A stretch of 45,074 bases of DNA, the filler included, from Jimgerdemannia flammicorona (Eukaryota): NCBI GenBank assembly GCA_003990765.1. It is 2 parts of 2 records of this genome, joined end to end, with 100 filler letters (N's around TTAATTAATTAA, not from the genome) between each part and the next. Parts side by side here need not be neighbours in the genome. Positions count along the whole stretch, not along the records: positions 1 to 22,490 come from RBNJ01001268.1; 1 more part is not named here. One strand, written 5' to 3'. Positions 1 to 45,074 of this stretch are shown here, piece after piece (positions within the stretch are counted from its first letter, which is position 1; every line of letters begins with the position of its first letter). The position numbers and the translations under genes are program-made. The notes under the pieces were generated by a model. It was not told where the DNA came from and did not search any database. It saw nothing but the letters and a program-made list of their open reading frames with translations.

Positions 1-1175
1 TTTTTAATGGACTCAATGTCTCGCAGATTTTTATTGGAAGGGAATCTAGATTATATAGGCCAAAACCCTCCCTCACCACCCATCAAGCACTGTCCCCTTA
101 TTAACCTAGGCTAACTATTGTCCAGTAGCTCAACTATGCCAGGTGCAGCAGGGCCTATGTTGGCCCATATCTTATTCTATATATCATGCTGTCCTTACCA
201 TCAGGGGGAATTCAGCTATACCACTAATGACTGAAAGCATATGCCCAAAACCCCAATGTATGTACAAGGCTATGCTTGAGTTGAATAGAAAAGTCCCTGC
301 CATCCCAAAGAGAATGACAGGCAAAGAAAAACCCTCATCAAAGTACATCATGGTGGGTAGGGCCAGTTCTCCCAGTTGAGGTAAGTAGAGGACTTATATG
401 TGAGATGGGAGGAGACCCCCAATATTCCACTACTCAAGCCTGTAGATCTTGATCACATTGCTATATCAGCTCCTGGTTCTAGTTGAGTGTAGCCAAAATA
501 TCTGAAATAGATAGTCTTGGGCCCCCTAACCTCCCCCTCAATGATCAGAGTCCAACTTACCAAATTGTCAAAAGAAGTTGAGAGTGATACCTACTATCTA
601 ACCACTCTGTACCAATCAAAAGACCCTACCAAAGCAGCACCTACCCCAGCCCCAATGACTGTCCCCAGCCTGGCATCCTACTGGTTCGCTGTAATTGCTC
701 TTCTATCTATCTGTGATAGCCATCTCCTCTCTCATCCTGACAATATCCAAAAAACAGTCACCTACACCAGAACTGTACTTACCAGGAAGCTCACCAAAGC
801 CAGAGGGTCTCACTACAGATACTGAGAACCTGCAGGTAATCTACACTGAGTACTTGATATCCAAGGTCAACCAACTTCCTACATAATCTGTGATGTATCA
901 AGATAATACCTTATTGGTAACAGCAAAAGGAAGAAGGTGCTATACTAAAATGAGTATACCTTAGATATAGCTAAAGGTATCAGAAACTATAAAAAAGTAG
1001 AGAAGATATCAATCAGATACTGATAAAAGGGCAACTCATCACTATTGCCTCTCTTCTACTACTCTACAATAGGTACAGCAAACCAATCCAAGGTAGAGAG
1101 GGTAATAATTGTAGAAAGTGGACTTGAAAGGTTGTTTACCAAACTATTATAACTGATAAGATAGTGGAGAAAGAG
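1..1175 (-). mobile_element. ~1.17-kb repeat, probably a non-autonomous or 5'-truncated non-LTR retroelement (CpG-decayed copy)
   Basis: Reverse complement aligns along its length with 43910-45074 (e.g. ttttattggaagggaatctagattatataggccaaaaccctcc). On the - strand it ends with AATAAA and then ...gagtccattaaaaa at the contig edge, like a poly(A) end. Confidence 0.7.
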
Positions 1176-1276
1176 AATAAACCTATACATTTCTTATCAA
1201 ATCTTATATTACTGTATAAGTCTAAATTAAGATACAAGTCCTGTAAGAGAGTAGGCTCTGCACTAATCCTTTCAGA

Positions 1277-1808
1277 CTAACTCTTAGTAAGATAATAAAG
1301 AAGAATATTGTGAGTACTATTGAAATTACAGTCAAGCTTTATCTGATATACTGAACAGTAAAATACCTTGGACCCACTTAGGCCATGGTGGAGATATTCA
1401 TAGCATCTATATGTCTTAGAAGTATATTTTTTTGTATAGAGAATAATCTAACACTATGGGTATTTGAGTGCCTTATATGTATATCAGATGCTGTTGAAAA
1501 CAGAAGTATGACTATATATATATTACTTATATAATCTTAGAATGAATATGATGTTGCCTTTGTCTGACTATCCCCTATATATAGAACTCTGGCAGAAGAA
1601 TGATATAATAGTTCTCATATAGCTACTATGTGAGCTTGTAATAATAGTTATTAATTAAATATCAATTTTTTTTATAAATATACAATATGATATACTGCAA
1701 TCTATAAATAGCAATTTTGTATATAAGTTTGTATAAGTAAATAAAATACTTCAGCAAAAATGATATCTGTTCAAATACATGACAAACTATCCTAGACTGA
1801 TCTGTAGC
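1277..1808 (-). pseudogene. Fanzor2/TnpB-like nuclease, C-terminal part (RuvC-II, Zn finger, RuvC-III)
   Basis: The - strand reads YENYYIILLPEFYI*GIVRQRQHHIHSKII..SYFCFQQHLIY / KALKYP*C*IILYTKKYTSKTYRCYEYLHHGLSGSKVFYCSVYQIKLDCNFNSTHNILLYYLTKS*. This is a C>T/G>A-decayed form of LPEF...EEYTSKTCxxC...CxxC...DRDxNGARNI. Confidence 0.88.
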
Positions 1809-2739
1809 TAGTGCTCCAAACAGATGAAGTTGATCTAGATGAGATTCAATTCAGATTTGTCATATGATAGATTTGAATCAACTCAGATTAGTCTTATAAT
1901 TTGATCCAGATTGATCTGGATTGATCTAGATTGATCCATCTAGATTGATCCATCTAGATTGAAATCTTTAGTGACATCACTCTTTCTTTTGTTCATTTTC
2001 ACTCTTATTTTTTTTTCCTACCATATTTTAGTAATATCACCCTTTCTTTTGTTCTCTCTCTTCTTTTGTTCTTTTTTTATTCTTTTTCTTTATTCTTTTT
2101 TCTTTCCTGCCATATTATGAGCAAACAAAACAGCAGTTCTTAATTATATGTTAATCTAGTCTACTCATTTTTTACCCTGCAATAATCATCAAAAAAGGGA
2201 GTATTCAAAGTGAAAATACACTCTCTACTGATAATATTAGATTCTTTCTCATATGGGCAGCACACAAGCTGCTCATCAAGAGCCAAAGGAGTAATAGTAG
2301 TGGTAATAGTGGTAGCAATAGTAATGGTAGTAGTGATGGTAGAGATGAAGAAGAATTCTGACAACAACTCACAGTAGTCCTTCAGACCTCAGAATTCACA
2401 GACCTCATAGCTATATATATAGCAGCCTTTTTAGAACAGCTGATAGTAGATGTAGATTGCTCACTCTGCTGCTACTTGTTTACTTATGTTTATTTAAATT
2501 TCCCCAATATAACTCAATTCACCTTATGCTTTTTTTAGAGTTTATAGCTCTATGGTGAGATCTGCTGACTTTATTCACAATATCTGGTCAAGCTAAAGAA
2601 AGGCTGGCAGATGTTGCAGGGCATACCTTTGGTGGCTGAGTTGTTGAGTCAATGTATCATATAGCAGAGGTCTCAAAAGGAATAGAAGTAAGCCTTTATG
2701 AGCAATCTTGTATAACTCATATAACTCATGCAATTCATT

Positions 2740-2960
2740 AGCATGTAACTCATCTACATGCAACTTACTCACTCACTCACTCATGCTCTTTTTCTGAAAT
2801 ACCCATCTCTATGTTTTATTTAACTTCATTTTTTACATAGTCTTCTCTTAAAAAACACCCATATCTATATATAATCCATCTGCATATAATCTGTCCACAT
2901 GCAACCCATCTGCATGTAACTCATCTACATGCAACTCATCTATATGCAACCCATCTACAT
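2740..2960. repeat. 15-bp tandem repeats (catgcaactcatcta-like)
   Basis: Seen directly; they produce the spurious DELHV-type repeats in ORF 2848..3030. Confidence 0.7.
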
Positions 2961-3039
2961 ACTTATCTTGGCCCCTCAGATCAGGGCTCAGTTCTATTGG
3001 AAAGAAGAGTTCAAAGTTATCTGAGTTCAACCATATCTA

Positions 3040-3935
3040 GCATCTGATCAAATAGAGAAATTTGAGGGTAAGATATTCAGCATGAGTAGTATCAGCATTA
3101 TTTCAAGGCTTGGGAGTCTATATTCAAATTAGAGCTAATTGTTCTTGACCAAGGGGTCCATTGGCCAGCAAGAGTAACCAATGATGAAGAGAACCATATT
3201 ATTATTAATGAACACAGAGAGATGGTTATAATGGTGATAAGGAATCTCTATGGCAATGAGCTTCACTACCACATCAACAAGATTTGCAAGAATTGTATCA
3301 AATACCAGGTAGCAGAAAAGAGGGGGTGAAAAAATCAAGAAGGGGGGGTTTGGACACAAATTGGATATACTACAACACTGGTAAAGGGTGGGTTCCAGAG
3401 TTCTGAAATCTTCTGCACTCATCTCTCTTTTTTTTACTCCTTCCCAGATAATCACACTCTTCACTAACATACTCTTTTTGATACAATTCCAGAGATGTAT
3501 AAGATTCTATATCTCTACCAGAACTTTAGAAGTACTGTCAAAGAGCAAACTGTACATAAGCATAATATGGTCTGTATGATAATAGCAGCTATGATCTGGG
3601 GTTCTTTGAGCAGATTAGTAGAGTATATGACAGGTCAGCTTAGTGGTGATCTCAACACAGCTATATATACATTCTTGGCACAATTTAGCATACCATATGA
3701 GGTAAGGAGCTCTGCTTTTTTGGGGTGCTGCAGCCAGGGAGATTTCTGTAGCCCAGGGGGTTTCTGCTCTCCTATATATAAAAAGAACTGACCAAATACT
3801 ATCTATCTAGTAGGTTTCCAAGCTGGGGCTCTTAGGGCTGGACCAAGGACAGCATCTACCAGCACAGCTTAGTAGTATAAGATTCTGGGCTAAGGGTTCA
3901 CCCAACTATATGCTCATATCACATTAGGATATATC
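3040..3935 (-). mobile_element. Possible 5' fragment (UTR + ORF1 start) of a LINE nested in the hAT element
   Basis: Shares gttgggtgaacc and weak upstream similarity with the 5' region of the LINE at ~27200-27250; decayed - strand ORF at 3135..3470. Confidence 0.3.
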
Positions 3936-4440
3936 AGATACAATATTTCTCTACTTATATATACAGATAATAATATCACTCTGGTAATATTCTATATTCT
4001 GGAAAAGAAGGGCCCAATCTGGGAGGATAGTGACAAAGTCTGGTATAATCTCATCTATGGTTTTGAGGTCTCATTTGTGGCCAATATAATCATCCTATTT
4101 CAACTATACAACCACTATAGTACCATCACCTTTGAGAAGAGCTTGAACATAATAGTCATCATACTTACAACAGATGATAGGCTCATCAAGACCTGGGACT
4201 GATGGGTGGAGTAGTTTTTGTAAGGGTTAGGCAATCTTTTATAAGAGTTTAGCAGTCATTTTGTACAGGTTGGGCTGGCAGCTGAGTACCTCTTCTATAG
4301 TACTAGTTTAGCTGTTATGTCAGGCCCTACTAGCCCCTTGGTCCTACTCTTGTAGTGCTGCTGATGTAATGCTGTGATGTAGGACCAGAGTGCCCATAGG
4401 ACTCAAACTAGTGATGGAGCTCAAATCTGTAGTGGACTTC

Positions 4441-4545
4441 AACTGCCAGAAGTACCCTCTGACTGTCATAAATACTCTCCGACTGCCAGAAGTACCCTCT
4501 GATCACCAGAAGTACCCTCTGACTACCAGAAGCACTCTCTAACCT
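4441..4545. repeat. ~20-bp tandem repeat (ctgccagaagtaccctctga), about 5 copies
   Basis: Seen directly. Confidence 0.8.
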
Positions 4546-4561
4546 GAACTTGGACTCCTTG

Positions 4562-5165
4562 GTGGCTTGGAGCTACCCCTATGCTGTTGGCAGAGGGCCA
4601 CAAATTTTGCACACTCCCTCTACCAACCCTACCAACCCCCGACCTAGACACAGGCTGCTGGGGGGAGCCCTATGCTGTTGGTGCTACAAATTTTGCACAC
4701 TCCCTTCACCTGTCCCATCCATCCCAGACACTTGTGGCTTGGGGCTATCCCTTGCTGCTAGTAGAGAGCTGTAAATTTTGCATGCTCTCTCCACTGATCC
4801 TATACCCACTAATCCTACCAACCAACTCTACTCACTAACCCAGATACTGACAGCTTGGGGCTGCCCCTTGCTATTGGTAGAGGGCTGCAAATTTTGCATA
4901 CTCTCTCCACCTACCCCCCCTCTCTACCAACTCCTCCATCCTGGATACTTATGGCTTAGAGCTACCCCTTACTGCCAGTAGAGGACTATAAATTTTATAT
5001 GTTCTCTCCACTGACCCCACACCCACTGACCCATCCACTAATCTGAATACTGACAGCTTGAAGCACTGATAGCTTAGGGCTGTTCCTTATTGCTAGTGGA
5101 GGACTGCAAATTTTGCATGCTCTCTTTACTATTACCAACCCTACTAACTACTGTACTACTTAGAC
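4562..5165. repeat. Array of ~6 palindromic ~55-bp cores separated by variable C-rich spacers
   Basis: Core ggcttggggctRccccttgctgYtggtagagggctgcaaattttgcatgctctctccac recurs at ~4562, 4652, 4735, 4852, 4951 and 5070. Confidence 0.8.
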
Positions 5166-6673
5166 TGCAAACTCTAGACTGAGTCCTCAGGTTTTTTTTT
5201 CTTTTATTTTTGAAAGATATTAAATATTCCACAAGGTCAACCAACTTATCCATGAACTCCCAGGATCTGCCAAATTTTAGCAGCCTGAGCCTCACCAAGA
5301 CTTCAGATATATATATACTCAGATTATCTCAGTATTCAGTGTATACCTCTTTGGGGCAATAAGGTCTACTCTATCTGAGAACACTCACTCAACAGAAGCA
5401 CTGGAGGCAGAAATTACCAGATAGTCCTGAGTCATACCATATAGGCTGGGGAAGTCTGTTTGATGCAGCTGCACACTTCAGTGGGTAGAGTGGTAGTTAG
5501 ATTGGTGGGTTAAATTGATCCAATACCTGCCTGACAATCCACCTTTTACTAGTTGAGCATCTCTACACTCTCTAGCAGGATTATGTGATCACTGATAAGA
5601 TAAATAGTAAATTCATCTATTGATGGCAGCTCTTTTACTGATAGCTCTCTCTTCTTCTTTCTACTGAAGTAAATATGAGACAGAAGGAATCTCTCAGCAT
5701 ATTCATCTGAACTTCAGCCAGAACCTTGTAGTGGTACATAGTTTTTCCAGTACACTTTGATTATGACCTACTTGGTTCTCTCAATGAAGTGCTGCTCCTA
5801 GCCCTGATCTTTATGGTATTATAGCTTTAAGCATAGGTCCAGCACTGTTTAGAGAAAAGAGAGTGAGTTTTTGCAGAAGTTTCTCTATTTTGGAAGGAGC
5901 AATGACCATATGCTAATACCTGTACTGATTGAGTATATGGCAGTATCTGTTTTGGAGTAGTATTTTCTAAGCTTGCTTAGAGCAACCTCTATTACATCTC
6001 TCTAATCTGGGCTTAACCATAAATCACTATAATCCTTCAGCCTGTCCTTGAGCTTGTCCTCTAGTTGGTCAATCAGAAGGTTGTATACTGATATTGCAGA
6101 GCTTATTGTCAGGGTTATTTATTTGACTATATTCTTTATACAATCATCAAAACACTGGCAGTTATATATAGTGAAGTATTATATTGTACAGAGGTAGATA
6201 AAATAAGTATAGAGCCAGAGCAATCACTACTTACTTCCAAAACTCTGACAACATTCTTAGATATATCTCACTCACTTTCACCTAGAGCCTTGCTCTATAT
6301 TTCCTTATTAGTAGCCACTATTAAATCTATTGGCTTTTTTTATTTTTTATTTTTTTAAAAAAAAAACTTCAATTATCTAAAATAAGTTACTTCAGCCAAC
6401 CAAAGAAAAAAGAATGTATACTACAGCAAACTCCAGCACATGCTGGATCATTACAAATGTTGAGTTCCAACATATACAGATGTTCAATATAAGCTCTTTC
6501 AGGACTAAACTGATTGCTCTACACTACACAGCAAATTTATCTTATCATTGTAGAGATTATTGGACTAATACAACTAGTTTACATAGCTTAGAAATTATAC
6601 TCAGAGTCCCTCCTCTCTCAGATATTTTATCTATATATATAAGATAGTCCTGAATAGTAAGGTTCAGTATGTA

Positions 6674-8743
6674 TGTAAGCACACAACCTCCAAGCTACCG
6701 AAATCACATGTCACCCTCTGAATAAGTCACTGAAATCATATGTGATCTCTGAATAAATCTGGAAATCACCTACTTGATCACGAAGCTGAGTCAAACTGAA
6801 GTCACAGTGCACAAAGCTGAGTCAATATGAAGTCACAGAATACAAGATTCATACAAATGGAATCTTACCAATCAGGACCAAATATATATACCAGACACTG
6901 AGATATATCAAAACAGAGAATCAAAACAAATAACAACCACAACTTCCAAACACACAATATGACCACTGAGATCTACAATTATATCTGCACTGATATTTGG
7001 AATACCATTGTCAATCGAGCCACAGCTCCTCTACCCCTCATGAATATCCATAGCCTAGCACCCCTCTACTTCATGGAAGTCTGATGGAATGCCCTGAACA
7101 TACTTAATGAGGCCTATCGAATCAGACAAATCTCAAGCTACTACCAGATTGGCCGCCTCCTGGAAGACATGGTTGAACACCACCATGATACAGACATTAC
7201 CCAGATGTCTCAATACCAGAAGCTCATTGCTTGCAAATATAGAGAACTCTTCTATAAGTACAGTACCTTTATTTTCTGCCTCTAAGTTACTATCAGTAAA
7301 ATGGTTGCTACTCTGTCCTATGGCCAAATCGATAACATGATATAAGAACTCAACCACAAGTACCTTAAGTATATCCAGACTACAGACAGACCCTTCCCAC
7401 ACCCCAATGACCATATCCTACAAATGCCCCAAGTTGGATATACTATGAAGGATATCTACGATATAATCTGGTTTGATGAAGATAAAGTAGAAGACAATGA
7501 TCCCTTCGACACTAACATGACCCCAAGCCAAGGATCCCTGCCAACACTAATCACACCACCAACCTTGCTGATGAACTTACAACAGTTCATAACCACCTAC
7601 GAGACCTATTAGAACAATGACCACTGGTATGAATACCAATCTGTGTTCACCCCCAATTACTTCAACTACAATAAAGAGACTGGAGAATACAACCTGTACC
7701 TCCAGACAACTCTCGAGATTGAACCAACCACTCCACCACTCAAGTACAAGTGATATGAACTACAGCCACCAGCATACTACAACCCCATGACTCATAGTGC
7801 TGTAATCTATAGAAGGTCACAGATAGCGAATTTAATGAAAGTGAAGATGATGCACCACTCCTTTGCCCCCCAACACCTTATCCAGTATATGAGACAGACA
7901 ATGCTATCCTGTGGGATGGTAATGAAGTTCCAATGTATTACTATCTCAGCGAACAAGGAGAAGTAATCCACGAACTACTCTTCCTAGATAACTACTTCAT
8001 CAGAGATAATACAATTGATGGTGATGTCATCGAAGACTACCCAGACAGTGTCTAAACCTATAAATAGCTTAGCAGTCATAGTATAGTTAGATTAGCCTTA
8101 TACAATATGACTGTGAACTAACTCAGCAGTCAGATGATCTCTTGATATGTCAGATCACTCTTATACTATGTGACTGCATTCCGACTCAGCAAAGGCACTT
8201 AGTACTATATCCATATTTAGTATAGTTCAGATAACCCCTCACTAGTATAAATACCCCCTCCCCTAGACCTCAGAATCTCAGACTTAAAAGACTTGAACAA
8301 TCCAAATACAACTTCTGAGCACTTCTCTATAATATCCCTTTACACAACTACTCCTAGTATAGCAATATCATAAATAGCAAATAAACCTATTTAATAACCC
8401 ACAAATCACTTTTAAGTAAATTTACTCTCTGTTAGGTCCTACTTCTAACCCTATCATGAAATTTCCTAATTGAGTATTGTCTGCAGTAATACACCAATTC
8501 AACTAAGCTGGTCTTAGTTTCTTGAACTTCCTAAAATATGGAAAATCCTGAACATCCAGAACTAGTCCAAGAAAGGACTTTGGTTGAGACATCAATCCAA
8601 TCTTAAAATCAATAAGTATAGAGGACATACTCCATATGAAATTGATCTTGACTATAAGAAAACAGTCTTCCAGAACATCCAGAACTTCCAGAAAACCCTT
8701 CCAGAACTATGTAACGGTTACCCTAAAAAGCAACCCTCTTACA
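6674..8743 (+). mobile_element. 2.07-kb solo LTR
   Basis: Ends tgtaag...cttaca; 5-bp TSD atgta/atata. Removing it restores the transposase motif MQY*TYILNLTIQDYL (decayed RCxAHILNLAVQD). Confidence 0.85.
6959..8055 (+). pseudogene. ~365-codon accessory ORF of unknown function inside the solo LTR
   Basis: ATG at 6959 downstream of a TATA-like tract (~6882). The frame is broken by a few TGA/TAA/TAG codons and one frameshift near 7820, and includes listed ORF 7424..7612. Confidence 0.65.
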
Positions 8744-10009
8744 ATATAGGTCTAGTATTGCATATAGCAGATTTCTATACTAAAGGCCACATTTTCCTAT
8801 TTGAGGCTGACTGCTAAAACTTGGAAAAATGTTGAGTTGTTTGTGGCATTATCTGTTATAATAGTCAAAATATATACTTGAAATATTTGGTCAGCAAATT
8901 TATATAAAAATAAATAACTAATAAAATCTATTTTGTTTTAGAACCTCTTTTAAAATACTAACCTGATGACAAGTCTTCCTTTTTTATCTTGGTTGTGATC
9001 TCAAGCTTCTGGATACAACTAATAAAAGTATCTGCAATATTGTCTCCAGAATAAGGGCCAGCAAGTTTGATAAAGTCAAGAGTGAGAGATTTAAGCTGCC
9101 AATTGAGATCAATTCAATGACCAGTAATGCCTAGAAATTAAATTATATTGGGGAATGTCTATGTGTCAATCATAAATGAAATTTTGCCTACTGAATTCTG
9201 CTTATTGAATGTGAGGTTAAATTGATGAGCTCTTTATAAAAATATATATATAATTTAGCTTGCAAAAGTTATAGTACTACTCTTATTTTATCTAAAGTAT
9301 CTGGTGAAGATTGTTATACTCCTTTCTATAGGTCTCCAGGACATCTTTGCAAATAGTATTGATACTTAGCAAATATAAATCATGCTTGAGGAGGTCAAAG
9401 ATGCTATACAATTGATTACTTTTGATAGTTGTGAATAGCTGGTCTATACATACAATCTAGCAAATAAGTCAATTTCGAAATTCTGCTAAAGAGTATGGCT
9501 AAATATTTTTGATTAAATGAGATTGTTGGTATAGAAATGATCAGGCAATCAGATAAATATACCCACTATAGCTTAGATATTGATTTTATTTATCTTCATA
9601 TTCTTTTTGATTTTGTCAAAGTACTTGTCTTTTATGTATCAATATATGTTTGAAGTCATATCACCAAGCATTTTGAACTTCTAGCTGGTGCAGTTTATAG
9701 AGGTGGATGAAACAGTATCATGTATATATTAAACAAAAGTATTAGTTATATCAATAGATGCATCTTAATTTTTTATCTGCAATAATTACAAACAATATTA
9801 TCTCCTATCTTAGCATAATGTTGCCAGATTTCAAAGTAAGAATTGCATGGAAGGTGTGGAACTATTAGGAATGTTTGACTTGAAGCATCATTAGTACTGT
9901 AAACTGTTGAAGACTAATCTGTCAATATGTGTATTTGCATGTTTGTATATATATATATGTTTATATATATATATTATATATGTGGATATATCTAGCATAT
10001 AAGTCATGT

Positions 10010-10235
10010 GTAGGATTCAAATTGGAGGATTTAGTTGAAGGATTCAGATGAGGATTCAGATTGAAGGATTCAAATTAGAGGATTTGAATTAGAGGATTTA
10101 GATTGAGTAATTCAGATTGAGTAATTCAGATTAAGTAATTCAGATTGAGTAGTTCAGATGGGGTAGTTCAGATGGAGTAATTCAGATAGGTGATTTAAAT
10201 AGAGTAATTCAGATAGAGTAATTCAGATTAATCCA
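10010..10235. repeat. 14-bp subterminal tandem repeats of the hAT element (gagtaattcagatt-like)
   Basis: About 15 degenerate copies just inside the TIR. Confidence 0.8.
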
Positions 10236-10332
10236 AGTTGATTCAGATGGCTTTGGATTTGAGATTTAGATCAAACTATTATGTGATGAATCAAATCTAG
10301 ATTTGATTTGAATTGACTCATTTAGAGTACTA

Positions 10333-11039
10333 TCTGTAGTATTTACACTTATTTACCTTCTTATGAATACTGTCTTACTTATTCTATAGTATGTCATATA
10401 TATGGCTCAGTCTATAGATTTGGCAATATCATTCTTTTTCTATTTAATTACTAGTCTACTCAGATCATATTCAGTCATAAATATTTATATACTAAAATTT
10501 AATGTAATAACTTTGCACCTCTTTTATCAGATATAGGGCCTTGGTCCTTAACTTATATGTTGAGAAATATAGAAGATATAGAGATAGAATTTATTGAGAC
10601 AATTCATCACAAGCCAACTGTTATACCTAAGACTGGCTGGTAGAGACTCAGCAGATCTCATGTTGGAGAAGAATGCAAATTTGTCATATAATTTTCCCCA
10701 GTACTTAGAAAGTATTACAACTGACTGCTGATAGTTCTTTTTAAAATAAAACTTCATTTGAAATATCTTATATTTTGCTGCAAAGTTAGAGATATACCCC
10801 TTGAGAAGATCATTTATAGCCTCATCATGAATGTCATATAATATCTCCAGAACCCACTTATTATTATCTTTGAAGTTAGAGATATTGAGATACTATATCT
10901 GTAGATCTTTCTTATAATATTTTATATCTTTGTTTTGAACTGTAGTAAGGCACTGATTGTAGGTCTACTATGCCATCTCCATCTATGCTCTGAGCTTTTT
11001 CTGCTCTTTATATATAGGAAAAAGGCAGATGTGTTACAT
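10333..11039 (-). pseudogene. Fanzor2/TnpB-like nuclease, N-terminal part (HTH/WED-like region, RuvC-I)
   Basis: Reads M*HICLFPIYKEQKKLRA*MEMA**TYNQCL; MKFYFKKNYQQSVVILSKYWG..FAFFSNMRSAESLPASLRYNSWLVMNCLNKFYL; VITLNFSI*IFMTEYDLSRLVIK*KKNDI (decayed VIALDPGVRTFMTGYDPSG); IYRLSHIYD. Confidence 0.88.
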
Positions 11040-11963
11040 CTTTGGCAATCTCTTATCTTTTTTTATAATTAGCAATAGAATATAGCCCATTATATCATAT
11101 CACAAATACTGTAATGATAGAGAGTAGATCTTCTGCAAGCTCATCAGCCTTACTGCTATTGGCACTGATGTCAGAATTGAGTACTATAAGTTGAGTCCTA
11201 TTTTTTGCAAAGATCTACTCTATGAGCTCTGATCTGAAACAACACAACTAGTCCTTTCAGATAACTACTACTTCTTTGACCCCTCCTGTATATATATATT
11301 CCAAAAGGGCCATAAAACCCCTGTGTTTCCAGTTGAGCCCTGAACCAATATTACTGACAATCTCATAGCCTGGGAAATGCTGTTGCAGATTAGCAATTTA
11401 TCATTCAAGATCTCACTGTTGGTATTCTGAGCTAACTCTGGCATAGCAGACCTTGACCTTTTTTGTAGTCTGGTTTGTTGGTTGGTTGTCACCAAAAGCT
11501 CTTTACACATTTGTGATAGAGTAGAGTTGTTTGCTACCAGGGGTTCTGACAATGGCAATTTTTTCAGAGATGGCCCACAATCGCAGTATCTCAACTAGTG
11601 CTCCCAACGAATCGAATCGAATCGAAGGCTAATTCGATTCGAGGTCCGATTCGAACCCTATTTTTCGAAATGTAATAACTTGACAAATACACATCTAAAT
11701 TCAATGATCTTTAGCTTGTTAGATTTCTCATATATAGGGGAATTAAACAAGCTAAAAATAATTGAATTTGGACATGTATTCGTCAAGTTATTACATTTCG
11801 AAAAATAGGGTTCGAATCAGACCCTCAATTCGATTCGAATGACCCTCAATTCGATTCGATTCGAATTGATTCGATTCGTTTGGGAGCACTAATCTCAACC
11901 AAGACATCATGTGTCTCTTGTATTTTGCTCGAGCTTGTGTATGTAGTATTGGTTTGAGCCAGG
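11000..11963 (-). pseudogene. tnpA: IS607-family serine recombinase TnpA (N-terminal HTH + catalytic domain), split by a MITE
   Basis: Reads YTSSSKIQETHDVLVE|ILRLWAISEKIAIVRTPGSKQLYS...VCYARVSSEYQQ*DLE**IANLQQHFPGYEIVSNIGSGLNWKHRGF..EVVVI*KD*LCCF..ELAEDLLSIITVFV; the catalytic YARVSS lies at 11428-11445. Confidence 0.92.
11596..11891. mobile_element. 296-bp foldback hAT MITE
   Basis: TIR tagtgctcccaa(a)cgaatcgaatc; perfect 8-bp TSD atctcaac (11588-11595 and 11892-11899); almost the whole element is an inverted repeat. Confidence 0.95.
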
Positions 11964-12189
11964 TGTATTTTTGTAGGATTGTGGAATAATGCGGAGTATT
12001 CACAAAAGGTAATATGCGCGTTTCGCATGTTGCTTTAAAAAAGGTAACGCCACTAAATGTATATACGGTCTTGTGCGTTGATATATATTAATAAGATGAA
12101 TTGTGTGGTTTATTCCGGAATGTTCGAAAATGATTCAACGGTCCATGGACCCAACATTCCCCAGAACCTCACTCACTACTCGATCCCCC

Positions 12190-13193
12190 TTACAAAACCC
12201 TAAACCTAATCGCCACCACCGGGGGTAACTTGGTCATATCCTTCCAACTTGGTGTTAAATTCTTTTCCTCGCCCTCTTCTCTATTCCATGCCGCTTCCTC
12301 AAACCCGTCCACAACAAATCCGGCCCCGAACGCGATGTTGAAGATGTCATGCAGGCTGCGCGGGAAGTACCAGTGCGCATGGGCCTGTCCCGGAATGCCG
12401 ATGCCCTTGACAGGGCGTGCGCCGAGGTATTCATGCGCCTTGATGTAGGTGCGCTTGACGGTCTCGCCGTTGGGTAAGTCAAACTGCTCTACCCCACGCA
12501 CGGAGTCCGGGTGGTTAAAGGCCGGATGCATCAGCGTCGCGATGAACTGCGCGCCTGGGTTGAGGAGCGTGCGGAGGGCACGGAAAAGAGGGGTGATGTC
12601 GGAGATGTCCATAATGGCTGGATAAACAGGTGCATGTCAGCATTGCGTTCGTTCACCAGGTCTGCTCCTGCATATGTATTAGCCCCAAGGGGTACTCACC
12701 CATATTCGATAGAGCCTTGTCGAATCCCTTCTTTCCACTCCGTGGCATTAATTCCCTCACCATAGCCTGCTCATCCGTCGCATCCAACACCAAAAACTCA
12801 ATTTTATCCTCATACCCCTCATTCCTCTTCCTGGCCTCATCCACAAACACTTTGCTATAATCGAATGCCACGACGCTCTCAGCCCCAAGATCAATTATCC
12901 GGCGCGCGAAGAGCCTACGTATATACATCCTTACGTTCAATCAGATCGGCATCGCAGAGAGATAATTAATAAGATATTAAGGCTCACACATACCCTGACC
13001 CGCACGACACCTCGAGTACGTGCTCTCCGCCCTTCAGCGCCAGCAGCCGCTCCGCCGCGGGCGCGACCAGCACTCGGTGGAAGTCGTTGCCCTCAGCGCC
13101 GAAGTGCTCGATCCAGAAATGGGCGTTAAGGTTCCAGATGTCACGGGATTCGGCGTGTCTGTCTGGCTCGGTGGTGGTGGCGGGTTGAAACAT
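12190..13193 (-). CDS. Class I SAM-dependent methyltransferase, 3 exons (13193-12994, 12914-12700, 12617-12190)
   Basis: Motif I VLEVSCGSGLFAR is rebuilt across a GT-AG intron; also VVAFDYS, LDAT, FDKALSNMAIMD, LNPGAQF..HPAF. Confidence 0.88.
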
Positions 13194-13647
13194 GGTGATG
13201 TGCGGCCCAGGAATTGTAATTTATATATATGAGATGAAATTTTTCAAATCCAGATAACGTTTTTTAATAAACTTCGCCTCAATATATATATGGTTTTCAA
13301 GGATGCCGCAGTCATCATGTCACGTGAGACGACAACTACGCCGCTGAGTTCCCGTGCACTTTTCCCACGCAAAACCCTGCTGCGGCACCCGGGGATTTGG
13401 GGTTTGGTGTAGAGACGGCGGATGAGACCGAGTTTATTTTTGCGTGTGCGTCACAGTGTGGAAAGGGAATTTAGTGCTCGTCCGCAAATGTCTGCGTATC
13501 GAATGAACGAACGCTGGAGTTTGGAGATTGTAATGACGCGAGGGTGTGCAAGATGTGGGGATGTCAAGAAACTCCGGAAAATTTAATGCACATACCACGA
13601 ACCTAACTCACTCGGCCATTTTACCACTTTATTCCCGAAAACAATGC

Positions 13648-15691
13648 TCATCTTTTCCCCACCTCGACGCCGACAACCCTCTTTCCCTGGGCCTTGATAT
13701 TCCTTGCCTTGGTCACCATCACCCTCGCGACCTTCTCAAGATCACCCGACGTCATCAGTTCGACACGATCCCCCCAGGGTGGGTGGTCTCCGATATCGCT
13801 GAACGGGTCGGTCTCGCGTCCGTCAGACGTGACAACTGCGGCGCGTGGGCGCGAGGTGGAGAAGCGTAGGTGGCGCGTGAGGCCGCGGTCGTGCAGCCAG
13901 CGGTGGAAGTGGGAAAGAGTCCCCTTGCAGCGGGAGGTGAAGAGCGTGTAGGTCGGTTTACTGGGACGGGAGGAAAGGGAGGGAGGAAAGGGAGGCGAAT
14001 GAGATTGGGTAGGGGGGTATGATGCTTGTAAAGGTGAGATCAAGTATTGACGCCACCACCACCCTCCTTCAAAAAAAAAAATAAAAAAAAAGGCCCATGA
14101 CAACCCACCCCGTCGCCACCGCCTCCGTCGTCCCGACTTCCTGATCCGCAGTAACGACAATGCGGGACGCGACGGCCAGCGCAGCTTCATACACGCGATC
14201 GTCTACGTCCACCCGGGCGTCGTGCAGGTGGATGTCACCGCGGTGTGAGTCGGGTATTACGGACGCGACGCGGTCTGTCAGGACTTTACGGATCTACAAT
14301 GCAGGAAAGGGAATTGTGGTCAATAGAGAGGAGTTGTATGTGCGAAGGAAAGTGGGGGTGAGGGGACTTACGTGATCGGGAAGTTGGGCTGAGCAGAGAA
14401 GGAGGACTCTGGCATTGTGGGTCTCGATCATCCTCTGTTTCAGAGAGTTGTGGATGTTTATTGGAGAGAATAAATGAATGGAGCAATATGCGAAACCTGG
14501 TCAACGTCCCACGTCAATCCAATTCCCCAAAACAAATGCACCTCCCTCCGTTCCGCAACACCGCCACGAAATACAACCTTACACTGATCCACGACTTTCT
14601 TGGCGTCATCGCTGTACCACCGACACTGCTTCGTCGACCTGCCGACGAGCACGGTTACGATTGGGTCGAGGCTTGGGTCAGCCGACGCGAACGGCTCGGG
14701 GAGCATGCTCGTATCGATGGAGGCGAGGCGCGCTGGGGTGGTGGGGGTTAGGGGCATCTAGCCACCAGATCGGACGAGGAGCGTTTGGGTTGAATGCATT
14801 GTGCGTGGATCAAATAAAGAGACATGGGAGACAAGGAGAATCTTTTACCAGTGTACTGATGTAGTTATTTTGATCTGTCACCCGCGGGCCGGTAGGCGCT
14901 ATATTGAGGTTTAGAACGGCAGAAAAGGGGGTGTCAGGAACGGGGCATGCGATAGTCCATACGATTGCTTTAGTGGGAGGTACGCACCTAGTTTCTTGGC
15001 CGAATCGATTTTTGCCAGTACGACTTGGTCGAAGTGGACGAATGAGAGGTTGGGAAAGCGAAGGTAAACTGCATATGATGTCGGTTCAGGGTGAATTTTT
15101 TTTTTTTTTTGGAGGGGGGGGGGTAAGGGAGAGGGTTAACGAGGCTAATTATTTTAGGTACAATTTCAAAAATTAAAAAAAAATTGTTTACCCGTGAACG
15201 ACTGTCCTCCACTCCGTTTCCCGACCTCGAGGCACGGAGCAATCGCCGTATCACCCGAGGCGATGACAAATTCCGGGTACGGTCCCGCAAGCGGGTCAGC
15301 GGAGGGCGAGGAGAGGTACCACGGCAAACGAGTGGCGGGACGCTTCGTGACGTAGGCGAAATCGATGATGTATTTCTGGATGTGGACGGGTAGCCAGTTG
15401 ATGGCTGTAAAAGATGGTCGATGAGGAGTAGAAATAATGTGCCAATCACATGTAATAGGCAAGATAGCAATAAGAACCTTTAGAGGGATATACAGGTTTG
15501 AGCTCATAAGGCAGCTTCAGGGCTTCGGCGAGGGCGATAGATTGCCGTCGGGCGGCTCGGGTGCCGTCGATGAAGATCCAGGTGGAGGGGGTGGTAGGTG
15601 GTTTGGAGGGGGGTGAGGATGCGTAGGGGCGGAACAGAGTATGATGTCTCGCGAGAGGTGGGTGTCTGCAGCGGAGTGGAGAGAGCAGCAT
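13648..15691 (-). CDS. ELM1: Mitochondrial fission ELM1-family protein, multi-exon (internal exon limits not fully resolved)
   Basis: Arg-rich presequence-like N-terminus; WIFIDG..ARRQSIALAEALKLPY; PEFVIASG; FDQVV; VTVLVG; YEAALAVASRIVVTADQ..EAVATG|KPTY..CKGTLSHFHRWLHDRG, matching ELM1 family motifs. Confidence 0.78.
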
Positions 15692-16029
15692 GAGTGCAAG
15701 TATGGTGGGATGGGATGGGGTGGCGTGTCTGGTGCAAAAAGGAAATGGATGACGTCACGCAATAGTTGCTGCGTGACGCGGAGTGACGCGGGGTGACCAG
15801 TTGTGACTGGGAAGTGTTTACCGAACATGTCATTGGATTTGGTAAAAAAAAATGGGAATGCTTTGTAACCTTATTTTAACCCTTCAGACTTTTCTAATCT
15901 ACATAAGACAAATTTGTTATTAATTTAGACCCCCTTCTTCTCAGACCCCTTCAGACCTCCTTCAGACCCTCCTTCAGACCCTCCTTCAATATATTAATAT
16001 ATACCCCGTCGCCACACACACTACCAGCC
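15692..16029. promoter_or_regulatory. Short bidirectional promoter region between ELM1 and ArgRS
   Basis: The starts are head-to-head, ~340 bp apart; the region contains tgacgtca, repeated gtgacgcg and tandem ccttcagacc repeats (15940-15988). Confidence 0.5.
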
Positions 16030-18696
16030 ATGAATCTCTCTTTCAATCCTCGCCACCCCCCTTACGCTGAGGTCGCCGTACTCATTAAAACCTCCGGCCC
16101 CAATGCCCTCAAAACTCTCAGACTGACTCCCGTCGCAGACCACCCAACCACCACCCTCACCCCCGCCGCCGCCGCCGCCGCCAAAAATCCCGCCAAGCTC
16201 ACAGGCTCCGTTGCCGTCCTCCGCTATCTCGCTCGCCTCGCCCCCCACCCCTCCCCCCTCTACGACGAGCATACTCTAACCTCGCACCGCCATACCTCCG
16301 AAACCGACTCTCTTCTTGACCTTCTCCGCCAGCACCCTTTCACCACCCACCACCTCGCCACCCTTACCCAAACAGTTCACGCCCGCCACCCGCAATTTCT
16401 CGTCGACCACGCAAAGCTCCTCCTGGCGGACTACGCTGCGTGGGGCTTCCTCCGCGTGCACCCGAGTAAGGATACCGCCACGTGGGTCGCAAAGATGGAC
16501 GCACTGCCCGAGTGTGCCGAAGCCGTGCGCGTGGTTGACGCCGCCATCGCCGCACCGCCGTTACAGACCCCGTCCGTTGTCGAAGTCAAGGAGATCCCGC
16601 GAATCTCCGGAACGAACCCGGACGAGAACGTGTTGGACGCATTCAGAAATCTGATTGCCGACCAGATCGCCAGGCTGGCGGGGTCCGATCCGGTGTTCGT
16701 AACCTCATTGATTGAGGCACCACGCACACCGGACCACGGTGATTTTGCTATTGCCGTGCCGAGGATGAGGGTCAAGGGCAATCCGGCGGTGTTGGCGAAG
16801 GAGTACACCGAAAAGGTATGCTCCATTGTAACATCCTTTCCTTTATTATCCAACGTCTCTGGTACTCTTTCCGTGTCATTTATCTCATAACCGTCCACTC
16901 ATCGTTATACCCTTCCAGTTCATCCCGAACCAATACATCCTCTCCGCCAGCTCAATCGGCCCCTTCATGAACTTCAAGATCTCGCACTCGTTGCTGAACC
17001 GTCTGCTGCTTGCGCTGATCTCGTCACAGAAAGAGGCCTTCGGTACCAACACTTCGGGTGCCGGTAAAACCGTCGTTGTTGAGTACAGTTCACCAAACAT
17101 CGCGAAACCCTTCCACGCGGGGCACCTCAGGAGCACCATTATCGGAAACTTCATTAACAATGTGCATGTCGCAAACGGGTGGAAGACCATCACTATGAAT
17201 TATCTGGGGGATTGGGGGAAGCAGTATGGTGGGGGTTTTTTTTTTTTTTTTTTTTGGCCGATAGGAGGATGGGATGGATGAAGGTTATTTGGTCATCCTA
17301 GCTGTGTTATTATATATGTATAAATGCATAGATTGGAGGGAGGCTGCCTAATTCCGACGATATATGAATTTGCGCTAACCGATGGCTCCTCAAAACATTC
17401 ATAGGTTTGTTAGCGGTTGGTTATAACAAGTATGGCAAGGAGGATGAGCTCGAAAAGGACCCGACCAAACATCTGTACGATGTGTACGTCCAGATCAACG
17501 TGAGTTTTATCTTCTTGAGACGGAAACAAAAGCCTGTCCATGCTATGGTTCGTCCGTATGCATGATTCTAATCAATATATTGTTCCCTCTCACAGGCAGA
17601 CGCCGAAGCGGATCCGACTATCCACGATGCGGCCCGCGCCTACTTTAAACAGATGGAAGATGGCGACGAGGTGGCATTAGCATTATGGCGCAAGTTCCGC
17701 GACATCTCTATTATCAAGTACCAGTCGACGTACGCGCGTCTCAACGTCAAATTCGACATCTACTCTGGCGAGTCGCAGGTGGCGAAACCGATGGCTCGCG
17801 CGCTGGCGCTACTCAAGGAGAAGAACTTGGTCAAGGACTCCGAGGGAGCGCTCATCATGGACCTGAACGAGCACAAGCTTGGCACAACCGTGATCCAGAA
17901 GCAGGACGGCGCGGCGTTGTACATGACACGCGACATCGGGGCCGCGATGGAGCGTTACGAGAAGTTCCAGTTCGACTCTATGATCTATGTTGTGGCGTCG
18001 CAACAGGACCTGCATCTCAAGCAGCTGTTCAAGATCCTGGAGCTGATGGGGTTCGACTGGGCGGCCAAGTGCACGCACATCAATTTCGGGCTGGTGTCAG
18101 GCATGTCAACACGCAAGGGCACGGCGGTGTTCCTTGAGCAGATTCTGGAGGAGACCAAGACGGCAATGCACGAGGTGATGCAGAAGAACGAAAAAAAGTA
18201 CGCACAGATTGAGGACCCGGACACCGTCGCCGACATCATTGGAATTTCCGCCGTCAAGGTCCAGGACATGGCTGCCCGCCGTATCCGCAATTACGACTTC
18301 GACTGGAACCGCATGTTCAGCTTCGAGGGCGACACGGGACCTTATCTGCAGTATGCGCACGCCCGTCTCTGCTCCATCGAGCGTAACTCCGCCATACCCA
18401 TCAACCCCGACGCGGACGTCGCGCTGCTGACCGAGCCAGCGGCTGAGGAGCTGATCACCATGATCGCGCAGTACCCGGACCTTGTCAAGGCGCTGCCAGC
18501 GTCGCCCGAGCCCTGCAACGTCGTCACATACGCGTTCAAGCTTAGCCATATCGTGTCCATCGCACTCGAGGGGCTATGGGTCATGGGGCAGGAGAAGAAG
18601 TTGGCCGAGGCGAGGTTGCTCATGTATTGGGCTGCTAGGATCACGCTAGGAAATGCCATGAGGTTGATTGGGTTGACACCGCTGGAAAGGATGTGA
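16030..18696 (+). CDS. RRS1: Arginyl-tRNA synthetase with an N-terminal GST-like extension; exons 16030-16815, 16919-17228, 17405-17499, 17596-18696
   Basis: VVVEYSSPNIAKPFHAGHLRSTIIG (HIGH-like), NYLGDWGKQYG, GMSTRKG, GDTGPYLQYAHARL and C-terminal LTPLERM; GT-AG introns keep the frame. Confidence 0.96.
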
Positions 18697-20278
18697 GGAT
18701 GGTTGGGACGGGGAAATTACGCTGTAATTGTACAATTGAATAAACATCCAGATTTTTGTGGTTCTGTGAATACAGTGGTGTAGATTTGGGCTTTACTTTG
18801 CCATTTTGACCAAACAGAGTATGGTATATACCATGGGGTATCTGAAGCTCGATTACTTCTACTTCATGCTTGAATTTCTTTGAATATTTGGCACCACACA
18901 CCAGTCGAAATCACGAAATGTTCGACTAAAATCCTAACCTTTATATATTATTATTAATTACAAATGATTAGTTACAAGATCTATATCTCGACTAATGATA
19001 TTATTTGATCATATTAAAATGTATTAAATTGCTGTTATATCTTTATTATTAAAATATGTTTGAGAAAGTCTTGTTTTTTTTTAATATATATATATATATA
19101 TATAGTTTTAGATCATGTTACATTATTGTATTTTTAATAAAGTATAATAGATAATGTATTTAATTTTAAATATGTCATGTTCAGAATGTGGATAAAAAGG
19201 TTACATTTTATTCCTTCAAAGTTTACAGAGATCTTTAGGTTGCCCACCATCATAGAACAGTACCATGTGAGCAACAGGCAGGCGGTATGTGGGCAAGTCA
19301 GTCGATGTGGCCTTTGACATACCCAAACCGATGCCGGCTGAGAAAAAACGTGCAAGATGGAACATAACGCTGCAGTTTGCGTTCCAACAAACCGTCACGA
19401 GATGGTGGTCTGGACAGTGACGACGATATTTGTGTTGAAGGCAAAGTCGTATTAGGATTTCTTGTTGCCCCCTCACCGGGGTCGAGTTTCAGGGGAGATT
19501 GAACTCTCCACCTTTTTGGTCCCGCCCAGTCGTTTGGGCGGCTGGGTCGGAGCTTCTGTTCCGAAGAGAGATGGCGATTGGTTCAAAGACAAGGAGAGTT
19601 ATATGAAAGAGAGTTATATGAAAGTTTGTGGAACGGGCAATGTTTTGGCGTCCAGGCCTGCAGAATGTCAAGAGGTTACAATGGCGTGATCCGACCGAGA
19701 ACAATGACGAAATTGTCCCATCGCATTCTTGCGTTGCTCTATGGCATGTCTCGCTTGTCATACTCATCTTATGCATTCTCCCCTCCACTATCGGGTTCTC
19801 TAACATCCGGTGTCTCTCGTGCAATGGATCGGCATTCGTTTCAAGCCGACTGGAGAAACTACCTTAGATGGAGAGTGTATTTATGGCCGGAGGTGTCTTG
19901 TGGGAATGTTGACGTATCAAATCTGGCGACATCTGCGGAAGTGTCCTGGGATCACTAGATGGTGGGTCGCTGCCTCATTGGTGTTGTGGACATCGTCCTC
20001 TGCTTGATCAGCCGAGTTATTGTTGTTACGGTGCGCGCTTCCCCTCCTCAAACCAAGATGGCATTATGTAGCGCTTGAATTCGAGCTGTGTTCCACCATG
20101 AGTCGTTAGTGATTAGAATTTGCTCCAGAGTAACAATGGCAATGCATAGATAAAGGTCATAACGTTTGGGAGAAGAAGAAAAAAACCGGTCCAGACCGTA
20201 TGATACAGATTAAAAAGTCTATAAATATTTGGATATTTGGATATATATATATATACATGCACTAAAGTTTAGAAAGAA

Positions 20279-20323
<45 letters not shown>

Positions 20324-20433
20324 CTTTTTTATCCCTCTAAAACAGCCGGGACATGTAGATGCAACCATTAGTAATTTCGAATATATACAAGATATGTTAC
20401 GGGATAAGAGGGAAAATATAAATGTTTACTGGT

Positions 20434-21649
20434 TCAAACTTTATGCGTCTCGAGAGGTTTCCTCCCAAACGCGTAAAATGCGTGCCAGTGTACCTGATAC
20501 TCGGTAAATTCCTCCATTGCGTGCATAATCATCTCGTCGTACACCTCGTTTCTCATACCGAGAACCCTAGCAATGTGCTTTTTTGCCGCTCTCATGGCGC
20601 TCTCAATGTTCTTGGCTGACATCGTCGCTATTTCTTCCGGACCCCACCCGACGGGCACCGAGCGATGGCTATGCTCAACGTTTTCTAGGCCTGCCATTGT
20701 CAGAGTCTCGCCAAACACATGAACTATTTCGGGGTTGATTCCGGCTATCTTGTACACGTCTCGAACTTATTTTGGTAGAAATTGGTTAGCTCGGGACACA
20801 CTTAACACACAGAAAATATTAAGTAGCAGCGTACATACCCTTCGCGTATAATGCTGTGGTCCTCGGTCCTCCGTGCAGCCATCCGTCCATATCAACTGTT
20901 ATGCACGAGAAAACGACTAAATACAAGGCACATGATGCAACACAAATCTTGCTACAATTATACCCAACCCTTGTGTTCACTTACCCAGTTCCACCCATCC
21001 TCCGGGCTTGGTCACCCTTATGAGCTCGCTTATCACCCTTGGCCACTCGTTCTCGCGGAAACACAATGTTTGCAACCTTTGAAAAACGTAGTCGAAGCTT
21101 CCGTCCGCGAAGGGTAGGTTGAGTGTATCGGCAGTCAGGAAATGGCAGTTTGGCGGCACCTGCTTGTTATAGCTGTAAGCCTCCACCAGATCCGTTCCCG
21201 TGAAACTGCTGGCCTGATAGACGCGCGCCATTTCGATTGACCAGATTCCTGTCCCGCAACCGGCTGGTTAAAGGGTAATCATCGTTCATGATTAATTAAA
21301 CGAGCCCTTTGGGAACAATTAATAAAAATAGCAACAACAATTATAACATACCGTCCAGCACCCTGGCTCCTTGCCACAGTTGTTCCTGCAGGGGCGTCAT
21401 GTGGTTACTGCCAAAAACAAAATTGACGAGGTAGTGTTGCTGATTTAAGCGGTTGGCCTCCTCCATGTCGTGGGATAACACATAGGCCGAAGGCGCGGCC
21501 TTGGTGAGTCCATTTCCGTCGACCCATTTAAGGCCGAGCGGCGGGTTGAGATCTGCTGTGGGCGGCCTAGCTGAAAGAACGGGAGGATGCTGAAGACCGC
21601 GTTGTTCATGCTTTCTCTTGTAAAACAGTCTGGATTGCGCGCTTCCCAT
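20434..21649 (-). CDS. LaeA-like SAM-dependent methyltransferase, 4 exons
   Basis: YVLSHDMEEANRLNQQH; VLD|AGCGTGIWSIEMA across an intron; LPFADGSFDYVFQR; ELIRVTKPGGWVEL; C-terminal YAFGRKP. Confidence 0.9.
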
Positions 21650-22490
21650 GATTGTGATGAGAAAAGGAGAGGAAAGGAGCGTTTAAGGTATTTCTGATTG
21701 ATTTAGTTGCAAGTTTAAATCTGCACGTGGTTCCAGGAATTCTTTAATCTCTGGAAGGGATCGACGGAGCACGCGACGGAGTGGCTGTGAACTCCTGCCA
21801 AATCCACCGGTATCTCGATGAGATCTATATAAATGTACTGTCGATCCCCTTCGAGCATGCAGCATGCGCCATCTGCGTGAATAATCTCAGTATGGCCGTG
21901 TGTTGGTTGTGAGGGTGGGACAACATTTTTATTGGTTCAGAGCTTTTGTCATGAGATGTCAGACTCATAATTTCCCGATGCGCCACCGCCGCGCGCACCA
22001 TTAAAACCTTCCGCTTGGGCCAAGCCAAGCCTGTGATGGTCTTTACGAAATTGGATCCAAAATGAAATGGGCAGATAAGATCCGTAGCCAAACCTTCAAA
22101 CTCATGAGGCATTTTTTTCCCAACCACAAGGGTTGCATAAAATTAGAAAAAATGCCTTTTCCACCAACGTAACACAGATTTATTATTGAGCGCGCCCGTC
22201 GGATCCACTCAAGCTATCATCCGACAGCTTACTCCGCCGCCCCCAAACCTTTTTCATCGTTGTACCCCCTAGCGACCCCAGCTCTCCCCTCTTCCACCTC
22301 ACTCGCCTCTGTTTCACCAATGGCCTGTACAAGGCCTTGGTAGCTTCGGTTGCGAAGGTATTCCCCTGGTACGCAACACGGTCATTGGAGAAACGAGGTC
22401 ATATTGGCGCGAGATTCAAAATTCGGGAAAATAGAGTGCCAACCCCCACTTCCCCACTTTCCAAAACAACAAAAAAAAAAAAAAAAACAA

Positions 22491-22590
22491 NNNNNNNNNN
22501 NNNNNNNNNNNNNNNNNNNNNNNNNNNNNNNNNNTTAATTAATTAANNNNNNNNNNNNNNNNNNNNNNNNNNNNNNNNNNNNNNNNNNNN
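22491..22590. other. Artificial contig-joining linker
   Basis: 44 N + TTAATTAATTAA (stops in all six frames) + 44 N, exactly 100 bp, between segments of 22490 and 22484 bp. Confidence 0.92.
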
Positions 22591-25500
22591 AATCCCCCTA
22601 GGGGGGCCCCTCTTCCCTACCTCTTCTTGATGAAACACTATGCTATCAAACACCATTACCACCCATCCACCACTCTGTGTGCAGATCCCTTCTACCAGAC
22701 AGCGACATTGCCCACTGTGTGGTCCCCATCCAACCCACCACCCCATCAGCAGATCTGCCACTAACTCCTCCCATCTCAACAACTTCTCCCATATCTCTAT
22801 CTGCTGTTCCTCCTTAAAAACAAAGAGCCAATATCCCACCAACCCCACTCACACTGCAATGACCCACCCTACAGTAAGCCATCTATTGCCAACACCTTCC
22901 ACAAGTCGAGATTCCAGATCCTCCCAACAACCCTGCTCTCCATCTGGTCTCCTTTCAACCCCTAGCCAGTCCCCAACAGCTATCCAAAAGTCCCCCAGCA
23001 CCTCATGCATCTGTCCTTAGAAACATGGACCCAAACTTGAAGTTCACAGTTACTACAGATACATCTAACTTTGCCATTGGTGCAGTCATTTCTCAAGATG
23101 ATGGTCAAGGACACTGACCTATTGCCTTTGAGTTAAGAAAATTGTCTCCAGCAGAACAAAAGCTGGCTACTTATGAAAAGGAACTCCTGGCAATTATGCA
23201 TGTCCTCAAGACTTAGCAATACTACCTAGAAGAAGTTGAGTTTGATATGATCACTGATCACAAGTCCCTTCAGTACATCAACACTTAACTAACTCTTTCT
23301 CGCCAACAAGCCAAGTGGAGTCAACTACTTCAGGCCTTTACTCCAAACATCATCTATAAGTCTGGTAAAACTCTAGTTGTACCAGATGTACTTTCAAGAA
23401 GATCTGACCTTGCTGCAATTTTACAAGTCACTATGACACCTGAATTCCTCAATCAGATCAAGAAGGCATATGAACAAGACTCTCTGGTTCTACAAAAGAA
23501 TACCAAGGAATTCAAGGAAAAATACACCATCAAGGACAACCTCATGTACTATCAAGACAAAGTATATATTTCTGCCAACCCTGAACTATGGTATAAGATT
23601 CTTTGTGAACATAATGACTCCCTACTAGCTGGTTACCTTGGAACTGAGAAGACTGTCAAGAATATCCAATGAGACTACTACTGGCCAAACATGCTCAAGG
23701 AAATCAAGGAGTATGTCCAAAGCTGCAATCTTTGTCAAAGAAATAAGTCAAGCAACCAAGCATCCACTGGTCTTCTACAACTCTTGCCAATTCTAACCAA
23801 GAAGTTTGAATAAGTCACAATGGACTTCATTGTGCAACTCCCATGAACCAAAACAGGCTATAATATTATTGTTGTATTTGTGGACCATTTCACCAAGATT
23901 ACAATCGCCAAGCCAATCACAACCAATGCCACTACCCCAGAAATTGCCAGAATCTTCAAGACTGTCTTCCACCATTATGGACTTCCCTGAGTAATTATCA
24001 GTGACTGTGACTCCAAGTTCACAAGCCACTTCTGGTAAGCACTCTTTAAGACCCTTGGAACCCAAATTGCTATATCTACTGCCTTCTACCCTCAAACTGA
24101 TGGACAGACTGAGAAAATTAACAGAATACTTGAACAAATGCTCAGAAACTATGTGTCTTATGAGCAAGATAATTGAGACCACTATCTGACCTATGCTGAG
24201 TTCACCTACAATAATGCCATCCAATCATCAACTGGCCTTTCTCCATTTCAGCTACTTCATGGTCAAAACCCCAAGACCCCTACAAGCCTAGTCTCATTCC
24301 AGCAATCCAGTCACACACAAGTTTCCACAGTCCAGAACCTTATTGACAAAATGGATTCTCTCCTCATGATTACCACTACAAACCTGCAAAGGCTCAGCAA
24401 TATCAAGCTAAGTATGCAGACAAGAAGTGGTAAGATGTCATATACAACATTGGTGATATGGTTTTACTCAAAGCTGACAATATCAAGGCTCAATCTCAAG
24501 TCAATCGCCAGTCAGCCAAATTCCAGCCCAAGTACCTTAGACCCTTTGAGATCACCAAGCAAGTCTCCACCTGGTCTTACTGTCTCAACTTGCCAACAAC
24601 CATGTGTATATACCCAGTATTCCATATGTTACAACTCAAGGCCTGGAACCAGTCACCTCTATATCCTGGCCGAATTCTGACACTATCAGCACTAGTGATA
24701 GTTGAAGACCACATTGAGTATGAAGTTGAGAAAATCTTGGACAAATGAGTCTGGTACTATCACACAGAATACCTAGTCAAGTGGATGGGTTATCTTGAAT
24801 ATGATGCCACCTGGGAACCTGCCACCAATCTCAGGAACTCCCAAGACCTCATCTAAGAGTTTGAGCAAAAGGAACTCATTGACTGCCCATGAGGTTCTCC
24901 TCTTGGATAGTAGATGATATACTGTGTTGATTAGGTACATTAAGCATCAGGGTACTCTAAAGAATACTGTATCAGAAATAAGAGATATAGGAGAACTCTA
25001 TAAATCTTACAACCAATGAGGTTTGAATCAGTTCTTATCTGATCAAGATGATACTTTGGCCCTCATCTTATACAAGAATGGCCAGTCTTTGCCAATGAGC
25101 CAACATATTTTATTTGAAGTTTCTTTTAGTCTTATTGTTTATTATATATAACTTTGAGAATTCAATGAGGATATTGATTCTTAAGGAAGGAGAGATATAA
25201 CATTTTAGCATAGTTTATTTCTTTTCTTTGTCTTTTCTCAATATTCTACAATCTTCCAATACTTTCCAAACACTTAGAAATCCTTTCTTAGTGCTGAGCA
25301 TCCACTAGTACTTATTTAGCTAGTTACTGAATATTCTGGAAACTTGTAGAACTTTATTCATCATTATTTGTCATTCTTGCTGAGAACTTTCCTCTTGGCA
25401 TTTTCCTTTGATTTCTCAGATCCTTCCAGATCCTTCTTTCAGATCTTATATAAATATCCCCTTTGTTCTTATGAATAAAGCCTCAGAATATTTTCTTCCA

Positions 25501-25609
25501 GAAATCCTTCAAGAATACTTGAACCTTTAAGTATCTCTCTGAGCTACTTTAGACTAATCAGAACTTCCAGATTTAGTTACTTCCTCTTAAAGAAACTAGA
25601 ACCATTATA
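22591..25609 (+). mobile_element. Decayed Ty3/Gypsy chromovirus-like element: RT, RNase H, integrase, chromodomain, PPT and 3' LTR (~25196-25609)
   Basis: VTTDTSNFAIGAVISQ; YEKELLAI; ITDHKSL; integrase HHCC-like region and YPQTDGQTE; chromodomain EYEVEKILD..EYLVKWMGY..ATWEP; polypurine aaggaaggagaga at 25183-25195. Confidence 0.88.
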
Positions 25610-25739
25610 TCTCTCATATACAAATTACTATTGCAAAATGAATTAATAAGTTGTTCAAAGATAATGAGCCAGCCCTAGCTCATTTCTAAGAAGTAGTCCC
25701 AAAAGACTTCAGATATATCTAAAGACACCATTAGGAGAA

Positions 25740-27112
25740 TATAATGATGCAAATTACACAGTATAAGAAGATATAACTTATGAAAGCTTAGAAGTTCAAG
25801 TAAATAGAATGTTTCAGAGATAAATCACCTATTCAGAAGGAAGTTATAATAGTTGATCTAAATTAGAAATATGAATTAAAAGAATAAACATTTGGTCATG
25901 GTACCTAAATCTAATTCCCAAATATAGTATAGCCTTATAAATAGTAGTTATTTCACAAATGTTAAAGTTTTGACAAATATTAACATTTTTACTAATGTTA
26001 AAATTTCACAGATATTAAAGATTTAACAAATATCAAAGATTAATACTTGTGAAAAGTGACTCACAGAAAACATAGTTATAACTAGCTACCTTATAGCTAG
26101 CAAACTTATATAAATATCCCCAGTATCTAGAGTAAATAAATCTCAGATTAAAATAGTTCAAAGCAAAGAAAAAGTAAAAGAACTAGTAAGCCTATAGATA
26201 GATATACTTTGAACTCACTTACTTCTACATCTTAAGGATACCATAGAGTCAAAGAAGATCAAGTTTTCAAAATACAGAAATCTGACATACTTATACAGTT
26301 ATATATTTACTATATTATAATAATTAAATTATTAATTTATAATTATAATAAACTAATAAACTCTTAATATTTAAAATATATTATTACTATTATAATTATT
26401 TTTAAATTAATATATTTTTGATAAAATATAATTAATATATTTTATTAATTTACTAATAGTTATTAATTAAACTATTATTAGTTTATTAGTATTATTAAAA
26501 TATTTAATAAATAATAATTTAATAATATTTATATATTATAATATAGTAGACATATAACTGTATAAGTATATCAGATTTCTGTATCTTGAAAACTTGATCT
26601 TCTTGATTCTGCATAGTTCTCAGAATGTAGAGATGGGTGAGTTCAAAGTATATCTATCTGTAGACTTATTAGTTCTCTTACTTTCTCTTTACTTTGAACC
26701 ATTTTGATCTGAGGTTTATTCATTCTAGATACTGAAATATTTATATAAGTTTGCTAGCTATAAGATGGCTAAGTTATGACTATATTTTCTATGAGTCATT
26801 TTCTATAAGTATAGATTCTCTATATCTGTGAAATCTCTATAATTGTAAAAATTCTATATCTGTAAATTTCTATATTTATAAAGTTTCTATATTTGTAAAA
26901 ATATGACTACTATTTATAAGGCTATACTATATTTGGAAATTAGATTCAGATATCATAATCAAATGTCTTTTCCTTTAATTCATATTCCTAATTTAGATCA
27001 ACTATCACAACTTTCTTCTAAATAGATAATTTATCTCTAAAACATCCTATTCACTCAAACTCTCAAGCCTTTATAAGCTGTATCTCCTTGTACTGTACAA
27101 TCTATACTATCA
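25740..27112. repeat. ~1.37-kb foldback: two ~580-bp inverted LTR-like arms around a nearly pure A/T centre
   Basis: 25740-26320 matches the reverse complement of 26535-27112 (e.g. aatacagaaatctgacatacttatacagttata / tataactgtataagtatatcagatttctgtatc). Confidence 0.88.
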
Positions 27113-27199
27113 CCAGGATATCTTTCTCAGTTACCATTCATGTTATATATACTTTTACAATACACTTTCAAGACATTTATTGAAGAAAGATACTAAGAT

Positions 27200-30100
27200 C
27201 ATAGTAACCAATATGTGAGCTAATATGTATACTAGGTTGGGTGAACCTGGAGCCTTTGACTGGCAACATATTGGACAAGGGTATGGATTAAGGATGGGGT
27301 CTTTCAGAGGTCTGAGTGGACAGGATGTTCAGACAGTAGTAGCAGTACTGGGGAAGAAGCAGAAGAGCAGAGGGAGAGAAGCTTTGCTGATATGCTGAAG
27401 GCTGGAGGATGGCTGGTTGGATCTTGTAGTGGGTAAACAGAGGGGAAGGGAAAGCAGAGGGAAGGAGAAGTGAAAGATTCAGTATCTTAACTAGTGGATG
27501 GAAGGGCTGGTAGAGCAGCAGCTGAGAGTAGGGGGGAGACTACTGATAGTAGCATAACTGAGAATCTGGAAAAAAATCCAGATATGACAGTTAATGGTGG
27601 AGCCAGATAGATGGAACCAAAGAGGAAGAGAGATCTGGCTGATGATGTGATAGAGCTGGCAGTGGTACTATTACTCAAGAAATTGATCTCAGATTTGCTA
27701 TGACCTTATGCTTCTGGGGCCTAGCAGTGATAGTGAGGATGGTCCTGGAGATTATCTTGAAGCAAGTGGCAGGAGCTGCCTCAGTGAAGTTTCTGAAGAG
27801 ACTGGAGGGGGTTGAAGTGGGTTTTGAGGAGGCAGGTCTGCTGGAGGAAGTATTGAAGACTGGAGTGGCTATAGGAGAGATGGTAGTCTCTATGGTATAG
27901 TGCTTGAGGTGGGACCCCAGAGTAGTCCAGTTACTGGTAAAGGAGGTATCTTCAGTGATAATAGTGGAGACTAAGAGGAGAGTTGAGGAGGTGATGGTAG
28001 AGTATAGTGATGTGGTGGATATTGGATTTCAGATATAGGAGGGAATTACTTTTAGGACTAGTAATATTGATATCAGGATTCAGCTGGCTGAGAGAGAGGC
28101 CACTGAGAAGACAAGTGACTGGCCTTCAGTAATACTGTAGGGGGCTTTTATCTATAAGATGTCAAGGGTAAAGAGGAGCAAGGAGGAGGAGGAGGACCTT
28201 CTGAAAGTGTTAGAGGAACTTGGAGGAGCAGTGGAATGTCAGGTGAAAGCTTGGAAGACCTATGTAGATTTGATACATTGGGAGGTAGTAGAGAGGAAGT
28301 ATGTTAGAGTAGATAAGAGGCAGTGGGAGAAGGTCCAAGGAAGGAAGCTATAGAGAGAGCTATTGGCTAATATGAAGAAGAGTACTATTAAGGTATCAAG
28401 TAGAGCAGGGGGGATAGAGGGAATGAAGACAAGTAACTGGACTAATGGCAGAGAGGAGCTAAGGAAGGTAGATATGTAGGTGGCAAGGAGAGCTAGGGAT
28501 CAGTTACTATATGATGATGGTGTGCTGGAGGTCTTTGAGAATGATGAGGATAGCAGAGTACCAGCTGGCCCTAGAAAGATGCAAGGTGGTGAGAATGTTG
28601 AGATGAAGGATACATATAGGGTCAGATTTGAGGTCCCCAATGCAGCAATGGAAGGACAGATAGTAGGATCTCAGGAGGATGAGCTGGTAGATGTCTCAGA
28701 TGGTGAGTGGGAAGAAACTGCCAGTACAGAAATTGATACCTTTATGCTTGGTGTGGGAAGGTCAGACACCCCAGGGGGGAAGGATGTTGGAGATCTACAG
28801 TAGATATGTTGTATTATGTACAACTTGGCAGCTGAGGAGTTGAGAGAGGTGGACTTGAGAGTTGTTAGTAAGGAGTATTGGAAAAGAGTACTTTGGGGTA
28901 ATGGTATAGTAGAGGCTCTCAAGGTTGAGGTATTGGTAATTTTCATAGAAGAGGAGGGGTATGAGGTTGATGAGGTAAGGGAGAAAAAGTTGGTGGCAGC
29001 TACTGGAGAATGGGCTGCATTCTGGTGGAAGCAGAGGAGAGGACTTCAACTCTGGCAGAGTATATGCCAGGAGTATAGGGATACAATAGAAGAGAAGGAG
29101 GATGTGGAACTAGCTGAACTTCTGGCTAAATTGAAGGTGAATAAGCTTGTGAGAGTGGAGTCTACTGTAGAGTAAGGAATGGATCTAGCAAGGAAGGAGA
29201 GGAGGACTGAGTTGTAAAGAGACCATACTTCTAAATATTATTTCCAATAAACAGTACAACTAATATTTTTTCTCTAAATGTAAATAGATTATAGAGATCT
29301 GGGCAGTGTAAAAACATTTTCACTTAGTTTAAGAGATTGGAGGCTAATCTCTTTCTGATACAGGATGTATATTGCAAGGATGATATGGATCAAGTAGAGT
29401 GGACTAGAGAATGAGAAGAAGCTACAGCTTGAATTGGCAAAGTGACAATTTTGGTATGGAGTGGTAAAGGAGATTTAGGTGGAATCAGAAGCTGGGGAGA
29501 CCATTTGGTATAGGGGGAATGGCATCAATCTGGGTGGGAGCTAGTGAAAGTTGGCTCTTACTACTGCCTAGCAGCTAGGGGTGAGCAGATTGTATAGATT
29601 AAGGGTCTTTTAGAGGAGGGTGCTTTCTGAGAGGATAGAGTAGATATTCTGGAAGGTGACTTCAATATGGTGTGGAATCTTCAGTTAGATAGAACTGATA
29701 GAGAGAGGAGTGCTGGTGGAAGAAGTAGTGGTCTGAATGCATGGAAGGAGGTAGAGAACCTTAGCTCCTTAGAGAATATAGGCAGAATATAGTAGAGAGA
29801 AAAGAGGATTTACACACACTGAGTAAATGGCCTAGATACAAGGATTGGCTGGATCCTGACAGCCAAATGCTCAGGCATAGATGTTTGGAGAAATCTGGAG
29901 ATAGAGTGGTGCCTATGGTCAGATTACTAGAGATTGTTAGAGTAGGGGCAGTTTGGGGAAAGTGGAGATAGATCTGGACATTGGTGCCTTAACTCTTCCC
30001 TACTGGCTGAGAAGGTGTTATGGAACTCTTGGGCAGAGAACATTCAGATAAAGATCACTAGCTGGATATATGTATGAGGGCTCACCAGTGGATATCTGGT

Positions 30101-32118
30101 AGATGAAGTTGAAAGAGACTGTAAGGATTTACTGGGGCAGAGCTGGTAGAGATATTGGGAGGCAGAGAAGGAAAAGAGTGAGGTGTGCTTTCAATAGGTT
30201 GTTTAGACTGCAGATGGAATGGGCTGATTTGATAAATTCTGGAGAGGTGGATGACTGGAGGTTAGTGCGAGCTAAGCTAGAAGTGGTGGAGTTGTAACAG
30301 ATGTTGAGAGAGGAGAAGGAGATGTATATAAAAGAAATGGCATCTAGGCTGAGGTGGCAGGAGCTTGAGGAGGGGGGGAGGCCTAGGTACTTTTCCAGAC
30401 TTCTCCAGGCAAGAAGGGTGAGACATCAATAGGATGGAGTTCTTAATACAGAGGGGAAAATAGTACATAATATACAACAGATCTTGGAGTTGCTGAAGGA
30501 GTGATAGAGGGGTCTGTAGAGTGAGAAGGAAGGGGGTGCCAATGTAGAGACAATTGGAGACACTCTGGAGAATTGGGAGCCACCACAAGTAGAGGGCCTG
30601 GGAAATTGATCCTACTGGTCTAAGAGGAGGAGATTCAGAGAGTCCTTACAGCAACTAAGCTTAGAACAGCACCAGGAGAGGATGGACTACCTTGGGATTT
30701 TTGGAAGAAGATGGTGAGGGTCCCTGGAGTGTTAGGAGAGATGGCAGCCCTCTGAGACCTTGTTCTTCTAAATGGTCAGTAGATGGGAGAGCAGGACCTA
30801 GGGCTGGTGGCCCTGTTGTATAAGGACAAGGAAAGGAGAGAGAACTGGAAGAACTGGAGACTGATCATGCTTCTGAATATGGACAGGAAGATGGTTAAGG
30901 TGATTGTAGCAAGATTACAAAAGGTTGCCCAACAGATATTAGATGAGAAGTAGTGGGGCTTTGTTAGAGATAGACTTATTAGAGATGGGATGGCCTGGGT
31001 CTATGGCATCATTGAAGAGGCATGGACTAGTAGATTGGATAGAAGACTGGTCTTTTTGGACCAAGAGAAAGTCTATGACTATGTTTAGTTGGTGTGGCTG
31101 GATAAGGTGCTGAACAGAATAGGAGTTCTCCTACTATTTCGAACTTTTATGTTAAATCTGTTAGAGGGTAGTAGGGTGGCACTGATGTGTAATAGTCACC
31201 AGGGTCTGGTATTTCTCTTTGGGAGAGGAGTTTCTCAGAGGGATTCACTATCTACTATTCTATATGCCCTTTCTTTAGAATCTTTAATAGATAGAATTTG
31301 ACAGAAGGTAGCAGAGCTCTCTATCTATGGTGTGGTGTAGAAGGTGGGGGCCTTTGCAGATGACATAGTGGTTGGACTTAGATCAGTGGTAGATATTAAG
31401 GCTCTTAAGGAGATAGTAGAATGGTATGAGGCATACTCTGGAGCAAAACTCAACTGGCATAAGTATGAGACAATGGTGTTAGGAAATAGACTAGTAGGAG
31501 GGGATATAATTGGAACAATTGTCTCTACAGGAGAGGTGGTGAGATATCTGGGTATCTTTCTTTCAGTGTATAGATCTGTTTTGTCATGAGTGTGGTAGAG
31601 AGGAGGGTGGCCATCTGGGGGGAGGCTCTTAGATGTTAAGGAGGTCACTATATCTCTCTAGCAGGCCAGATATTGATTCTGAATATCTACTGGCCCTAAG
31701 TTATAGTATATTGCCTATTACTTGGACTTTCTAGCTTGGGTGGTGAAGATACTGATAAAACTGGCTAGAGATTGGATTTAGACTGAGAGGTAGTCCCAGA
31801 TCAGTTGGGATACTCTTTCAATGCCAGTAGTTCAAGAAAAGCTAGGACTAGTAGACTTTCCTAAGAGGCTACACTGCCTGAGAGTATGGTGGTTAAAGTG
31901 GACTATTGAACTGTGGGGAGGGAGATGGGTGCTGCTGATATAGAAGATATGAGATGAGATTCTCCCCAAGAGAGTTCTCAGGAGATTTGCTATCTCTGGT
32001 GGGTCTGGGTAGAAGCCATTGGCTATGGTATAAAGGCTTCTGGTGGGGGGTGGCAGATGGAGCACATTGCATAGGCTTATGCTGGCATAGCAATGAAGGG
32101 GAGATGCTGTAGAGACCA
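27200..32118 (+). mobile_element. Decayed LINE (L1/Tx1-like): ORF1 remnant, APE endonuclease, RT; 3'-truncated
   Basis: IFSLNVN, GDFN and WSDY (endonuclease); TAPGEDGLPWDFWK, NWRLIMLLNMDRK, LDQEKVYD, GVSQRDSLS, FADDIVV, RYLGI, MPVVQEKLGL. Confidence 0.88.
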
Positions 32119-35100
32119 ATATCTATTCAGCAGAAATCTTATAGAATACCCCATCATCTAAAAATATTTGAGAAGGAACATATTCAGAAACTCTTAAAAA
32201 ATAGAGTTATCTAACCCTCTATTAGCCTCTGGATCAGCTCTATACTTATTATACCAAAGAAAGAAAGATAGAGACTCTGTATAGATTACAGGAAACTCAA
32301 CTCAGTAACAGAAAAAAATGCCCAGAATCAATGATCTTTTAGACCAGTTACAAGATACCAGATACTTCAGCTGTACAGATCTTTTTACAGGATTCCATGA
32401 GATCTCCATTGACCCAAAAGACATTCAGAAGACAGTCTTTCTTACTCTAGAAAAACTATTTAAATACCTCTAAATACTCTTTAGATATTGCAATATATCT
32501 CCCATCTTTTAGAGAATAATAAATTCAGTCTATGGCTCACTGATCTACTACTGCCTGATTGTATATATAGATGATTCAAATATCTATTCAGTAAATTTTG
32601 AGGAATACCTACACTACCTAGAATAATTCTTCAAGCTCACCTATAAGAATTATCTGAGACTCAATGTTAAGAAATGCTACTTTAGAAAATAGAAACTTGA
32701 ATTTCTTGGATTTATAGTTTAAAAGAAGGAACCCATATAGATCTAAAAAAAAACTAAGAAGATTAACAATTGACCAGTACCTAAGACCCTGATGGAAACA
32801 CTATCATTCCTAATATTGGTATTCTACTATAGAAGGTTCATTAAAGACTTTACCCAAATCACTACCCTAATATGAATTTTTCTCAAGAAAGGAGTACCTT
32901 ACAAATAGACAGAATTACAAGAGAAAGTCTTTAAAGAACTCAAGTACTGCATAATCACAGCACTAATTCTTATTTGGCCCAATCTATTGAAGCCATTTAT
33001 CTTGTATACAGATACTTCCAAAGATGACCTCAGAGCAGTTCTAGCCTAAGAAGGATCTGACCAATAATACTATATGATAGCTTATATAAGCTGAGCAACC
33101 AATCAGCAGTAAACCAACTATAGTAGCACTAAACTGGAGTATCTTACAGTCATATGAGCAGTTATCTTGTTTAAGTATTATCTTATTAGAAAAAGATTCA
33201 CTCTAATAACTAACTATATAGCCCTTAAATGGCTATTCAACTATAAGGAATCCACCAGAATCCTAGCCTACTGGATTCTTATCCTTCAGAATTACAAAAT
33301 CACCATCATTTATAAAGCAGAGAAAGATCACAACAATATTAATATACTTTTTCATCAATCTCAATGAACTAGAAGAAGGGTATACTGAGGAACTACATCC
33401 TAAAGGAAGCTCCTCTAATTATCAAAGTATAAAAAGATCTCATCCAAAAAGAATACCAGAAAGCCCACCAAGGACAGGTGAATATAGAAGAAAAGCTACA
33501 AACAATATATCAATATTAGTCCAATCTCAGAACACAAGTCTGAGATATACTCAAGAAATATGACATCTGCCAAAAGTACTAAGAAAGAAAGAACCACCAA
33601 GCACTATTACAACCAATCATACTATCAGACAACATCTTTCAGAGATGGAGAGTAAATATAATTGAACCTTTACTCATTATACCAAAAGGAAACAAGTATA
33701 TCCTTATACTTATAGAATACCTGACCAAGTGGCCCAAAGCTTTCTCAATAGAAATTGCAGATGTCTCAACTATTGTAGACCTCCTCCATAGACTCATACT
33801 CAGATATAGACCTCCAGAAGAACTTATCTCTAATTGAGATACAGAATTTATTAATAATATAATTATAAGTTATATCTAAACATAAGATTCATCTCAAATA
33901 GACTATATCATACTACCCTCAGACCAATGGTATGACAGAATGAATAAACCAGACTATTTGCCTGAGTCAATCCTACTAATTAGAACCTCTGCTTACCTAA
34001 GATCTTATGGGAAATTCGAAATACCCCTACTGTCTCCACCAAACAAAAACTATTCAAAATAATTTTTATCAAGAGAACTAAAACTGCTGACTATGAGAAC
34101 TTCAGAGACCTCTTCAAGAAGACAGAATAGTTATATAATCAAGCATGAGTTCAGATTATCAAGGCTCAAGAGAGATAAAAGAAGTACTATAATCAGAAGT
34201 AGAAGAATTAGAAGATCAAGATTGAAGATCAAGTACTAGTTTGAAGAAGTATAAATATATGAACCTTGAGGATATCAGTATACATCAACTATCTCAAGAT
34301 ATACCTCTCCTATATAATGAATCAGAGGATTGATCAGTACCTCTAAACCCTCATTCTTAGTTCATTCCAATCACTTCTGATTCTCCTATCTCAATTCTGC
34401 TCAGCCTATAGAAACTCTCTCTAGTAAATTCAGATTCATTAAGAGAATCTCACTTTGGCCAGACATCTCCTATAAGTCCACCAACTATAGGCCTACTATA
34501 TAATTAGTAAACAGTTGTAAAACCTCCTAGCTCCAGAATAGACCTATATCAGAAACATCACAGGTCTGATATAAAGATATATCACTACTACTGACAGACT
34601 ATATACCATCTATAAATGAAATGTTGTAGCATTGATATAGACACAGTTCTCTCTACATAATATATAAGAGATGAATCTAGCCACCTACTTGAGTATTATC
34701 AACTATGTTGAAATCCTATTCCCAGAGAAAGAAAGAAAACCTATAAAGTAGAGTGACTCTGATACCAATGAAGATAATAGTTCAGATATTTATACTGAGG
34801 ATGTTTATGTATATTAAAGTGATAACTAAAGGATAGTCTGAGGACAGACTATCTTTTAGTAGGAGCTGATATAACAAGTAATAGAAATTGTACTAAAAAT
34901 AACTATATAGTGAGTGTACTTAATAGTCATGGATATATACATAAAAAGACAGTCAAACATATCTGAGTATATAAAAGATAGTCAAATATGTCTGGAGACA
35001 TCTAGAACTGCTTTGTCATAATAACTTATATAATTAGCCAAATATATCAAAAAGAGTATATTTATCTATATAGGATCTAAATATTTATACAGAACCTGAA

Positions 35101-35548
35101 CACTTATATAGGACTAGAACACTTATATTGAGTCAGAAATACCTACCATAAATAGTTTTCTATAATTAGCAACATATTAATCTGATAGTAACCATAACTG
35201 TACAAAATACTCTAGAGATAAGAGTGAATAAATCTTAGTCCAAAATTAAATCTAAAGCAAAATATAAGTCTGCCTACCACACTTTGAAAAGAACTCTATA
35301 ACTATTGCTAAAAGATTGTAAGCTTTGCCATTTCTACTCTAGTCCACTTTTTGATATAAAGAATAAGTCTATTTTTGATCTGCTTATTAGACAAGTCTGA
35401 ATAATTTGAGTAAATCCACTGCTCAAAGAAGAGCTGCCATTTTTAAGAAGAAGTCTACTATTCCTAGAGAGCCTATTATTCTTGCTATAAGTTAGTCTAT
35501 CTGATGCAACTTCACAGTAGAACTAGTCTATAATATAACCCTATATAA
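32119..35548 (+). mobile_element. Heavily decayed Ty3/Gypsy 3' half: RT, RNase H, integrase, accessory ORF, 3' LTR from ~34870
   Basis: LCIDYRKLN, DLFTGFHEI, VYIDDSNIYS, FILYTDTS, ITNYIALKWLF, EYLTKWPKA, YYPQTNGMTE; purine-rich tract before tataac at 34870. Confidence 0.82.
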
Positions 35549-37077
35549 TGTAATGGTGACCCCAGAATGATGACATTAGTACAGGAGACAGCTTTTCCTT
35601 ACAAGCCACTGGATAGGAGCATAAGAAGATTATATGGCATACGAGATGAGCAATGATGACCAACTGTAAGTCATTGTGACCACAGCATAAGTATTCTGAA
35701 GAATATAAAAGAAGGATCAAGGAACTACAGTAGCAGAACTAACAAGAACCACTAATCCCAAAATAGCTCAAAGACTTACCACAAATGAAATGCCTGCTGC
35801 CTGCCAAACCTCAAGATCAAGGAATCACCAAGGTATCTCAGTCAAGGAAAGGATGTTCCAAGACATCAGAAGAGCCATGGGGACCTGCTCAAGAAGGACT
35901 CCTAGTGTCAACCTGGGTACTGCAGACCCTTATCACTTTATTCTCTACTGCCATGAAATGGAAGCAAGGATCACCATTGCTACTGAATGCCTCTAAATAT
36001 GGCAGGAGTATAAAATAGGAAACCTTCTCTGCCAGGAGTTCCCACAGGCCAGCACTCAAGAGCTACAAGATACCACTTCCATAGATATATGTGAAATGAG
36101 GATAGCTAAGAATATCCATCAGATCTTCAGACATACACCATGGTCGATCCCCAACTTGGAGTATGTTAGAGTCTCAGACTTCAGAGACCTGTCATCCCGT
36201 CATATCAATGTACTAGAAGCCAGGGTGGCTACAGAAGCCCAGTCTGCTATCACCCTCAACAGCAAGGAAGTAGAAGACTTCTGATACCCCATCCTTCAGG
36301 ACAACCCAGACCAATTCCTGCAAGGATTGATCTCAGTATTCCAAGGCCCAAGCATCTAGGTTAGATCTCTCCAAGACTCCACATTTGTTCCTTATTTTAT
36401 AGAAGAGAACCTCATAGACTGGAGAGCTCCAGACCTTGTTCCTGATCTCCCCACCACAGCCAAATGTGATGATGTCATTGGCAATGACATCATCCCATGT
36501 GATATATATGAAATGCATGACCTGCATGATAAATTCGCAGATCTCATCTCCTTCAGTGATGATGATAATGAAGCCCCCATGATTCTGAACTTTCTGCTCT
36601 AAGTTCTTTATTACACTAGATAATGCCAGTACCAGTATTCTCATATAACACTGGATAATGCCAGCACTGGTATTCTGAGGTGATGTGAAATTGTTCCAGT
36701 ACCGGCATTTTGATGTGACACTAAATAATGCCAGCATCCTGAACCTGTACAACTATCAGTACCAACCCTAGAACTTAGTATTTTTAGTTATTGAAATTTA
36801 TATTTAGCTTTATATCTTAGCAACTATTGAATTATATTTTGTATAAATACTCCTCTTATTTTCTTTGAAATAAAGTCAGTTTTTTTCAGTACAATATATA
36901 TACTTCCTTGCAAGCAATCTAAGAGATAACAAGACAGTTTAAAGATAAGAAGTTTGAGGACTATAAGACCTTGAGAAGGCACTCCAATAAGAACTTGCTT
37001 ATAACAAACTTGAGTTAGTCTAAGAGATATACCTTGAAGAGAATCTGGCATATTTGAAGGACTCAGTGACCACTACA
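35549..37077 (+). repeat. 5' LTR (~1.53 kb)
   Basis: tgtaatggtgac...gtgaccactaca imperfect terminal inverted repeat, followed by a PBS-like tgacaacttg (probably decayed TGG...). Confidence 0.85.
35790..36602 (+). pseudogene. 270-codon ORF of unknown function inside the 5' LTR
   Basis: Its two stops (35994, 36282) are sense codons (CAA, TGG) in the 3' LTR copy. Confidence 0.8.
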
Positions 37078-37138
37078 TGACAACTTGATGCCCATTGGCT
37101 GGTGATTCAAAATGAATCCCTCACTTTTAAGCTGAAAA

Positions 37139-40100
37139 ATGAACAACTCCCACAACAACTATCCTGACTACAAGAGTCACCCCTGCAAGAATTCAAGACA
37201 GATGGAAATGTACCCCCCCACATTCTATGTATATACTACTAAAGAGTCAATCCTGACCTTTATTGAAGACTTTGAACAATTCGCCACCATACAAGCCCTT
37301 GGTATGGATGCTCAATTGGCCCTTCTATCAGTCAGCCTTAGAGGACCTACCAGAGACAAGTTCAATGCAGCCACCATTGCTGATACTGGTGCAGCCAAAC
37401 TTACCAACATGAAGGTCTTCCTCAGAACAATATATTATATCAAAGAGATCAAGCAAGCTCTCAAGGATCAACTCAATACTATCTGCCAGAGACTTAGTGA
37501 AGATTTCAACTCATTCTATATCTGAATTTGCCACCATATTATCTTGGCTGGCTATAATGACTGCCTCAAGGAACAAATAGCAGATTCAACCTTTCTTAAA
37601 GGAGTTCACTCTGAAATTTCCCTAGCAATCTGGTCTACCCCAGCTGCACTAACTCTTGATCAGAAAGTGGTCTTTGCACAGAGATATTGGACTATCAGAC
37701 ACCCTGCTGAATACTCAATGGAGAAAATAACTAGCATCAAGATGGAGCCATCAAAGCCAACTAGTATCTTACCTGCCACAGTCATAAACAGACAACCAAC
37801 CCCATCTATCCCCAAGACAGCCAAAGCTGACCCAGTGGAAAAACTTGCCAAGCAGTTTGCCAAGATGACTGCACACCTTGGTGATGTTGTTAGAGAAGTC
37901 TGAAGTGCTAACAAGAGACCAGTGTAGAGATTTGCAGCTACTACAGAAGAATGCAATATCACATGCTTCAGATATAGAGAAGAAGGCCACTATGCAAAGA
38001 GTTGTATGACCAAAACAAGATGCAAAGCCCAACCAAGCAATGCTAGCAGAACCAGAGAACAAATCAATACAGTAGTCATCAAGAAGATCAGTGATACTGA
38101 TGATGAAGAATACTATGAGGAGCTCAAATTCTACTCTGCTACTGAAGGTACCAGAACCCAGTCTAAGCCCTATGACAAGAAGAGCAACAGCAAGCCAGTT
38201 GGAAGACCAAAGAAGACCCCAGCTATCACTATTCAAAGCAAGACTCAACCTGAGGAGATTGACCAAGATATGGAGTTAGATGAAGCTGCCTGCCAAATCA
38301 TTGAAGACACTACTCCAGTCTTAGGAAAAAGTGAAAGCAAGAAGGAACAGAAGCTGTGCAAGACCAAGATCCACCAGTATGATATCTATAAGGACCTCAA
38401 GGAACAGAAGGTCAATGTCACTTTTGGATAACTAGCTGAAGTCCCTGCCTTCAGACAGCAGTTGAGAGTAGGACTTACAACTACCATCAAGAATCAAGAG
38501 TACAAGATTGTAGAAGCTCACAATGTACAGGAAGAATCCAAGAACTCAGGTGAAGAATCCGAAGACTAGCACAAGACATCAGCCTATACCCCCTACCAGA
38601 TCGAAGACTATATCTTTGATGCCATCATTGATACTGGTACTGGAGGATGCCTCATGAGTAAGAAGGCAATTGACTGCCTAGGTTGGGACATTGAAGAGTC
38701 CACCAAGATGGTCTATGTCACAGCAGATAGTACATGAGCTACTCCCCTTGGCAAAATCTGAGAAGTCCCCATCAAGATAGGAGGAGCCATCATCCCAGTA
38801 GACATGATTGTTACAAGTGCCACTAACTATGACATCCTCATTGGCAATCAATGGCTTTACAAGGCCAAGGCCATCATTGACCTCAATACCCAGAAGATGC
38901 AGATCAACTATAGAGGAAGAAAGGTATGAGTCTCTATCAATGTCTACAAAGGAGTTCTACCAGACATGGAGAAAGGAGATGAAGAAGACACAGAGGTCTT
39001 CATGCACTTAGTGAACAAGAACAAGAGCAAGACACTCAAGCTCACAGATGAGCAGTGGTACAATAAGATCATCGATGGCTATGCCCCTCAAGGAAGATGC
39101 CCCCATGGTACTAGAATGTACTGCTCTGAACACCTGAATGACTGCTGGTTCTGTATCAGTGAAGTCAGGAAAATCCACCAACAGAAATATGAGCAAGAAG
39201 CTGCCAAAGCAAAAAGGAAAGTCAAAGAAGATGACCAGCCCCCAGAGCTTCAAGCTGACAGTGATGATGAGGAGAAACAAGAATCAGACATCACCCTCAA
39301 GGTCAAGAAGTTTCACCCTGAAGCTAAGATCCCAGAATACAAGACTGAAGGAGCCATAGGAATGGACCTTGCCAGCATTCAAGATGCTACCCTCAAACCA
39401 CAGACCACCACCCTACTTGACACTGGAATTGGAGTCAAGCTGCCAGAAAACCATGCTGGAATCATCAAGACCAGGAGCAGTCTGGCCAAAAGTGAAATCT
39501 CAGTTGAAGGAGGAGTAATTGACCCTGATTACACTGGTAAGATCTTTCTCATAGTCAGAAATCACAACCACACCACCCCCTTTGAAGTCAAGAAGCATGA
39601 CAGAATTGGCCAGATGCTGATCCATGAAGTCAAGAAGCCTAAGATCATAGAAGCCATCGAACTTATCAAGATCAAGAGAGGAGAACAAGGCTTTGGATCT
39701 ACTGGAAAAGGAGCCTATGCTACTACTAAGATTACTGAACTTGAACATAAGAAAGACAAGGACCAGAACAAGCACACATATACCATTGGAGAAAACTTTC
39801 CCCTGGAGGAACAACTTCTCAAGATCCTGTACCAGAATGAAGGAGTACTTGCTATGGACTTCAGAGATATCCACAATCAAGAACCCAAGTACTACCATGA
39901 AGTTAACACTAGTGATACCAAGCCTATCTACTAGAAAGCCAGACCCATACCACCTGCCTACAGAGAGTGGCTGTGAGCAGAACTCAAGGAAATGGAAGAA
40001 GCCAGAATCATCAAGCAAGCTATCAGTTCCTGGGCCTCACCCATTGTCCTAGCCCTAAAGAAAGGAAGCAAGCCCAGAGAGTTTGTACCAAGACTCTGCA

Positions 40101-42440
40101 TTAACTACAGGAAACTCAATGCCATCACCAAGAAGGATAGGCAGCCCTTGCTGAATATTCAAGAAATCCTTACCACCCTTAGAAGTAAAGCCAAATACTA
40201 CACCACCTTGGATCTGTTCTCAGGCTTCTATCAGATCAGTCTCACTCAAGATACCAGTGAGAAATCAGCCTTCATCACACCTGATGCCACCTATATCTAC
40301 CTGTGAATGTCATTTGGAATGTGCAATGCCCCAGCAAGTTTCCAGTGAATAATGAACAGAGTCTTCAGCAACAAGATTGAAAAATGGCTCTTTGTCTATG
40401 TTGATGATATGATCATCTTCAGCAATACAGCATGGGAACATGTCAATCACATACAGCTAGCCCTCAAGAGGCTCAAGGAGTATGGCCTCTATATCAAACC
40501 CAAGAAATGCAAGTTTGCAGCTCAAGAAATCACCTACCTAGGACACCTCATCAATCAGATCAGAATCCATATAGACTCTATGAAGATCGAGGCTGTTGCA
40601 GCCTACCCAAGACCCAGAACAACCACAGAAGTCCATGCCTTCCTTGGACTGGCCAGCTACTACAGAAGATTCATCAAAAGATACTCCAATATTACAGCAC
40701 CTATCTATGAGCTACTGAAGAAGGAGACCAAATTCGAATGGACCATGGAGTATCAAGAAACCTTCAATGAACTCGACCCAAGCACCCATTCTCAGAAGAC
40801 CAGACTGGAACCTAGAATTCATCCTGCAGACAGATGTGAGTGCTATAAGACTTGGAGCAGTCCTAGCTCAGAAGAAAGATGGATATGAATATATCATCTC
40901 CTATACAAGCTGAGGTACCCGCAGAGCAGAACAGAACTATGAGTCATATAAGCTTGAATGCTTAGCAGTAGTCTGAGCAGTAGACAAGTTCCACTACTAC
41001 TTAGCTGGGAAACACTTCACCATTCAAACAGACTATTCTGCTCTTGCCTGGCTATTCCACACTCTGAACCCCAAAGGAATATATGCCAGATAGATCTACA
41101 GACTGCAAGAGTATGACTGTACTGTCAAGCACCACTCAGGAAAGACCAATACCAATACTGATACACTCTCGAGGACACCCCAAAATACTCTCATCAAGAC
41201 CATTCAACATGAATAAAGAGCTATACTATGGATTAATCAGCTATCTTGGACAGCAGAAGATGCCCAACCATCTCGAACCCTGGACAATCACTATCATCAA
41301 CTAGACTTGGAAACAGTTTGAATTAGATAACACTACACTTATGAAAGGAGGAAAGCTAGTAATACCCGAACACAAAAAGTATCAAGTAATGAAGGAAGTA
41401 CATGAGCAAGGATACTTAGGAGGAACCAACACATACAATAAGGCAAGAAGAACTATATAGTGGCCCAAGATGAAAGAAGACCTGTGCCAATTTGTCAAAG
41501 GGTATGATAAGTACCAAAAACAGAAACAAGATCAGCAAGACCAGGCACCCAAGTCATCAAGAATTGAGCCTATTCCCTTCCACCACATTGCAATAGATAT
41601 CATTGGACCACTACCAGTAACACTATCAGAAAACTGCTATATTATAGTTATTGTAGACCTCTTCACCAAATGGATAGAGGCAGGAGCATTACAAGAAGCC
41701 AATGCCCTCTCTATAGCTGACTTTCTACACTGAGAAATCATCTGCTGCTACAAGGCACCAAAGCAAATCACAACAGACCATGGAACAGAATTTGTCAATA
41801 GATTCTATGAAATAATGTATCAGAAATACAAGATCCAGCACATCAAGACCACTATGTACTATCCTCAAGAAAATGGACAGACAGAAAGAACCAAAAAGAC
41901 CCTCAAGAACATCCTAGCGAAGATCTCAGAGACATATGAGAATTGGGATATGTAACTATCTCCCAACCACCCTCTCTGTCCTATGAGACATATGGTCACA
42001 GAGCACACATTTTACCCCAAGAGAGCTGCTCTTCAGAGAAAAAGATTTTGATGGAACCTCAGCTACAAATCTAGACCTAACTTGGAGATGGATTGACACA
42101 GAAATCTGGAGACTACACCAAATCAGGAAGAAGGCTGAAGATTACATCACCAAGTCACAAGTGCTGATAAAGAAGAATGTAGAAAAGAATTACAAGGCCC
42201 TAGAACCCATCCGAATTGGAGAAAAGGTTCTACTGTATCGAAATATGATAGAAGCCTTATAGTTGTGAAAACTGGAGCCCAAATGGGAAGGACCCTTCTA
42301 TGTGCAAGATATCAAGAGAACTACCTTCTGGCTTAGAAAAATCTCAGAGACTATACTGCCTACCATGGTACATAGGAACAGACTCAAGAAGTACCATAAA
42401 CCTATACAAGAGAAGCAAAATATAATGACCACCCATGAGG
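37139..42440 (+). pseudogene. gag-pol (gag, PR, dUTPase, RT, RNase H, IN)
   Basis: Listed ORFs 37139-41733 are consecutive pieces separated by TGA/TAG/TAA codons and a few frameshifts. Confidence 0.92.
39290..39712 (+). pseudogene. dut: dUTPase domain between protease and RT
   Basis: All five trimeric dUTPase motifs are present: AIGMDL, RSSLA, GVIDPDYTG, DRIGQ, RGEQGFGSTG. Confidence 0.95.
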
Positions 42441-42773
42441 TTCTAGTCTGCAAATCATAACAGCATGTCCCATGACCAGCAGACTATCTGTCTAGACCAT
42501 TCTCTAAGGGATGCAGTACTGGCAACTTCTCATCCATGAGACTTTTGAAGTTAGAGGAGTTTGAACCATCAATTGATTGGTCAAGATCAGAATCAGGCCC
42601 TTGCTCTATATGAAGGGAGTGACTCTTCACCATTATGCCAAAATATAAAGGAAAGATGCCAGCTCATAAACACCACTTTTTGATCCCTTGCCAGAGGTTA
42701 TGGGATTAGCAAATTTTTCAGGACTGGACCAATGAATAAGAATGCTCAGAAAGATCCTTATTCAGGAGGAAGA

Positions 42774-43909
42774 TATAATGGTGACCCCAGAATGATGACA
42801 TCAGCACAGGAGATAGCTTTTCCTTACAAGCCACCAGATCGGAGCACAAGAAGATTATATGGTATACAAGATGAGCAACGATGACTAACTATGAGTCATT
42901 GTGACTATAGCACAAGCATCCTGAAGAATATAAAAGAAGGATCAAGGAACTACAGTAGTAGAACCAACAAGAACCACCAATCCCAAAATAGCTCAAAGAC
43001 TTACCACAAATGAAATGCCTGCTGCCTGCCAAACCTCAAGGTTAAGGAATTACCAAGGTATCTCAGTTGAGGAAAGAATATTCCAAGATATCAGAAGAGC
43101 CATGAGGATCTGCTCAAGAAGGACTCCTAGTGTCAACCTGGGTACTGCAGACCCTTATCACTTCATTCTCTACTGCTGTGAAATGGAAACAAGGATCACC
43201 ATTACTACCAAATGTCTCCAAATGTAGCAGGAGTACAAAATAAGAAATCTCCTCTGCCAGGAGTTCTCACAGGCCAGCACCCAAGAGCTACAAGATGTCA
43301 CTCTCATGGATATATGCAAAATGAGGATAGCTAAGAAGATCCATCAGATCTTCAGGCATACACTATGGTCAATCCCCAACTTGGAGTATGTTAGAGTCTC
43401 AGACTTCAGAGATCTATCATCCCACTGTATCAATGTACTAGAAGCCAGAGTGGCTACAGAAGTCCAGTCTGCTATTACCCTCAACAGTGAGGAAGTAGAA
43501 GACTTCTGGCACCCCATCCTTCAGGACAATCCAGACCAATTCCTGCAAGGATTGATCTCAGTATTCCAAGGCCCAAGCATCCAAGTTAGATCTCCCCAAG
43601 ACCCCATATTTGTTCCTTATTTTGTAGAAGAGAACCTCATAGACTGGAGAGCTCCAGACCTTGTTCCCAATCTCCCCGCCATAGCTGAATATGATGACAT
43701 CATTGGCAATGACATCATCCTGCATGATATATGCAAAATGCGTGACCTGTATGACAAATTCACAGATCTCATCTTCTTCAGTGATGATGATGATAAAGCC
43801 TCTATGATCCTGAACTTTCTGCTCTAAGTTCTTTATTACACTAGATAATGCCAGCACCAGTATTCTCATATAACACTGGATAATGCTAGTACTAGTATTC
43901 TGAGGTAAT
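42774..43909 (+). repeat. 3' LTR, interrupted at ~43909 by a younger repeat
   Basis: Colinear with 35549-36684; similarity stops abruptly after tattctgaggt. Confidence 0.92.
43015..43827 (+). pseudogene. 270-codon ORF inside the 3' LTR
   Basis: A single internal TAG (43225) that is TGG in the 5' LTR copy. Confidence 0.82.
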
Positions 43910-45074
43910 CAGTCCTTTCTCCGCTACCTTACCGGTCACAAGGTTTGGTAGGCAACCTTCCGAGTCCCCTTTCCCCTAATATTACCCCCTCTACCTCGGG
44001 TTGGTTTGCTGTGCCTGCAGGGGCATGGTGGGAGGAGGGCAATGGTGATGAGTTGCCCCTTTATCGGTGTCGGATCGGTGCTTCCTCCACTTTTTCGCGG
44101 ATTCTGGTGCCTTCAGCTGCATCTGGGGTGTACCCGTTTTGGTGTGGCGCCTTCTTCCTTTTGCCGTCGCCAACAAGGAGTTGTCTCGGTATATCTCAGG
44201 CTATGTAGGGAGTCGGCCGACCTTGGGCATCAAGTGCTCAGTGTAGGTTACCTGCAGGTCCTTGGTGCCTGTGGTGGGGCCCTCTGGCTTTGGCAAGCTT
44301 CCTGGCGAGCGCGGTTCTGGCGTAGGTGACTGCTTTTCGGGTGTTGTCGGGATGGGAGGGGAGATGGCCGTCACAGATAGACGGAAGGGCGATTACAGTG
44401 AACCAGTAGGGTGTCAGGCTGGGGGCGGTCGTCGGGGCTGGGGCAGGTGCTGCTTTGGTGGGGCCTTTTGATTGGTGCGGCGCAGTTAGGTAGTAGGTAT
44501 CACTCTCGGCTTCTTTTGGTGGGTAGCGGGGTGAGGCCCCAGTCGTCAGGGGGGGTCGGGGGGCCCGAGGCTACCCATTTCAGGTGTCTTGGCTGCACTC
44601 AACTGGAACTGGGAGCTGACACGGCAATGTGATCGAGGCCCACAGGCTTGAGTAGTGGGGTATTGGGGGTTTCCTCCCGCCTCACATGTAAGTCCTTTAC
44701 TCACCTCGACTGGGAGAACCAGGCCCTACCCACCATGTTGTGCTTCGATGAGGGTTTTTTCTTTGCCTGTCATTCTCTTTGGGGTGGCAGGGGCTATTCT
44801 ATTCGGCTCGGGCATGGCCTTGTACATACGTTGGGTTCTCAGGCATGCGCTTTCAGTCGTTGGCATATGGTTGGGTTTCCCCTGGTGGTAGGGAGAGCAT
44901 GGTGTGCAGAATGAGGTGCGGGCTTATTAGCCCTGCTGCGCCTGGCATGGTCAAGCTGCTGGACAATAGCTAGCCTAGGTTAATGGGGGGGCAGTGCTTG
45001 GTGGGTGGTGGGGGAGGGTTTTGGCCTATATAGTCTAGGTTCCCTTCCAATAAAAATCCGCGGGACATGAGTCC
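43910..45074 (+). mobile_element. ~1.17-kb repeat (young, CpG-retaining copy of the 1-1175 family) inserted in the 3' LTR
   Basis: Homologous to the reverse complement of 1-1175; AATAAA near the end; abundant CpG. Confidence 0.75.

Follow-up and report, generated by a model that had tools for sequence, protein, structure and literature searches.

Transposons of the IS607 family insert at a dinucleotide; their ends lack inverted repeats, and no target duplication is formed. Described systems with which the locus reported here can be compared come from viruses, cyanobacteria and fungi. ISvAR158_1, from Paramecium bursaria Chlorella virus AR158 (AR158_C068R / C069R), is a Fanzor2 element (Bao and Jurka 2013, PMC3627910) that couples an IS607-type TnpA with a Fanzor2-type nuclease; its two ORFs appear in GenBank as a 186-aa and a 548-aa 'transposase'. 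The Fanzor2 nuclease of Acanthamoeba polyphaga mimivirus (ApmFz2, TnpB-like protein L79, PDB 9b0l) has a solved structure, in which an N-terminal domain lies ahead of the TnpB core (PMC11832414). Relocation of the RuvC-II glutamate, seen in ApmFz2, has been described for the Fanzor2/pro-Fanzor clade, for which the signature DPG...ExxxxxxCxxC...CxxC...D has been published (PMC10711439). The bacterial members are the cyanobacterial pro-Fanzor IS607 elements of Yoon et al. (2023, PMC10711439), with copies in Heteroscytonema, Microcoleus and Hormoscilla. In fungi, IS607-like sequences have been reported from Ustilago hordei, Lachancea, Ashbya and Saccharomyces strains (Gilbert and Cordaux 2013, PMC3673617), and 'Fz2 found broadly in fungi' is the statement of Saito et al. 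(2023, PMC10432273).

The locus of interest lies in a window (i.e., the whole stretch of DNA analysed) of 45,074 nucleotides. Judging by sequence comparison, its surroundings look like those of an early-diverging, Mucoromycota-type fungus; an arginyl-tRNA synthetase in the window is 72% identical to that of Umbelopsis and 67–70% identical to those of Glomeromycotina. A first-pass annotation had proposed that an IS607-type element, consisting of a serine recombinase TnpA and a Fanzor2-type nuclease, lies hidden here beneath later insertions. Our analysis bears this out: what the region contains is very probably a single, degenerate IS607-family transposon, ~2 kb in size and belonging to the DPG / relocated-Glu clade, which comprises Fanzor2 and its cyanobacterial pro-Fanzor relatives (Table 1).

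Table 1. Features of the relic and its right-hand flank (window coordinates).
Feature	Position	Strand	Basis
5' part of relic: candidate tnpA ATG 12028, TnpA homology from ~11944, nuclease ATG (MMSWLR) 11910	11892–12028	minus	frame maps, profile alignment
hAT-type MITE, 296 bp, within HTH-coding part of tnpA	11596–11891		shared terminus and duplication
tnpA frame, main part, codon phase 11595: rest of MerR-like HTH, catalytic YARVSS	11053–11587	minus	NF033518, Pfam Resolvase, profile
Nuclease part 1a, +1 frame of tnpA: N-terminal extension (PFWN...) overlapping tnpA down to 11053, core from ~11040	10333–11587	minus	phmmer, profile
hAT transposon, 8.5 kb, within nuclease gene	1809–10332	minus	termini, 8-bp duplication, PF05699
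Nuclease part 1b, 3' of hAT, with LLPEF segment at ~1590	1482–1808	minus	frame continuity, family consensus LLPxF
Nuclease part 2, past frameshift: Glu to Lys, zinc finger relic, RuvC-III relic, terminal TAG 1279–1277	1277–1477	minus	profile
103 nt 3' of nuclease stop; right end and guide-RNA (omega/reRNA) scaffold tail expected here	1174–1276	minus	repeat boundary 1173/1174
Flanking repeat outside element, inverted copy of 43915–45074, 78.9% identity	9–1173		repeat alignment

Both insertions display the features of hAT elements, namely short terminal inverted repeats and an 8-bp duplication. The termini of the large hAT are TAGTGCTCCAAA... and, reverse-complemented, TAGTACTCTAAA..., and its target duplication is TCTGTAGC (1801–1808) / TCTGTAGT (10333–10340). 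A hAT dimerisation domain (PF05699, E 1.3e-6, minus strand ~5295–5468) is found in this large element only, as part of a transposase relic on the minus strand. The MITE shares the large hAT's terminus (TAGTGCTCCCAA...) and is bordered by perfect copies of ATCTCAAC at 11588–11595 and 11892–11899. Cutting out both insertions, together with one 8-bp copy each, restores two overlapping minus-strand frames, as had been anticipated; the tnpA and nuclease frames are both continuous over the junctions. The nuclease frame is the same on either side of the hAT once 1801–1808 is dropped, and the two sides belong to the same family, rather than being halves of separate origin.

The first of the two frames encodes an IS607 TnpA. 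The equivalog model NF033518 transpos_IS607 (NCBIfam) matches it at 115.4 bits, above its cut-off of 110 (E 2.2e-33; 11050–11595, minus strand, stops read as X), and Pfam Resolvase matches residues 49–162 (E 1.1e-7). A TnpA profile run on the joined frame aligns over positions 3–194 of 202 (180.6 bits, E 3.5e-57), spanning the MITE site uninterrupted. The order of domains is that of IS607, with an N-terminal HTH (...LRLWA..KI..RTPG..LY) followed by YARVSS, and the motifs named in the first-pass annotation were all located: YARVSS at 11445–11428, IGSGLNW at 11349–11329 and ELAEDLLSI at 11142–11116.

The second frame encodes a TnpB/Fanzor-type nuclease. A phmmer search with its 270-aa N-terminal part returned 459 proteins at E<=1e-3 (best E 9.3e-34). 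The predicted match to TnpB/Fanzor relatives was obtained with a profile of 67 full-length relatives, which aligns to the de-inserted element over positions 4–506 in one frame across the hAT site (E 1.7e-78) and, after a single frameshift placed between 1482 and 1477, over positions 507–581 (E 9.6e-15). TnpB-family homology thus extends along the full length (WED/REC, RuvC and zinc ribbon). These profile E-values exclude a chance origin of the frames. Curated Pfam models perform weakly on the nuclease pieces directly—one gave a sub-threshold match (PF07282, 17.8 bits against a cut-off of 26.3) and the two others none—and the assignment thus depends on homologues. Among 18 nuclease relatives scanned, all carry PF12323 (HTH_OrfB_IS605), 13 also carry PF07282 (Cas12f1-like TNB), and none carries a Resolvase domain.

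Fanzor2 is the closest solved structure. The family profile matches mimivirus Fanzor2 (9b0l_P) at E 2.9e-57, as against 7e-20 for ISDra2 TnpB, and the AF2 model of the closest full-length relative (P0007) gives Z 26.0 to 9b0l_P, over 406 residues and at 22% identity, as against 21.9 to ISDra2 TnpB. No Fanzor1 chain was among the matches in the sequence or structure lists, an absence that is no evidence of exclusion. The published clade signature is present in 52 of 67 representative matches, 24 of 46 viral ORFs and 76 of 78 bacterial ORFs, the last mostly cyanobacterial.

The cyanobacterial elements share the whole architecture of the relic, nested genes included (see below), which is what would be expected if the latter were a recent bacterial contaminant or transfer from a cyanobacterial IS607 and not a eukaryotic Fanzor2 element. 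We regard this origin as extremely improbable. The window's nuclease scores 225 bits with the P0007 cluster and 176 with its closest viral relative (locus L001), but only 75.7 with the best cyanobacterial ORF; ISvAR158_1 is likewise less close than P0007 and L001 by phmmer score. Of the 18 bacterial rows sampled for the tree, 17 group apart from the rest, together with a single viral row, in a clade that has 100% support. The window's nuclease is placed without strong support, on a long branch (1.28) and with odd composition, in no starred clade. Moreover, the two eukaryotic transposon insertions and the long-term C>T decay show an old stay in a fungal chromosome.

Many relatives reside on giant-virus contigs, and L001 adjoins a putative capsid-like ORF (judged by eye), so the possibility that the relic is a piece of an integrated giant-virus genome, instead of an independent fungal transposon, also has to be weighed. 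It is very unlikely: homology is limited to ~2 kb, bordered by a block of fungal genes and, at the opposite end, by an unrelated repeat; no other viral gene is seen in the window's ORF lists; and the nearest named relatives of the element, from Diversispora epigaea (RHZ59702.1) and Gigaspora rosea (CAG8745236.1), are genes of fungal (Glomeromycotina) assemblies. As a resident fungal transposon, the relic is a further member of a group already reported to occur broadly in fungi, and extends the IS607/Fanzor2 range by one Mucoromycota-like lineage, the nearest relatives being found in Glomeromycotina. It resembles the published fungal remnants, by their description, in carrying stops and frameshifts; those remnants come from another fungal lineage.

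By analogy with known families, TnpA—with its N-terminal MerR-like HTH and the catalytic serine of YARVSS—would have moved the element as double-stranded DNA, with neither inverted repeats nor target duplications involved. The nuclease would have taken up a guide RNA produced from the 3' end of the element and cut empty target sites beside a transposon-adjacent motif, favouring retention of the element. The history shown by the sequence is one in which (i) the element was resident in a fungal chromosome, (ii) the nuclease gene received a hAT and the HTH-coding part of tnpA a MITE related to it, and (iii) heavy C:G>T:A mutation, of a kind also affecting the neighbouring repeat, gave the stops and the losses of catalytic and zinc-finger residues described below. 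The frameshift near 1480 is further damage to the nuclease.

Inspection of the nuclease's active site largely agrees with what had been read from the sequence before, with one exception. The RuvC-I motif, reported as decayed at ~10490, has NFS (AAT TTT AGT, 10499–10491) in place of DPG, each codon being derivable from D, P or G by G>A/C>T changes only. The zinc finger is likewise a relic, with three of four cysteines now tyrosine (1411, 1402, 1348) and one kept (1357), and at the RuvC-III position (~1330) RD has become CN (1330–1325; Asp to Asn, AAT, 1327). The exception is the supposed RuvC-II motif LPEF at ~1590. Here the family consensus is LLPxF with x variable, and the invariant glutamate lies elsewhere: it is E528 of P0007, within xExYTSKTC, six residues ahead of the zinc finger. 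At this relocated position the window encodes lysine (AAA, 1432–1430). The spacing of the relics (6 / 14 / 8) agrees with the published pattern, in which the RuvC-II Glu stands six residues ahead of the first CxxC and the RuvC-III Asp 4–8 residues past the second; the 175 residues that separate the relics of RuvC-I and the relocated Glu are outside the published 120–160, in a stretch whose length varies within the family and which contains the hAT site.

The two frames had been described as overlapping. Overlapping they are, but not over a short stretch as in operons: nearly all of tnpA falls within the nuclease ORF. The nuclease ORF starts within about 35–120 nt of the tnpA start and runs for ~185 codons in tnpA's +1 frame before the TnpB-like core. 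The overlap measures 554 nt in the window and 428–776 nt in intact relatives. Nesting of tnpA is seen in 82 intact relatives, of which 23 are viral and 59 bacterial (mostly cyanobacterial); in these, the nuclease ORF has a 5' part that is open in the +1 frame and contains tnpA. In ISvAR158_1 (locus L021), which in contrast to the dead, interrupted fungal copy is intact and viral, TnpA occupies 3832–4389 inside a nuclease ORF of 3827–5470, again in +1 relation. Such nesting of tnpA within the nuclease gene is not mentioned in the portions of published full texts that were available to our search.

Whether the overlapping 5' part of the nuclease ORF is protein-coding can be judged from several observations. 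Over 23 x 150 tnpA codons, the +1 frame contains 1 stop, whereas 1000 synonymous-codon shuffles gave 62 on average and never fewer than 45, and it is open in 59 of 59 bacterial elements with a full tnpA. These counts argue against the idea that the open frame over tnpA is untranslated, its similarity a shadow of tnpA conservation, with the nuclease starting after tnpA. Conserved stretches of the extension do overlie conserved stretches of TnpA (frames compared by reading), tnpA synonymous divergence falls below that of the core by no more than about a third to a half, and 38 of 77 viral loci lack both extension and tnpA, with nucleases that start at the core, which means that not all relatives depend on the extension. 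Yet six viral loci retain the extension while tnpA homology has been lost, and start codons stand at the head of the long ORF. Extension residues 110–163 are predicted to be folded (pLDDT 67–87 in the P0007 AF2 model), and structural alignment pairs residue 108 onwards of the model with residue 53 onwards of the resolved mimivirus Fanzor2 chain, the start of that chain's N-terminal domain (PMC11832414); this segment and the ApmFz2 domain correspond at the protein level. On this evidence, an untranslated frame appears unlikely.

We consider it an even call that, across the DPG / relocated-Glu IS607 clade (cyanobacterial, giant-virus and fungal relic), tnpA is nested inside the nuclease gene in such a way that one stretch of roughly 450–780 nt encodes both the recombinase and, in the +1 frame, the nuclease N-terminal region, and that the 'unique N-terminal extension' of Fanzor2 originated through overprinting of tnpA and was already present in bacteria. 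If one stretch does encode a recombinase and a working nuclease domain, the evolution of the two proteins would be locked together, and any inference of ancestral or engineered Fanzor2 sequences would have to respect two frames at once. TnpA would be systematically overlooked wherever the long ORF alone is called; the nested layout would also account for the many contigs on which gene callers give only one gene of the pair. How the Fanzor2 N-terminal domain originated would then become testable as a case of overprinting.

On the left, the element ends between ~12030 and ~12130, GC content climbing from ~12100, and on the right the relic meets an unrelated repeat at 1173/1174. In the very compact cyanobacterial copies (1843–1846 bp), the right end is 10–13 nt past the nuclease stop. 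No second copy was found within the window, and the closest relatives are too dissimilar at the DNA level for the ends of this one copy to be set more precisely. A guide RNA gave no Rfam match in the window, where the sequence is heavily mutated and without close copies, or in five relatives.

As the first-pass annotation had concluded, this copy is dead. The tnpA frame is not translatable, with 8 internal stops over 12028–11053 plus the MITE in the HTH, and the nuclease adds 25 stops and the frameshift, for 33 stops in all. In contrast to ApmFz2, the catalytic D, E and D are all mutated, and three of the four zinc-finger cysteines are gone. As it reads at present, the relic is unable to transpose or cleave DNA, and because every catalytic residue is lost, it is of no direct use as a tool. 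The locus also illustrates how genes of this sort are concealed from ORF tracks by nested insertions and C>T decay.

The lesions are mostly C>T/G>A, in line with the original reading: conserved positions show 58 changes, 50 of them of this type and none the reverse. From a single copy, an ancestral T is indistinguishable from a mutated C. In the nuclease, 87 columns are conserved in >=80% of relatives, and 44 of these are kept and 43 changed (38 by C>T/G>A only, 0 reverse); in TnpA, 33 conserved positions are kept and 15 changed (12 by C>T/G>A, 0 reverse). The losses at the relocated Glu, the RuvC-III Asp and the zinc-finger Cys are all of the G>A type. The neighbouring repeat has decayed in the same way, with 194 of 240 copy-to-copy mismatches being C>T/G>A in the relic-side copy. 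Mutation contexts for C>T are CpC (48), CpA (40), CpG (32) and CpT (7); together with classical RIP indices they are unlike Neurospora-type RIP, and 'RIP' is thus usable as a label for the direction of change only.

For frame analysis, the minus-strand segments 12200-11892, 11587-10333 and 1800-1000 were joined. The first of the two resulting frames belongs to an IS607 transposase: with stops coded as X, the continuous stretch 11595-11050 matches NCBIfam profile NF033518 (115.4 bits, cut-off 110, E 2.2e-33) and Pfam Resolvase (E 1.1e-7), and the joined frame aligns to positions 3-194 of the 202 in a TnpA profile of viral relatives (180.6 bits), crossing the MITE site. The second frame is that of a TnpB-family protein. 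A nuclease profile built from 67 relatives of at least 430 residues matches the join over positions 4-506 in a single frame spanning the hAT site (E 1.7e-78) and, after one frameshift, over positions 507-581 (E 9.6e-15). Searched against 1.84 billion representative proteins, the N part of the nuclease (270 residues) matches 459 at E<=1e-3, 147 at E<=1e-10 and 3 at E<=1e-30 (best 9.3e-34). PF12323 is found in all 18 nuclease relatives scanned, PF07282 also in 13, and Resolvase in none; directly applied to the window's nuclease pieces, Pfam gave no family for two pieces and one sub-threshold match only. The first-pass annotation had proposed exactly this two-frame reading, expecting the joined sequence to match both TnpA and TnpB/Fanzor profiles; it does so with frames continuous across the junctions. 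The element is a real, well-hidden and dead IS607-Fanzor2 element, and the earlier reading is almost entirely correct.

The two insertions had been delimited exactly to the base, as confirmed by their termini and 8-bp duplications (see table). The frame survives both junctions only if one duplication copy is dropped, and the insertion model thus gains independent support. The 296-bp element is a MITE and shares its hAT family with the large element. The window nuclease carries ~37 extra residues around the hAT site (10370-10333, 1800-1745), in the interval from the RuvC-I relic to the next conserved helix. These may be natural, given that length varies here in the family (P0018 has a long insert), or may instead reflect a small rearrangement at the hAT insertion. 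No second copy or empty site of the element was found within the window, the sole extra match being an unrelated flank repeat. GC content is 0.29-0.38 in the first 12 kb of the window, an AT-rich block, versus 0.50-0.59 in the gene block to the right.

Features of the IS607-Fanzor2 relic and its insertions
Feature	Position	Strand	Details
hAT transposon	1809-10332		starts TAGTGCTCCAAA; ends with reverse complement of TAGTACTCTAAA
hAT 8-bp target duplication	1801-1808 / 10333-10340		TCTGTAGC / TCTGTAGT
hAT dimerisation domain	~5295-5468	minus	PF05699, E 1.3e-6
MITE, 296 bp	11596-11891		terminus TAGTGCTCCCAA as in the large hAT; perfect 8-bp duplication ATCTCAAC
YARVSS	11445-11428	minus	TnpA frame
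IGSGLNW	11349-11329	minus	TnpA frame
ELAEDLLSI	11142-11116	minus	TnpA frame
RuvC-I	10499-10491	minus	DPG to NFS
Relocated Glu	1432	minus	Glu to Lys
Zinc finger	1411, 1402, 1348	minus	three of four Cys to Tyr
RuvC-III	1330-1325	minus	RD to CN

Several lines of evidence place the nuclease in the clade of Fanzor2 and cyanobacterial pro-Fanzors. The profile of A1, an alignment of 30 full-length nuclease relatives, matches the mimivirus TnpB-like protein L79 (PDB 9b0l) at E 2.9e-57 and ISDra2 TnpB at 7e-20. Similarly, the AlphaFold model of P0007, the protein cluster that is the closest full-length relative (mean pLDDT 74.9), gives Z 26.0 against 9b0l_P (406 aligned residues) and Z 21.9 against ISDra2 TnpB. 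A1 shows invariant catalytic columns at D386 (DPG), E528 (xExYTSKTC) and D563 (RD); the text of Yoon et al. (PMC10711439) gives DPG plus a relocated Glu as the pattern for Fanzors and cyanobacterial pro-Fanzors. This pattern is present in 52/67 representative matches, 24/46 viral ORFs and 76/78 bacterial, mostly cyanobacterial, ORFs (at least 430 residues). Since the clade carries the relocated Glu, the LPEF motif previously taken for RuvC-II was misplaced: it sits at the canonical position (A1 consensus LLPxF), which this clade does not use, and the catalytic Glu is E528. The type of element is already known from fungi, because the text of Saito et al. (PMC10432273) describes Fz2 as "found broadly in fungi", and that of Gilbert and Cordaux (PMC3673617) reports decayed IS607-like sequences in several fungi.

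That this copy is dead, as first proposed, is evident from 8 internal stops in tnpA, from 25 stops in the nuclease, which is also frameshifted between 1482 and 1477 and ends in a TAG at 1279-1277, and from the replacement of its catalytic residues. Decayed RuvC-I had rightly been seen at ~10490. The CxxC finger and RuvC-III (~1330) had also been located, as sites; most of the finger's Cys and the RD itself are gone. At a conservation threshold of 80% in A1, the nuclease has 87 conserved columns; the relic retains the conserved residue in 44 and differs in 43. C>T/G>A alone could account for 38 of these differences, the reverse changes for none. The 48 conserved TnpA columns give a similar picture (33 retained and 15 altered, 12 of them by C>T/G>A and none in the reverse direction), bearing out the claim that most lesions are of this type.

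While the relic is ordinary as a specimen, the nesting of tnpA within the nuclease ORF, found across the family and traced in the relic, deserves specialist attention. The nuclease profile alignment continues upstream of the TnpB core into the window's tnpA, read in the +1 frame. The N-terminal 100-290 residues of the relatives are without a Pfam domain, and have motifs in common with the window's +1 frame (..AMPE..NT..PFWN..LWLPTKTDCVDLD..SWFS); in the relic, the trace of nesting is 554 nt long. We examined 78 loci from viral contigs (many from giant-virus bins), 77 with a nuclease ORF and 30 with a TnpA ORF match. In 29/30, the TnpA ORF is contained in the stop-to-stop ORF of the nuclease, whose frame is +1 relative to tnpA in every case; full-length TnpA ORFs overlap it by 428-776 nt. 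Mean stop counts over the 23 viral TnpA ORFs of at least 160 residues are 1.0 in the +1 frame and 16.6 in the +2 frame; in the three reverse frames they are 5.9, 6.7 and 16.9. Pooled over the last 150 tnpA codons of these 23 loci, the +1 frame has a single stop, whereas synonymous-codon shuffles (n=1000) average 62 and never fall below 45.

The nested layout also occurs in L159, the locus of the closest full-length relative, and in chlorovirus AR158, whose two ORFs both have GenBank entries (C068R, 548 aa; C069R, 186 aa); this element, the ISvAR158_1 of Bao and Jurka, is nested like the relic's family. Two ATGs lie at most 10 nt apart in 10/21 viral loci, a spacing that raises the idea of nesting as an adaptation to eukaryotic translation (leaky scanning of two close AUGs). 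As an origin this was rejected on a bacterial sample of 80 loci, nearly all cyanobacterial: all 59 distinct TnpA ORFs of at least 160 residues are nested in a +1-open nuclease ORF (median overlap 611 nt). Full-text literature searches, a search by element name and the texts consulted gave no statement of tnpA nesting. At two viral loci (L001 and L017), gene callers keep only one of the two nested genes; censuses of TnpA or Fanzor2 based on called genes will undercount the clade.

Is the extension, the N-terminal region encoded in the +1 frame of tnpA, part of the nuclease? The P0007 model counts in favour on two points. Firstly, it shows a confident fold for residues 110-163 (pLDDT 67-87), flanked by disorder at 1-108 and 164-196. 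Secondly, the model aligns from residue 108 onward to 9b0l_P, starting at chain residue 53, whereas TnpB structures begin at model residue 200. The segment so aligned matches the N-terminal domain that the ApmFz2 paper's text (PMC11832414) places at residues 53-130 (RuvC-R 65-91, "thumb" 109-130), after a disordered NLS (1-53); the words TnpA, IS607 and overlap are absent from that text. Locus comparisons cut both ways. The extension is kept without remaining tnpA homology in 6 viral loci, which counts in favour; both extension and tnpA are missing from 38/77 viral loci, and 1/77 has tnpA homology but no extension, which counts against. Synonymous difference is lower in tnpA than in the core in 39/45 locus pairs with core 0.3-0.6 (bin means tnpA 0.19-0.36 vs core 0.37-0.55; the pairs are non-independent), again in favour; that this suppression is moderate was counted against. 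Also counted against is the finding that conserved patches of the extension fall on conserved patches of TnpA.

The right boundary of the element lies at or before 1174, the start of an unrelated repeat and 103 nt after the nuclease stop; the left end falls between ~12030 and ~12130. An attempt to place the ends by aligning L159 and the viral locus L001, the closest relatives, at the DNA level yielded just two short matches, inside genes. Cyanobacterial copies (L125, L128, L129 and L131 from Heteroscytonema; L090 and L093 from Hormoscilla) share 99.6-100% identity, but only across 1810-1846 bp, and their right end falls 9-13 nt past the nuclease stop. As delimited from cyanobacterial copies, the element measures 1843-1846 bp, its end lying 10-13 nt beyond the stop. 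Since the 1.8 kb accommodate ~2.3 kb of coding sequence, the guide-RNA scaffold must lie within the ORF. An Rfam search for guide RNA returned only a chance-level miRNA match (E 0.74) in window 1000-1810, and none in five relatives.

Among named organisms, the element has its nearest relatives in Diversispora epigaea and Gigaspora rosea, each as a predicted protein, the latter running from the TnpA HTH and YARVS motif on into the nuclease frame. Among full-length proteins, the 598-residue read-through scores highest against the P0007 cluster (225 bits), followed by L001 (176 bits); against its top cyanobacterial ORF it scores 75.7 bits. At L001, the nuclease is present in a 15-billion-protein collection and TnpA absent, and at L017 the reverse is seen. 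In a FastTree phylogeny of 89 rows, the window falls among representative hits on a long branch, in no strongly supported clade, while 17/18 bacterial rows form a separate clade (100% support) with one viral row inside. The 'viral' locus L004, a 9.2-kb IMG/VR contig, is placed within the cyanobacterial clade with strong support; its contig could be of cyanobacterial or cyanophage origin and mis-binned. One JGI metagenome scan returned a single 4.3-kb contig. An arginyl-tRNA synthetase fragment (17572-18696) shows 72% identity to Umbelopsis and 67-70% to Glomeromycotina (best match 79%); judged by these identities, the host is a Mucoromycota-like fungus rather than an ascomycete.

The flank repeat (9-1173) and 43915-45074 form an inverted pair, 78.9% identical over 1171 nt, that runs off both window ends; the right copy has no Pfam domain in any of its frames. 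The bias of the relic's lesions recurs here: the 240 mismatches of the left copy comprise 194 C>T/G>A, 24 reverse changes and 22 transversions, with C>T contexts of CpC 48, CpA 40, CpG 32 and CpT 7. Classical CpA-targeted RIP was rejected, as neither these contexts nor the usual RIP indices fit; we therefore call the decay RIP-like in direction only. It is a directional decay of repeats in a fungus whose housekeeping gene is nearest Mucoromycota, a group in which RIP is not known to be established.

Elsewhere in the window, two runs of 44 N (22491-22534 and 22547-22590) lie in a transposon-rich stretch, and an integrase-like ORF was recognized by eye at 24177-24680. GC skew is strong and sustained, at +0.35 to +0.56, over 27000-32000 (GC 0.42-0.46); Tandem Repeats Finder, run over 19000-36000, detected no array within that interval. 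Finally, 36000-43900 holds long plus-strand ORFs that by eye are retrotransposon-like (zinc knuckle, dUTPase-like or protease, reverse transcriptase), and this stretch stops exactly at the start of the right repeat copy (43914/43915).

Follow-up and report, generated by a model that had tools for sequence, protein, structure and literature searches.

A probable solo LTR from a repeated family, with a decayed and probably protein-coding frame, in a Jimgerdemannia flammicorona assembly

Introduction

Can the LTR of a retrotransposon house a protein gene of its own and, where two elements of one genome each appear to do so, do the two genes share a common origin? To our knowledge, protein genes inside LTRs are textbook matter for a few retroviruses only, the sag gene of MMTV being an example. 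MMTV Sag is a type II membrane glycoprotein. Among the remains of LTR elements, solo LTRs usually outnumber all others.

The question is raised by a stretch of 45,074 nucleotides (hereafter the window) from the Jimgerdemannia flammicorona assembly GCA_003990765.1, which joins two parts of two records with 100 filler letters between them. An earlier note, made from the sequence alone, had proposed that the block at 6674-8743 is a solo LTR carrying its own gene, and that this gene is homologous to one found in the LTRs of a different element in the same window, both being members of a single family of LTR-encoded accessory proteins, left behind by each solo LTR as a whole transcription unit. The proposal can be divided into three: that the block is an LTR, that the frame within it is a gene, and that the two genes are related. 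The features discussed below are collected in Table 1.

Table 1. Positions of the features discussed, counted along the window.
Feature	Coordinates	Strand	Remarks
Left target-site duplication copy, now ATGTA	6669..6673	.	empty-site contigs compared with window, by eye
Solo LTR (best reading)	6674..8743	+	2,070 bp; TGTAAG...CTTACA ends; skipped by three contig joints; purine-rich flank before 6674 in two contigs
Tandem 31-nt duplication, 5' of first TATA-like run	6779..6840	+	84% identity; repeat analysis; enhancer-like by inference
First TATA-like run, TATATATA	6883..6890	+	69 nt 5' of ATG; from sequence; putative promoter
First frame of the LTR-borne ORF (about 286 codons)	6959..7816	+	five stops: 7082, 7283, 7343, 7610, 7751; similarity to P0004 given in text
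ORF continuation after one-base frameshift near 7816-7818	7813..8055	+	no stops; TAA 8053-8055, same end as P0004
Two 43-nt repeats, 63 nt spacing, 5' of second TATA-like run	8086..8191	+	repeat analysis
Second TATA-like run, TATAAATA, 3' of ORF	8246..8253	+	from sequence; putative function
AATAAA, candidate polyadenylation signal	8380..8385	+	from sequence; putative function
Right target-site duplication copy, now ATATA	8744..8748	.	window sequence and empty-site contigs
5' LTR of neighbouring Ty3/gypsy element	35549..36684 (start about 35548)	+	ORF 35790-36602 with 3 stops
Purine tract before 3' LTR of neighbouring element	42764..42773	.	precedes the 3' repeat
3' LTR of the same Ty3/gypsy element	42774..43909 (start about 42773)	+	ORF 43015-43827 with 1 stop; 199 codons open

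Results

The block and its insertion site

The block begins with TGTAAG at 6674 and finishes with CTTACA at 8743; it thus has the TG..CA ends of an LTR and an inverted match of 6 bp. Related DNA was sought in contigs of three soil-metagenome DNA runs from one study (X1, X2 and X3), in which the share of sampled window words is 0.12, 0.05 and 0.00. Alignment of these contigs to positions 6000-9500 at no less than 80% identity gave 3,235 related pieces from X1, 448 from X2 and 33 from X3. Together the pieces span the block and both of its flanks, and in X1 and X2 all 30 bins are covered. The flanks are themselves repeated in the metagenome contigs: both the block and the DNA that surrounds it belong to repeated families of a soil organism.

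Three contigs (one from X1, two from X2) lack the block altogether, and join 6669 or 6672 straight to positions 8755-8767, with 7-22 other letters between the joined positions that represent the uninterrupted target. Wherever the flanks in the window differ from the empty site, it is the window that has undergone C>T or G>A. A 5-bp word present once in the empty site is found twice around the block; its ancestral form was ACGTG. These joints and the duplication lend independent support to the limits given in the earlier note, which are exact.

What kind of element left the block behind is suggested by copies elsewhere. In X3, two contigs run into the block from its left side and share a flank that differs from the one in the window (agreement 0.78); they end in it, before 6674, and its final letters are purines at 20 of 21 positions. 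A flank of this kind would be expected where a polypurine tract stands in front of a 3' LTR. When the same purine-rich string was sought in the window a single match with three mismatches was obtained (2055-2074, minus strand); no LTR start lies behind it, and it was set aside.

A different reading is that the block is a complete small mobile element of some other kind that makes 5-bp duplications. Among the best-supported contig loose ends of the three runs we saw neither a PBS flank behind 8743 nor a full-length parent element, and the 45-kb window holds no second copy of the block, all of which speak for such an element. Such an element should not, however, be preceded at independent insertion sites by the purine-rich tract that the two contigs share; moreover, the termini of the block are of the TG..CA type with an inverted match of just 6 bp, and it contains no internal terminal repeats and, according to Pfam, no transposase, RT or other protein domain. 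We consider this reading very improbable. Given the target duplication, the empty sites, the purine tract upstream of other copies and the thousands of related pieces, the best reading of the block by far is a solo LTR belonging to a multi-copy family; the earlier note had likewise proposed a solo LTR.

A decayed frame with one intact relative

The frame within the solo LTR lies on the sense strand and amounts to approximately 365 codons (6959-8055), interrupted by five stops and one frameshift. The earlier note had described a single ORF: the start, the end and the location within the LTR all hold, but the stops and the shift of frame near 7816 mean that it is not one ORF. The peptide string containing YQIGRLL is found at the place described, in frame 1 from 6959. 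Metagenome relatives of the block are one base longer behind 7818, and this extra base accounts for the frameshift in the window copy. The copy at 6959-8055 is a pseudogene.

Whether it is the remnant of a gene depends upon relatives. A search of 5.8 billion proteins recovered a single one, P0004, an intact protein of 247 aa encoded on a contig of 998 nt, three quarters of which are occupied by the 247-codon open frame. P0004 aligns to residues 115-275 of the solo-LTR frame with 63% identity and 80% similarity, extends across the position of the window frameshift, and ends at the identical stop codon; a tblastn search places it at 7301-7816 and 7816-8052 (E 8e-80). No further relatives were obtained when the word-indexed search of the 5.8 billion proteins was repeated with P0004, or by a full HMMER search of 1.84 billion cluster representatives. 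Scans for the DNA context of relatives returned 25 and 307 pattern stretches from JGI metagenome contigs and 1 and 332 from viral contigs, of which none was confirmed. Predicted-protein databases contain open frames only, so an intact copy was found partly through ascertainment.

The comparison with P0004 allows decay to be told apart from divergence. The window stops at 7343 and 7610 correspond to Q and W in P0004, either of which one C>T or G>A change turns into the stop; for the stop at 7751 no single step of this kind provides an explanation. At the position of the 7283 stop, one metagenome loose end has CAA. Across the 97 residue differences that separate the two sequences, 32 can be explained by C>T or G>A mutation in the decaying window copy and at least 65 cannot. 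Most of the differences are thus not decay, which implies that the two lineages truly diverged while the frame of P0004 stayed open.

The N-terminal 114 codons, which include the motifs singled out in the earlier note, have no counterpart in P0004 and are known from the decayed window copy alone. When the frame is divided into three parts, stops in the ORF frame number 2, 3 and 0, compared to 2-15 in the other five frames. For the N-terminal part the comparison is 2 against 3-11, with two of the other frames having 3 and 4. A longer ORF that includes these 114 codons is likely but weakly supported.

It could be argued that the frame was never a gene of the element, being instead a captured piece of the host, or a frame held open by chance or by constraints on cis-acting U3 DNA. 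That there is one intact relative alone, that no fold is predicted for the product, and that in the N-terminal third two other frames are nearly as open would all sit comfortably with this idea. It has more difficulty with a frame of 247 codons that fills most of its contig and keeps both its similarity to the window copy and its stop codon, and with the residue differences, at least two thirds of which arose by divergence with the frame kept. We regard it as unlikely. One intact 247-aa relative with the same stop codon, itself on a 998-nt contig, supports the reading that a real protein gene was part of this LTR family.

Repeats and signal-like sequences

The solo LTR has a TATA-like run on either side of the frame, each with repeats upstream of it (Table 1). 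The earlier note had ascribed the same order of TATA, ORF and second TATA to the LTRs of the other element. For the solo LTR this holds; for the other LTR a second TATA is doubtful, since the repeat ends at 36684 and the clear TATA is found beyond it, at about 36841. TGAGTCA sites within the 31-nt repeats were considered as a special motif and rejected: the window has 12, compared to 9.3 expected, which is no enrichment. Scans of the window for Rfam families and for tRNAs gave 0 matches each.

The neighbouring Ty3/gypsy element and the frame in its LTRs

The element with which the comparison had been drawn has two LTRs that are 90% identical. Between them are found CCHC-gag, protease, dUTPase, RT, RNase H and integrase, which identifies the whole as a decayed Ty3/gypsy element, with the domain order PR-dUTPase-RT. 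Both LTRs carry an ORF that starts where the earlier note had placed it (35790 and 43015) and includes the YKIGNLL string, in frame 3 of the repeats; the stops that interrupt it (three and one) are at different places in the two copies.

This ORF is conserved and has 16 relatives, comprising 7 at 56-77% identity and 9 further cluster members. Several have identical first residues and an identical ...LNFLL end; two relatives of 323 aa are about 50% identical to the window copy. Start and stop are kept across copies that are just 48-80% identical, which shows that LTR ORFs of such a kind can be maintained; for the frame of the solo LTR, this is a further point against the view that it was never a gene. 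From these comparisons the ORF of the neighbouring element appears to be a separate orphan family, better conserved than that of the solo LTR.

Are the two LTR frames related?

If both frames went back to a single family of accessory proteins encoded in LTRs, since diverged, then some trace of common descent might survive in their sequences. The translated solo-LTR frame (P0001) was compared to copies of the neighbouring ORF (P0002 and P0003). The best BLASTP matches have E values of 11 (P0002) and 0.014 (P0003); the latter extends over 15 residues, and at no point is the register that of the earlier note. When all six frames of the solo LTR (six sequences) were searched with an HMM of the neighbouring family, bit scores were negative and the best E was 0.15; in tblastn, six proteins drawn from the two families gave no cross match at E up to 10. 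A transition-tolerant alignment of the DNA of the two LTRs scores 241, compared to 221 for shuffles (sd 26).

The case for homology in the earlier note had rested on a pattern, IA..F..I..L..LS..I, said to align without gaps over some 38 residues. In that alignment 8 residues are identical and the BLOSUM62 score is 0, a score equalled or exceeded by the best 38-residue window in 300 of 300 shuffles; the best real window of 38 residues scores 22, against a shuffle mean of 21.3 (sd 5.6). The apparent motif match is at chance level, and the two ORFs should accordingly not be merged into one family. The earlier note had also named HHalign as a check, and held that a profile alignment without significance would refute the claim; hhalign of the two ORF families returned a probability of 0.74% and an E (P) of 0.077 over 47 columns, which is not significant, the solo-LTR profile in this region being a single broken sequence.

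There are nonetheless likenesses on which a single family could be argued. Both frames are in the sense orientation, start 241-285 nt into the LTR and end before its 3' part; neither protein is in Pfam; both products are acidic (pI 4.05 for P0004, 4.5-4.6 for the neighbouring family), and the acidic C-termini noticed earlier are borne out by net charges of -16 to -27 in the C-terminal thirds. The sole hhalign alignment, furthermore, pairs the two YxIGxLL motifs, which are 62 and 74 residues from their respective start codons. Set against these are the failure of BLASTP, HMM, tblastn, hhalign and DNA alignment alike to reach significance, and the score of the 38-residue alignment, which shuffled sequence matches or beats every time. 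We judge a single family to be improbable. Homology between the two LTR ORFs is not detectable, and a remote homology is unproven. With no detectable homology between them, their common layout is most simply taken as a parallel arrangement, and would not reflect common descent.

Predicted properties of the two proteins

Pfam gave no match for either protein, and PDB sequence searches with both yielded nothing below E 0.44. P0004 contains 46 D+E and 10 K+R. In the neighbouring family the first third is about neutral and Arg-rich at its start, the negative charge being in the tail. The highest Kyte-Doolittle mean over 19 residues is 1.49 in P0001 and 0.97 in P0004, below the usual threshold for a hydrophobic segment (1.6), which argues against a transmembrane segment in the product of the solo-LTR frame; no hydrophobic stretch exceeds 1.5 in the neighbouring family either.

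Structure prediction, another check proposed in the earlier note, gave AlphaFold2 models of low confidence, with pLDDT values of 32.6 for the solo-LTR family and 39.8 for the neighbouring family, which we judged too poor a basis for comparing folds. The low-confidence model of the neighbouring family consists of helices to approximately residue 185, followed by disorder. For the solo-LTR family the pLDDT in the ESM Atlas is 0.39, and every structural neighbour in the Atlas has a TM of 0.30 or less. A feature search of the Atlas with P0013 returned one cluster of 61 members at 0.91, which may be the cluster of P0013 itself. The solo-LTR product is predicted to be an orphan, acidic, largely disordered protein. 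In its middle and tail bulky hydrophobic clusters occur among D and E residues, an arrangement that we take to resemble acidic activation domains.

Discussion

A model for the origin and working of the solo LTR

On balance, we think it probable that the block represents the solo LTR of a retrotransposon family with many copies, with a sense gene in U3 (about 365 codons, now a pseudogene), the orphan product of which is not detectably related to that of the neighbouring element. According to this model an LTR retrotransposon would have inserted into an older repeat, making the 5-bp duplication; recombination between its LTRs would then have removed the internal part, and the solo LTR left behind would have been eroded by C>T and G>A mutation. 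The gene would lie in U3, 3' of the polypurine tract (the U3/R limit being a guess from the TATA-like runs), and would consequently be copied into both LTRs in each replication cycle. Its mRNA may have started from the first TATA-like run, with the 31-nt tandem repeat upstream, and ended at the AATAAA at 8380, while the second TATA-like run would have started the genomic RNA.

The protein itself would act in trans for the element. As to how, its acidic, activation-type tail brings to mind a nuclear regulator, a suggestion that we regard as doubtful; an antagonist of silencing or a cofactor of assembly are alternative roles that are equally conjectural. More speculatively still in its reach, the Ty3/gypsy-type elements of this fungus-like lineage may repeatedly have placed unrelated orphan genes in U3 (at least two families in this one 45-kb window), each with a promoter-like module, such that every LTR would be a free-standing gene for an acidic trans-acting factor serving all copies of its family, for example as an activator of its own LTRs or an antagonist of host silencing. 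We advance this as a conjecture of rather low probability.

Comparison with known systems

The closest parallels among retroviruses come from MMTV. As with sag/naf, the frame of the solo LTR is a sense protein ORF within an LTR, and hence would be present in both LTRs of the parent element, with the reservation that the U3 limit of the solo LTR is a guess. Unlike MMTV, a betaretrovirus of vertebrates, the solo LTR apparently derives from a Ty3/gypsy-type retrotransposon in a fungus-like host, and unlike Sag, its product has no hydrophobic segment of 1.6 or more and matches nothing in Pfam or PDB. The MMTV LTR is described as possessing a second U3 promoter able to drive the U3 ORF (PMC9412291); on that description, the TATA-like run on each side of the solo-LTR ORF is reminiscent of a two-promoter LTR.

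Among retrotransposons, the nearest analogue of a gene-bearing solo LTR would be Cassandra. The LTRs of these TRIM elements of plants are described as containing a 5S rRNA-like gene and, as described, each LTR copy inherits an independent transcription unit, as the solo LTR would if its putative unit is real. The difference is that Cassandra is a non-autonomous plant element with a pol III RNA gene, whereas the solo LTR has a protein ORF of about 365 codons.

Fungal Ty3/gypsy elements offer precedents for additional genes. In the basidiomycete element PosPlaTy3-5 a dUTPase is placed between PR and RT (PMC2864245), which is the order found in the neighbouring element here, and a figure legend of the same article marks an 'add. 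ORF' in PosPlaTy3 elements with function not known (PMC2864245). Boty/BcGypsy1 has an extra gene, brtn (PMC8365987). Unlike the solo-LTR ORF, the extra genes of PosPlaTy3 and BcGypsy1 are not described as lying inside LTRs in the parts of these sources that present them. Phrase searches of approximately 8.4 million full texts gave no description, MMTV aside, of an LTR-borne protein gene in a fungal or other LTR retrotransposon. A further parallel is within the window itself: the LTR ORF of the neighbouring element has the same position, orientation and acidic tail as that of the solo LTR and is likewise an orphan, but its family has a basic, Arg-rich N-terminus and the ...LNFLL end, neither of which the solo-LTR ORF has.

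Should the ORFs be expressed, solo LTRs would be dispersed copies of genes and more than promoters, and a family could supply its accessory protein in trans long after the internal parts of its elements had been lost. Two unrelated orphan proteins at the same position in LTRs would suggest a recurrent solution, and offer a handle on what such elements need beyond gag-pol.

Mutational decay of the repeats

In the neighbouring element the two LTRs differ by 111 mismatches, of which 109 are transitions. The ratio of observed to expected CpG is 0-0.22 in most repeats and 0.53 in the GC-rich segment at 43915-45074; for the gene block (12-19 kb) it is 1.06. Classical RIP, as it operates in Pezizomycotina (CpA>TpA), was considered as the cause; it would be expected to raise TpA/ApT and to lower (CpA+TpG)/(ApC+GpT) in repeats, but the latter ratio is 1.17-1.57 in the repeats and is not lowered. 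Decay of the repeats by CpG-directed C>T change of methylated DNA fits better than classical RIP, and is preferred. A fungal host is suggested by the soil source and by further contents of the window, namely Ty3/gypsy chromovirus and hAT remains and a compact ArgRS gene.

The Ty3/gypsy element and its neighbours

The Ty3/gypsy element beginning at 35549 carries inside its LTRs a 270-codon ORF of an orphan family. Metagenome protein sets contain 16 relatives, and start and stop are conserved in this family. Beyond 36684, where the repeated part of the 5' LTR ends, lie repeats of a ~70-nt unit and a clear TATA-like run, TATAAATA, at ~36841. The 3' LTR ends at 43909, possibly through truncation. 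Its end is adjoined by the right-hand copy (43915-45074) of a ~1.16-kb repeat, whose inverted counterpart (9-1173) is 79% identical; the two copies form the two ends of the window. On the other side, a plus-strand RT/RNase H fragment (32003-35545) extends up to the 5' LTR, and together fragment and element look like a nested insertion.

Coordinates of features in the window
Feature	Position	Strand	Remarks
Tandem repeats	10050-10245 and 4437-5155		14-nt satellite, ~10 copies; several 20-nt to 116-nt families
hAT-family dimerisation domain	5295-5468	-	E 4e-6
Serine-recombinase (Resolvase N-terminal) domain hit	11113-11451	-	E 2.6e-6, read-through frame
118-nt inverted repeat	11608-11863		adjoins serine-recombinase domain
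Elm1-like match	within 12001-15900	-	host gene
Arginyl-tRNA synthetase, N-terminal domain	in 15907-16890	+	host gene
Arginyl-tRNA synthetase, catalytic and DALR domains	in 17572-18696	+	host gene
Chromovirus fragment, RNase H	23028-23339
Chromovirus fragment, integrase	23580-24083
Chromovirus fragment, Tf2-type SH3	24452-24643
Chromovirus fragment, chromodomain	24719-24871
1.3-kb palindrome-like inverted repeat	25758-27096		precedes G-rich block
Further RT fragment	32321-32719	+	within 32003-35545
Further RNase H fragment	32909-33295	+	within 32003-35545
Ty3/gypsy element	35549-43909		decayed
Its protease	38585-38905
Its dUTPase	39320-39706		between protease and RT
Its RT	40058-40546

Surroundings of the solo LTR and blocks further on

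The hAT-family domain sits in the repeat that is interrupted by the solo LTR (6674-8743), and comparison with soil metagenome contigs showed that the flanks of this LTR are multi-copy too. A serine-recombinase domain is unusual in a eukaryotic genome; with its inverted repeat, it might represent an IS607-like or other element. The host genes span 12001-18696.

The filler between the two records (N run at 22491-22590; 88 N in the window) is followed by the chromovirus fragment, in a region reaching to 25600. Further on, a 5-kb block (27000-32000) is C-poor and G-rich on the plus strand, and a scan of its three minus-strand frames gave a Pfam match in none.

Base composition and mutation

Most repeats of the window are nearly CpG-free (observed/expected 0-0.22); the ratio is 0.53 in the GC-rich segment 43915-45074 and 1.06 in the gene block at 12-19 kb. 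Transitions account for 109 of the 111 mismatches between the LTRs of the Ty3/gypsy element. GC skew is negative in some blocks and positive in others: it is -0.40 at 22-23 kb and +0.56 at 28-29 kb.

Follow-up and report, generated by a model that had tools for sequence, protein, structure and literature searches.

The window analysed here, a stretch of DNA of 45,074 nucleotides, contains what appears to be a defunct Ty3/gypsy retrotransposon (gag, protease, dUTPase, reverse transcriptase (RT), RNase H, and integrase) in a soil fungus that looks Mucoromycota-like, and both of its long terminal repeats (LTRs) carry a frame that, by comparison with its relatives, was shown to be a genuine conserved protein-coding gene, open in several diverged subfamilies. 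The overall reading that we regard as probable is that of a Ty3/gypsy copy with an LTR of about 1.5 kb, a conserved accessory gene laid out with its own promoter in U3, and a nuclear trans regulator as the product. Accessory genes separate complex retroviruses from simple retrotransposons, and outside a few retroviruses, genes within an LTR are hardly known, MMTV sag being the textbook rarity. The features of the element are as follows.

35549–37083, + strand: 5′ LTR, about 1535 bp, probably full length, with termini TGTAATG...CATGACA
35790–36602, + strand: LTR gene, 5′ copy, 270 codons, a pseudogene with TAA at 35994, TGA at 36282, and TAG at 36357
37084–37138, + strand: leader from the LTR end to the gag ATG, the site where a primer-binding site is expected
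37139–42762, + strand: internal region, from Pfam on three read-through frames and single ORFs and from the ORF list
from the ATG at 37139, + strand: gag with a CCHC knuckle, the motif being seen in the frame-3 translation
about 38585–38906, + strand: protease (Pfam RVP/Asp_protease)
about 39320–39707, + strand: dUTPase (Pfam dUTPase)
about 40058–40547, + strand: RT (Pfam RVT_1)
about 40776–41115, + strand: RNase H (Pfam RT_RNaseH)
about 41362–41863, + strand: integrase zinc and core domains (Pfam Integrase_H2C2, rve)
42764–42772, + strand: polypurine tract AGGAGGAAG, adjoining the 3′ LTR
42773–43909, + strand: 3′ LTR, truncated, without its last ~400 bp including TATA box 2 and AATAAA
43015–43827, + strand: LTR gene, 3′ copy, 270 codons with a single stop (TAG at 43225)

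The LTR pair was aligned by blastn (35548–36684 versus 42773–43909) over 1137 bp with 90.237% identity and no gaps, giving a start-to-start spacing of 7225 bp. The start of the 5′ LTR was set by contig joints (42770->35548) in three of four runs together with the onset of LTR identity, and its end at 37083 was based on loose ends in two contigs (run X19), the terminal inverted repeat, and homology to the metagenome contig L001, which continues beyond 36684 to about 36990. The terminal inverted repeat is 7 bp long, with TGTAATG at 35549 and CATGACA ending at 37083, and it rests on this inferred LTR end. The full LTR thus probably extends to about 37083, so that the 3′ LTR is truncated; GC-rich unrelated DNA adjoins its broken end at 43909, and the original 3′ junction was therefore lost. 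No target-site duplication was found, as the flanks differ and the 3′ LTR is truncated. The junction between the polypurine tract and the 3′ LTR recurred in contigs of X1, X2, and X4 (three of the four runs). A primer-binding site was not identified after the 5′ LTR (37084–37138), no tRNA gene lies within the window, and a self-priming duplex test gave just −12.5 kcal/mol with scattered pairing. The internal region is interrupted by stops and two frame changes, and Pfam on its read-through frames gave the pol domain order RVP/Asp_protease, dUTPase, RVT_1, RT_RNaseH, Integrase_H2C2, and rve. The copy has the features of Ty3/gypsy elements (Metaviridae), namely direct LTRs, a gag CCHC motif, the order protease–RT–RNase H–integrase, TG...CA termini, and a polypurine tract. 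A dUTPase between protease and RT is described, in the part of PMC6431247 that cites Riccioni 2008, for LTR retrotransposons of fungi and rotifers. The element shares this position with dUTPase-bearing fungal Ty3/gypsy elements such as Tmt1 of Tuber, which is called chromodomain-bearing in a passage of PMC12581995, whereas no chromodomain was found by Pfam in the three read-through frames of the internal region here.

The frame is complete at LTR positions of about 242–1054 in both repeats, and since the gene lies wholly inside the LTR, each element carries two copies. The original prediction of ORFs at 35790–36602 and 43015–43827 with non-shared stops was borne out: the 5′ copy has three stops and the 3′ copy one, none of them common, and a single transition separates each from the sense codon at that site of the other copy. 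Across the ORF, the coding frame holds three stops in the 5′ LTR, one in the 3′ LTR, and none in L001, and each of the other five frames holds 7–27. Among the 111 differences between the LTRs, 109 are transitions (C>T 34, T>C 30, G>A 27, and A>G 18) and two are transversions, which indicates that both copies died after insertion. The two ORFs differ by 29 synonymous and 50 non-synonymous changes, a synonymous fraction of 0.37 compared with a neutral C>T/G>A expectation of 0.38–0.41. Neutral C>T/G>A decay was thus shown to have inactivated both gene copies once the element had inserted. The accompanying claim that this genome strongly erodes its repeats needs correction. The repeats are depleted in CpG, with an observed/expected value of 0–0.11 versus about 1.0 in genes. 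The (CpA+TpG)/(ApC+GpT) ratio of the repeats is high (1.2–1.56), which is the opposite of classical RIP; the erosion is CpG depletion and not classical RIP.

Intact relatives of the LTR protein in public protein sets are 247–342 aa long with 32–79% identity. A word-based search returned six of 330 candidates at E ≤ 0.01 with 56–79% identity, among which a 271-aa form covers 100% of the query, and a profile search of 1.84 billion representatives gave five proteins (representative clusters), down to 32–40% identity, with no gag-pol fusions, longer forms, or host-type or non-LTR homologs among those representatives. The 323-aa form is intact on L001 and in two cluster members, and the 342-aa relative still begins with MP(A/P) and keeps the LNF motif at its C-terminus. 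At 32–57% identity, frames of 271, 323, and 342 codons are thus open with conserved start and end motifs, the database proteins being ascertained as open frames. At the DNA level, the comparison covers one relative, L001, a putative LTR counterpart that may derive from this organism or from a near relation of it. Across 5000 shuffles of L001, the longest open run was typically 91 codons (median) and never exceeded 237, so the 343 observed was reached in none. The maintenance of an accessory gene in the LTR, as had been predicted, was supported by intact relatives in several diverged subfamilies. All relatives found came from unannotated metagenome data.

Selection was evaluated at the codon level. 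The NG86 dN/dS between the window and L001 was 0.15–0.20, but the uncorrected pN/pS was nearly equal between subfamilies (0.42) and between the two decaying LTRs (0.46), so that the low dN/dS depends on the correction of saturated synonymous sites (pS 0.68–0.72). The differences by codon position (97/65/135 between subfamilies versus 30/19/35 between LTRs) were likewise non-discriminating. The count of stops is a further measure: for the 309 nucleotide differences between the 3′ copy and L001, about 15 stops are predicted at the rate seen in the window (four stops per 84 differences), whereas L001 has none and the 3′ copy has one, which arose after insertion. The GC3 of the LTR gene (0.47–0.50) matches gag and pol (0.49–0.52) and not the host ArgRS exon (0.79), so its codon composition is the element's own and unlike that of the host.

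The signals around the gene were located in the 5′ LTR as follows.

35683–35699, + strand: partial repeat copy (CAGCATAAGTATTCTGA), just before TATA box 1
35704–35710, + strand: TATA box 1 (TATAAAA), a putative LTR-gene promoter 86 nt before the ORF
36609–36746, + strand: three direct repeats of 33–35 bp (ACACTnGATAATGCCAG...GTATTCT), after the ORF stop and before TATA box 2
36842–36874, + strand: TATAAATA (36842), putative promoter of the genomic RNA, and the LTR's sole AATAAA (36869), putative poly(A) signal

A TATA box upstream of the ORF had been predicted and was present at 35704, 86 nt before the ATG, where GAATATAAAAG is identical in both LTRs and L001; a box so close before the ORF suggests that the LTR contains a promoter dedicated to the gene. 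The second TATA/AATAAA pair predicted after the ORF was found at 36842/36869, but it lies outside the shared 1137 bp and, with the 3′ LTR ending abruptly at 43909, is present in the 5′ copy only. L001 has the same order of TATA box, ORF, TATAAATA, and AATAAA as the window; TATAAA occurs there just twice (positions 4 and 1218) and AATAAA once (1244), at corresponding sites. The spacing from TATAAATA to AATAAA is 27 nt in the window and 26 nt in L001, and a block near TATA box 2 and AATAAA, TGTATAAATAC(T/C)CCTC, is conserved in both. The three 35-bp repeats sit 100–230 bp upstream of TATA box 2, an enhancer-like position in which their role is putative. On these motifs, the LTR gene would form its own transcription unit in U3, in which TATA box 1 (35704) would drive an mRNA of about 1.15 kb ending at the single AATAAA (36869), and TATA box 2 (36842) would drive the genomic RNA. 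As TATA box 2 lies 27 nt before the sole AATAAA, R would be short, about 20 nt, with some 190 nt left for U5; a complete gene would consequently persist in a solo LTR. Of the predicted U3-resident gene with its own promoter, both TATA boxes were thus found, with a TATA-to-AATAAA spacing conserved in L001; U3 residence itself is plausible, and placement there with an own promoter fits the conserved motifs.

The same motifs can be read with TATA box 1 as the sole promoter, which would leave a U3 of just about 190 bp and place the ORF in an R of about 1.15 kb as the first cistron of the genomic RNA, the protein being made also from short transcripts that stop at the poly(A) site of the 5′ LTR. 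In this case, TATAAATA...AATAAA would be no promoter but a two-part fungal poly(A) signal (efficiency and positioning elements). TATA box 1 is indeed conserved as well as TATA box 2, and yeast-type poly(A) signals usually have an A/T-rich TATATA-like element upstream of AAUAAA. An R of about 1.15 kb is, however, several times longer than any known to us, and a 270-codon ORF with a leader of about 1.4 kb ahead of gag should block gag translation, while the stretch from about 36872 to the gag ATG holds three short upstream ORFs only, as expected of the leader of a working gag mRNA. We consider this arrangement unlikely.

The protein encoded by the LTR gene belongs, by all searches made, to an orphan family. 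For eight members, Pfam at E ≤ 1 gave no family match save two chance-level rows, each in one of the eight, and no PDB sequence matched at E ≤ 10. Structure prediction followed by Foldseek, which had been proposed for the repaired protein, yielded no fold match that could guide function: the models were poor (mean pLDDT of 35 and 51), Foldseek on the latter gave nothing at E ≤ 0.001, and its best VIA-align Z was 3.2. A helical core was predicted with pLDDT of 72–90 over residues of about 100–160. No membrane segment was detected in six of six members (maximum 19-residue hydropathy ≤ 1.05). The N-terminus is arginine-rich; in P0003, the 271-aa form, the first 40 aa carry a net charge of +8. The overall charge is −21 to −36, and the protein has a long acidic tail that ends in hydrophobic DLISF and LNF(L/x)L motifs. 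The acidic, hydrophobic character of this tail is evidence of composition alone.

The basic N-terminus and the long acidic tail lead us to favor, though only tentatively, a nuclear trans-acting regulator of the element's own expression, with an activator as the likeliest form; this is the least secure step of the overall reading. The soluble protein would regulate the element in trans from within the nucleus, most likely as an activator via the three 35-bp repeats that precede TATA box 2, and the LTR would then work as a two-promoter feed-forward switch in the style of foamy-virus Tas. More broadly, it is possible, if doubtful, that the LTR is a self-contained cassette, nested in U3 before the genomic promoter, in which a promoter and a poly(A) signal frame the orphan ORF, with full elements and solo LTRs together supplying a nuclear trans regulator of either activating or anti-silencing type. 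With the same gene and layout, the protein might instead restrain the element (copy-number control or immunity) or suppress host methylation or RNA silencing. Gene dose would track element copy number, as the gene is duplicated in each element and would survive in solo LTRs, and the heavy CpG depletion of the repeats implies a methylation-linked defence to be countered. Known self-restriction factors are gag fragments, however, and the LTR protein has no similarity to gag, nor does its sequence, with no Pfam or PDB match, indicate a specific target, which makes such a role quite unlikely. Highly improbable, and largely refuted, is an origin of the frame by chance or as a piece of a host gene lately acquired, carried along neutrally in the LTR: the alike raw pN/pS values and a small family seen in unannotated metagenome data only would suit it, but 271-, 323-, and 342-codon frames with conserved ends stay open at 32–57% identity, none of the 5000 shuffles yields such a frame, the other five frames hold 7–27 stops, the codon composition is element-like, and no non-LTR homolog of any length occurs among the 1.84 billion representatives. 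Element-like GC3, intact diverged relatives, and the lack of host-type or fused homologs thus rule against both outcomes that the original prediction had named as contrary to it, an ORF not maintained in related LTR families and a neutrally evolving captured host fragment.

Among the closest known counterparts is MMTV, whose LTR of about 1.3 kb includes sag, a complete ORF of about 300 codons that precedes the genomic promoter. The one paper returned by a literature phrase search for an ORF contained in an LTR was a review of MMTV (PMC9412291). The element shares with MMTV a long LTR (about 1.5 kb here), a complete ORF, and a gene at both ends. MMTV Sag is a type II membrane glycoprotein, whereas the LTR protein has no membrane segment and no sequence relationship to it; here, moreover, a Ty3/gypsy retrotransposon that lacks env carries the gene in a fungal host, and a TATA box lies directly upstream of the ORF. 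In foamy viruses, an internal promoter provides basal expression of the trans-activator tas/bel1, which has an acidic C-terminus and then turns on the LTR promoter, and HTLV tax acts on repeated LTR elements. The putative second promoter, the acidic C-terminus, and the upstream repeats resemble these systems in proposed working principle only. The gene here lies wholly in the LTR and not, as foamy-virus tas, between env and LTR; its product gave no fold match with the low-confidence model (mean pLDDT of 51), and neither Pfam nor PDB sequences at E ≤ 10 placed it in the Tas/Bel1, Tax, or Tat families. Plant aORFs (Grande gene23, RIRE2, Retand, Ogre ORF1, and env-like ORFs) are described in parts of PMC7264820 and PMC6431247 as conserved, of unknown function, and without database similarity, some having their own promoter and nuclear proteins. 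They are likewise extra ORFs of Ty3/gypsy elements, but passages of PMC7264820 place them in the internal region, for the most part after pol and ahead of the 3′ LTR, and none of four phrases for a location within an LTR or upstream of gag occurs in that review, whereas the ORF here is in both LTRs and would persist in solo LTRs.

If the cassette reading is true, it would be the first LTR-borne accessory gene of an LTR retrotransposon outside retroviruses, and a conserved gene in the LTR of a fungal Ty3/gypsy element would mean that the LTR-borne gene design arose independently in retrotransposons. Solo LTRs would then be potentially coding genes, beyond promoters, and the debris of a transposon family would go on providing it with a "public good". 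ORFs inside LTRs are masked by LTR annotation pipelines, and the family is therefore invisible in annotated genomes. This orphan protein family, with the LTR as its only known home, is an entry point to the mutual regulation of early-diverging fungi and their transposons.

The region 35548–43909 is a Ty3/gypsy LTR retrotransposon. Its direct repeats (35548–36684 and 42773–43909) form a gap-free alignment of 1137 bp (90.2% identity), the polypurine tract AGGAGGAAG directly adjoins the 3′ repeat, and the junction between the internal end and the LTR start is also present in contigs from three of the four public sequencing runs compared. Read-through translation of the internal region gave Pfam domains in the order aspartic protease, dUTPase, RT, RNase H, integrase zinc domain and integrase core, together with a CCHC knuckle in the gag portion; no chromodomain was detected by Pfam in the read-through frames, and the internal reading frame is interrupted by stops and two frame changes. 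The dUTPase domain (39320–39707), located between protease and RT, lies inside an intact 322-codon ORF segment (38966–39934), while the remaining pol is broken. A search with this ORF for longer relatives gave one distant copia-like match and no pointer to the lineage of the element. A dUTPase between PR and RT has already been reported for fungal elements, according to PMC6431247. Contigs matching this copy at 99% or more were found in the soil metagenome run X1 (710 of the 6315 contigs compared). Two other degraded Ty3/gypsy fragments occur on the + strand, namely a chromovirus 3′ part with RNase H, integrase, SH3_Tf2-1 and chromodomain (22600–24900) and an RT–RNase H fragment immediately upstream of the studied element (32321–33295), which indicates that the element sits in a transposon nest. 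Between 27000 and 32000, GC skew is strongly positive (+0.35 to +0.56) across 5 kb, with a CpG observed/expected ratio of approximately 0 and an RVT_1 match on the + strand (~30846–31557); this stretch may be a retroelement, non-LTR or of another type, that was deaminated asymmetrically between the strands. Two N runs of 44 letters each (22491–22534 and 22547–22590) are masked or unresolved.

Each LTR holds a reading frame of about 270 codons, as originally predicted, and both its coordinates and its non-shared stops were borne out. The 5′ frame (35790–36602) contains three stops, at 35994, 36282 and 36357, and the 3′ frame (43015–43827) contains one, at 43225; none of the four is common to both copies, and each is a single transition away from a sense codon of the other copy. 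Transitions account for 109 of the 111 differences between the two repeats, and many of them stand in a CpA/TpG context. Within the ORF, 29 differences are synonymous and 50 are non-synonymous. The resulting synonymous fraction of 0.37 lies beside a neutral expectation of 0.38–0.41, which was obtained by counting all C>T/G>A changes open to the ORF, indicating that both LTR genes have decayed neutrally since insertion. The CpG observed/expected ratio is 0.00–0.11 in the repeat-rich parts of the window (1–12000 and 22000–44000), with a few bins up to 0.39, and approximately 1.0 in the genic part (12000–22000). Classical RIP would lower (CpA+TpG)/(ApC+GpT); it was ruled out as the decay process by the high value of this ratio in the repeat regions (1.2–1.56), and TpA/ApT carries no RIP signature either. 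Judged from base composition, the repeat decay looks like deamination of methylated cytosines, that is, a methylation-deamination-like genome defence. The genic part includes a host arginyl-tRNA synthetase gene of at least two exons (15907–18696), for which the best named relatives were from Umbelopsis (72%) and Glomeromycotina (67–70%), and one unnamed protein reached 79%. With no named relative closer than these, the host is accordingly a Mucoromycota-like fungus.

The LTR ORF can be regarded with high confidence as a real gene belonging to the LTR. A word-based protein search recovered 6 relatives among 330 candidates (56–79% identity), including an intact 271-aa protein, P0003, that spans the entire query with start and end alike. 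A second subfamily was reached by cluster look-up and through the 1345-nt metagenome contig L001, which carries an intact 323-codon frame of ~57% identity. When 1.84 billion representatives were searched with a profile and without any limit on length, only 5 proteins came up, down to 32–40% identity, and no fused form of the LTR protein; among the relatives, one of 342 aa keeps the MPP..QTA start, the acidic tail and the LNF motif. The coding frame of L001 has no stops, as against 13–27 in each of the other five frames, and an open run of the observed length was reached by none of 5000 shuffles. At the rate of the dead LTR pair (4 stops per 84 differences), about 15 stops would be expected across the ~300 differences between the window and L001, whereas the LTR-gene lineage acquired none before insertion. 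For codon-level selection, a check originally proposed across LTR copies, the NG86 dN/dS between the window and L001 is 0.15–0.20, but this value hinges on the correction of saturated synonymous sites, and the raw pN/pS of 0.42 is near that of the neutral LTR pair (0.46). Neither the codon-position pattern nor raw pN/pS separated selection from a transition-biased neutral process when the subfamily and LTR-pair comparisons were set side by side. Amino-acid conservation is mildly uneven along the ORF between subfamilies (p = 0.007) as compared with the two LTRs (p = 0.21). Non-coding identity by global alignment was set aside because the scoring inflated identity. The ORF is thus identified as a gene chiefly because several master lineages have kept a 270–340-codon frame open while diverging to 32–57% identity, so that maintenance in related LTR families, on which the original prediction was to stand or fall, was observed. 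The open frames of these diverged subfamilies keep conserved ends, and their length changes are in-frame.

The gene is not a captured host fragment, the other outcome that would have spoken against the original reading, since its GC3 is element-like and no homolog was found outside its small family. The window copies of the gene have a GC3 of 0.47–0.50 and the L001 copy one of 0.47, values of 0.49–0.52 were obtained for the gag, dUTPase and RT segments of the element, and the neighbouring host gene has 0.79. Pfam, PDB sequences, the Atlas and the representative library gave no homolog beyond the family. In Pfam, the window protein matched no family, and 8 members gave two chance rows only (E 0.13 and 0.23); the PDB sequence profile gave no match at E ≤ 10. 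None of 44 pattern matches in IMG/VR was a relative, and L001 was the only one confirmed among 380 pattern matches in the metagenome contig scan.

The motifs named in the original prediction (TATAAAA, TATAAATA and a single AATAAA) are present, and the LTR is laid out as follows:

Upstream LTR sequence, approximately 155 bp before TATA box 1
35704, TATA box 1, 86 nt before the ORF
36609–36746, three repeats of 33–35 bp, between the ORF and TATA box 2
36842, TATA box 2, TATAAATA
36869, AATAAA, the only one in the LTR, followed by approximately 190 bp to the LTR end

The full LTR is probably 35549–37083 (~1535 bp), as read from its sequence and from related contigs. The 3′ repeat breaks off at 43909, lacking a CA terminus, and is followed at once by unrelated DNA of high GC content; L001 can be aligned with the 5′ copy past 36684, to ~36990; two contigs of run X19 depart from the element at 37083 into different flanks; and CATGACA, which ends at 37083, matches the LTR start, TGTAATG, in inverted orientation. 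On these grounds, the LTR end was placed at 37083 and the 3′ LTR was regarded as truncated, which accounts for the lack of a detected target-site duplication. A faint hint of the same extent comes from the summed contig depth in runs X1 and X2, which is ~2–4 times higher over 35550–37050 than in the internal region, although contig depth cannot rank parts. The contigs of X19, a run only guessed to be RNA, cover 35550–37299 and leave the internal region uncovered in most bins, a pattern from which no conclusion is taken. Their joints inside the ORF (98–182 nt skips) were considered as introns and rejected, as the ends are not GT..AG, and were read as variant copies. The 3′ LTR breaks off (36684/43909) where the array of 35-bp repeats has its boundary, and one contig of run X4 swaps 36685–36770 for 20 other letters at the matching point; the array is a candidate hotspot of recombination or deletion.

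L001 contains exactly two TATAAA and one AATAAA within its 1345 nt, placed as in the window. TATA box 1 lies in an 11-mer identical between the two, and the TATA-to-AATAAA spacing is 26 nt in L001 and 27 nt in the window, with a different spacer sequence; a third TATAAA, at 36009 inside the window's ORF, is not conserved in L001. An extra out-of-frame ATG (35785–35787), 5 nt before the ORF start, opens a short overlapping upstream ORF in the window; L001 lacks it, and the ORF's own ATG comes first there. A bacterial-type promoter/terminator scan, irrelevant to a eukaryote, was at chance level (5 found, 4.9 expected). Pairing of the leader with the putative RNA 5′ end in a self-priming test (−12.5 kcal/mol) was scattered and not convincing.

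The best-supported layout would place the gene in U3 with its own promoter, as the motif arrangement suggests. TATA box 2 would be the genomic promoter, with the start site at or just past AATAAA, so that the poly(A) signal would be complete only at the RNA 3′ end. This is the arrangement of several retroviruses. R would then be ~20 nt and the ORF would lie within U3, TATA box 1 driving a separate ~1.15 kb ORF mRNA that ends at the poly(A) site common to the genomic RNA. A promoter–ORF–poly(A) unit would accordingly be complete in each LTR, hence in any solo LTR. It is unlikely that TATA box 1 is instead the sole promoter and that TATAAATA and AATAAA form a two-part poly(A) signal. The gene would then lie within an R of 1.15 kb heading the genomic RNA, and gag would come only after a long ORF.

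The LTR protein is soluble, having no hydrophobic segment. Its N-terminus is arginine-rich (net charge +8 over the first 40 residues of P0003), the whole is strongly acidic (net charge −21 to −36), and the tail, variable in length, closes with the conserved motifs DLISF and LNF(L/x)L. Structure prediction with Foldseek, as originally proposed, led to no PDB match at E ≤ 0.001 from a model of low confidence (mean pLDDT 51). This model is of the 323-aa form (14 sequences; pLDDT 51.1, pTM 0.43); an AF2 model of the 271-aa form had a mean pLDDT of 35.4 (0.35 in the Atlas's own model), and only the deeper alignment gave a helical core of moderate confidence in AlphaFold (pLDDT 72–90 at residues ~100–160). 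The wide VIA-align comparison reached a best Z of 3.2, with none of 48,161 chains at Z ≥ 5, and the Atlas feature search remained at chance level (scores ≤0.83), so no fold match stood out from noise. A nuclear regulator bearing an acidic activation region would be expected to have such a composition. Combined with the two-promoter layout and with the repeats that precede TATA box 2, this composition leads by analogy to a first, tentative guess that the protein might be a Tas/Tax-like feed-forward activator, in line with the transactivating role imagined originally. A dose-dependent repressor and an anti-silencing factor, the latter also imagined originally, are live alternatives.

In formal terms, the nearest counterpart is MMTV sag, where the U3 of a long LTR likewise holds a complete ORF; unlike Sag, the protein described here has no membrane anchor, and it shares no sequence similarity with Sag. 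In the openly accessible literature searched, work on ORFs in the LTR or U3 consisted of retrovirus papers or generic usage of "LTR-encoded proteins", and no LTR retrotransposon was found whose LTR encloses a conserved gene, which is not proof of absence. The "additional ORFs" of plant elements, as described in PMC7264820 and PMC6431247, are likewise orphan and conserved, and some are separately transcribed; these sit in the internal region, whereas the present gene is inside the LTR. It is an accessory retroelement gene of an orphan family, and its position has until now been on record for retroviruses alone.
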